Assembly: GCA_041855645.1 (NCBI GenBank)
Contig: JBHAEN010000055.1
Span: 1 to 42,448, forward strand
DNA: 42,448 nt
Direction of reading: 5' to 3'
Source of the DNA: Bacteroides sp.
GTDB lineage: Bacteria > Bacteroidota > Bacteroidia > Bacteroidales > Bacteroidaceae
Each line of letters opens with the position of its first letter. Position 1 is the stretch's first letter. The notes beneath the pieces were generated by a model that was not told the origin of the DNA, searched no databases, and saw only the letters and a program-made list of their open reading frames with translations. The position numbers and the translations under genes were made by a program. Below are positions 1-42,448 of this stretch, one piece after another.

Positions 1-1311
1 ATACGACAGCCCTTTAAGAAATGGAAAATCCACCTGCATATAGTTTACGGTATTGATTGCTCGTCCTACATCCTCGCGTTTTACATTGAGAGCATCCAAA
101 GGATTGGCCACCATGGCGTCATTTCCATCCGGGAAAAACACCAGGTTCCCATTGCTATCGTAAGGTTCTGCCAAGGGATTCATCCTTATCGCCCTATCCA
201 GATTTACACTTGTACCGGGCCTGTCTGCATAGGCCAATGTCGTCGAAGTCCCAAGTTTTAGCCAAGGCGTTATCTTCGTGTCAAGATTTGCTCTTAGTGT
301 ATATCGGTTAAACTCGTCATTTTGGGCAACGCCTTTATTCAGACTTGCATTTCCTGAGATGAAATACTGAACGTTCTCCGCACCACCGGCTAAAGAGAGA
401 TTATAATCTTGCTTGAACCCTGTTTGTAATGCCAAATCAAGCCAATTGGTGTTAATCCCTTTATTATGTTGTTCGGTCAAGAAGACATTGGAACCAAGGC
501 GCTCTTCGCTCAATCTGTAATATTCTTCGCCCGTCATCATTTTCGGTTTATTGATGGCATTACTCACAGCCAGCGTGCCGGTGAACGAAATAATCGGTTT
601 TCCTGTTTTCCCCTTCTTGGTGTTGATGAGAATAACGCCATTGGCCGCTTTCGATCCGTAGATTGCCGCAGAAGAAGCGTCTTTCAAGATTTCCAAAGAT
701 TCAATGTCCGACGGATTTATTTCAGACAGAAATCCATTATATTGTATGCCGTCTAAGATTATAAGAGGCGAAGCATCTCTGTTGATAGAACGCTGTCCGC
801 GAATGCGATAAGACAAACCACTATTATCATCCGAAACACTGTTTGAGGTGTTTGTGATGTTCAATCCCGGCAATTTCCCTTGTAGCGATTGCATAACATT
901 TGTCGAAGGCATATTTTTCAGTTCTTCGGGTCGTATGGAAATAACCGCTCCTGTTACATCTTTTTTCTTTTGGACACCGTAGCCTACAACTACAACCTCA
1001 TTCAATGTTTTAGCGTCTTCTTCCAGAATCACACTTAGGACGCTTTTTCCTGTAATGTTTATGATTTGAGATTTGTAACCAAGATAGCTCACTGAAATGG
1101 ACTCCGTTCCGAAAGGGATATTCAACATGAAGTGTCCGTTCACATCGGTAACTGTTCCCTGTGTATGGCCAACTGCCGTTACAGTGGCTCCAATTACGGG
1201 TTCTCTGTTCGAGTCTGCTACTTTGCCTGTAATCTGTTTCCCTGTTTGTGCATATAAAACATGTACAATAAAGAATATCAGCAGAGAGAGACTATAAATT
1301 CTTTTTTTCAT
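1..1311 (-). CDS. susC: SusC/RagA family TonB-linked outer membrane protein (5' part; continues past the left edge)
   Basis: Not in the ORF track because it has no stop inside the window. Manual translation from the ATG at 1311 gives MKKRIYSLSLLIFFIVHVLYAQ (signal peptide), EPVIGATV, LNEVVVVGYGVQKKKDVTGAV and the plug motif LKDASSAAIYGSKAANGVILINTKKG. The frame is open to base 1. Confidence 0.95.
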   Translation of the reverse strand, partial: MKKRIYSLSLLIFFIVHVLYAQTGKQITGKVADSNREPVIGATVTAVGHTQGTVTDVNGHFMLNIPFGTESISVSYLGYKSQIINITGKSVLSVILEEDAKTLNEVVVVGYGVQKKKDVTGAVISIRPEELKNMPSTNVMQSLQGKLPGLNITNTSNSVSDDNSGLSYRIRGQRSINRDASPLIILDGIQYNGFLSEINPSDIESLEILKDASSAAIYGSKAANGVILINTKKGKTGKPIISFTGTLAVSNAINKPKMMTGEEYYRLSEERLGSNVFLTEQHNKGINTNWLDLALQTGFKQDYNLSLAGGAENVQYFISGNASLNKGVAQNDEFNRYTLRANLDTKITPWLKLGTSTTLAYADRPGTSVNLDRAIRMNPLAEPYDSNGNLVFFPDGNDAMVANPLDALNVKREDVGRAINTVNYMQVDFPFLKGLSY

Positions 1312-1339
1312 GGTTTTGATTATATTAGTTAAACTATCG

Positions 1340-1347
1340 CAAAGATA
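1340..1347 (-). promoter_or_regulatory. Bacteroidetes -7 promoter box (TATCTTTG) for susC
   Basis: CAAAGATA on + reads TATCTTTG on -, matching TAnnTTTG, about 30 bp upstream of the ATG at 1311. Confidence 0.6.
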
Positions 1348-1559
1348 GCTGCACCCTAATCCAACAGCCTTACAATATCGTACTGTTTTCCTATAATACA
1401 GTACAACTATTTGTCGTCCAGCTGTTTGTGAAGCTGTAAAATCGGTTTTTACTTAATCTGCTGAAAGAATATACCACAATAGACATATCATTTTCAGGGT
1501 AAGAAAGAGAAGGAAGAGTGTTTAATGTCTGTGAGTTTTGTGTAAACATAGCATACCCG

Positions 1560-1710
1560 CCTGTCATGAGCATTCATCTTCTAAAGTATGGTTCGGGGAA
1601 AATGGTGTTGGAATAAAAAAGATACAGATTGTGTACCTGTCAGCTTCCACCTATTCACCACTTATTTTCTTTCGACGCATCAAGTCAATCGTTGGTCTGC
1701 ACCCGTTTTT
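1560..1710 (+). pseudogene. Possible degenerate AraC-type HTH / hybrid two-component regulator remnant
   Basis: 1655-1705 encodes SPLIFFRRIKSIVGLHP, resembling the SRxxFxRKxKxxxGLxP helix of Bacteroides HTCS AraC domains. There is no intact ORF around it. Confidence 0.3.
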
Positions 1711-1936
1711 TTGTCCATAAGCAGTCCCCTTTTCGTTGGGGGCAGACCAACGAATAATAATGTGCATGCGAAAGCCCTTGCTCTCTTCCGCAGAAAAGCG
1801 TGCCCGATGCGGCAAAATACGTTGATTGTCGGGTTTACTTTGGGGATGCGGATCTTCTGAAAATACGCTTCGGATTTTGCCGCGGCAGCTTTGTTAAAAA
1901 CATGTCCTTATATGGTCGGAAACCGCTCTTTTTATC

Positions 1937-1944
1937 TATCTTTG
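1937..1944 (+). promoter_or_regulatory. -7 promoter box (TATCTTTG) driving the riboswitch/cbi operon
   Basis: Exact TAnnTTTG 7 bp upstream of the riboswitch P1 stem. Confidence 0.7.
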
Positions 1945-1950
1945 CCTCCG

Positions 1951-2139
1951 CATTTTGGTTGTACGTCCTGTGATTCCGACAGGGATGTGCTGAAAAGGGA
2001 ATCAGGTGCGAATCCTGAACAGACCCGCTGCTGTAAGCTCCTCCGATAGTTTTCGGCCGATACTCGGTTCCACTGTTCGTCGACGATTGAACGGGAAGGA
2101 TGGCCGGAGATGGAGTAAGTCAGAAGACCTGCCAGAATG
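1951..2139 (+). ncRNA. Cobalamin (B12) riboswitch
   Basis: Contains AAAAGGGAA-TCAGGTGCGAATCCTGA, CCCGCTGCTGTAA, CCACTG, GGGAAGG and the B12 box AAGTCAGAAGACCTGCC. P1 is CATTTTGG (1951-1958) pairing with CCAGAATG (2132-2139). It lies directly upstream of cobalamin genes. Confidence 0.95.
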
Positions 2140-2185
2140 GATCTTAGTTAAAAAGCTCGAGGTTTAGGCTTTCAACTTGTACACC

Positions 2186-2878
2186 ATGTCCGATGCAGTC
2201 GTCATAGTTTCTCTTGGTCCGGGCGATCCGGAACTGATTACGTGTAAGGCGTTGAAAGCCTTGCAGCAGGCCGATGTCGTCTTTTGTCCGACCACGGATA
2301 CCTCTTCGCGTGCCATGGACATCCTTGTCGGCTTAGGCATAAGTGAAGATAAGGTGGAACGATTCGGGGTTCCCATGAGCAAGGAGCGAAAGCGTGCTTT
2401 GGCCGCCTATGAAGCGATAGCCGACAGGATAGCCCAACGCTTCGGTTCGGGGGATGAGGTGGCGGTGATAGCCGAAGGCGATGCGGGCTTTTACTCTTCG
2501 GTTCATTACATCAGCGATAACCTGCGGCTGCGGAATGTCCCTACCCGGAAGATTGCCGGCGTGCCTGCCTTCATCGCTTGCGGAGCCCTTGCCAATCTGC
2601 ATATAGTCAAGCGGGAAGACGAGTTGGTCGTCATACCCGGAACCTCCGCTCGCGACACGTTGCGGCAACACATGGAGGCAGGAAGAACCGTCGTCGTCAT
2701 GAAGCCTTCGCAATGCGAAGCCGCCGTCAAGGAATGCTTGTCCGACGAAGGATCGACCTTTCACTATTTCGAGAATGCGGGCGTTTCCGGCAAAGAATAC
2801 TACACCACCGATAAAGACGCCATCAGGGAGCGGACGTTTCCGTATTTCTCCCTGCTGATTATTCATAACGAATTGTAA
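2186..2878 (+). CDS. cbiL: Precorrin-2/cobalt-factor II C20-methyltransferase
   Basis: Tetrapyrrole methylase motifs GPGDPELIT and EGDAGFYS, plus C-terminal PYFSL. ATG at 2186 preferred over TTG at 2177. Confidence 0.88.
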   Translation: MSDAVVIVSLGPGDPELITCKALKALQQADVVFCPTTDTSSRAMDILVGLGISEDKVERFGVPMSKERKRALAAYEAIADRIAQRFGSGDEVAVIAEGDAGFYSSVHYISDNLRLRNVPTRKIAGVPAFIACGALANLHIVKREDELVVIPGTSARDTLRQHMEAGRTVVVMKPSQCEAAVKECLSDEGSTFHYFENAGVSGKEYYTTDKDAIRERTFPYFSLLIIHNEL

Positions 2879-2882
2879 CCCG

Positions 2883-4028
2883 ATGAAGTCTCTGTATTTA
2901 GTGCTTATGACCGCCATGCTCTTTGGGGCGGCCTGCAAACCCGGTAAGAAAACCGAAACTTCCTTGCAGACGGCAGCTGCGAAAGCCGACACTGCCTCTG
3001 CCATCAAGTATGCCCAAGGATTCAAAGTCGCCGACCACGGGCAATATAAACTTGTCACGCTGTCCGACCCTTCGGGCGAGAGCGACGCCGTGTACCGCTA
3101 TGCGCTGCTTCGCAGAGGAGCCGACAAGGCGGGCATACCCGCCGAATACCAGATTGTGGAGACACCCGTGCGCAGCGTTGTCTGCATGACCAATCTTCAG
3201 TTGTCTAACTTCATCAAGCTCGATGCCTTGGATAAGGTTGTCGGGATATCCAGTACTCGGTTTTTGTTCAATGAGTCCATGAACCGCAGGTTGGAAGAGG
3301 GGAAGACGAAGAAGATAGGTATCGAAGGCGAGTTTGATAACGAAATTGTCATATCCCTGCGCCCCGACATCATCCTCGTCTCTCCCTTCAAACGCGGAGG
3401 ATACGATGCCATTCGCGATCTTGATATACCTCTTGTCAGCTTTCTTGGCTACAAAGAGACGTCGCCGCTGGGGCAGGCCGAATGGATTAAGTTCACGGCC
3501 ATGCTTTTGGGCATGGAAGAAAAGGCCGACAGTCTGTTCAACGACATCGAGCGGAAATACACCGCGTTACGTGCGCTCACCGCTTCCGTCGATCGTCGGC
3601 CCACGGTGATGAGCGGCGAACTTCATTCGGGAAACTGGTACGTCGTGGGCGGCGACAGTTATCTGGCGCAACTGTTCCGGGATGCCGGTGCCGATTATTT
3701 CATGACGAAGCAAAACAACAGCAAGTCGGGAGGTTTCTTCGTCGACTTCGAGACGGTTTATGCGCAGGGAGCCGATACCGACTATTGGCGCATTGTCAAC
3801 AGCCACAACGGCCCTTACTCGTATCAGGCTCTGAAACGGAGCGACTCACGCTATGCCGACTTCAAGGCGTATAAAGAGAAGAAAGTCATCTACTGCAATC
3901 TCAGAGAAAAACCTTTCTACGAGAATACGCCCGTTGAACCTGAAATCGTGTTGGCCGACCTGATTGCCATATTCCATCCGCAACTACTGCCCGGACACAC
4001 TCCCGTTTACTACGAACTGTTGAAATAG
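2883..4028 (+). CDS. BtuF/FecB-like ABC transporter substrate-binding lipoprotein (corrinoid/metal chelate)
   Basis: Lipoprotein signal (LFGAAC), ETSPLGQAEWIKF, and PEIVLADLIAIFHP typical of the Bacteroidetes class III binding protein. Adjacent to the permease and ATPase. Confidence 0.88.
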   Translation: MKSLYLVLMTAMLFGAACKPGKKTETSLQTAAAKADTASAIKYAQGFKVADHGQYKLVTLSDPSGESDAVYRYALLRRGADKAGIPAEYQIVETPVRSVVCMTNLQLSNFIKLDALDKVVGISSTRFLFNESMNRRLEEGKTKKIGIEGEFDNEIVISLRPDIILVSPFKRGGYDAIRDLDIPLVSFLGYKETSPLGQAEWIKFTAMLLGMEEKADSLFNDIERKYTALRALTASVDRRPTVMSGELHSGNWYVVGGDSYLAQLFRDAGADYFMTKQNNSKSGGFFVDFETVYAQGADTDYWRIVNSHNGPYSYQALKRSDSRYADFKAYKEKKVIYCNLREKPFYENTPVEPEIVLADLIAIFHPQLLPGHTPVYYELLK

Positions 4029-4029
4029 C

Positions 4030-5061
4030 ATGAAACGGCACTCGCTTCTTTTCGCCCTGATCGTGCTGTCCATACTTCTGTTCTTCACTCTGAACCTTGT
4101 ATGGGGGACGATAGCCATACCCGCCGGTTCCGTGTGGAGAATATTGTGGGGAGCCGATGGCGAGTCTCCCGTATGGAACGACATCGTTTGGAAGTCTCGC
4201 TTTCCTCAGACGCTCACGGCATTGGTTGCCGGCATGGGACTGTCCATTAGCGGCTTGCAGATGCAGACCGTATTCCGCAATCCTTTGGCAGGTCCTTCGG
4301 AGTTGGGCATCAGCTCAGGGGCAAGTCTGGGTGTGGCGCTCATTATATTGCTGTCGGGCAATATTGCCGGAACCGCCATGAGCCGTCTGGGACTTTTCGG
4401 CGAGGTGGCCATATCCTGTGCCGCCATTGTGGGGGCTATGGCCGTGATGGCCATTATCATCGGTATCTCGCAGCGCGTGCGGGGGAATGTCATTTTACTC
4501 ATCATCGGTGTCATGATAGGGTACATCGCGACGGCCATCATCGGCGTGCTCAAGTTTTTCAGCAACGACGAAGACGTGCGTGCCTATGTGATCTGGGGGC
4601 TCGGCAGCTTTGCCAAGGTATCGGGCAATCAGGTGTACACGTTTGTGTGCATCATGCTTGTGCTCGTTCCCCTTGCTTTTCTGCTTGTGAAAACACTCAA
4701 CCTGATGCTGCTGGGCGAGGCTTATGCGCGCAATCTCGGACTGAACGTGAAACGTGCCCGCTTGCTTGTCATTGCTTCGTCGTGCATCATCACGGCCATT
4801 ACCACCGCTTATTGCGGCCCCATCGTGTTTCTCGGATTGGCCGTTCCGCATCTGTGCCGGACTCTTTTCGTCTCTTCCGACCATCGCATTCTTATGCCTG
4901 CCGTAACGCTCACGGGGGCTTCGCTGGCACTTTTCTGCAACCTTATCGCCCGTATGCCTGGACTGGAAGGAGCGTTGCCCATCAACTCGGTGACTGCACT
5001 CATCGGTGCCCCCATAGTCATTTCCGTCCTCTTCGGCAGGCGAAAAAGTGAAATACATTGA
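4030..5061 (+). CDS. BtuC/FecCD family ABC permease
   Basis: Highly hydrophobic, with GLQMQTVFRNPLAGP, LLGEAYARNLG, GPIVFLGLAVPH and PINSVTALIGAP. Confidence 0.92.
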   Translation: MKRHSLLFALIVLSILLFFTLNLVWGTIAIPAGSVWRILWGADGESPVWNDIVWKSRFPQTLTALVAGMGLSISGLQMQTVFRNPLAGPSELGISSGASLGVALIILLSGNIAGTAMSRLGLFGEVAISCAAIVGAMAVMAIIIGISQRVRGNVILLIIGVMIGYIATAIIGVLKFFSNDEDVRAYVIWGLGSFAKVSGNQVYTFVCIMLVLVPLAFLLVKTLNLMLLGEAYARNLGLNVKRARLLVIASSCIITAITTAYCGPIVFLGLAVPHLCRTLFVSSDHRILMPAVTLTGASLALFCNLIARMPGLEGALPINSVTALIGAPIVISVLFGRRKSEIH

Positions 5062-6071
5062 ACGCTATGAAAGCCCGAAACGATACGATTGTCATCCGGA
5101 ATCTCTCTATCGGATATGCCTTGAAGAAAGCGACGAAAGTTGTGGCACAAGCCCTCGACACCACTATCCGCAGCGGAGAACTTACCTGTCTGCTCGGCGC
5201 AAACGGCATCGGCAAGTCTACGCTCCTGCGTACGCTTACTGCCTTTCAGCCGCGACTCGGTGGAGACATCTTCCTGCACGGAAAAAGCATTGACGCGTAC
5301 GGAGAGAAAGAGTTGGCGCGCCTGGTAAGCGTCGTGCTGACGGAAAAGTTTGAAATCAGGAACATGACCGTTCGTGAGCTGATTGCCCTCGGCCGAAGCC
5401 CTTATACCGGCTTCTGGGGGAATCTCGGTGCCGACGACCGGACCATGGTGGACACGGCCGTGGAGCTTGTGCGCATCCCTCATCTGGCAAGCAGGATGGT
5501 GCACACGCTCAGCGACGGCGAACGTCAGAAGGTGATGATTGCCAAAGCCTTGGCACAACAGACTCCCATCATCCTGCTGGATGAACCCACGGCTTATCTC
5601 GACTTTCCCAGTAAAGTGGAAATCATGCAGCTGCTCCATCACCTGACGCGCCATACCGAGAAAACCATATTTCTTTCAACGCACGACCTTGAGCTGGCTC
5701 TCCAGATTGCCGACAAGATATGGCTCATGGATAAAGAGAACGGCATTCGTACAGGGACTCCCGAAGATCTTTCGCTCGACGGAACGCTCAGTGGCTTTTT
5801 CGAGCGAAAGGGCATTATCTTCGATCGCGACACGGGACTCTTCCGTGTGGAGAATGAATCGACCCGCGAGATGCGTCTCACCGGACACGGACCGGCCTAT
5901 ACGATGATCCGCAAGGCTTTGTCGAGAAACGGCATCCGTGCTTCGCGTACCGCCGTGTCCGACATTCATATCGAAATACGATCCGATGGCATATTCCTCG
6001 GTCAGGCGGGAAAAGCTCCGTCCGCCGTGTCCGGCATCGCAGAACTTCTGGAGCGCATCGAACAACTATAA
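5058..6071 (+). CDS. BtuD/FecE-like ABC transporter ATP-binding protein
   Basis: Walker A GANGIGKST, signature LSDGERQK, Walker B IILLDEPT and H-loop STHD. The true start may be the ATG at 5067. Confidence 0.93.
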   Translation: MNAMKARNDTIVIRNLSIGYALKKATKVVAQALDTTIRSGELTCLLGANGIGKSTLLRTLTAFQPRLGGDIFLHGKSIDAYGEKELARLVSVVLTEKFEIRNMTVRELIALGRSPYTGFWGNLGADDRTMVDTAVELVRIPHLASRMVHTLSDGERQKVMIAKALAQQTPIILLDEPTAYLDFPSKVEIMQLLHHLTRHTEKTIFLSTHDLELALQIADKIWLMDKENGIRTGTPEDLSLDGTLSGFFERKGIIFDRDTGLFRVENESTREMRLTGHGPAYTMIRKALSRNGIRASRTAVSDIHIEIRSDGIFLGQAGKAPSAVSGIAELLERIEQL

Positions 6072-7879
6072 TGATACTCATTTTCGGCGGTACGACCGAA
6101 GGGCGAAAAGCAGCGGCAGTGTGCGACGAAGCCGGTAAACCCTTCTACTATTCCACCAAGGGGCGGATGCAGCAACTTACCGCGGCCAACGGCATCGTCC
6201 TCACCGGTGGAATGGACGATACGGCCATGTATGATTTCTGTACTTCGCACGACATACGACTCATTGTCAATGCGGCACATCCTTTCGCCGAAGTCTTGCA
6301 TGCGAACATTGCCCGTGCGGCAGATCGCTTGCACATTCCCGTACTCCGTTACGAACGCACGTATGCGACGCGAAGCGATGACATTACGTGGTTCGACACT
6401 TATGATGAAGCGGTCGGTTATCTTCTTCGTCACCGCATCGAACCGGTACTTTTCCTGACGGGCGTCAATACCTTGAGCAAACTGAGACCCTATTGGCAGA
6501 AGTATGATTGCCGCTTTCGGATACTCGACCGGGAAGAGTCGAGAGCAATGGCTCACAGTCAGGGGTTCCCGCCCGAACAACTTCTGTATTATGATCCCGA
6601 CGAAGACTTGCCGGCACTTTTCCGCCGCTTGTCGCCTCAGGCCATACTTACGAAGGAAAGCGGTGAAACGGGAGGATTCGACGCGAAAGCTGCCGCGGCG
6701 CGACAGGCAGGTATTCCGTTGCTCGTCATTCGCCGTCCGTCCTTGTCGTCTTCGTTCATTTCCGTCGGAGGGGAACATACGCTTCGCAAGGAAATCGAAC
6801 GACGGTTGCCGGACTTCTTCGAACTTAAAACGGGATACACCACGGGAACATGTGCCGCTGCCGCCACAAAAGCCGCCTTGTTGACGCTGCTCTCCTCCGA
6901 GACTTGGCCGGAAGTGCGCATTACGCTTCCCTGCGGGGAGCAGGTGAAAATACCGGTTGCTCATACGGAATGTGCCGGAGATACCGTAACCTGTACCGTC
7001 ATCAAGGATGCGGGCGATGACCCCGACGTTACCCACGGGCAGGCCGTTTGCTCCACGGTCCGACTTAATTGCGGCCGTCGAGGCGTGCAATTTCTTCAGG
7101 GCGAGGGAGTGGGAGTCGTTACTCTGCCCGGGCTGGACATCGACATCGGAGGGCCTGCCATCAACCGGGTGCCGCGCCTGATGATGAAACGCGAAATCTT
7201 CAAAGTGATGCGCCATTATCGCGATTGTCTGCCCGACGGCCGTTTGTCGACAGGGGTCGATGTGACAATCTCCGTGCCGGGAGGAGAGGAACTGGCCCGG
7301 CGGACGTTCAACCCCAAACTCGGTATCGTGGGAGGAATCTCCATCATAGGCACATCGGGCATCGTGCGTCCGTTTTCGTCCGAAGCCTTCGTGGCCGCCA
7401 TCGGACGGGAAGTGCAGGTGGCCGCCGCGTTGGGGTGCAGGCATCTGGTCATCAATTCCGGGGCAAAGAGCGAGCGTATCGTGAGGCAGCAGTACCCCGA
7501 TTTGCCTGCACAAGCCTTCGTTCATTACGGCAACTTCATCGGAGAGACGCTTCGGGCGGCCGATGCGCATGGATTCGACCGCCTGACGCTCGGAATCATG
7601 ATCGGGAAAGCGGTGAAGCTGGCCGAAGGGTTTCTCGATACGCACAGCAAGAAAGTGGTGATGAATCCGGATTTCCTCACCGGATTGGCGCAGGAGGCCG
7701 GGCTCGACGCGGAGACTGTAAAGGCCATCGGCACAATGATGATGGCCCGCAGCTTATGGGAAATCGTGCCTGCCGACAAGTCGTTGCGGTTTTTCGGTGC
7801 GATCATGCAGCGTTGTTATGAGGTATGTAAACCGCTTTTCCCCAAAGGAGAATTGGAAGTGATTCTGATCGGAGAATAG
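6071..7879 (+). CDS. cbiD: Bifunctional CbiJ/CobK (precorrin-6A reductase) - CbiD (cobalt-precorrin-5B C1-methyltransferase) fusion
   Basis: N-half has ILIFGGTTEGR, NAAHPFA and TKESGETGGF (CbiJ/CobK). C-half has GYTTGTCAAAA, KDAGDDPDVTHG and TFNPKLGIVGGISIIGTSGIV (CbiD). TAATG overlap with the upstream stop. Confidence 0.93.
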   Translation: MILIFGGTTEGRKAAAVCDEAGKPFYYSTKGRMQQLTAANGIVLTGGMDDTAMYDFCTSHDIRLIVNAAHPFAEVLHANIARAADRLHIPVLRYERTYATRSDDITWFDTYDEAVGYLLRHRIEPVLFLTGVNTLSKLRPYWQKYDCRFRILDREESRAMAHSQGFPPEQLLYYDPDEDLPALFRRLSPQAILTKESGETGGFDAKAAAARQAGIPLLVIRRPSLSSSFISVGGEHTLRKEIERRLPDFFELKTGYTTGTCAAAATKAALLTLLSSETWPEVRITLPCGEQVKIPVAHTECAGDTVTCTVIKDAGDDPDVTHGQAVCSTVRLNCGRRGVQFLQGEGVGVVTLPGLDIDIGGPAINRVPRLMMKREIFKVMRHYRDCLPDGRLSTGVDVTISVPGGEELARRTFNPKLGIVGGISIIGTSGIVRPFSSEAFVAAIGREVQVAAALGCRHLVINSGAKSERIVRQQYPDLPAQAFVHYGNFIGETLRAADAHGFDRLTLGIMIGKAVKLAEGFLDTHSKKVVMNPDFLTGLAQEAGLDAETVKAIGTMMMARSLWEIVPADKSLRFFGAIMQRCYEVCKPLFPKGELEVILIGE

Positions 7880-8040
7880 TTTTCCGGAGCGTGAATTGAG
7901 TGAATTTCAACTTCCGGGCGGCTGTTGTCGCATCCTCCCTCACAGACTGATGTCTTGTAAAATTCTTTCAATTCTCTTCATGAGGTCGTTTCGGAACGGG
8001 TCGGGATTTTGCCCCTTTCCAAAGCCCCTCTGGAAGGGCT

Positions 8041-8154
8041 TTTCCGAAATGCGTGCACTTGACGTCTGAAATGCACGCATTTCAGACGTCAGACACGTGC
8101 ATTTCAGAGATTGAACACGTGCATTTCAGACGTCAGATGCGCGCGATTCGGAAA
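8041..8154. repeat. Palindromic intergenic element (REP/MITE-like), copy 1
   Basis: 37-bp imperfect terminal inverted repeats (8041-8077 vs 8118-8154, 32/37). Perfect 15-bp inverted repeat at 8060-8074/8077-8091. GCATTTCAGA recurs at 8077, 8099 and 8121 (22-bp period). Confidence 0.8.
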
Positions 8155-8280
8155 CCGAGAAATTTATGTAAAAAAAAGAGATGTTGGACGTGCTCATTTT
8201 CGGTGTGGAGAATGGGGAGAATTGAAGGCGTCGCGCTTTTGGCTGACGACAGCAAGGGAAAAGAATAACAAGCATAAATT

Positions 8281-9303
8281 TCAGTCCATCATCAGGCTCA
8301 TGTAAGGCCTCCGCGATCGGAAGACCCATTCGGAGAGCTTGTCGATGCTCATCTCCGTGAAAACGTCCGACAGAGGTTCGGGGCTTACCGTGCATTGCCC
8401 TTTGTGCAAAGCATAAAAACCGTTGTTCGCGCTTAGTTGCGGATCGGTCAGGGCTATCTGCAAATCGAGTTCGGGGAAAACGGAAGCATGGCGTTGCAGC
8501 ACTTCCCGGGCTTGAACGACGCGAATCATGCCGACGGGTGTGTCCGGCATCTTTCCGTCGGAGGGAGAATATCGGAGGAATGACGTCGCGCCCGTTTCTT
8601 TTTTAAGGGTATGGAGCATGGCTCGATCGACTTCGGGATGATCGGAGAAATGTTCGTTGACAATCCAACCCGGTTCTCTGCGATAGGCGATGAGCATACC
8701 GCAGACTTCCCCTTGCCGTTTGGCCGCAAGGAGAAGGCCTTGGCTCACGCTCAGGTCGGCCAGAATCACGCGGAAATCGGCTTCGGGATGTTGTATGCAG
8801 CAAGGACGATCCGACATTTTGCGGCTGAAGTAGCGGAAAATATCTTCTTCGTAAGTCTCCGTGCGTTCTACCCTTATGTTGCCGTCTGCGTTTTCCGGAG
8901 CGTCGATTTTTTGCGTCGAGCGGCGGAACACGGGCGCATAGCCCATGTGCCGGTAGTAGTCGAACAACCACGGTTCGGCCGGAATCAACGTGCTGAAAAG
9001 CGCATCGCCTTGTGCCATGCGTGCGAAGGCTTGTGCAAGCAGTTGGCGCATCACCCCCCTGTTGCGAAAGTCGGGATGTGTGCAAGCCCCCGACACATAG
9101 GCCGTTTGCACCGTTTCTCCTCCGAAAGTCAGGGGATAAGGAAGCATCTGAAGGGCCGCGATGAGTTGTTCGCCGTTGCGGATACCTACGTTGATGTCGT
9201 CATCATAGCGCAGCCTGAAGTAAAGGTCGATGAATGCTTCACTGTCGCCGAAGCAGAGTCTCCACAGTGTTTTGACCTGTTCTTTGGTGCATTCGCCGTT
9301 CAT
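8281..9303 (-). CDS. GNAT family N-acetyltransferase (Eis-like, C-terminal SCP2-like domain)
   Basis: Acetyl-CoA motif YVSGACTHPDFRNRGVM, LIPAEPWLFDYY..MGY, and C-terminal D..L..NNG...PYMSLMMD. Confidence 0.88.
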   Translation of the reverse strand: MNGECTKEQVKTLWRLCFGDSEAFIDLYFRLRYDDDINVGIRNGEQLIAALQMLPYPLTFGGETVQTAYVSGACTHPDFRNRGVMRQLLAQAFARMAQGDALFSTLIPAEPWLFDYYRHMGYAPVFRRSTQKIDAPENADGNIRVERTETYEEDIFRYFSRKMSDRPCCIQHPEADFRVILADLSVSQGLLLAAKRQGEVCGMLIAYRREPGWIVNEHFSDHPEVDRAMLHTLKKETGATSFLRYSPSDGKMPDTPVGMIRVVQAREVLQRHASVFPELDLQIALTDPQLSANNGFYALHKGQCTVSPEPLSDVFTEMSIDKLSEWVFRSRRPYMSLMMD

Positions 9304-10214
9304 TCCGTGATTTCTGCGGTTTGTTTTTTGAGCCTCGCCGTGTATTTTTCGAGCAGCATGACGGGCTGATACGACAGTTTGGCCTTTCGCAGTCCTTCGA
9401 TGCCCAAATCTTCTTCACGGTTGAGGTAGGTGTATTGTTCGGGAATCCGGGCGGCAAACTCATGGTTGATCATGGCATACGCGCCGTCGATGGCGGTATT
9501 GGCTTTTTCGACGTGAATGCCGAAAGTGTCGTGATTGATGGGCATGCCGAAGGTGAACGCCACCGTTTTTCCCTCCACTTGCAACATGCCGCCCGTAAGT
9601 CCCAACTCTTCGAAGTGGTGCAGCGCATAGGTCAACGCGCGCCGTTCGTTACCCGTTCCTTCTTGCTCGTCGCAGTTGTTGGCCCTGCACCATTCCGCTT
9701 CCAGCTTCATGCATTCGCCGATGTGCTGGGGAGTGATGGGGATGTAGGCATAGTCGGGATAAGTATTGCGAAATCGGTTGATGTGATTGCGCTTGGCCTG
9801 AAACTTTTTGCCTTTCAGCGTGGCGAGGTCTTCGCGCAGGTAGACATAGTCGGCATAATCGCGATTTGCCGTGAAAACGAATTGTTCCGGGAAATGCGTT
9901 TCAAGGACATCGCGCATGTTGCTGCATACGCCGAGCATCAGGAAAGGTTGCTGCTCGTGCTCCGCGTCTGCCATGATCCGACGGACGGCAGAGGTGGGAT
10001 CGCCTTCGCCTACGGGCATCATGTAGGCCAATTTGCCGTTAGCCCGGAACTTGAAGAACAGAAAGTCGTCCGCAACGGCAAATCGGGTGTCGTACAGGAA
10101 CCGCCAACTGCATAGGTTGGAAACGGAAAGGTCGCAGTTGCGTCGGTCGCCCGGAAACGTGTAAGCGGTGATGGCCTCTCTATCGGCCGGAGTGATGTCT
10201 TTAAAAGGAATCAT
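9300..10214 (-). CDS. DUF2156 domain protein (aminoacyl-PG synthase C-terminal/FemAB-like fold)
   Basis: DYVYLREDLATLKGKKFQAKRNHINRF, HVEKA and YLNREEDLGIEGLRKAKLSYQP. 4-bp overlap with the GNAT gene. Confidence 0.85.
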   Translation of the reverse strand: MIPFKDITPADREAITAYTFPGDRRNCDLSVSNLCSWRFLYDTRFAVADDFLFFKFRANGKLAYMMPVGEGDPTSAVRRIMADAEHEQQPFLMLGVCSNMRDVLETHFPEQFVFTANRDYADYVYLREDLATLKGKKFQAKRNHINRFRNTYPDYAYIPITPQHIGECMKLEAEWCRANNCDEQEGTGNERRALTYALHHFEELGLTGGMLQVEGKTVAFTFGMPINHDTFGIHVEKANTAIDGAYAMINHEFAARIPEQYTYLNREEDLGIEGLRKAKLSYQPVMLLEKYTARLKKQTAEITE

Positions 10215-10265
10215 GTCTGGGAAATTATTTCACGGAGTATAACAGTGGGAATGAGCTTTTTGTTG

Positions 10266-10961
10266 TCAAAGTATGCCTAATAAATGCAAAAGGGTGGGAG
10301 TGAGCAGTGCGGTCAGTATGCCGTTCAGTATCAATCCTAAACCGGCATAGGCTCCGTACTTGCTGCTCACGTTCATGGCAACGGAAGTGCCTACGGCATG
10401 CGATGCGGTTCCTATGGACAATCCTTGCGCAATGGGGCTGTGTACCCGCATGACCTGCATGGTTTTAAATCCGCATACAGCCCCGAATAACCCGACCAGT
10501 ACGACGACGGCCGCCGTGAGCGGAGGGATGCCGCCGATGCTTTGGGTTACTTCCATGGCTATGGGAGCCGTCACCGATTTGGGAGCGAGTGACAGAATGA
10601 TTTCGGGCGGAGCGCCCATCCATTTCGCGATGAGCGACACCGAAATAATGCCTGTGATGCAGCCTGCAAGTTGCGATAGCAGAATGGGTAAAAGTTGTTT
10701 TTTGATGGCTCCTAATTGAAGATAGAGCGGAACGCCCAAAGCGACAATGGCCGGGCGGAGCCAGAATTCGATCATTTCGGCCCCTTCCTTGTAAGCCTCA
10801 AAGGATACGCCTGTGACTTGGAGAAAAAGGATGGTCGCGGCCACCGTGATCAGTATCGGATTCAGAAGCGTCTGTCCCGTCTTGCGTTGAAGGAGTTTGG
10901 CCGCGAAGTATATGCCGAAGGTGAGAGACAGCAGGAAGAAACGATTCTCTAAAAAACTCAT
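10266..10961 (-). CDS. lrgB: LrgB family membrane protein
   Basis: Multi-TM protein with LAPKSVTAPIAM and GLSIGTASHAVGT. Confidence 0.92.
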   Translation of the reverse strand: MSFLENRFFLLSLTFGIYFAAKLLQRKTGQTLLNPILITVAATILFLQVTGVSFEAYKEGAEMIEFWLRPAIVALGVPLYLQLGAIKKQLLPILLSQLAGCITGIISVSLIAKWMGAPPEIILSLAPKSVTAPIAMEVTQSIGGIPPLTAAVVVLVGLFGAVCGFKTMQVMRVHSPIAQGLSIGTASHAVGTSVAMNVSSKYGAYAGLGLILNGILTALLTPTLLHLLGIL

Positions 10962-11296
10962 TTCAATTTACGGGTTAGTTGGTGTACCCATCCGGTAACG
11001 CAAAGCACCAAGATCGTGCTGACGACGGTGGCAATCGCTATGGGCCAAAATTGAACGCGGATGATGTCGAAGTAAACCATCAAGGCTACGCCGGGAGGAA
11101 CGAAAAAGAAACCGAGATGGGCAATGAGAAAATCCGTCATTCCCTTCACCCATTCGAGCTTGATCCATTTGAGATGTAGCAGCAAGGTGAGCAGCAACAT
11201 GCCGATGATGCTTGAGGGTAGTTTGATTCCCGTCAGAAAAACAATCAGTTCGCCTATGGCGAGACAACCGAAAAGAATGGCGCATTGAAGTATCAT
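10958..11296 (-). CDS. lrgA: CidA/LrgA family membrane protein
   Basis: 112 aa with LPSSIIGMLLL and FFFVPPGV; overlaps lrgB. Confidence 0.92.
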   Translation of the reverse strand: MILQCAILFGCLAIGELIVFLTGIKLPSSIIGMLLLTLLLHLKWIKLEWVKGMTDFLIAHLGFFFVPPGVALMVYFDIIRVQFWPIAIATVVSTILVLCVTGWVHQLTRKLK

Positions 11297-11346
11297 TCGG
11301 ATTGGATTTGAGATGAATAATTTGACGGGTTCGATGAAAGCCGATG

Positions 11347-11354
11347 CAAAGGTA
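11347..11354 (-). promoter_or_regulatory. -7 promoter box (TACCTTTG) for the lrgA operon
   Basis: CAAAGGTA on +, about 50 bp upstream of the lrgA start. Confidence 0.55.
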
Positions 11355-11449
11355 GGAAAAATAGAAGCCTCGTGTTAAATATTATGATTATTTAGACTTA
11401 GGAACAAAAAAAAGGAGGTTGTTTGCTATGTGTATATAGCAAAATTGCC

Positions 11450-11457
11450 TACTTTTG
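11450..11457 (+). promoter_or_regulatory. -7 promoter box (TACTTTTG) for pta-ackA
   Basis: TAnnTTTG match 54 bp upstream of the ATG at 11511. Confidence 0.55.
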
Positions 11458-11510
11458 TTGCGCAAATTCCCAATTCCTCTGCTACGTATAACATAAATTC
11501 TTATAGTATC

Positions 11511-12530
11511 ATGCTAAATCTAATCAACCAAATCGTGGAGCGTGCCAAAGCGAGCCGCCAACGCATTGTTCTTCCCGAAGGAACGGAAGAACGTACCTTG
11601 AAAGCAGCCAATCAAATTTTAACGGACGAAGTCGCTGATCTTGTCTTGTTGGGCAATCCTGATGAGATTCATGAGCTGGCTGTAAAATGGGGGTTGGGAA
11701 ACATCTCGAAAGCGGAGATCATCGATCCCGAAAATTCTCCTAAACATGAAGAATACGCACAACTGCTGTTCGAACTTCGCAAATCGAAAGGACTTACCAT
11801 CGAAGAAGCGCGCGAATTGACCAAAGAACCGCTTTATTACGGCTGTTTGATGATTAAGAACGGAGATGCCGACGGACAGTTGGCCGGAGCACGCAACACC
11901 ACGGAAAACGTGCTTCGTCCCGCTTTGCAAATCATCAAAACCACTCCGGGAATCACTTGCGTGTCGGGCGCGATGCTGCTGCTCACTCATGCTCCGGAAT
12001 ATGGCAAAAACGGTGTTCTGGTGATGGGCGACGTGGCCGTCATGCCCGTTCCCGATGCCCACCAACTTGCGCAGATTGCCGTTTGTACGGCGCAGACGGC
12101 CAAGGCCGTGGCCGGTATTGAAGCTCCCAAAGTGGCCATGCTCAGCTTTTCCACCAAAGGTTCGGCCAAGCACGAAGTGGTGGATAAAGTGATCGAAGCT
12201 ACACGCATTGCCAAAGAAATGGCTCCCACACTCGATTTGGACGGAGAATTGCAAGCCGATGCCGCTTTGGTTCCTGAAATCGGAGCGAGCAAGGCGCCGG
12301 GTTCGAAAGTGGCCGGAGCTGCCAACGTGCTTGTGGTGCCTAACCTCGAAGTAGGCAACATCGCTCATAAGCTGGTGCAGCGTCTGGGACATGCCGAAGC
12401 AGTGGGACCTGTGTTGCAAGGAATCGCCCGTCCGGTCAACGACCTGTCGCGCGGCTGTTCCATCGAGGACGTGTATCGCATGATTGCCATTACGGCCAAT
12501 CAGGCCATTGCAGCCAAAGCCGAGAAATAA
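11511..12530 (+). CDS. pta: Phosphate acetyltransferase
   Basis: RIVLPEG, AMLSFSTKGSA, DGELQADAALV and PVNDLSRG. ATG at 11511 chosen because the longer ORF start overlaps the promoter. Confidence 0.97.
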   Translation: MLNLINQIVERAKASRQRIVLPEGTEERTLKAANQILTDEVADLVLLGNPDEIHELAVKWGLGNISKAEIIDPENSPKHEEYAQLLFELRKSKGLTIEEARELTKEPLYYGCLMIKNGDADGQLAGARNTTENVLRPALQIIKTTPGITCVSGAMLLLTHAPEYGKNGVLVMGDVAVMPVPDAHQLAQIAVCTAQTAKAVAGIEAPKVAMLSFSTKGSAKHEVVDKVIEATRIAKEMAPTLDLDGELQADAALVPEIGASKAPGSKVAGAANVLVVPNLEVGNIAHKLVQRLGHAEAVGPVLQGIARPVNDLSRGCSIEDVYRMIAITANQAIAAKAEK

Positions 12531-12566
12531 ACCTACACCATATTATATATAGCAAGAAAACACAAC

Positions 12567-13769
12567 ATGAAGATTTTAGTATTGAACTGCGGAAGTTCAT
12601 CCATTAAATATAAATTGTTCGACATGACTTCAAAAGAAGTCATTGCACAAGGCGGTATTGAAAAAATCGGCCTGAAAGGCTCGTTCCTGAAATTGACGCT
12701 CCCCGGCGGGGAAAAGAAAATTTTGGAGAAGGATATTCCCGAGCATACGGCGGGCGTGGAGTTCATTCTCCGGACGCTCATCAATCCTGAGTACGGAGCC
12801 ATCCGCTCGCTCGATGAAATCAATGCCGTCGGCCATCGTACCGTACATGGCGGTGAACGCTTCAGCGAGTCGGTTCTGCTTACGCCGGAAGTGCTCGAAG
12901 TGTTTGAGTCTTGCAACGAACTGGCCCCGCTGCATAATCCGGCAAACCTGAAAGGAATCCGGGCCATTGAAGCCATTCTCCCCAATGTTCCTCAGGTGGG
13001 CGTGTTCGATACGGCTTTCCATCAGACCATGCCCGATTATGCCTACTTATATGCCATTCCTTACGCGCTGTACGAAAAATACGGTGTGCGCCGTTACGGT
13101 TTTCACGGAACATCGCACCGTTACGTGTCTCGACGCGTATGCGAGTTTCTCGGTGTAGATCCGAATCAGCAACGCATCATCACCTGCCATATCGGCAATG
13201 GCGCTTCTATTGCGGCAATCAAAGGAGGCAAGTGCATCGACACCACCATGGGACTGACTCCGCTGGAGGGCTTGATGATGGGAACGCGAAGCGGCGACAT
13301 CGACGCCGGAGCCGTCACTTTCCTGATGGACAAAGAAGGACTGGATACGGAAGGAATTTCCGACCTGCTGAATAAAAAGAGCGGCGTTTTGGGCATATCG
13401 GGTGTTTCCAGCGACATGCGCGAACTTCTGGCTGCTTGCGAGGCCGGCAACGAACGAGCCATCTTGGCCGAGAAGATGTATTACTACCGCATTAAGAAAT
13501 ACATCGGCGCCTATGCTGCGGCGCTGGGCGGTGTGGACATCATCCTGTTTACGGGCGGTGTGGGAGAGAACCAATTCGAATGTCGTCGCGAAGTATGCTC
13601 CGGATTGGAATATATGGGCGTCGAACTCGATTATCCGCTGAACGACAAGATACGCGGTACGGAGACGGTGATTTCGACTTCGGCTTCAAAAGTCAAAGTC
13701 GTGGTTATTCCCACGGACGAGGAGTTGATGATTGCTTCGGATACGGCTGAAATCTTGAATCGTCAATAA
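12567..13769 (+). CDS. ackA: Acetate kinase
   Basis: ILVLNCGSSSIKY, LAPLHNP, VFDTAFHQT, RYGFHGTSH and FTGGVGEN. Confidence 0.97.
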   Translation: MKILVLNCGSSSIKYKLFDMTSKEVIAQGGIEKIGLKGSFLKLTLPGGEKKILEKDIPEHTAGVEFILRTLINPEYGAIRSLDEINAVGHRTVHGGERFSESVLLTPEVLEVFESCNELAPLHNPANLKGIRAIEAILPNVPQVGVFDTAFHQTMPDYAYLYAIPYALYEKYGVRRYGFHGTSHRYVSRRVCEFLGVDPNQQRIITCHIGNGASIAAIKGGKCIDTTMGLTPLEGLMMGTRSGDIDAGAVTFLMDKEGLDTEGISDLLNKKSGVLGISGVSSDMRELLAACEAGNERAILAEKMYYYRIKKYIGAYAAALGGVDIILFTGGVGENQFECRREVCSGLEYMGVELDYPLNDKIRGTETVISTSASKVKVVVIPTDEELMIASDTAEILNRQ

Positions 13770-14518
13770 GAACCGCCGCGCAAGTTTCGTCCGGCGGAAC
13801 CTGTCGGTGTGTATTTCATTATTTGAGGGGCTTTGTCGAAAACTTCTGCTTTTCGGCTCAGCCCCTTTAAGTATGTGGGAAAACAATGGTTTGTTTCTCC
13901 CACTTCCTATGAACCGCGCATGGTTTCGTTGCGGCTCCGTCTGTTTTTGTTGTCTGATTTTTATTATTTTTCATAACGGTTGGTCGGGCAGATATATAAA
14001 AACGGACTGAGAACGAGGGCTGTTTTCAGCCTGCGTAGAAACACTGTTGGTCTTCTTCTTTTTTCGTTTCTTCCGCTTTTTTTAAGGGAAGAAGCCCCCA
14101 AAACGCGTCGGGACGATTATTTCTTCATTATCAAAAATATTTATAGGCCGTTCTGCGATTCTTTCCCAAATTGCCCGAATGATGCGCTGTGGCTTGTTTA
14201 TGGAATGACATTTTCCGTTCCTTTTTTTAGAAGTTTACATTCTTTTCTGTAGAATTGTCTTTGATTTTTTGATCAAAAAGTTGTTTTTCTGAAAAAACTC
14301 TCATAATTTCGCCTATGTTTTTCGCAGAGCTTTAGAAAGAGATATACATAACACAAACGAAAATGACCATGAAATACGGTGATTATTGCTTATTTCAGAA
14401 GACATTATTTCAAGCACGGTTAATGGTTAAACAGAGGGATGCTTTCTGAACGGAGCGTCATATCGATTTTTATTTTTGTACTACCTGTTTATTAACCTTT
14501 TAAAATACGACCTTATTT

Positions 14519-15499
14519 ATGCTTCATAGAATTACACTCCTATTTTATATACTCTTCGGGGCTTTTATGGGAGCTGAGGCCCAAAGCCGGAAAACGGTTT
14601 TGACCGCCGAAGTGTACGATTATCAACGCGACATGGTTCACTTCGATTGTTTGCAAACACCGCTTATCAATCAAGAATTTCATACCAATCCGGGCGAAGT
14701 GCACGAGTTTGCTTTTGAAACGGACAAGCCTGTCAGCATGCTCATCAACGGACAAGTTAAAGTGTTTTTGCAACCGGGCGACAGCCTTCATGCCGTGATA
14801 CGCTATAACGGAAAGTCCGTTTCCACGATGGATTTTAGCGGGACTCAGCAAGCCGTGACGCAGAATCGGCTGTATTGGGACGTTGAGCGTTTGCGCCGTT
14901 CCATGCGTTACAGGGCACAGTTGTTGAGTTGCGTGGTGCTCGACGTTAAACCGAAAGACCGCATCAACGACTCGCGCACGCTGCTCTCCAAAGTCGGCGC
15001 CATGCTTGAAACGGCAGGTGCGTCCGTATCGCCCGAGGCGGCAAGTTACATCCTTGCGGAAGTAGAATCGGCCGTTTTTCAATCCCTGATGGAATACCCG
15101 CCGATGTATGCCGAAACGAGAAAACTCCCCATCGAGCAGCAGGAAATCGGCGATTATTGGACGTTGATGGACGGATACACGCTTCGCAACGACGAGGTGA
15201 CCTTGCGTTGTCCCGAATACGCCATGATGCTGATGCGCTATTGTTTCTATGAAAATGCGAAAAAAGCTCATCAAGCCGGAAAGGAATATCAGCCTCCCAA
15301 GCGTTTTGAAGAGATTTATAAGGAACTGGCCGCTTTTCATCAGGGCGAGCATCGCGATTATGTGCTCTACATGTTGCTTTGCAATTTCATCAGGAACGGA
15401 AAAGAGCTGGAACGTGCCGAGCCGTTGTTGGCAGATTATAAAGAGAACTATAATAAAAACGAAGAGTATATCCGCATACTCGATCACCTTTTACAATAA
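14519..15499 (+). CDS. Secreted hypothetical protein, first gene of the SusC/SusD-TlpA locus
   Basis: 326-aa ORF with a signal peptide (AEA-Q). VFLQPGDSLH resembles N-terminal domains of Bacteroidetes TlpA-family proteins, but there is no CxxC. Confidence 0.75.
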   Translation: MLHRITLLFYILFGAFMGAEAQSRKTVLTAEVYDYQRDMVHFDCLQTPLINQEFHTNPGEVHEFAFETDKPVSMLINGQVKVFLQPGDSLHAVIRYNGKSVSTMDFSGTQQAVTQNRLYWDVERLRRSMRYRAQLLSCVVLDVKPKDRINDSRTLLSKVGAMLETAGASVSPEAASYILAEVESAVFQSLMEYPPMYAETRKLPIEQQEIGDYWTLMDGYTLRNDEVTLRCPEYAMMLMRYCFYENAKKAHQAGKEYQPPKRFEEIYKELAAFHQGEHRDYVLYMLLCNFIRNGKELERAEPLLADYKENYNKNEEYIRILDHLLQ

Positions 15500-15640
15500 T
15501 CTTTTTTGAGGAAAACCCCTCTTGTGCACAGGGCTTTATGGACTGTGTGCAAGAGGTTGGGATGAGATGTGACGGCATTCGCTTTCATGTCTTGTTTCAG
15601 GTGGATTTTATTGATTACTAACATAAGAAGAACACATCGT

Positions 15641-18600
15641 ATGAGAAAGACAAAATTCTGTGTGATACTTTTCTGCATGACACTTCTTCTGACCATTGTT
15701 CCATCGGCCGGCGGCATAGGCGGAAAGCTGTATGCCCAGAATCGTGCGGACGAGAGTTGGAAAGAACAGAAAATAACACTGAGAGTGAGTAATGAAACAC
15801 TGGGAAATGTGTTGTTAAAAGTGGCCAACGCCGCCGGCGCGAATCTTATTTTGCAGGAAGTGACGCTTGTCGGCATCAATCAGCCCACGACGTTGAACGT
15901 AAAAGACAAACCTTTGGACAAGATTTTGGCCGAACTGCTTCACGATCAGAACGTGAAGGTTCGTTATGAAGCCGACAAGAAAATTATCGTCGAGCCGGTT
16001 GCACCTTCGGGAGCAACGGAAAAAGAGAAATCCGGAAAAATCTTTTTGATAGAAGGGGTCGTAACCGGTTCCGACTTTGGAGAACCTCTGATCGGTGCCA
16101 CGGTCATGGTTACCGACGGGACGGAAGAAGGCGGAGTGGCCGGCGCGATTACGGACCACGACGGGAAATTCAGCCTGAAGGTGGAACCCAAATCGTCTAT
16201 CCGTGTGTCTTATATCGGTTATGAAAGTTATTCGCAGCAGATAACGGCGCCGGCTTCCGGGATGAAGATTGTCTTGTCGCCTGCCGCAGTCGGTATGGAC
16301 GAAGTGGTGGTCACCGGTATCAGCAAACGCAGTAAAACGAGCTTTACGGGAAATTACGTTTCGGTGAAAGGGTCTGATTTACGGAAACTTTCTCCCAACA
16401 ACATTTTGAAAGGACTTCAGTTTTACGATCCCAGTTTCAAGGTGGCCGACAATAACAGAAGGGGTTCCGACCCGAATGCTTTGCCCGAATTTTATATGCG
16501 CGGCGATCAGTCTATGGGCGGTTCCGCCAACATGAGCAGCATGGACTTGATGCTCGACAACGTATCGAGCCGTCCCAACACGCCGTTGTTCGTATTGGAC
16601 GGATTCATTGTCAGCATACGTCGCATTCTGGAACTCGACCCCGAGCGTGTGGAAAACATCACCATTTTGAAAGATGCAGCGGCGACTTCCATCTACGGTT
16701 CGCGTGCGGCCAACGGCGTGGTGGTGGTGGAAACGAAAGTGGCCCCCGACGGTGTGCTTTCGGTTTCGTACAACGGTGCGCTGACGGTGGAAGCTCCCGA
16801 CTTGACCGACTATAACATGATGACGGCCGAAGAAAAACTCAGGACGGAAGTGAAAGCAGGTCTGTATCCGGAAACGAATCCCGCCTTGATGAACGAATAT
16901 AACCGTTACTTGCGCAACGTCTTGTCGGGGGTAAATACCTACTGGCTGTCGCAACCGTTGCGTACGGCTTTCCAGCATCGTCATTCGCTTAATGCAGCCG
17001 GAGGGACGGATGTGTTCCGTTACAGCCTCGGCTTGAACGCCGGATTCCGTCCGGGAGTGATGAAAAGCTCGTCCAATGACACGAGAAGCATCACTTTCAA
17101 CATGACTTATCGCAAGGATAAGACGACGGTAGGTGCTTCGATCAACCTGACCGAGACTAAGGGAACCGATTCGCCCTACGGATCTTTCTCGTCTTATACG
17201 AGTATCAATCCCTATTATCCTCTTACCGATGAAAACGGCAACTATCAGCCCGTGTTGGATAACCACCTGGCTGCCGGGAGCAGGCTCATCAGGAATCCGC
17301 TGTATAACGCGAACCTCAATCTGAAAGACTTCACGAATAACCTGACGATCACCGGAAACCTGAATCTGGAGTACATGATCACTAATAATCTTCGCCTTTC
17401 CGAACAGCTATCGTACGTGCGTGGTATGGTTAAAGACGAGACTTTCCGTCCGGCCAACCATACGTTGTTCGTTGCCGAAACGGATTTGACAAAGAAAGGA
17501 AGCTATGACAAAAGTGTCGGCGACCTGACCACATGGTCGAGCAACTTGTCTCTCAACTGGAACCTTCCGTTTGAACAGCACCTGCTCAGTTTGATGGGTA
17601 ACTGGACGGTTAATGAAGATCGCAGCAATTATGTCAATCTGCATGCTACGGGCTATCCGAGCGAAATGATGGACGATTTCATATTCGGTTATCAGATGCA
17701 AGACAGACCCAGCGGAACGGAAGCCATGTCGCGTGCGATGGGCTTCATCGGGCAGTTCTCTTACAGCTACGATAACCGCTATTCGGTCGATTTCAACCTG
17801 AGCAGCGAACTTTCGTCGCGCTATAATGCCGATCAGCGTCTGGCACCTTTCTGGTCGACCGGTGTCCGCTGGAATGCCTATCGCGAAAAGTTCCTGCAAG
17901 GCTATGTGTCCAACCTTGTGCTGCGTGCCACTTACGGAATAACGGGTGAACAAAACTTTAATCCTTACGAAGCCATCGAGTTCTATACCTTCTCGGGAAT
18001 GATGAAACCTTACAAATCGTTTTCCGTGTTGGGAGCCAAATTGAACGCGTTGCATAATCCGAATTTGGGCTGGGCGAAGACCGACAACTTCAGCTTGGGC
18101 TTGGAAGTCGGTGTCTGGAAAAACCGACTGAATGCAACTTTCAATTATTATAACAACATCACTCGTCAGCTGCTGACCAACTATGACTTGGCTCCTTCCA
18201 CCGGTTTTTCTTCGCAGACCATCAATGCCGGCGAATTGCAGAATAGTGGTTTCGACTTCGGTTTGAATCTTATTGCCGTGCAGGATATTAAGAACAACTT
18301 TTACTGGACACTGGGAGTCAACGGTAATTACAACAAAAACAAAATCCGCAAAATCTCGGACTTCCTTCGTAAAATGAACGAAAAAGCCTTGAGTTCCACC
18401 GGATCTCCCACGCCGATTTATCAGGAAGGAGAATCTACGACAACGCTTTTTGTCGTTCGTTCGCTGGGCATCGACCCCGTGACGGGCAAGGAAGTGTATC
18501 TGAAAAAAGACGGAACGAAAACCTTCGAATGGGATCCCGCGGATAAAGTGGCCGTAGGCGATACGCGTCCCAAGTTGAGCGGAACGTTCAATTCTTCCGT

Positions 18601-19033
18601 AAACTGGAAAGATTTGTCTTGCACACTGGCTTTCAGCTATCGTTGGGGAGGCATAATCTACAACAGCACACTGTTGGATAAACTGGAAAACAGCAATCTT
18701 GTTCATAATCTGGATCGTCGCGCGTTGGATAGCCGATGGGAGAAAGAAGGCGACGTTGTCCGTTACAAACGCTTTATGCCTGCCGGAAATGAAACGCCGG
18801 CGAGCAGTCGTTTCATCATGGACGACAATGAACTGAAACTGGCAAGTTTGAATCTGGGCTATCGTTTCCATAATGACAAATATACGTTCCTGCGCAAAAT
18901 GAACATCGATTTGGTTTCGTTGAACTTTACGACCAACGACCTGTTCCGCATCTCGTCCGTGCGTATGGAACGCGGCTTTGATTACCCGTTTTCTCGCAGC
19001 TATACGTTGTCTATGTCTGTTTTGTTCAAGTAA
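15641..19033 (+). CDS. susC: SusC/RagA family TonB-linked outer membrane protein with N-terminal STN-like extension
   Basis: EPLIGATV, DEVVVTG, plug motif LKDAAATSIYGSRAANGVVVVETK and C-terminal YPFSRSYTLSMSVLF. An extra domain (KITLRVSNETLGNVL...) precedes the CarboxypepD-like domain. ATG at 15641 preferred. Confidence 0.95.
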   Translation: MRKTKFCVILFCMTLLLTIVPSAGGIGGKLYAQNRADESWKEQKITLRVSNETLGNVLLKVANAAGANLILQEVTLVGINQPTTLNVKDKPLDKILAELLHDQNVKVRYEADKKIIVEPVAPSGATEKEKSGKIFLIEGVVTGSDFGEPLIGATVMVTDGTEEGGVAGAITDHDGKFSLKVEPKSSIRVSYIGYESYSQQITAPASGMKIVLSPAAVGMDEVVVTGISKRSKTSFTGNYVSVKGSDLRKLSPNNILKGLQFYDPSFKVADNNRRGSDPNALPEFYMRGDQSMGGSANMSSMDLMLDNVSSRPNTPLFVLDGFIVSIRRILELDPERVENITILKDAAATSIYGSRAANGVVVVETKVAPDGVLSVSYNGALTVEAPDLTDYNMMTAEEKLRTEVKAGLYPETNPALMNEYNRYLRNVLSGVNTYWLSQPLRTAFQHRHSLNAAGGTDVFRYSLGLNAGFRPGVMKSSSNDTRSITFNMTYRKDKTTVGASINLTETKGTDSPYGSFSSYTSINPYYPLTDENGNYQPVLDNHLAAGSRLIRNPLYNANLNLKDFTNNLTITGNLNLEYMITNNLRLSEQLSYVRGMVKDETFRPANHTLFVAETDLTKKGSYDKSVGDLTTWSSNLSLNWNLPFEQHLLSLMGNWTVNEDRSNYVNLHATGYPSEMMDDFIFGYQMQDRPSGTEAMSRAMGFIGQFSYSYDNRYSVDFNLSSELSSRYNADQRLAPFWSTGVRWNAYREKFLQGYVSNLVLRATYGITGEQNFNPYEAIEFYTFSGMMKPYKSFSVLGAKLNALHNPNLGWAKTDNFSLGLEVGVWKNRLNATFNYYNNITRQLLTNYDLAPSTGFSSQTINAGELQNSGFDFGLNLIAVQDIKNNFYWTLGVNGNYNKNKIRKISDFLRKMNEKALSSTGSPTPIYQEGESTTTLFVVRSLGIDPVTGKEVYLKKDGTKTFEWDPADKVAVGDTRPKLSGTFNSSVNWKDLSCTLAFSYRWGGIIYNSTLLDKLENSNLVHNLDRRALDSRWEKEGDVVRYKRFMPAGNETPASSRFIMDDNELKLASLNLGYRFHNDKYTFLRKMNIDLVSLNFTTNDLFRISSVRMERGFDYPFSRSYTLSMSVLFK

Positions 19034-19058
19034 TTGTTGAACCTAAATACATTGAAAA

Positions 19059-20462
19059 ATGAAAAATATAATCAAAATAGGAATATTGACGCTGGCGGGC
19101 GCGGCCTCTCTTTGCTCGTGTACCGACTGGTTCGATGTAAGTCCGAAAACAGACCTGAAAGCCGAAGAGTTCTTCGCTAAGGAAGAGGGCTTTATGAGCG
19201 CACTTGCGGGCACATACAGGCTTATGGCCGGCGAGAATACGTATGCCGGTGAGCTGAGTTTCCACCTGATGGAACAATTGGTAAATTCGTATGATCGTCT
19301 TCCCGACGGAGCCAATAGCGCCGCCGAAGTGTACATATATACTGAAAACACCAAAACGTTTGAAACCAAAACGCGTTTGGCCGATGTGTGGTTGAATTCG
19401 TATGAGGTGATTGCCAATGCGAACAATCTGCTGAAGTGGTTGGACAGTAAAGGAGAAGAAGTGATTTTCGATAAAACAACGCGTGATATGATTCGCGGAG
19501 AGGCATTGGCCATCCGGGCTTATGTACACTTCGACCTGCTTCGTGGCTGGGGGCCCATTTACAGCACCAAGTCCGATAGCCTGAGCATCCCTTATCGGAA
19601 AGTCGCCGATAACTCCAAGCAACCCTTGTTGCCCGCAAAAAAGATAGTGGAACATGTTCTGGAAGACCTCACTCAAGCCGGGCAACTGTTGGGATATGAA
19701 AAAGGCACTTCGCTGTCGGGATCTTTGCGTCGTTATCGTTTCAATTACCATGCCGTCAATGCGACGATGGCGCGTGTCTACTGCTATATCGGCGATGAAA
19801 CGAACGCCGTACGGTATGCAAAAGAAGTAATTGCCGGTTGCGGACTCGACTTGCAGGTAAGCAATCAGGGCGACCCGATGTTGTTTGATGAAGTGCTTTG
19901 CGGCATGTCTCTGGAAAAAATGACGAGTGAACTTTCCACGAAGTTCTCCGAAGGGCCGAAGTTTGTCGAACACCTTTATTGTACGATTTCTACGCTGAAC
20001 GGCTTTTTCGGAATTACGGGGACGGAAACGGAAGACATCCGTGCCAAGTCGTCCGCGTTCTTGCGTTACAATGACCAAGACAAAGCCATCTCTTTGAAGT
20101 ACATAAAAAATGACGCGGAGATTATTCCCTTGATCCGTTTGCCGGAAATGTATTATATCCTGTGTGAAATGTCGCCGCTGAGCGAAGCACCTGCATACCT
20201 GAACAAAGTACGCAACCGCAGAGGATATTCATCTTCAAGCAACGTGCAGTTCAGCTCTCACGAACAGCGCGTTCAGGCATTGAGTATAGAGTATCGCAAA
20301 GAATTTTATGCCGAAGGCCAGTATTTCTATTTCCTGAAGAAAAATCAGATAAGGACTTTCCAAAACTGTCCCGTTTCCGCCATGACCGAAAAGCACTATG
20401 TCTTCCCGTTGCCCGATAACGAGAAAGAATACGGCTGGACATCGCCGGATGAGGAGCAGTAA
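19059..20462 (+). CDS. susD: SusD/RagB family nutrient-binding lipoprotein
   Basis: Lipobox LCSC-TDWFDV, GEALAIRAYVHFDLLR, IRLPEMYYI, EYRKEFYAEGQYFY and YVFPLP..E. Confidence 0.93.
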   Translation: MKNIIKIGILTLAGAASLCSCTDWFDVSPKTDLKAEEFFAKEEGFMSALAGTYRLMAGENTYAGELSFHLMEQLVNSYDRLPDGANSAAEVYIYTENTKTFETKTRLADVWLNSYEVIANANNLLKWLDSKGEEVIFDKTTRDMIRGEALAIRAYVHFDLLRGWGPIYSTKSDSLSIPYRKVADNSKQPLLPAKKIVEHVLEDLTQAGQLLGYEKGTSLSGSLRRYRFNYHAVNATMARVYCYIGDETNAVRYAKEVIAGCGLDLQVSNQGDPMLFDEVLCGMSLEKMTSELSTKFSEGPKFVEHLYCTISTLNGFFGITGTETEDIRAKSSAFLRYNDQDKAISLKYIKNDAEIIPLIRLPEMYYILCEMSPLSEAPAYLNKVRNRRGYSSSSNVQFSSHEQRVQALSIEYRKEFYAEGQYFYFLKKNQIRTFQNCPVSAMTEKHYVFPLPDNEKEYGWTSPDEEQ

Positions 20463-20496
20463 ACTAACGCAGAATAATCCATAAAAAACAAAAAGT

Positions 20497-21795
20497 ATGA
20501 AATACCTATATTATATGCTTACCGCTCTGTTGACCGGCTCATTATTGGCCGGATGCGAGCATCAGGAGCCGCCTTATTTCGATGCAGGAGCCAATGGAGC
20601 CTATTTCTATAATGGGAAAGATGGTCAGCAAGTGTCGGATACGATCAACTTCGCCGACTACGCTTCCGAGAATCCTTCGGAACTCATTGATACGTTGCAT
20701 ATCAAGTTGTTGGGTTATAAAGCCGACAGGGATCGCAAACTGGTTCTGAAGACCAGACCGATAACCGGTTACACACAGGCGGTGATTCAGCTTCCTGAAG
20801 TGATGATTCCGAAAGATTCGACTGCCCATAAAGTGCTTGTTCGGATACCGCGTCCGGAAAATACGGATGAAGTATACGGTATATGCATTTATCTGGATAC
20901 GGAAGATCCGGAAAGCGAATTGGGCATGGGAATTGCCGGATATGCCGAATATTCCCTTTTTGTAAAGGAGGTCTATCGCAAGCCCTCAGGATGGGATTAC
21001 TCTTACGGCATGTATCTGGGAGAATGGAATCCGGCCAAACATGTCTTTATGGCGCAGGTGCTGAAGAATAATAATTATGCCGATCCCGGAGATCCCAACA
21101 TCTGGTCGAATGCTCCCCAATACAACTTACGGGCCGTGGACTCACTGCGAACCTATCAACAAAATAATCCGGGTGCGAATGTCGAGATCAATATTCCCTT
21201 CCATCCGGATGTACGCTATTCCAAGCCGTTTTATTGGGGAGAGTTGCACGATCGTTATCTGGGCACTTACTCAAGGCGCACTTTTGTGACCATTTGCCGT
21301 TCGGCCGGAATCAACACCTCCAACGAAGTCGCGTCTTTGGCAGCAGAAGAAGCAAGGCTGAAAGAGATGAACAAACTTGGGGTGAAGGCCATGATGCAGG
21401 AGTATAACAAAATATTCTCCTGGCAGTATGCAGGGGCCGGCTATCGCTCTTATTGTTGGGTACCGATGTTCGAAGATATCGATTATGAAGTGATTCGTCC
21501 CGGTGCTTGGAGCAGATCTTCCACTTCCGCCTTGTTGCAGCGCTATTATGGCGAATATTCGGAGGAGAAATATAAATTCATGATCAAGACGTGGCTGAAA
21601 CACAAAGGTACGCAAGACTTCGTGCTGGTTCAGATGTTCCCTGTCAAATTCACTTGGGGAGATACGGATGAAGTCGGCATGTGGGACGACAGCATCAACG
21701 GCGAAGAGCAAATCAAGGAGTGTTACAGGGTGTTCAAGGCTGCCTACGATCAACTGACGGACGCGTCATTCACTTTTCCCGAAGTTAGTCTTTAA
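20497..21795 (+). CDS. DUF4843-like lipoprotein
   Basis: Lipobox LLAGC, an Ig-like N-terminal part, and the KP..W...Y.G.(W/Y)..K motif typical of DUF4843 proteins following susD. Confidence 0.7.
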   Translation: MKYLYYMLTALLTGSLLAGCEHQEPPYFDAGANGAYFYNGKDGQQVSDTINFADYASENPSELIDTLHIKLLGYKADRDRKLVLKTRPITGYTQAVIQLPEVMIPKDSTAHKVLVRIPRPENTDEVYGICIYLDTEDPESELGMGIAGYAEYSLFVKEVYRKPSGWDYSYGMYLGEWNPAKHVFMAQVLKNNNYADPGDPNIWSNAPQYNLRAVDSLRTYQQNNPGANVEINIPFHPDVRYSKPFYWGELHDRYLGTYSRRTFVTICRSAGINTSNEVASLAAEEARLKEMNKLGVKAMMQEYNKIFSWQYAGAGYRSYCWVPMFEDIDYEVIRPGAWSRSSTSALLQRYYGEYSEEKYKFMIKTWLKHKGTQDFVLVQMFPVKFTWGDTDEVGMWDDSINGEEQIKECYRVFKAAYDQLTDASFTFPEVSL

Positions 21796-21854
21796 CGGAT
21801 AGATTATCGCGGAAATGCGGCATGCCGCATTTATCATCAATGAAGAATACAATT

Positions 21855-23573
21855 ATGAAAAAGATACTATACATAACGGCAGTGGCGGGATTGCTTTCCG
21901 CTTGCTATGAAGATAAGGGAACGTACGATTATCATTTTGACGACGTTAACTACATCGAAGGCATTTCTTTCGTGCCCGAGGCTTTTAGCGGTATAAAAGG
22001 GCTGACTGTGGAGTTCCAACAGCCGCTTGACGAGGCTAAAACGGAACGTGTGGAAGTGCAGTTGGAACAATCGCTGTCCCGGAATTTCGATAATCTCGAT
22101 TTCTGGTGGGAACGGACTTATACGAAAGACGGCGAAAAAGTTAAAGATACCTTGGAAACAAAAGGCTATTTGGACGTGGAACTGGCTCCCGGTAAAGATA
22201 CGGAATATAAAGTCCGTCTGAGGGTGAGAGATCGCGTTTCTTCTCTGGCCAGATACGTTAATTTTACGATCAGCACCCGTCCCATCTTCAGAAACAGCCT
22301 TTTTGTGCTACACGGCAATAGCGGCGGGGCAATGCAACTGGGCAATGTGGAATTCGTGGGGGACAAAACGGTGATACGCATGGATGCCTTGAAAGCCGTG
22401 CAACCGGACGCTCCCAATGCCTTTGCCGATGCCGTCGGCCTGGGTTACAACGCATATTATGATCTGAAGAAAGGGGCTTCCGAAAACTTCTGCGCTTTCC
22501 GTGCGGACGGACAGGCCGAACTGTATAGCCCATTCGGCCTTAAACTGAAGAAGCCGGTCGGTTATGTGATGCCGTACGCTGAGACTCCTTTCATCTACAA
22601 GCAGATGATGTTTGCCGGCGATGCTTCTTCTTCTACGGATTATATGTGCATGCTTTCTCAAGACGGACGTTTTTACATTTCCAGAACCTTTTTGTGCTTC
22701 CATGCTCCCGCGGGCGTGGCTGATTCGAATACCGACTATGAAGTGCGTGCGGCTACGATATCGAGCAGCAGTTATGTCGGGTGGGACGAACGTCATAATC
22801 GTTTCCTGCATTTATCGAAAGGCGATGATTACGGCTGGAATGAAGATATGGGACGCTCCGCCACCATGTCTCAGCAGATTTATGATGCTCATGTAGATCT
22901 CAGCGCATTGACGGCCGATCTGCATCCGGCGAATAAGGATGCGGTATATGCCTACATACAATACCGGGAAAATTACGACGACGCACATCCTTTCTTCATT
23001 TTCAAGGATACCGATGCCAATCGCTATTATGTCTATGAACTGACTCCTGCCGCAGGCGGTAAGGATGACAAGAAGAGTGGGCTTGCCCCGATTCTTCGTA
23101 CACGCGGAGACGACAAGGGAGAGGATGAAGATTTGTCCGACGGTCAGCCCGCATTCTCGATTTCAGGGAAGGTGTTGAGACGTTTCCAGCCGGGCAATTT
23201 GTCCGCCATTCTGTATAATTCATGGTTCACCACGAATTATCTTTTCTATGCCGACGGCAATACGGTGTATCGTTACAATACGGCCGACGGCGATAAAGTA
23301 GTCCTTTATACGGCTCCTGACGGATATACGGTTTCGACCATGAAGTTCCGCACTGAAGACGCCGCCCGATTCGCGGGCGATTTGGGGCGTTACCTCATGA
23401 TCGGCATGAATAAGGATAATGAAGGAGCCGTGGCCGAGGTGAAGCTGACGACTTCGGCCGACTTGGATGAAGAGTTTGCGCCCACATTTTATAATCAGGA
23501 TTCCGAAGGCAATAAATTCGGCCGGATTAAAGACCTCGTTTTCGCTCGTGAATATTTATATCAGAAAAACTAA
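21855..23573 (+). CDS. PKD-like family lipoprotein (probable C-terminal beta-propeller)
   Basis: LSAC-YEDKGTYDY start is characteristic of Bacteroidetes PKD-like lipoproteins; LFYADGNTVYRYN. ATG at 21855 preferred. Confidence 0.75.
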   Translation: MKKILYITAVAGLLSACYEDKGTYDYHFDDVNYIEGISFVPEAFSGIKGLTVEFQQPLDEAKTERVEVQLEQSLSRNFDNLDFWWERTYTKDGEKVKDTLETKGYLDVELAPGKDTEYKVRLRVRDRVSSLARYVNFTISTRPIFRNSLFVLHGNSGGAMQLGNVEFVGDKTVIRMDALKAVQPDAPNAFADAVGLGYNAYYDLKKGASENFCAFRADGQAELYSPFGLKLKKPVGYVMPYAETPFIYKQMMFAGDASSSTDYMCMLSQDGRFYISRTFLCFHAPAGVADSNTDYEVRAATISSSSYVGWDERHNRFLHLSKGDDYGWNEDMGRSATMSQQIYDAHVDLSALTADLHPANKDAVYAYIQYRENYDDAHPFFIFKDTDANRYYVYELTPAAGGKDDKKSGLAPILRTRGDDKGEDEDLSDGQPAFSISGKVLRRFQPGNLSAILYNSWFTTNYLFYADGNTVYRYNTADGDKVVLYTAPDGYTVSTMKFRTEDAARFAGDLGRYLMIGMNKDNEGAVAEVKLTTSADLDEEFAPTFYNQDSEGNKFGRIKDLVFAREYLYQKN

Positions 23574-23579
23574 ACGCTT

Positions 23580-24677
23580 ATGAGAAAAAGAATGATAAGC
23601 ATTTTGCTTGCGGCGGGGGCAATGGCCTCGCTGCAAGCTCAGCAACAGGTGTCGGTGCGCGGCCGTATCGAAGGCTTGGAGTCGGGAAGGCTCTATCTGT
23701 TGGCCGAAGCGGGAGATCAGCAGGTGGATACGTTGGGGTTCGCTGATTTCCAATCGCCCGATTTTCTGTTGAAAGGTTCTCTGAAAGAACCCTCCGTCGC
23801 TCGAATCATCGTAGCGGGTTATCAGGGCGGATTTGTTTTTCTGGCCGAACCCGGCGGACAATACGAAGCTCTACTCACCAATACCGATGAGGCTTATGTC
23901 CGTGGAGGAAACTTGCAGGATGAGTGGAGGGCTTATGAACGGCAAATAGGCGAAAGGCTCAGGCGGAAAGCCGACTACCGGAAACGTGCTGAAGAGCTGC
24001 GCGCTCAAAACAAGTTTCGCAGCGCCAGTTTGCTCAATGATTCCATTGCGGGGTTAGACCGCCTTATTCAGCAGGAGAAGGAAAGTTTTCTTTCGCGGCA
24101 CGACGATCTGATTGCGGCATATATGGCACAACTCTTCACCCTTTCCGCGGATGCCGGTTTGCAGGAGAGTGTACGGCTGTATGGAGAATTGGGAGAAGGA
24201 GCCAAAAATACGCCGGCGGGACGCATGTTGAAGACCCGTATCGAACGCATGGAGAAAACCGCGGCAGGACGTATCGCTCCCGACTTTACCCTGCAAGATC
24301 CGGAAGGACACGATGTGACGCTCAGCAAGGTGCGCGCCAAAATAAAACTGATCGATTTCTGGGCGTCGTGGTGCGGTCCCTGCCGCTTAAGCATGCCTAA
24401 ATTGAAGCAGCTTTATGAAGAATATCGCGAAAAAGGTCTTGAAATCATCGGCATTTCGCTCGACGGGAAGAAAGACCGATGGGTTGATGCCGTGCAAAAG
24501 GAAAATCTGCCGTGGATCAACGTCTCTTCACTGAAGGCTTGGGCGTGCGACGTTGCCCGCCAATATAACGTAAGGGCTATTCCCGCCATTTTCGTGTTGG
24601 ATGAAAATAACCGGATCATAGCTTCGGATTTGCGCGGTGATAAGCTCGGCGAGTTTCTGAAAGAACGTTTGAAATAA
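23580..24677 (+). CDS. TlpA-like thiol:disulfide oxidoreductase (DUF4369 + AhpC/TSA-type thioredoxin domain)
   Basis: Signal peptide, APDFTLQDPEG, IDFWASWCGPCR and cis-Pro loop VRAIP. Confidence 0.92.
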   Translation: MRKRMISILLAAGAMASLQAQQQVSVRGRIEGLESGRLYLLAEAGDQQVDTLGFADFQSPDFLLKGSLKEPSVARIIVAGYQGGFVFLAEPGGQYEALLTNTDEAYVRGGNLQDEWRAYERQIGERLRRKADYRKRAEELRAQNKFRSASLLNDSIAGLDRLIQQEKESFLSRHDDLIAAYMAQLFTLSADAGLQESVRLYGELGEGAKNTPAGRMLKTRIERMEKTAAGRIAPDFTLQDPEGHDVTLSKVRAKIKLIDFWASWCGPCRLSMPKLKQLYEEYREKGLEIIGISLDGKKDRWVDAVQKENLPWINVSSLKAWACDVARQYNVRAIPAIFVLDENNRIIASDLRGDKLGEFLKERLK

Positions 24678-24724
24678 AATAGCCAAAGGCATGTCATAAA
24701 GAAAACAATAAACAAAAACACCAG

Positions 24725-25882
24725 ATGAAAAAAATACTTTTGTTGATTTGCAGCACCCTGTTTATATGGCAAGGGTGGGCACAAAAAGACAATAATGCGT
24801 ATGTGATCACGGGTGAAATGACTCGCGACTCTCTGCGTTTTACGTCTAAGGCGATAGATAAACTTTACCTCACCACTTACGTCGACGGGCAAGAAGTCAA
24901 GTTGGATTCCGCCAAGGTTAAAAACAAGCGTTTCCGTTTCGAGGGAAAAGCTCCCGTCGTACTCGGAGCCTATTTTATCACCGGATTCGATAACGGAAGC
25001 GTACAGTTCTTTTTGGAACCGGGTACGATTAAGGTAAGACCTTTCGACGCTCATTTCCCCGTTTCGGCCATTGTGGAAGGAACACCCAACAACAATGTGC
25101 TGGCCGGATATCAGGAATTGATCGGCCGTCGCGTGAAGGAAAGCCGGGATCAACACCACGACAAATTGTCGGCGGAACCGGTTGATGAGAAACTGAGCAC
25201 GCTTTATCAGAATTCCGTTTTCTTTTCAAACACGCTTTACACGAAAACCGAAGTCATCAAATACGTGCGGAAGCACTTGAATTTTCCGGCCGCACTTTAT
25301 TTGATGAGGTATGACCTGTACGACATGTTCACGCCCAAAGTGGTCGAGAGGCAGCTGTTGCGTTCCGTTCCCGCTCATCTGCACAGTCATCCGCTCTATC
25401 GCGAAATGTCCAATCTGGTCAAGGCGGCCAACCTGAAAGTGGGCGCAGTTGCACCCGACATCGAGGGGAAAACGCCCGAAGGAAAAACGCTCAGCCTGTC
25501 GGATTTGAAAGGGAAGTATGTGTTGCTCGACTTCTGGGCTTCGTGGTGCGGTCCGTGCCGTCGCGAGTTTCCTTTCTTGCAGCAAGCCATGAAAGTCTCC
25601 GAAGCACACGACAATTTTGTGATACTGAGCTACTCCATCGACAACAAAGCCGCGGACTGGGTTTCCTGCATCGAAAAGAACAACCTGAAACACAAGAACT
25701 GGATTCACATCTCCACGCTGAAAGGTTGGCATTCCGATGCCGTAAAACTGTTTGCCGTCAAAGGAGTTCCGCACACTGTGCTGCTGAATCCGAGCGGGCA
25801 AGTCGTGGCATTCGACCTGAGAGGAGAGGAAATGCTCTCCAAAGTAACCCGTATCATGGAGGGAACAGAAAGTTATGAATAA
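24725..25882 (+). CDS. TlpA-like thiol:disulfide oxidoreductase
   Basis: Signal peptide, LDFWASWCGPCR and VKGVP. Confidence 0.92.
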   Translation: MKKILLLICSTLFIWQGWAQKDNNAYVITGEMTRDSLRFTSKAIDKLYLTTYVDGQEVKLDSAKVKNKRFRFEGKAPVVLGAYFITGFDNGSVQFFLEPGTIKVRPFDAHFPVSAIVEGTPNNNVLAGYQELIGRRVKESRDQHHDKLSAEPVDEKLSTLYQNSVFFSNTLYTKTEVIKYVRKHLNFPAALYLMRYDLYDMFTPKVVERQLLRSVPAHLHSHPLYREMSNLVKAANLKVGAVAPDIEGKTPEGKTLSLSDLKGKYVLLDFWASWCGPCRREFPFLQQAMKVSEAHDNFVILSYSIDNKAADWVSCIEKNNLKHKNWIHISTLKGWHSDAVKLFAVKGVPHTVLLNPSGQVVAFDLRGEEMLSKVTRIMEGTESYE

Positions 25883-27083
25883 AGAATCCGTAAAAAGAAG
25901 AAAAATGTTACGCAGAATAAGTTTGATCATTGCCGGTTTGCTGGTTGTCGGATCCATGCAGGCCCAGGGCGTATGTACCATTAACGGAACCGTGAGGAAA
26001 GACTCGCTTCGCTTCACACCGAAACGCATGGATAAAGTCTACCTCAGCAAGATGGACGAATATGAACGTATTATTGCCGTCGATTCGGTGATGTTGCGCG
26101 ACGGAAAGTTCAGCTTCAGTTATCCGGTGGATAAGGACGCGCCCGTTTTGCTCTATTTCATCACCGGTTTCGACAACGGGCAGGTTCCCGTATTCGTGGA
26201 ACCCGGAACCGTGGAAATCCACATCAAAGAGGCCGCTTTCCCGGGCGGAGCCGAAGTGAGAGGCACGGTCACCAACGAACTGTATGCCGAGTACGAAAAG
26301 ATCGGGCAGCGTTGCGTGCAGGCTCAGAGCGATTCGGTGAAGTATTTATTGAAGACGAAAGGCAACGAATGGATCGATTCGCCCGAAGGTATCGGCGAAC
26401 GCAACCGCATCGGAGCGAGTGAGTTGCTTGAGTGCATAGCCGATAGAATCCAATTCCTGATCAAGCACAACGACTCGCCGTTGGCTGCCCTTATGATGGA
26501 GCGCGAAGTGGCTTATATGCTGGATAAACGATATGCCGAACGACTGCTGAAATCGCTTTCTCCCAAACTGAGAAACCATCCTTACTACAAATCGTTCTAC
26601 AACTCCGTGCGTGCGCAGGATTTGAGGGTGGGAGGCGATTTGCCCGACATCAGGATTCCGCTGCTCAATGGCGAAACGGCTTCTCTGAGCGATTATCGCG
26701 GCAAGTTTGTGCTGCTCGACTTCTGGGCGTCATGGTGTGCGCCGTGTCTGAAAGAAATCCCCAATCTGATTGCACTCTACAACGAGGCCAAGGAGAAGAA
26801 CGCCGACTTTGTGATAGTGAGCTTTTCGCTCGATAATAAAGAGAAGGCATGGAAAGACGCCATCAAGTCCAAAGGCATCGATTTGCCCGGTTGGGTACAC
26901 GGCTCCGATTTGTTCGGCTGGGGATCACCTGCCGCCCGTTTGATGGGAGTGACGGCCATACCTAAAATTATTCTGATCGATCCGGAGGGCAAGGCCATTT
27001 CTTTCTCGTTGAGAGGAGAAGAACTGACCACCCGTGTTCGTCAGATACTGAACGGCGATTTATATTACAAAAACGAGCAGTAA
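25875..27083 (+). CDS. TlpA-like thiol:disulfide oxidoreductase
   Basis: LDFWASWCAPCL and VTAIP. Alternative start at ATG 25905. Confidence 0.92.
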   Translation: MNKESVKRRKMLRRISLIIAGLLVVGSMQAQGVCTINGTVRKDSLRFTPKRMDKVYLSKMDEYERIIAVDSVMLRDGKFSFSYPVDKDAPVLLYFITGFDNGQVPVFVEPGTVEIHIKEAAFPGGAEVRGTVTNELYAEYEKIGQRCVQAQSDSVKYLLKTKGNEWIDSPEGIGERNRIGASELLECIADRIQFLIKHNDSPLAALMMEREVAYMLDKRYAERLLKSLSPKLRNHPYYKSFYNSVRAQDLRVGGDLPDIRIPLLNGETASLSDYRGKFVLLDFWASWCAPCLKEIPNLIALYNEAKEKNADFVIVSFSLDNKEKAWKDAIKSKGIDLPGWVHGSDLFGWGSPAARLMGVTAIPKIILIDPEGKAISFSLRGEELTTRVRQILNGDLYYKNEQ

Positions 27084-27118
27084 GCGAATACTGAGCGAAA
27101 GGCTTACGGCCTGCATAT

Positions 27119-27171
27119 CCGCTTGTTTTCTCCCGCGTTGCGTGCGGAACGAGAAAGCAGGCGGTTTTTTT
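27119..27171 (+). terminator. Intrinsic terminator closing the SusC-TlpA operon
   Basis: CCGCTTGTTTTCTC (27119-27132) pairs with GAGAAAGCAGGCGG (27151-27164) using G-U pairs, followed by T7. Confidence 0.75.
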
Positions 27172-27223
27172 ATGATTAGCGTTTCGATTTTTTGACATGC
27201 TTTTCCCCGGCGCGATAACCTTT

Positions 27224-27324
27224 CGCAATTCACGCGTCAACTGCACGTGTTCAACGTCTGAAATGCGTGTGTCCAACGTCCGAAACACGCGCAGTTGACG
27301 CGTGAATTGCGCGTGATTCGGAAA
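27224..27324. repeat. Palindromic intergenic element (REP/MITE-like), copy 2
   Basis: 28-bp inverted repeat at 27224-27251/27284-27311 (27/28). Shares TGCACGTGTTCAAnnTCTGAAATGC and the end GCGCGyGATTCGGAAA with the 8041-8154 element. Confidence 0.8.
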
Positions 27325-27506
27325 GTGCCTTCCCAAGGGAGCTGAGAGAGGTTCGAAAATCCGGCCGATTTCGGAATCGGCATCGAAAAGAATGTTGAAA
27401 TAACTTTACAGTTTTTGAAAACGTAAGGCATTTAGCAAAGCTGCCAAATGGTTCCGGCCGTGGAGAGTGCGATAAAATGGAAATTCCTCTCTCTCCGGGC
27501 GGCAGG

Positions 27507-28532
27507 CTAAAGGCCGGAGGCCAACTGCTCTATTTCCCGGTCGGTCGTGCCCCAGTCGGTTACGAAGCGCACGGGCGTCTCTACGGTTCCCATGGGTCCC
27601 CAAAGTTCGAATGTGGCTATTTTTCTCAGCCTCCCGATTTCTTCGTTGGGCAACGTGAAAAACTGCTGATTGGTGAATGAGTCGATGTAGGGCTTATACC
27701 CTTTGGAGATGAATGCCTCTTTGAGTTTTAAGGCTTGGTGCACGGCATGGCGCGATATTTCAAGATAAAGTCCGTCGGTGAAGAGAGTCTCGAATTGGAT
27801 GCCGCAAAGCCGTCCTTTGGCAAGCAGTGCCCCATGCCGCTTTACAAGGGTAAAGAGATGCTTTACGCGACTGCGGTCGGTCACTACGGCGGCTTCGCCG
27901 AAGAGTGCGCCGACTTTGGTTCCTCCGATGTAGAAGGCGTCGCACAGCCTTGCTATATCGGCAAGAGTCATGTCGCTTTTCGGAGAAGCCAGTCCGTAAC
28001 CCAGACGTGCGCCGTCGAGGTAGAGTGGGATGCCGTTCCGGCGGCAGACGTCGCTCAAAGCCGTCAGTTCGGCGCGACTGTAGAGTGTGCCCAGTTCGGT
28101 GGGGTGCGTGATGTAGACCATGCCGGGCGCCACCATGTGCCGGAACGTGTCGTCGAGATAGAACTGCCTTATATAGTCTTCCACAACCTCCGCGCTGAGC
28201 TTGCCGTCAACGGAAGGCAGCGTGAGCACTTTATGGCCGGAGGCTTCGATGGCACCGGCTTCATGAACATTGATATGGGCCGTCTCGGCGGCGAGCACTC
28301 CTTCGTGACGGGCGAGCAGCGCGTCGATTATTACAGCGTTGGTCTGCGTTCCGCCCGCAAGGAAATGAATTTCCGCATCATGGAGGCCGCAGCAATCGAG
28401 TATAAGCTTTCGTGCACGAGCCGAATAAGGGTCAAGTCCGTACCCGGAAGTCATTTCGAGGTTTGTCTCTGCGAGGCGTCGCATAATTTGCGGATGGGCT
28501 CCTCGCATGTAATCGCTGTCAAAATGTAGCAT
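27507..28532 (-). CDS. ltaE: Low-specificity L-threonine aldolase (PLP-dependent)
   Basis: FDSDY..GAHP, GGTQTN, HINVHEAGAIE, LYLDGARLGY and the PLP lysine in YIGGTKVGALFGEA. ATG at 28532 preferred. Confidence 0.9.
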   Translation of the reverse strand: MLHFDSDYMRGAHPQIMRRLAETNLEMTSGYGLDPYSARARKLILDCCGLHDAEIHFLAGGTQTNAVIIDALLARHEGVLAAETAHINVHEAGAIEASGHKVLTLPSVDGKLSAEVVEDYIRQFYLDDTFRHMVAPGMVYITHPTELGTLYSRAELTALSDVCRRNGIPLYLDGARLGYGLASPKSDMTLADIARLCDAFYIGGTKVGALFGEAAVVTDRSRVKHLFTLVKRHGALLAKGRLCGIQFETLFTDGLYLEISRHAVHQALKLKEAFISKGYKPYIDSFTNQQFFTLPNEEIGRLRKIATFELWGPMGTVETPVRFVTDWGTTDREIEQLASGL

Positions 28533-28587
28533 GTCAATCGTCGTTTTATCTCTCAATCCGTTTCGGGAAAAGGTGATTTATACTTCG

Positions 28588-28595
28588 CAAAGGTA
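28588..28595 (-). promoter_or_regulatory. -7 promoter box (TACCTTTG) for ltaE
   Basis: CAAAGGTA on +, about 55 bp upstream of the ltaE ATG. Confidence 0.55.
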
Positions 28596-28629
28596 ATGAA
28601 ATTCAGCAAGCGGGCTATGCTTTCGTTGG

Positions 28630-29208
28630 TCAGGGCAGCAGTTGCAAGTCGAGATACATCGCCCGATAGAAATCGGCTTTTTTCTCCAAAGCCAGCGGGT
28701 ATGCGCGCGAAGAGGACGGCATGCGGTACAGTCGCATCGCCCGCCCGGAGAAGGTGAATGAAGAGAAAGCCCCCACCTGAGGTTCGTTGACGACAAACTG
28801 CCCGAGCACAACCTCCGTGGCCTTTTGTCCGGTGGTGACGATGGCTTCGCATCGGGGCAAAAGGCGCAAGAGCGAACCGACGTCGGTGGGGCTGACCACT
28901 TCCAGAAACTTGTCGGAAGCATTGTCTTGCAGTCGTCTGACGGCCGATGCCGCATCGAAGAGGGCGATGCCTTTCCGGCCGAGAAAGTCGGCTATGCGTT
29001 CTCGGCAGAAGGCTTTCCGGTGGGACTCCAGAAAATGATTCTTATCGTTGAAGAAGATCAGGCCGGTGATTCGCCACATGTCGTTGTTCAGGTTCGGATA
29101 GTAAAAATCCATCGACCAGCGTTTCTTTTGAGGCGGAAAGCTGCCCAGCATCAGGAGCTTGGCGTTGTCCGGCAGGAAAGGCTGCAAGGGGTGGCTCTCT
29201 ATTTCCAT
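28630..29208 (-). CDS. Uracil-DNA glycosylase superfamily protein (MUG/hypoxanthine-glycosylase-like)
   Basis: LMLGSFPP, FYYPN..NDMWR, ASDKFLEVV, TTGQKA and MPSSSRAYP. ATG at 29208. Confidence 0.85.
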   Translation of the reverse strand: MEIESHPLQPFLPDNAKLLMLGSFPPQKKRWSMDFYYPNLNNDMWRITGLIFFNDKNHFLESHRKAFCRERIADFLGRKGIALFDAASAVRRLQDNASDKFLEVVSPTDVGSLLRLLPRCEAIVTTGQKATEVVLGQFVVNEPQVGAFSSFTFSGRAMRLYRMPSSSRAYPLALEKKADFYRAMYLDLQLLP

Positions 29209-29241
29209 ATTTCGTTTTTTAGGGTTTTTGCTTTGATTTTT

Positions 29242-29284
29242 CACAAAAGTAGTGACAAACTCTCTAACTTTAGCTACTTTTGTG
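29242..29284. promoter_or_regulatory. Back-to-back divergent -7 promoter boxes forming an 11-bp inverted repeat
   Basis: CACAAAAGTAG (29242-29252) and CTACTTTTGTG (29274-29284). Each arm contains TACTTTTG facing one of the two divergent genes. Confidence 0.6.
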
Positions 29285-29308
29285 CCTTCATTTTAACGTA
29301 TATTCATC

Positions 29309-30013
29309 ATGAGAAAAGTTATTTCGGTTCTTTCCTTGTGCCTTGTGCTTTCCGCGTTTGCCGGTTTGCAGGCACAAAACATTCAATTGCATTATGATTT
29401 CGGCCGTTCCCTCTACAATGCGGATTTGAACAGCCGTTCGATTCTCACCACTACGGTGGAAAAGTTTCAGCCCGACGCTTGGGGAAGCACTTTCTTCTTT
29501 GTCGACATGGATTATACTTCGAAAGGAGTGGCCTCGGCTTATTGGGAAATTGCGCGTGAACTGAAGTTCTGGAAAGGTCCTTTCTCGGCACACATCGAGT
29601 ATAACGGCGGCCTGACCAATGCTTTTTCATTCAACAACGCCTATCTGGGCGGTGCCACCTATACGTGGAACGACGCCTCTTTCGGCAAGGGATTTACGCT
29701 GACGGCCATGTACAAGCATATCCAGAAGCACGATGAGCCGCACAACTTCCAGTTGACGGGCACGTGGTACATGAATTTCTGCGATCGTTTGCTCACGTTC
29801 TGCGGCTTTGCCGACTATTGGCGCGAAAAATATGCCGACCGTACGATGATTTTCTTGAGCGAACCTCAATTCTGGGTCAATCTGAATCGACTGAAGGGAG
29901 TCAATAAGAATTTTAACCTGAGTGTGGGCACTGAGGTGGAAATCAGCAATAATTTTGTTCGGAAAGGTTTCTATGCCATTCCCACTCTCGCCGTAAAATG
30001 GACGCTGAACTGA
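29309..30013 (+). CDS. DUF5020 family / Tsx-like nucleoside-specific outer membrane channel
   Basis: Signal peptide then QNIQLHYDFG, TTTVE.F.PD.WGSTFFFVDMDY, AYWEIAREL and FLSEPQFW. Beta-barrel pattern with C-terminal PTLAVKWTLN. Confidence 0.8.
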   Translation: MRKVISVLSLCLVLSAFAGLQAQNIQLHYDFGRSLYNADLNSRSILTTTVEKFQPDAWGSTFFFVDMDYTSKGVASAYWEIARELKFWKGPFSAHIEYNGGLTNAFSFNNAYLGGATYTWNDASFGKGFTLTAMYKHIQKHDEPHNFQLTGTWYMNFCDRLLTFCGFADYWREKYADRTMIFLSEPQFWVNLNRLKGVNKNFNLSVGTEVEISNNFVRKGFYAIPTLAVKWTLN

Positions 30014-30021
30014 ACCGGACA

Positions 30022-31350
30022 ATGAAGACGGATTTGATTTATGGCGTTGAATCGCGTCCGCCATTTAAAGATGCGCTTTTTGCGGCCATTCAGCATTTGC
30101 TGGCCATTTTTGTGGGCATCATCACGCCTCCGCTCATTATTGCGGGCGCGTTGAAACTGGATGTTCCCACCACGGGCTTTCTGGTTTCCATGGCCTTGTT
30201 CGTTTCGGGCGTCTCGACCTATATCCAGTGCCGTCGTTTCGGTTCTCTCGGAGCCGGTTTGCTTTGCATTCAGGGAACCAGTTTTTCGTTCATCGGCCCC
30301 ATTATATCGACGGGACTGGCCGGCGGTCTGCCGCTGATCTTCGGAGCCTGCATTGCCGCGGCTCCCATCGAGATGGTGGTGAGTCGCACGTTTAAGTACT
30401 TGCGTCACATCATCACGCCTGTGGTTTCGGGCATTGTGGTGTTGCTCATCGGGCTCAGCCTGATTAAAGTAGGGATTGTGGCATGCGGTGGCGGTTACGG
30501 AGCCATGGAGAACAACACGTTCGGCGCGTGGGAAAACCTGTCCATTGCGGCTGCGGTGTTGCTTAGCGTGCTTTTCTTCAACCGTAGCGGGAATAAGTAT
30601 CTGCGCATGAGTTCCATCGTGCTAGGAATTTGCTTCGGCTACGGTCTGGCCTTTTTCCTTGGAAAGGTAGATATGAGTGCGTTGAGCAGCGATACGCTTA
30701 TGCGTTTCAACGTACCGTTGCCTTTTAAATACGGAATTGATTTCAATCTTTCTTCGTTCATCGCCATCGGGTTGGTCTATCTGATTACGGCCATTGAAGC
30801 GACCGGTGATATTACGGCCAATTAGATGATATCCGGCTTGCCGATTGAAGGAGAACCTTACCTGAAACGAGTGTCGGGAGGGGTGTTGGCCGATGGCTTT
30901 AATTCCATGCTGGCCGGTGTTTTCAACTCTTTCCCCAACTCCATTTTTGCTCAGAACAACGGCATTATTCAGCTCACGGGCGTGGCAAGCCGCCATGTGG
31001 GCTATTATATCGCCGCCATGCTGGTGTTGCTCGGTCTTTTTCCCGTGGTGGGAGTCTTGTTCTCGGTGATGCCCGATCCCGTGCTTGGCGGAGCCACGTT
31101 GCTTATGTTCGGAACCGTGGCAGCGGCGGGCGTGCGCATTGTCTCTTCTCAGCACATTGGCCGTAAGGAAACGCTCGTTCTGGCCGTGAGTCTCTCGTTG
31201 GGCTTGGGTGTGGAACTGATGCCCGATGTGTTGAAGCAGGCTCCGGAAGCCATTCGCAGCATATTTTCTTCGGGCATCACCACGGGAGGTTTGGCAGCCA
31301 TCGTCGCCAATGCTGTGATTCGGGTGAAGGGCGGTGAGGAAGAAGCATGA
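30022..31350 (+). pseudogene. NCS2 family xanthine/uracil permease interrupted by an in-frame TAG at 30823-30825
   Basis: Two abutting same-frame ORFs (..GDITAN*MISG..). The N-part has QHLLAIF and IQGTSFSF; the C-part has the NCS2 signature FAQNNGIIQLTGVASR and PVLGGA. Confidence 0.85.
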
Positions 31351-31372
31351 GAAGTGTTCTCGTAGCGATATG

Positions 31373-31410
31373 AAAAAAGAGCGAAGTACGGAAAACTTCG
31401 CTCTTTTCTT
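31373..31410. terminator. Bidirectional intrinsic terminator
   Basis: Perfect 13-bp inverted repeat AAAAGAGCGAAGT (31375-31387) / ACTTCGCTCTTTT (31395-31407) between convergent genes. Confidence 0.85.
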
Positions 31411-31433
31411 ATCTATCGTATGGATTCTCCGGA

Positions 31434-31841
31434 TCAGTAAGAAATCAACGGCTCTAATTCTTTGGCTTGAGCAATCATCTTTTCCAGTTCGGCCAATGAG
31501 GGAACACGGTTGCAAAGATTTTTGGCTTCATTGGTTTCCACGACTTTGGCATGCAAATTGGCCGGAACGCGGTGGCGGAGTTCCTTTACGGTGTCTACGC
31601 CGGCTGCCTCAAGCAATTCGGCAAATTGTCCGGCAATTCCGTTGATGCGGAACAAGTCGGCATGGTTTGTCCATTTCAGAATCAGTTTTTCGCTGATTCC
31701 GGTTTCTTCGGCAAGTTTTTCACGACCGCTCTTTTTTGCACATTTGGCCAGCAGGTCGGCCGTCGTTTTGATACCGGCTGCGTTTAATTTCTTTGCGTAC
31801 GCTTCACCAACGCCTTCGATTTGTTCAATTTTGTTAGACAT
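31434..31841 (-). CDS. DUF4332 domain protein (tandem helix-hairpin-helix)
   Basis: IEQIEGVG..YAKKL.AAGI and W.NHADLFRINGIAGQFAELLEAAGVDTVKEL..R.P.NL. ATG at 31841. Confidence 0.88.
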   Translation of the reverse strand: MSNKIEQIEGVGEAYAKKLNAAGIKTTADLLAKCAKKSGREKLAEETGISEKLILKWTNHADLFRINGIAGQFAELLEAAGVDTVKELRHRVPANLHAKVVETNEAKNLCNRVPSLAELEKMIAQAKELEPLISY

Positions 31842-32095
31842 AACTTGAAAATTTAAAAGATGAGTACTTAAATCCGGTACAATGTTAGATTTTTTTTTTG
31901 ACAAATCCATAAGGATTAAATACAAAAAGTGCTAAAATCCCTTCGTTCGCACGCTTTTATGGACGCCGCGTCGAAAAAAGGGGGGCATGGTTTGCGTTTT
32001 AACAAATAATTCATTTATTTCGCCATATCTTAAACTTTCCGCAAGCCGTTCCGCGCGGAGGAATGAACATGAATACTGTAAGAAACGTAAACAAT

Positions 32096-33145
32096 ATGGA
32101 CAACCATGTAGTGATAATGGCCGGCGGTATCGGTAGCCGTTTTTGGCCGATGAGTACCCCCGAGTGCCCGAAACAGTTTATTGACGTGATGGGATGCGGC
32201 CGTTCGCTGATTCAACTTACGGCCGACCGCTTCGAGGGTATTTGCCCCCCTCAAAACGTGTGGGTCGTGACCTCCGAAAAATATGTGGATTGGGTGCGTC
32301 GGCAATTGCCCGAAGTGCCTGAAAGCAACATCTTGGCCGAACCTTGTGCGCGGAATACGGCTCCCTGCATCGCGTACGCTTGTTGGAAAATTAAAAAACG
32401 CCATCCGAATGCCAATGTGGTGGTTACGCCTTCGGACGCGCTGGTGGTGAATACCGTTGAGTTTCGTCGTGTCATAGAGAAATCGCTCCGCTTCACCAAC
32501 GATAGCAGTGCCATTGTGACAATCGGCATCCAACCCACCCGCCCCGAGACCGGTTACGGTTATATCGCCGCCGGCAGTCATCTGCTTTCGGATAAAGAAA
32601 TCGCCGCGGTGGATGCTTTCAAGGAAAAGCCCGATAAAGATACGGCCGAAAAGTATTTGGCGGCAGGCAACTATTATTGGAATGCGGGCATCTTCGTGTG
32701 GAACGTGCGTACGGTGACTTCAGTGATGCGCGTTTATGCTCCGGGCATCGCCCAAGTCTTTGACCGGCTGTTCCCGCATTTCTGCACCGAAACGGAGAGC
32801 GAAATGGTAAAAAAACTGTTCCCCACCTGCGAAAGCATTTCCATCGACTATGCCGTCATGGAAAAAGCGCAGGAAATTTATGTGCTGCCCGCTTCATTCG
32901 GCTGGTCGGACTTGGGAACGTGGGGAGCCTTGCACGGTTTGCTGCCGCACGATGCCGCAAACAATGCCGTTGTGGGAACGAACGTCCGCCTGTTTGAAAG
33001 CAATAACTGTATCGTGCATGTCGGTACGGAGAAACGGGTGGTTGTCCAAGGACTCGACGGCTATATCATTGCCGAGAAAGACAATACGTTGCTGATTTGC
33101 AAGTTGGACGAAGAGCAACGGATCAAGGACTTTTCCAAAGATTAG
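32096..33145 (+). CDS. manC: Mannose-1-phosphate guanylyltransferase
   Basis: VIMAGGIGSRFWPMS..PKQF, EPCARNTAPCI, PETGYGYI, FKEKP, WNAGIF, SIDYAVME and WSDLGTW. ATG at 32096 preferred. Confidence 0.93.
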   Translation: MDNHVVIMAGGIGSRFWPMSTPECPKQFIDVMGCGRSLIQLTADRFEGICPPQNVWVVTSEKYVDWVRRQLPEVPESNILAEPCARNTAPCIAYACWKIKKRHPNANVVVTPSDALVVNTVEFRRVIEKSLRFTNDSSAIVTIGIQPTRPETGYGYIAAGSHLLSDKEIAAVDAFKEKPDKDTAEKYLAAGNYYWNAGIFVWNVRTVTSVMRVYAPGIAQVFDRLFPHFCTETESEMVKKLFPTCESISIDYAVMEKAQEIYVLPASFGWSDLGTWGALHGLLPHDAANNAVVGTNVRLFESNNCIVHVGTEKRVVVQGLDGYIIAEKDNTLLICKLDEEQRIKDFSKD

Positions 33146-33195
33146 AGAAGGAAGACTTTTTTTGGGGGGGAGATGCACTGATTCCCTCCCCACGA

Positions 33196-33642
33196 TCAAT
33201 CTTTGGTATTGAAGAAAACCTTCTTCAGCACCTCTTGCCCGATGCTCAGTTCTTCGAGTGTGATGCCCTGTAAAGCCTCACGCAATGTTTGTCCGACAAC
33301 GCTACGTGCCTTTTCTTCCAACTCGCGCCCGTCTTTCGTCAAATGGATGAGGTTGGTGCGACGGTCTTTTTTGTCCGAAATGCGTACCACCAGGTGTTGG
33401 CGTTCCATGTTGTCGATGAGGCGCGTCATGCTTGGCTTGTCTTTGAAAGTGGCATGGCATAACTCCTGCTGATTGACTCCGTCTTTTTCCCAAAGAAAGA
33501 TAAGCACGGTCCACTGTTCCGGAGTGATTTCCAATCCGTTTTGGCGGAAGTTGCGATACAGTTTTCTGTTGATGGCGGCAGATACTTTTCCGTTCAGGAT
33601 GGCGAAAATGAGCCGGATGTCAAAATTAAATTGTTCTATCAT
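33196..33642 (-). CDS. MarR family transcriptional regulator
   Basis: ITPEQWTVL, KDKPSMTRLID.ME and DRRTNLIHLT..G. Confidence 0.93.
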   Translation of the reverse strand: MIEQFNFDIRLIFAILNGKVSAAINRKLYRNFRQNGLEITPEQWTVLIFLWEKDGVNQQELCHATFKDKPSMTRLIDNMERQHLVVRISDKKDRRTNLIHLTKDGRELEEKARSVVGQTLREALQGITLEELSIGQEVLKKVFFNTKD

Positions 33643-33791
33643 GGAATTATTGTTTCAACAACTTCGCAAAAATACGTTTCTTCCGGAATAAAACCTATTT
33701 TCTTCTTCAAAAATGGCGGAATGCGCATTTCGGTGCCGGACGCGGCCAAACTTTAACCGCACCGTTTACCTCTTGCCACCGATATTATTAC

Positions 33792-33799
33792 TATCTTTG
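33792..33799 (+). promoter_or_regulatory. -7 promoter box (TATCTTTG) for the DUF4199-to-apbE gene run
   Basis: Exact TAnnTTTG 20 bp upstream of the ATG at 33819. The divergent marR box TATTTTTG is at 33667-33674 (-). Confidence 0.6.
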
Positions 33800-33818
33800 T
33801 AGCCTATTACAGAAAACA

Positions 33819-34379
33819 ATGGCAGAAAATAGAAATAATCAACAAAAATACGCCATGTACTTCGGTACGTATATGGGGGTGTATTGGATTCTGAAATTCG
33901 TATTATTCCCTTTGGGATTCGGCATTCCCTTTCTTTCTCTTCTTTTCATCATCCTCACGTTGGCTGTGCCTTTCATCGGTTTTCATTACGCCAAGACTTA
34001 TCGCGACAGGGTATGCGGAGGCTCAATCAGTTTTTCGCACGCCGCATTCTTTACCCTGCTCATGTACATGTTCGCTTCTTTGTTGGTGGCCGTGGCCCAC
34101 TATGTCTATTTCCAGTTCATCGACCACGGCTTCATCCTGAAATCGTATTCCGAATTGTGGAAAGAACTGATCGCCCAGTCTCCCGGACTGATTGAGAATA
34201 GAGAGGTCATCGAAGAAGCCATCCTTTCCGCGCAATCATTGACTCCGATTCACATCACCTTGCAACTATTCTCTTGGGACATCATCTGGGCCGGCATCCT
34301 TGCCATCCCCACGGGATTGATGGTTATGAAGAAACCGTCGGATGCGGCGAAAGGCCAATACGATGAAACACCCCGGTAG
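33819..34379 (+). CDS. DUF4199 family membrane protein
   Basis: Four hydrophobic segments; KYAMYFGTYMG, YRD...GG.ISF and YVYFQFID. Confidence 0.8.
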   Translation: MAENRNNQQKYAMYFGTYMGVYWILKFVLFPLGFGIPFLSLLFIILTLAVPFIGFHYAKTYRDRVCGGSISFSHAAFFTLLMYMFASLLVAVAHYVYFQFIDHGFILKSYSELWKELIAQSPGLIENREVIEEAILSAQSLTPIHITLQLFSWDIIWAGILAIPTGLMVMKKPSDAAKGQYDETPR

Positions 34380-34423
34380 AGTTTTTTTGCCGGAGAAATA
34401 AAAACAACAGTACAGAAAGAGAT

Positions 34424-35374
34424 ATGGATATATCAGTAGTCGTCCCCTTATTCAACGAAGAAGAATCTCTGCCCGAACTTTACGCATGGATCGAACGGGT
34501 AATGCAAGAGAACGGATTCACGTTTGAAGTCATCTTCGTCAACGACGGAAGCACCGACCGTTCATGGGAAGTGATTGAACAACTGAAAGCCCGATCGCCT
34601 CACGTGAAAGGAATCAAGTTCCGCCGCAACTACGGAAAGTCGCCCGCCCTTTACTGCGGTTTTGAGGAAGCGCAGGGAGAGGTCGTGATCACGATGGATG
34701 CCGACTTGCAGGACAGCCCCGACGAGATTCCCGGACTCTACCGGATGATCGTCGAGGAACAGTATGACTTAGTGTCGGGCTGGAAACAGAAACGCTACGA
34801 TCCGCTGTCGAAGACATTGCCCACCAAACTGTTCAACGCCACGGCGCGCAAAGTGTCGGGCATCAAGAATCTGCACGATTTCAACTGCGGGCTGAAAGCC
34901 TATCGGAAAGAGGTGATAAAGAATATCGAAGTTTATGGCGAAATGCATCGTTACATCCCCTATTTGGCCAAGAATGCGGGATTCGCGAGAATCGGTGAGA
35001 AAATCGTACAGCATCAAGCCCGCAAATACGGAACGACGAAATTCGGGCTTAACCGTTTCATCAATGGCTACTTGGATCTGATAACCCTTTGGTTCCTGTC
35101 CCGCTTCGGCGTCAAGCCCATGCACTTCTTCGGGTTACTCGGTTCGCTGATGTTTTTGATGGGTATGCTCTCGGTCATCGTGGTGGGAGCCGGCAAACTC
35201 TATGCCATGTCGCGCGGACTTCCTTATCGTCTGGTTACCGATTCGCCCTACTTCTATCTTTCGCTCACCGCCATGGTCATCGGCACGCAGCTGTTTCTCA
35301 CGGGATTCCTCGGCGAACTGATTTCACGCAATTCGTCCGAACGCAACAACTACCAGATAGAAAAGAAGATTTGA
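34424..35374 (+). CDS. GT2 glycosyltransferase (polyprenol-phosphate glycosyltransferase, ArnC/GtrB-like)
   Basis: ISVVVPLFNEEE, VNDGSTD, RNYGKS, DXD motif MDADLQD, HDFNCGLKAY and two C-terminal TM helices. Confidence 0.92.
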   Translation: MDISVVVPLFNEEESLPELYAWIERVMQENGFTFEVIFVNDGSTDRSWEVIEQLKARSPHVKGIKFRRNYGKSPALYCGFEEAQGEVVITMDADLQDSPDEIPGLYRMIVEEQYDLVSGWKQKRYDPLSKTLPTKLFNATARKVSGIKNLHDFNCGLKAYRKEVIKNIEVYGEMHRYIPYLAKNAGFARIGEKIVQHQARKYGTTKFGLNRFINGYLDLITLWFLSRFGVKPMHFFGLLGSLMFLMGMLSVIVVGAGKLYAMSRGLPYRLVTDSPYFYLSLTAMVIGTQLFLTGFLGELISRNSSERNNYQIEKKI

Positions 35375-35387
35375 ATATTCACCGGTT

Positions 35388-35915
35388 ATGAAGCAACTCA
35401 TTCGCATTCTCTTTCTGCTTATCCTCACGGGGAGCATCATCGGTCTTCAGAGTTCGTGTGCCGAAGAAAGCGACTGCTCCATGATGGGACGTCCGCTGAT
35501 GCATTGCACGCTTTACAGCATCAATCCGCAAACGCAACACATCCGAAAGGATACGCTCGATTCGCTCACCGTTCTGGCCGTCGGAACCGACTCGGTTATT
35601 CTGAACAACCAGAAAAACGTACATACGCTCTCACTTCCCCTGCGTTATAACGCCGATGTGACCGGACTGATTTTTCAATACGCGCCGAATACGTCGCCGA
35701 GCTATGTCGATACGGTTTACATTTATCACACCAACACGCCTTTCTTCCAGTCGACCGACTGCGGCTATCTCATGAAACAGGCTATCGACAGCGTGATCGT
35801 TCGCTCCCGCCGATTGCCTGAAGAACCCTTGCATATAGACGCGGTGGAGATAACCAACAACGAAGCCAATATTTATGGGAATCAGAATCTGCAATTATTC
35901 TACAGCTTCCGGTAA
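35388..35915 (+). CDS. Hypothetical lipoprotein (DUF6452-like)
   Basis: Lipoprotein signal QSSC-AEESDC, DSVILN..LSLPL and PFFQSTDCG. Confidence 0.7.
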   Translation: MKQLIRILFLLILTGSIIGLQSSCAEESDCSMMGRPLMHCTLYSINPQTQHIRKDTLDSLTVLAVGTDSVILNNQKNVHTLSLPLRYNADVTGLIFQYAPNTSPSYVDTVYIYHTNTPFFQSTDCGYLMKQAIDSVIVRSRRLPEEPLHIDAVEITNNEANIYGNQNLQLFYSFR

Positions 35916-36666
35916 AGCAAGGCTTCGATTCATCGGCCTGCTTTTCCTGCTCTGCCTGACATGGACTGCCGCCGCTCAGCAAGAGCCGCGACGAGTTCCC
36001 CGGAAAGTTTCCCGGAACGAGGTTCCGCAAGCGAAGCCGCACCACACAGAACCCGACACCATTCCGCTATATACCGGAACTTTTGTGGGTTTCGATATCT
36101 TCGGATTGGGAAGCCGGATTCTTGGCAGCGATTATACCGGAGCCGAAGTCGGCATAAATGTTCATTTGAAGAACAGGTTTATCCCCACCTTGGAAATCGG
36201 TATGGGGAAAACCGATGTGGGAACCGAAACCGGCATCTTCTACAAGAGTAAGAGCGCACCCTACTTCCGTATCGGCATGGACTACAACACTCTGTTCAAA
36301 AAACAGCAAAGAGAAGGTATTCTTTACGTTGGCGTGCGTTACGCGTTCTCCTCTTTCAGTTACGACATTTATTCCCTCCCGAACGACGGTACGGCCATCG
36401 CTTCGCTCACCGACGGAATCTGGAATGAAAGCGTTCCGTTCAACTATACCGGGCTGAAAAGCAGCATGCGCTGGCTGGAATTTCTTGTCGGCGTCAAAAT
36501 ACGGGTTTACCGTAACTTCCAGATGGGATGGTCGATACGCATGAAGTACAAAACCTCGGCCTCGATTGCCGAAAACGGCAATCCCTATCACGTGCCGGGG
36601 TATGGCCGATACGGCGCCAACACCATGGGGCTGACGTATTCACTCATTTATAAACTTCCTCTCTAA
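35875..36666 (+). CDS. Hypothetical outer-membrane beta-barrel protein (DUF6048-like)
   Basis: Signal-like N-terminus and alternating beta pattern; APYFRIGMDYN, VPGYG and C-terminal YSLIYKLPL. Start uncertain. Confidence 0.7.
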   Translation: MGIRICNYSTASGKARLRFIGLLFLLCLTWTAAAQQEPRRVPRKVSRNEVPQAKPHHTEPDTIPLYTGTFVGFDIFGLGSRILGSDYTGAEVGINVHLKNRFIPTLEIGMGKTDVGTETGIFYKSKSAPYFRIGMDYNTLFKKQQREGILYVGVRYAFSSFSYDIYSLPNDGTAIASLTDGIWNESVPFNYTGLKSSMRWLEFLVGVKIRVYRNFQMGWSIRMKYKTSASIAENGNPYHVPGYGRYGANTMGLTYSLIYKLPL

Positions 36667-36679
36667 TCCACTCAAGCCG

Positions 36680-37261
36680 ATGACGGGACTCGACGTATGG
36701 TTACTCGCTTTCGGTCTGTCCATGGACTGCCTCGCCGTAGCCATTGCCAGCGGTATTGTGTTGAGGTGCATGCGTTGGAAACCGATTCTGTCCATGGCCG
36801 TCGTGTTCGCTTTCTTTCAGGGCGGGATGCCTCTGCTCGGCTGGATGGGCGGACGTTTGTTCAGCCATCTCATCGAAAGCGTGGACCATTGGATTGCTTT
36901 TTTCATTCTCACCTATCTGGGCGTGCGCATGATCCGGCAGTCGTTTGCCGAAAAAGGTTCGCGTCTCCCCGTCGATCCGATGATTCCCGGCGTGGTGGCG
37001 TTGTTGGCCATGGCCACGAGCATAGACGCTTTGGTCATAGGCGTCTCTTTTGCTTGTCTCGGTGTTCGGGAGTGCACACAGATTCTTCCGGCCGTTGCCA
37101 TCATCGCTTTGGTGACTTTCGTCATGACCCTTTCCGGATTGCTTTTCAGCATCAAATACGGCAACACGTATGCGCGCCGGCTGCGGGCGGAATGTTGGGG
37201 CGGCGCCATCCTCGTGCTCATCGGTCTGAAAATTCTTATCGAACATCTCTTTTTCCCGTAA
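36680..37261 (+). CDS. mntP: Manganese efflux pump MntP family
   Basis: GLSMDCLAVAI, DHWIAF, LAMATSIDAL and GLKILIEH. Confidence 0.9.
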   Translation: MTGLDVWLLAFGLSMDCLAVAIASGIVLRCMRWKPILSMAVVFAFFQGGMPLLGWMGGRLFSHLIESVDHWIAFFILTYLGVRMIRQSFAEKGSRLPVDPMIPGVVALLAMATSIDALVIGVSFACLGVRECTQILPAVAIIALVTFVMTLSGLLFSIKYGNTYARRLRAECWGGAILVLIGLKILIEHLFFP

Positions 37262-37315
37262 GAATGATTCTTTTTTCATTTGTGCGGGAGTCTGTCTATC
37301 TCAAAAACGATTGGT

Positions 37316-38326
37316 ATGAAAACAAAGAAAAGTTTACTCTGGCTACTGTTTCTGCTCATTGGCACGGTATGGATTCTCGGTCGCCGGGCAGGCAAAGACG
37401 AATACCGCACCCTTAGCGGATTGGTGTTCGGCACGGTGTACAACATCACTTATCAATATCCCGACGACTTGAGGTCCGAAATCGAAGCGGAACTGAAACG
37501 CTTTGAACTTTCGCTCTCTCCGTTCAACGAAGACGCCGTCATCAGCCGCGTCAACCGAAACGAAGAAGTGGAAGTCGACAGCTTCTTCCGCCACTGTTTC
37601 GAGCGATCCATGGAAATCTCCCGGGACACCGAAGGCGCTTTCGACATCACCATAGCTCCGTTGGCCAATGCGTGGGGCTTCGGCTTCCGGAAGGGACGGT
37701 TTCCCGACTCGCTCATGGTCGACAGTCTGCTCGAGCTGACCGGCTATGAAAAGGTGCAACTGCGCGGGAACAGAGTCCGGAAAGCCGATCCGCGCATTCA
37801 GCTCAGTTGCAGTGCGGTGGCCAAAGGCTATTCGGTGGATGTGGTGGCCCGTTTGCTCGATCGCAAAGGCATCGCGAACTATATGATCGACATCGGCGGA
37901 GAAGTGGTGGTGAAAGGTAAAAACCCGAAACAACGCCTTTGGCGCATCGGTGTCAATAAACCCATAGACGACTCGTTGTCCGTGAGGCAAGATATTCAAA
38001 CCGTTTTGAAGGTGAGCGATCTCGGCTTGGCGACATCGGGCAATTACCGCAACTTCTACTACAAGGACGGCAAGAAATATGCACACACCATCGACCCGAA
38101 AACCGGATATCCCGTGCAGCACAGCATCCTTTCGGCCACGGTCGTGGCTCAGGATTGCCTCACGGCCGACGCACTGGCCACCGCCTTTATGGTCATGGGC
38201 ATGGAGAAAGCCAAAGCCTTCTGCGAAGCGCATCCGCAAATAGACGCCTATTTCATTTATAGCGATGAGCAAGGAGCTTTTGCCACTTACTTCACGGAGG
38301 GGATGAGGCGGTATTTGGACGAGTGA
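37316..38326 (+). CDS. apbE: FAD:protein FMN transferase
   Basis: FGTVYNI, GAFDITIAPL..WGF, AVAKGYSVD, IGGE, ATSGNYRN, HTIDPKTGYP and ADALATAF. ATG at 37316. Confidence 0.95.
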   Translation: MKTKKSLLWLLFLLIGTVWILGRRAGKDEYRTLSGLVFGTVYNITYQYPDDLRSEIEAELKRFELSLSPFNEDAVISRVNRNEEVEVDSFFRHCFERSMEISRDTEGAFDITIAPLANAWGFGFRKGRFPDSLMVDSLLELTGYEKVQLRGNRVRKADPRIQLSCSAVAKGYSVDVVARLLDRKGIANYMIDIGGEVVVKGKNPKQRLWRIGVNKPIDDSLSVRQDIQTVLKVSDLGLATSGNYRNFYYKDGKKYAHTIDPKTGYPVQHSILSATVVAQDCLTADALATAFMVMGMEKAKAFCEAHPQIDAYFIYSDEQGAFATYFTEGMRRYLDE

Positions 38327-38393
38327 TCGGTCTGCGTGCAAGAATCAATTATTGTCCCCAAAAACAACCTTTTAAAACTAAAGTATATCGTTT

Positions 38394-41300
38394 ATGAAGA
38401 ACCGGGAAAACCCTCAAAACAACCGCTTTTCTTTGAAGGAAAAGTACTTTTGGGCTCCTTTTCTGAATTTGGCCCAGCACAATGTTTTTATCACCCTTGA
38501 GCATATCAACAACCATTTGTCCGGAGATTCTTTCTCCGGAAACGAACAGGAAGTTAAGGTACTGATTCAAAAATGGTGGAAAATAGCGAAAGGCCGGGAC
38601 ATCGACAAGAAGGCGCGTCTTCGGGATGCATTGGATAAACATTTTCCCTTTTTGAAAGCAGCCTCCTATGCAAAAGAACTCTTCGACCTTTCCAAAGATG
38701 CCAAGGGCAAAAAAAGAAGACTAAAAGAGGTGGAGCAGGAAGCGCAGGAAAGAGCTTACTTGCCGGAGAAGTTGATTGCCCGACTCGATGAATTTCTTGA
38801 GAGATTGAATGCCTTTAGAAACTACTTCTCGCATTACAGGCACTCCTCGACTCCCGAAATTCCCTCAATAAGCGAAGACTTTGAAAAACAGTTGTACGCC
38901 ATATTTGACGCCAGTGTCAGAATGGTCAAAGAAGACCACAAGAAGAATTCAAGTATTCATGTACAAAGTCACTTCGATCACTTAATAAGAGTAGGAAAAA
39001 ACAAAAATCCCAATCCTAAGTTCAAACATCATTTTTACCGAGACAATTCTTTTTCCGAAGCCGGATTATTGTTTTTCACTTCACTGTTCCTGGCCAAAGA
39101 AGATGCCTTTTGGATGCAGAAAAAGGTTACCGGATTCAAAAGTAGCCGAATCCTGAGCGAGCAGATGACCAATGAAGTCTTTTGCCGGAGCAGAATATGC
39201 ATTCCGAAGCTCAAACTCGAAAGCGTGTACGACACCGACCGGATATTGCTCGATATGTTCAACGAATTGGTGAGATGTCCTCAATCGCTGTTCGAACGTT
39301 TGCAGGAAAACGATAAAGAACAGTTCAGGATACCGGCTGACGAAGAGGAGCACGAAAGTGGCGATGAGCTTGGCGACGACGATCTCTTTAAATACGAACT
39401 GGTGAGAGGAAGAAACCGGTTTCCTTATTTCGCGTTGAGGTTCTTTGACTTGAATGAAGTGTTCAACGATTTGCGCTTTCAAATCAGTTTGGGCAATTAC
39501 CACTTCTCTGTCTACGATAAGAAAATCGGAGGGTTTACGGAAAAGCGCCACCTGACCCGAAATCTGTATGGTTTCTCCCGTCTGCAAGATTTTACTTCGA
39601 GCACACAGCCCGAAGCGTGGCAAAAGCTGGTCAAGGAGTTAGACTACAACGAGTCGTCGAACGAGCCTTTCATCTCCCGATCGACTCCTCATTACCACAT
39701 TGCCGAACAAAAGATCGGCATGAGGTTTGGGGCGCCGGACAACTTGTGGCCTCGCTTAGAAGTTGTGCCGGTGTCGGGCGTCAGGAACAGATACAAGTAT
39801 GACGATTCCCATGTGGCCGAAGCATTCTTGAGCGTTTACGAGTTGATGCCGATGATGTTCTACTATCTGTTGGTCAGAAGCTGTACCGATAAACGAGAGG
39901 CCGGTCAAAAAGTGGAGGGAGTAATCAGGCGGACCCAAAAGAAGATCCATGAGATCTATGATGCTTTCGAGCGGGAAGAAATCAACAGCATGGAGGATTT
40001 GGAGCGGCGGTTAAGCAAAACTAACATCCTCAAGGGACACTTGCCGGAGCGGCTGATCGCGCTGTTGCAAGAGAAGCCGCAGGATATGGAAATCAAAGCG
40101 GAACGCAAACTGAACGAACTCATTTCGCAAACCGAAAAAAGGATAGTGCAGATAAAAAAGCAAAACGAGCGTAAAATAAAAATAGGTAAAAGAGGAGCGG
40201 GGCTGTTGAAACCCGGAATTATTGCGGATTGGCTGGTCAAGGACATGATGCGCTTTCAACCCGTGGCCAAAGAGGGAGGCGTACCGCTGAACAACAGTAA
40301 AGCCAACAGCACGGAATATCAGCTTTTGCAACGTACGTTCGCTCTGTACGGAAGCGAAAAAAACAGATTGCACGCTTACTTCAACCAATTAAGGCTGATC
40401 AATTCGGACAACCCTCATCCTTTCCTGAATCAGTTCAAATGGGATGAGCAAACCAATCTTACGGATTTCTACCAAAGTTACCTGAAAGCTCGGCAAAAAT
40501 ATTTGAAGGGACTAAAACCCGAAGACTGGAAAGACTGCCAACATTTTCTGCTTCTGAAAGTGCACAAGACCGATAGAAGCAATTTGGTGAGGGGGTGGAA
40601 AAACGGTCTCAATCTGCCCCGAGGGATGTTTACCCAACCCATCTTCGAATGGCTTCGAGAGAAGAACCCCGAAAGTTTACCCGCCGACTTCATAAGCGAT
40701 GAAAACAGAGTCGGCTTCATTGCCAGAGTCATACCCTTATATTTCCTGAAAGTACACAAAGACCGTGTGCAAACTTTCTATGACTGTCCGTTCAATGTGG
40801 GAAATACGCACAAGACCGAAGAAGCCAACTATCTGCCGGAAGCAGAGCGTCGCGAGTTGTGGAAAAAGCTGAAAGCAACGATAGCCTGCCCCGAGAATCC
40901 GGAGAAAGAACCTCAAAAGTGGAAAGACTACCTGAACTTTAAGGAGTGGAAGGAGTTTGAACGCCAACTGCGACTCATCAAGAATCAGGACATATTGCTC
41001 TGGTTGATGTGTAAAGAGCTGATGGCAGACAAAAAAGTGCAAGGCTTAACCTTCGAAGAATTGCGTTTAGAAGATCTTGGTCCCGAAATGGGACACAAAG
41101 GAAGCCTCAACATCCTTAACCAAGTGGTGCCGATGCGGCTGCCGCTTACCATTTACCCGGAAGACAGTAAGGGTGCTCCTTTACGCAAAGAACAACCCGT
41201 AGGCAAGATATATCTGGAAGCCAAAGACACCAAACTGTTGAAACAAGGCAACTTCAGGGCACTCTTGAAAGACCGCCGGCTGAACGGACTCTTTTCGTTT

Positions 41301-41717
41301 GCCGATTGGTCACACGGAGGCAGTTCCATTCCCGTCGTAGACAAAAAAACGGTGGAACACGAACTCGGCGAATACCAGTCGTTGCGTGTGGAAGTCTTTA
41401 AGATGACGTTGGGCTTTGAGGAGTATTTAATCAAACAAAACCCTCGATTGCCAACAGACAACTTCAGAACAATGATCGAAACATGGCTCAACGGGAAAAG
41501 CAACGACGAAAAGAAAGAACTTGAGGCATACACGGCCCCTTTGATAGCCGTGCGCAACGCTTTCTCACACAACCAGTATCCCGCATACAACAAGGCGTGT
41601 TTCCACAGCATACGTAGAATTGACCTGACTCTGCCGGAGGCCAAACTAAACATCGCATTGCAGTTGAAGGAACTCGTGCAACGGTGTGTAGAGCGAATCA
41701 CGGCCTCCGAGATGTAA
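38394..41717 (+). CDS. cas13b: Type VI-B CRISPR RNA-guided RNase Cas13b
   Basis: 1107 aa with two terminal HEPN RxxxxH motifs, RNYFSH (R142-H147) and RNAFSH (R1054-H1059). Cas13b-typical blocks include FWAPFLNLAQHN, KHFPFL, RFPYFALR, IADWLVKDMMRFQP, NLPRGMF and GNFRALLKDRRLNGL. A CRISPR array is adjacent. Confidence 0.96.
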   Translation: MKNRENPQNNRFSLKEKYFWAPFLNLAQHNVFITLEHINNHLSGDSFSGNEQEVKVLIQKWWKIAKGRDIDKKARLRDALDKHFPFLKAASYAKELFDLSKDAKGKKRRLKEVEQEAQERAYLPEKLIARLDEFLERLNAFRNYFSHYRHSSTPEIPSISEDFEKQLYAIFDASVRMVKEDHKKNSSIHVQSHFDHLIRVGKNKNPNPKFKHHFYRDNSFSEAGLLFFTSLFLAKEDAFWMQKKVTGFKSSRILSEQMTNEVFCRSRICIPKLKLESVYDTDRILLDMFNELVRCPQSLFERLQENDKEQFRIPADEEEHESGDELGDDDLFKYELVRGRNRFPYFALRFFDLNEVFNDLRFQISLGNYHFSVYDKKIGGFTEKRHLTRNLYGFSRLQDFTSSTQPEAWQKLVKELDYNESSNEPFISRSTPHYHIAEQKIGMRFGAPDNLWPRLEVVPVSGVRNRYKYDDSHVAEAFLSVYELMPMMFYYLLVRSCTDKREAGQKVEGVIRRTQKKIHEIYDAFEREEINSMEDLERRLSKTNILKGHLPERLIALLQEKPQDMEIKAERKLNELISQTEKRIVQIKKQNERKIKIGKRGAGLLKPGIIADWLVKDMMRFQPVAKEGGVPLNNSKANSTEYQLLQRTFALYGSEKNRLHAYFNQLRLINSDNPHPFLNQFKWDEQTNLTDFYQSYLKARQKYLKGLKPEDWKDCQHFLLLKVHKTDRSNLVRGWKNGLNLPRGMFTQPIFEWLREKNPESLPADFISDENRVGFIARVIPLYFLKVHKDRVQTFYDCPFNVGNTHKTEEANYLPEAERRELWKKLKATIACPENPEKEPQKWKDYLNFKEWKEFERQLRLIKNQDILLWLMCKELMADKKVQGLTFEELRLEDLGPEMGHKGSLNILNQVVPMRLPLTIYPEDSKGAPLRKEQPVGKIYLEAKDTKLLKQGNFRALLKDRRLNGLFSFADWSHGGSSIPVVDKKTVEHELGEYQSLRVEVFKMTLGFEEYLIKQNPRLPTDNFRTMIETWLNGKSNDEKKELEAYTAPLIAVRNAFSHNQYPAYNKACFHSIRRIDLTLPEAKLNIALQLKELVQRCVERITASEM

Positions 41718-41738
41718 CCGATAAAAATAAAGAACATC

Positions 41739-42272
41739 ATGTGTATAGAAGTCATTCGAATCGTTACTCCCCTTATCGGCGTCACTTTTGGGGCATGGCT
41801 CGCTTACCGCTATGCCGTGAAGCGCTTGCACAAAGAAAGCATAGCCGGCATCGAACGCAAGAAGTATGAAGCCATATTGGCGGCTCATCAAAGTATGTAC
41901 AAACTATTGAAGTACACCACCAACAGTGAGAACCCCGCAAGCATACTTGTTTGGGAGAAAGCGAAAGAAGGGAACGTGCCAACCGTTTACTTTTTTCGTA
42001 AAGACTGCATCACCGCTTTTCTCAATGCGCTTCCCGAAGAATTTTATGAAAAGGGAAGCGGGCTTTTCCTCTCGCAAGATGTCGCAGAACTATTCTTCGA
42101 GTATAGGGGGATAGTCTACGGAATGCTGTTGGCCACCCAAAGTCGGAAAGAGAATCGCATCAAAATAGAAAAGCCCGAAACCGCTGAGCGAATGATAACC
42201 ATTCACAATGAACTTTCTCGGAAAATCAGGGAGAGCATTGCTTTGGACGAAAGGAAATTGAAAAGGAAGTAA
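41739..42272 (+). CDS. csx28: Type VI-B2 accessory membrane protein Csx28
   Basis: 177 aa between cas13b and the array. One N-terminal hydrophobic helix (VIRIVTPLIGVTFGAWLAY), FYEKGSGLFLS and a divergent HEPN-like RMITIH (R151-H156). Confidence 0.9.
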   Translation: MCIEVIRIVTPLIGVTFGAWLAYRYAVKRLHKESIAGIERKKYEAILAAHQSMYKLLKYTTNSENPASILVWEKAKEGNVPTVYFFRKDCITAFLNALPEEFYEKGSGLFLSQDVAELFFEYRGIVYGMLLATQSRKENRIKIEKPETAERMITIHNELSRKIRESIALDERKLKRK

Positions 42273-42335
42273 AGATGAAAAAAATACTCTTCAATGGAGA
42301 TAGGATAATAAATCTTAGTTGGTTACTGAGGATGA
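42273..42335 (+). promoter_or_regulatory. Putative CRISPR leader (63 bp, AT-rich)
   Basis: AT-rich segment between the csx28 stop and the first repeat. Confidence 0.5.
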
Positions 42336-42448
42336 GTTGTGTCTGCTCTCTATTTGAAGGGCAAAGACAACTACAGCAACATCTCGTTCTATCGCATTTT
42401 CGTTGTGTCTGCTCTCTATTTGAAGGGCAAAGACAACCGGCCATCAAC
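42336..42448 (+). CRISPR. Type VI-B CRISPR array (start only; truncated by the window edge)
   Basis: Two identical 36-bp repeats GTTGTGTCTGCTCTCTATTTGAAGGGCAAAGACAAC (42336-42371, 42402-42437), a 30-bp spacer TACAGCAACATCTCGTTCTATCGCATTTTC, and 11 nt of a second spacer. GTTG...CAAC ends and 36/30 geometry are typical of VI-B. Confidence 0.93.

What the first reader, a model, noticed from the sequence alone, without database searches (positions are those of the whole stretch)
38394..42448. Type VI-B2 RNA-targeting CRISPR system: cas13b + csx28 + array, no cas1/cas2 in the window
Seen: a 1107-aa ORF with RxxxxH motifs near both termini, then a 177-aa single-TM ORF 21 bp downstream, then 36-bp GTTG...CAAC repeats with a 30-bp spacer. 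Established: this architecture defines subtype VI-B2, a single-effector RNA-guided RNase with collateral activity that processes its own crRNA. Inference: both catalytic motifs are intact and the two visible repeats are identical, so the locus looks functional. The subtype is known, but this ortholog/repeat pair may be uncharacterised and is a candidate RNA knockdown, editing or detection tool.
Basis: partly seen in the sequence, partly recalled or inferred. Interest (0 to 1): 0.9.

Follow-up and report, generated by a model that had tools for sequence, protein, structure and literature searches.

The report
Intact divergent Cas13b–Csx28 RNA-targeting CRISPR locus
This is an intact bacterial CRISPR locus of the known RNA-targeting kind VI-B2, a Cas13b gene only about half identical to its nearest relatives plus a Csx28 gene and a guide array, which likely fights viruses by cutting RNA and may borrow its memory-writing enzymes from a separate Cas9 system in the same genome.

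Summary
cas13b (38394-41717) and csx28 (41739-42272) pass the curated NCBIfam cut-offs by wide margins. Both HEPN motifs, the crRNA-processing lysine and seven Csx28 interface residues are kept. The array is cut by the contig end after two repeats. It is a new member of a known subtype: 51% identical to PbuCas13b, at most 53% to anything else compared. Added here: (1) the leader is predicted to pair with repeat 1, the hairpin published for VI-B2; (2) the genome holds a II-C cas9-cas1-cas2 locus whose leader-repeat junction shares 10 identical bases with this one, a hint, not proof, of spacer supply in trans; (3) the junction just behind apbE has two forms in two runs, so the cassette looks polymorphic; (4) strain variants carry many amino-acid changes that avoid conserved sites. 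No protospacer was found and no activity was measured. Interest 0.9 is too high; about 0.33.

The parts
38394..41717 (+). cas13b, 1107 aa; HEPN-1 R142/N143/H147, HEPN-2 R1054/N1055/H1059, Lid lysine K376 (K393 of PbuCas13b)
   Evidence: role of K393 from a passage of PMC11662929
41739..42272 (+). csx28, 177 aa; N-terminal hydrophobic helix; Y54, T61, Y103, E121, R151, H156, R164 match the seven residues named for the PbuCsx28 interface and salt bridge
42273..42335 (+). 63-nt leader; 42287-42309 is predicted to pair with the first 26 nt of repeat 1 (leader-repeat hairpin, 23 pairs)
42331..42340 (+). leader-repeat junction; these 10 nt are identical to the junction of the II-C array on contig C239 (226-235, minus strand)
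42336..42371 (+). CRISPR repeat 1 (leader-proximal), 36 nt, 28 of 36 identical to the S. buccae repeat and 28 of 36 to the P. gulae repeat
42372..42401 (+). spacer 1, 30 nt; no target found
42402..42437 (+). CRISPR repeat 2, identical to repeat 1
42438..42448 (+). 11 nt after repeat 2, probably the start of spacer 2, cut by the contig end
   Evidence: in run X1 a different sequence follows a repeat for about 410 nt, read as the true 3' flank
38327..38393 (+). 67-nt gap between apbE and cas13b; left edge of the cassette near 38332, where contigs of runs X2 and X3 also continue into another sequence

Best explanation
The locus encodes an intact Cas13b, an intact Csx28 and a CRISPR array, and it likely works as a standard VI-B2 antiviral system in which guide-loaded Cas13b would cut matching RNA and bystander RNA while Csx28 would depolarise the membrane. 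Shown here: gene identity, intact frames, conserved catalytic and interface residues, repeat and spacer sizes. Inferred from PbuCas13b and PgiCas13b work: (1) cas13b, csx28, leader and array are transcribed on the plus strand, probably as one unit; (2) the leader pairs with repeat 1 and keeps it from giving a useless first crRNA; (3) Cas13b cuts the other repeats with the K376 site into about 66-nt spacer-repeat crRNAs; (4) target binding joins the two HEPN motifs, giving target and collateral cleavage; (5) activated Cas13b triggers Csx28 octamer pores, slowing metabolism and phage growth. Least certain (about 0.5): new spacers come from the II-C Cas1-Cas2 on contig C239, the only adaptation module found in this 84% complete genome. 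The cassette probably arrived by horizontal transfer from the Prevotella/Porphyromonas gene pool and is not fixed in the host species.
For: Profiles far above cut-off. 50.9% global identity to PbuCas13b with R156/H161/K393/R1068/H1073 mapping to R142/H147/K376/R1054/H1059; all five are invariant in the 27-sequence alignment A1. The 12 fold matches with E<=0.001 begin with 6DTD and 9FCV, and 10 are titled as Cas13b, Cas13bt3 or Cas13h1 structures. All seven Csx28 residues named in the pore paper's structure section are kept. Leader-repeat hairpin: with a 63-nt leader the repeat's own stem has probability 0.000 against a mean of 0.66 for shuffled leaders (1 of 300 as low; 3 of 300 pair as much), and it holds for leaders of 50 to 180 nt. 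Two full-length variants from other assemblies differ at 13 and 18 residues, none catalytic; 41 changed sites have mean conservation 0.19 against 0.47 for the protein (0 of 10000 permutations as low), and 2 of 41 fall in columns at least 90% conserved against 28% expected. In run X1 the repeat piece has depth 211 against 13 for the locus, a rough hint at a many-repeat array. Tree: the protein sits in a starred branch with the Prevotella/Porphyromonas VI-B2 proteins, apart from the same-genus Cas13b proteins.
Against: No activity or expression was measured. No protospacer was found. Listed strain differences in cas13b are 30 amino-acid-changing to 14 silent, close to neutral (pN/pS about 0.95) against 1 to 11 in apbE, which relaxed selection could also give. 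The hairpin is lost in equilibrium folding once the whole spacer 1 is added (repeat stem probability 0.70; 46 of 100 shuffled spacers also exceed 0.5), so it would depend on folding during transcription. No plus-strand promoter match was seen in the 67-nt gap. For supply in trans: the II-C repeat is 47 nt, not 36; 6 of 6 other genomes with both arrays share only 0-2 junction bases; and PMC8092290 reports that the VI-B array of Riemerella anatipestifer did not gain spacers beside an active II-C system.
Confidence: 0.85

Rival explanations
1. The cassette is a recently acquired, intact-looking but decaying or silent passenger: selection on it has relaxed, and it is being lost from the population.
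For: Near-neutral ratio of listed changes, 30 to 14. A second form of the apbE-proximal junction in X2 and X3. No promoter consensus in the gap. Contigs of X3 match cas13b and csx28 only in part (loose ends at 40542 and 42143), which could be insertions or foreign matches.
Against: Changes avoid conserved columns; none of the 44 listed changes makes a stop; both full-length variants keep every catalytic residue; the leader-repeat hairpin is stronger than in most of 10 other VI-B2-clade loci.
Confidence: 0.1
2. The system interferes but cannot adapt in this host: the array is an orphan inherited with the cassette, because the II-C integrase measures 47-nt repeats and cannot duplicate a 36-nt one.
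For: Repeat lengths 47 and 36. PMC8092290 raises exactly this doubt and cites the Riemerella case. [quoted passage not shown]
Against: Ten identical bases across the leader-repeat junction, reached by 0 of 137 cross-genome pairs. Both arrays have 30-nt spacers. A spacer end unlike spacer 1 lies before a repeat-like piece in X7, though that run also holds a more divergent allele. This rival concerns only the adaptation step and can hold together with the rest of the best explanation.
Confidence: 0.4
3. Spacers come from another adaptation module (type I, type III or RT-Cas1) in the part of the genome that was not assembled.
For: The genome is 84% complete. RT-Cas1 modules serving VI-B systems are published (abstract passage of PMC11662929).
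Against: One cas1 and one cas2 only, no cas4 match; the one reverse transcriptase match is a 376-aa frame on contig C32, where no cas1 was found.
Confidence: 0.1

Closest known systems
Prevotella (Segatella) buccae VI-B2 system: PbuCas13b (PDB 6DTD, 9FCV) and PbuCsx28 (PDB 8GI1)
   Same: Order cas13b-csx28-leader-array; 36-nt GTTG...CAAC repeat with 30-nt spacers; HEPN and Lid residues; Csx28 interface residues; no cas1/cas2 at the locus; a II-C-type array with 47-nt repeats beside cas1 elsewhere in the genome.
   Different: Cas13b 50.9% and Csx28 44% identical; repeat differs at 8 of 36; a strong predicted leader-repeat hairpin here, none above shuffles for S. buccae with a 63-nt leader (48 of 100); junction shared with the II-C array here (5 leader bases) but not in S. 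buccae (0).
Porphyromonas gingivalis / P. gulae VI-B2 systems (PgiCas13b, PguCas13b)
   Same: Same layout and sizes; the leader-repeat hairpin that blocks an extraneous first crRNA was shown for P. gingivalis AJW4 (PMC13187072, sections 7-9 and 15 read).
   Different: 45-48% identity; separate branch in the tree.
Flavobacterium columnare VI-B array using II-C Cas1-Cas2 in trans (PMC8092290)
   Same: cas1-less VI-B array with a II-C locus in the same genome; shared leader-distal GTTGT of the repeats.
   Different: There both repeats are 36 nt, no csx gene is present and the leader junctions are unlike; here the repeats are 36 and 47 nt, csx28 is present and the junctions match over 10 nt.
PspCas13b and other VI-B1-type Cas13b (PDB 8WF8, 6AAY)
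   Same: Family and overall fold.
   Different: Only 15-19% identity in the structural alignments; different accessory gene.

Membership tests
CRISPR-Cas subtype VI-B2 | Single large effector of the Cas13b family | tested here: met
   NF038190 856.8 bits, cut-off 150; PADLOC Cas13b; 6DTD top hit by sequence and by fold
CRISPR-Cas subtype VI-B2 | Two terminal HEPN RxxxxH motifs | tested here: met
   R142/H147 and R1054/H1059 align with the PbuCas13b RNxxxH motifs and are invariant in A1
CRISPR-Cas subtype VI-B2 | Adjacent csx28, not csx27 | tested here: met
   NF040556 224.2 bits, cut-off 50; 8GI1 E 4.4e-46; seven named residues kept
CRISPR-Cas subtype VI-B2 | 36-nt repeat with GUUG/CAAC ends, hairpin with U-rich loop, about 30-nt spacers | tested here: met
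   criteria from passages of bioRxiv 10.1101/092577; only two repeats lie in the contig
CRISPR-Cas subtype VI-B2 | No cas1/cas2 at the locus | tested here: inconclusive
   None on this contig, but the DNA beyond the array is not held, apart from a 30-letter loose end
CRISPR-Cas subtype VI-B2 | Effector falls in the csx28-associated Prevotella/Porphyromonas branch | tested here: met
   FastTree, 40 rows: starred 18-row branch (97) inside a starred 26-row branch (100)
CRISPR-Cas subtype VI-B2 | Self-processing of pre-crRNA, RNA-guided cleavage, collateral activity, Csx28 enhancement | not testable with these tools
   Residues are present; needs bench work
VI-B arrays with a leader-repeat hairpin (PMC13187072) | Leader pairs with repeat 1 and opens its stem more than shuffled leaders do | tested here: met
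   1 of 300 shuffles as low in repeat-stem probability; weakens when spacer 1 is included
VI-B arrays adapting in trans through II-C Cas1-Cas2 (PMC8092290) | II-C cas1-cas2 in the same genome | tested here: met
   cas9 1390 aa, cas1 310 aa, cas2 110 aa and three 47-nt repeats on C239
VI-B arrays adapting in trans through II-C Cas1-Cas2 (PMC8092290) | Shared spacer-acquisition motif in protospacers of both arrays | tested here: inconclusive
   No protospacer found for either array
VI-B arrays adapting in trans through II-C Cas1-Cas2 (PMC8092290) | Equal repeat length in both arrays, as in F. columnare | tested here: not met
   36 against 47 nt

The most novel reading that the evidence does not exclude
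A II-C Cas1-Cas2 integrase built for 47-nt repeats also writes spacers into this 36-nt VI-B2 array, because the imported Cas13b leader has come to match the host's II-C leader-repeat junction; meanwhile the Cas13b surface is diversifying within the species, as under pressure from phage anti-CRISPR proteins. This would make the host a natural test case for how most cas1-less VI-B arrays grow despite unequal repeat lengths.
Probability: 0.2. Interest if true: 0.62.

Novelty: new member of a known kind. Interest (0 to 1): 0.33.

Why it matters
As a system it is ordinary: VI-B2 has solved structures and studied mechanisms. Its value is modest and practical. It is a Cas13b/repeat pair on its own branch, about half identical to anything else found, so it may differ in cleavage preference, flanking-sequence rule, collateral activity or anti-CRISPR sensitivity, and is a fair candidate for an ortholog screen. 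The one link to an open question is adaptation: PMC8092290 states that it is unknown how species with unequal II-C and VI-B repeat lengths built their VI-B arrays, and this genome offers a pair with matching leader junctions that can be tested with Cas1-Cas2 integration assays.

Tried and rejected
Pfam gave no family for either Cas protein. Protospacer searches: no exact 30-mer in viral contigs; one 18-nt part gave 3 matches that extend to only 20-22 of 30 and were rejected, the other gave none; phage records gave only partial matches with E 0.6 or more among the 20 rows shown; plasmids none; no self-target in the genome beyond 15-nt matches; the II-C array found no phage match. No further repeat copies in the genome or in JGI metagenome contigs, and the two loose-end sequences were not found in the 84% complete genome, so the right edge of the cassette and the second allele could not be read; an insertion sequence at 38332 is not excluded. 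The gene that follows apbE in two close relatives has a homolog on contig C82, but nothing tied C82 to the array. No RNA holder was listed. A first scan of genome contigs with the single protein found nothing; the alignment found 14 loci. The search of protein representatives stayed in the queue and was never collected, so the novelty claim rests. The first tree run timed out and was redone with FastTree; no donor or direction of transfer was tested. A general rule that VI-B and II-C leaders of one genome match was rejected: 6 of 7 pairs do not. A special switch role for spacer 1 was rejected: 39 of 100 shuffled spacers restore the repeat stem as much. Earlier findings of the scan: none. Supplements of the papers (ortholog tables of 10.1101/092577, Dataset EV1 of PMC13187072, Figs S5-S6 of PMC8092290) were not read and could list this locus or similar junction matches.
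Full report
Observation. The window is the whole contig C55 of an 84% complete, 2.65-Mb, 272-contig genome. The ORFs, the 21-bp gap, the two RxxxxH motifs, the two identical 36-nt repeats and the 30-nt spacer are as described. The contig ends 11 nt after repeat 2. Two RxxxxH motifs are expected by chance in this protein (2.15), so identity had to come from homology.

Identity. The large protein scores 856.8 bits on NCBIfam VI_Cas13b (cut-off 150) and the small one 224.2 on CAS_Csx28 (cut-off 50); PADLOC agrees; Pfam has no hit. The best solved relatives are PbuCas13b 6DTD and Csx28 8GI1. An AlphaFold model (mean pLDDT 72.4, pTM 0.54) gives 12 Foldseek matches with E<=0.001, led by 6DTD and 9FCV (TM about 0.6, rmsd about 12, so the domain arrangement is only roughly right). 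Against the S. buccae protein from locus L013, global identity is 563 of 1107 (50.9%), and R156, H161, K393, R1068, H1073 map to R142, H147, K376, R1054, H1059. The HEPN numbering of PbuCas13b is recalled; the role of K393 in crRNA processing comes from a passage of PMC11662929. Csx28 is 44% identical to PbuCsx28 and keeps Y55, T62, Y104, E122, R152, H157 and R165 (offset by one), the residues named in section 6 of bioRxiv 10.1101/2021.11.02.466367 (abstract and that section read).

How new. Among 263 hits, of which the best 120 were listed, the next cluster after the protein's own is 50% identical, and the highest is 52% over 73% of the length; one locus reaches 53% over 758 residues. Its own cluster has 3 members, none named. 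In the host genus 14 of 250 genomes (own included) pass the Cas13b cut-off and 7 of 250 the Csx28 cut-off; 10 of the 13 others were aligned and are 22-27% identical; three split or partial ones were not. A FastTree tree of 40 rows puts the protein on a long branch (0.75) at the base of a starred group with the Prevotella, Segatella, Hoylesella and Porphyromonas gulae/gingivalis proteins, away from the same-genus proteins (left out were L019, eight distant order-level loci, two near-copies from the genus and most of the 120 hits). Horizontal transfer is inferred from this and from GC 46% against 51.5% for the genome; donor and direction were not tested. The genus is not named by the tools; SusC/SusD genes and the size of the genus suggest Bacteroides (inference). 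Two literature searches for a characterised ortholog of this kind showed none in their listings; listings only, and the ortholog tables in supplements were not read.

Surroundings. Upstream lie housekeeping genes, ending in mntP and apbE; none of the 30 upstream ORFs scanned was named as a mobile-element gene. In 19 relatives of the genus no cas13b follows apbE within about 1.5 kb (one locus ends after 374 nt), and the neighbours vary. Four runs of one study hold over half of the locus's words (three labelled oral metagenome, one pig metagenome); four further runs from four other studies hold pieces, mostly at 95-100%. In X2 and X3 a contig identical or nearly so to apbE leaves the window at 38332, 6 nt after the stop, into the same other sequence, while another contig continues into cas13b. 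So both forms co-occur; whether the other is an empty site or an insertion could not be read. In X1 the repeat piece has depth 211 against 13 for the locus and a 443-nt contig runs from a repeat into unique sequence; depth is no copy number, but a longer array is likely.

Leader-repeat hairpin. The 63-nt leader plus repeat 1 folds into a 23-pair hairpin (-27 kcal/mol, z -3.5). The repeat's own terminal stem then has probability 0.000 against 0.66 for shuffled leaders (1 of 300 as low); results are alike for 50, 100 and 180 nt and absent for 30 nt. This is the feature shown for P. gingivalis VI-B2 to block an extraneous first crRNA (PMC13187072, abstract and sections 7, 8, 9, 15) and it fixes the array's direction as plus. 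Among 10 other loci, 5 had at most 4 of 100 shuffles as high. Against: with the whole spacer 1 the repeat stem returns (0.70), as it does for about half of shuffled spacers; my shuffles of the leader kept base but not dinucleotide content.

Source of spacers. The only cas1 and cas2 found belong to a II-C locus on C239: cas9 (1390 aa), cas1, cas2, leader and three 47-nt repeats with 30-nt spacers. No cas4 was found. Read from the leader, the two arrays share the last 5 leader bases and the first 5 repeat bases. In 137 cross-genome pairs (16 VI-B by 9 II-C leaders) none shares 5 leader bases and 3 share 4; the other 6 same-genome pairs share 0, 0, 0, 0, 0 and 2. I noticed the match before testing it, the pairs are not independent, and loci without a clear first repeat were left out (L006, L012, L063, L067, L071, L074, L075; L069 duplicates L017). 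It is a hint at about the 1% level and not a general rule. PMC8092290 (passages and sections 7, 11) showed supply in trans for equal 36-nt repeats and left unequal lengths open; PMC10367356 (passages) found no shared spacers or repeats in P. gingivalis. No protospacer was found, so the acquisition motif could not be compared.

Selection. Of 44 listed single-base differences in cas13b, 30 change a residue, 14 are silent, none makes a stop; 13.5 silent are expected if neutral. apbE has 1 and 11 (Fisher p 0.0003). The list is incomplete (41 rows not shown), counts one codon three times and includes a more divergent allele from X7. Yet 41 changed sites avoid conserved columns (mean 0.19 against 0.47; 0 of 10000 permutations). 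That fits a working gene whose variable surface changes fast, better than a decaying one; diversifying selection is not shown.

Verdict. An intact, divergent, probably functional VI-B2 locus: a new member of a known kind. Mechanism is inferred from orthologs (0.85). Supply of spacers by the II-C module is about even; the stronger claim of a leader adapted to it is 0.2. Interest 0.33.

Noticed in passing
G000 contig C239:1-5801 (L001, L003): Type II-C locus with open cas9 (1390 aa), cas1 (310 aa) and cas2 (110 aa) frames and an array of 47-nt repeats cut by the contig end.
   Followed up: partly
window 29998-31350: Xanthine permease (pbuX-like) is split in frame by one TAG at 30823-30825 into 275-aa and 174-aa parts; a nonsense change or an assembly error.
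   Followed up: partly
window 1939-2150: Cobalamin riboswitch (RF00174, 95.9 bits) ahead of cobalamin synthesis and ABC transport genes.
   Followed up: no
window 8041-8154 and 27224-27324: Intergenic palindromic repeat family with 22-nt period at two places; looks like a REP-type or miniature element.
   Followed up: no
window 15569-27083: SusC/SusD pair followed by two unnamed proteins and three tandem TlpA/ResA-like thiol-disulfide oxidoreductases.
   Followed up: no
L114, L116, L118-L120, L131-L136: Six other genomes of the genus carry a distant csx28; in five compared it is about 25-28% identical and lies beside a Cas13b only 23-24% identical to this one, and the three placed in the tree fall on a separate branch: a second csx28-bearing lineage.
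   Followed up: partly
L098 and L066 (G362:C93): A cas2 gene and an array with Cas13b-like GTTG...CAAC repeats and 31-37-nt spacers lie about 3.5 kb upstream of a cas13b on one contig; possibly a VI-B locus with its own adaptation module.
   Followed up: no
window 40542 and 42143 (run X3): Long loose ends inside cas13b and csx28 in one run; insertions or short foreign matches.
   Followed up: no
window 42401-42431 (run X7): A contig with a different spacer end, a repeat apparently one base shorter and then unique sequence; X7 also holds an allele about 88% identical near the cas13b 3' end.
   Followed up: no
L021 (Hoylesella saccharolytica): Cas13b of the VI-B2 branch with the array about 140 nt behind it and no csx28 match in the locus.
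   Followed up: no
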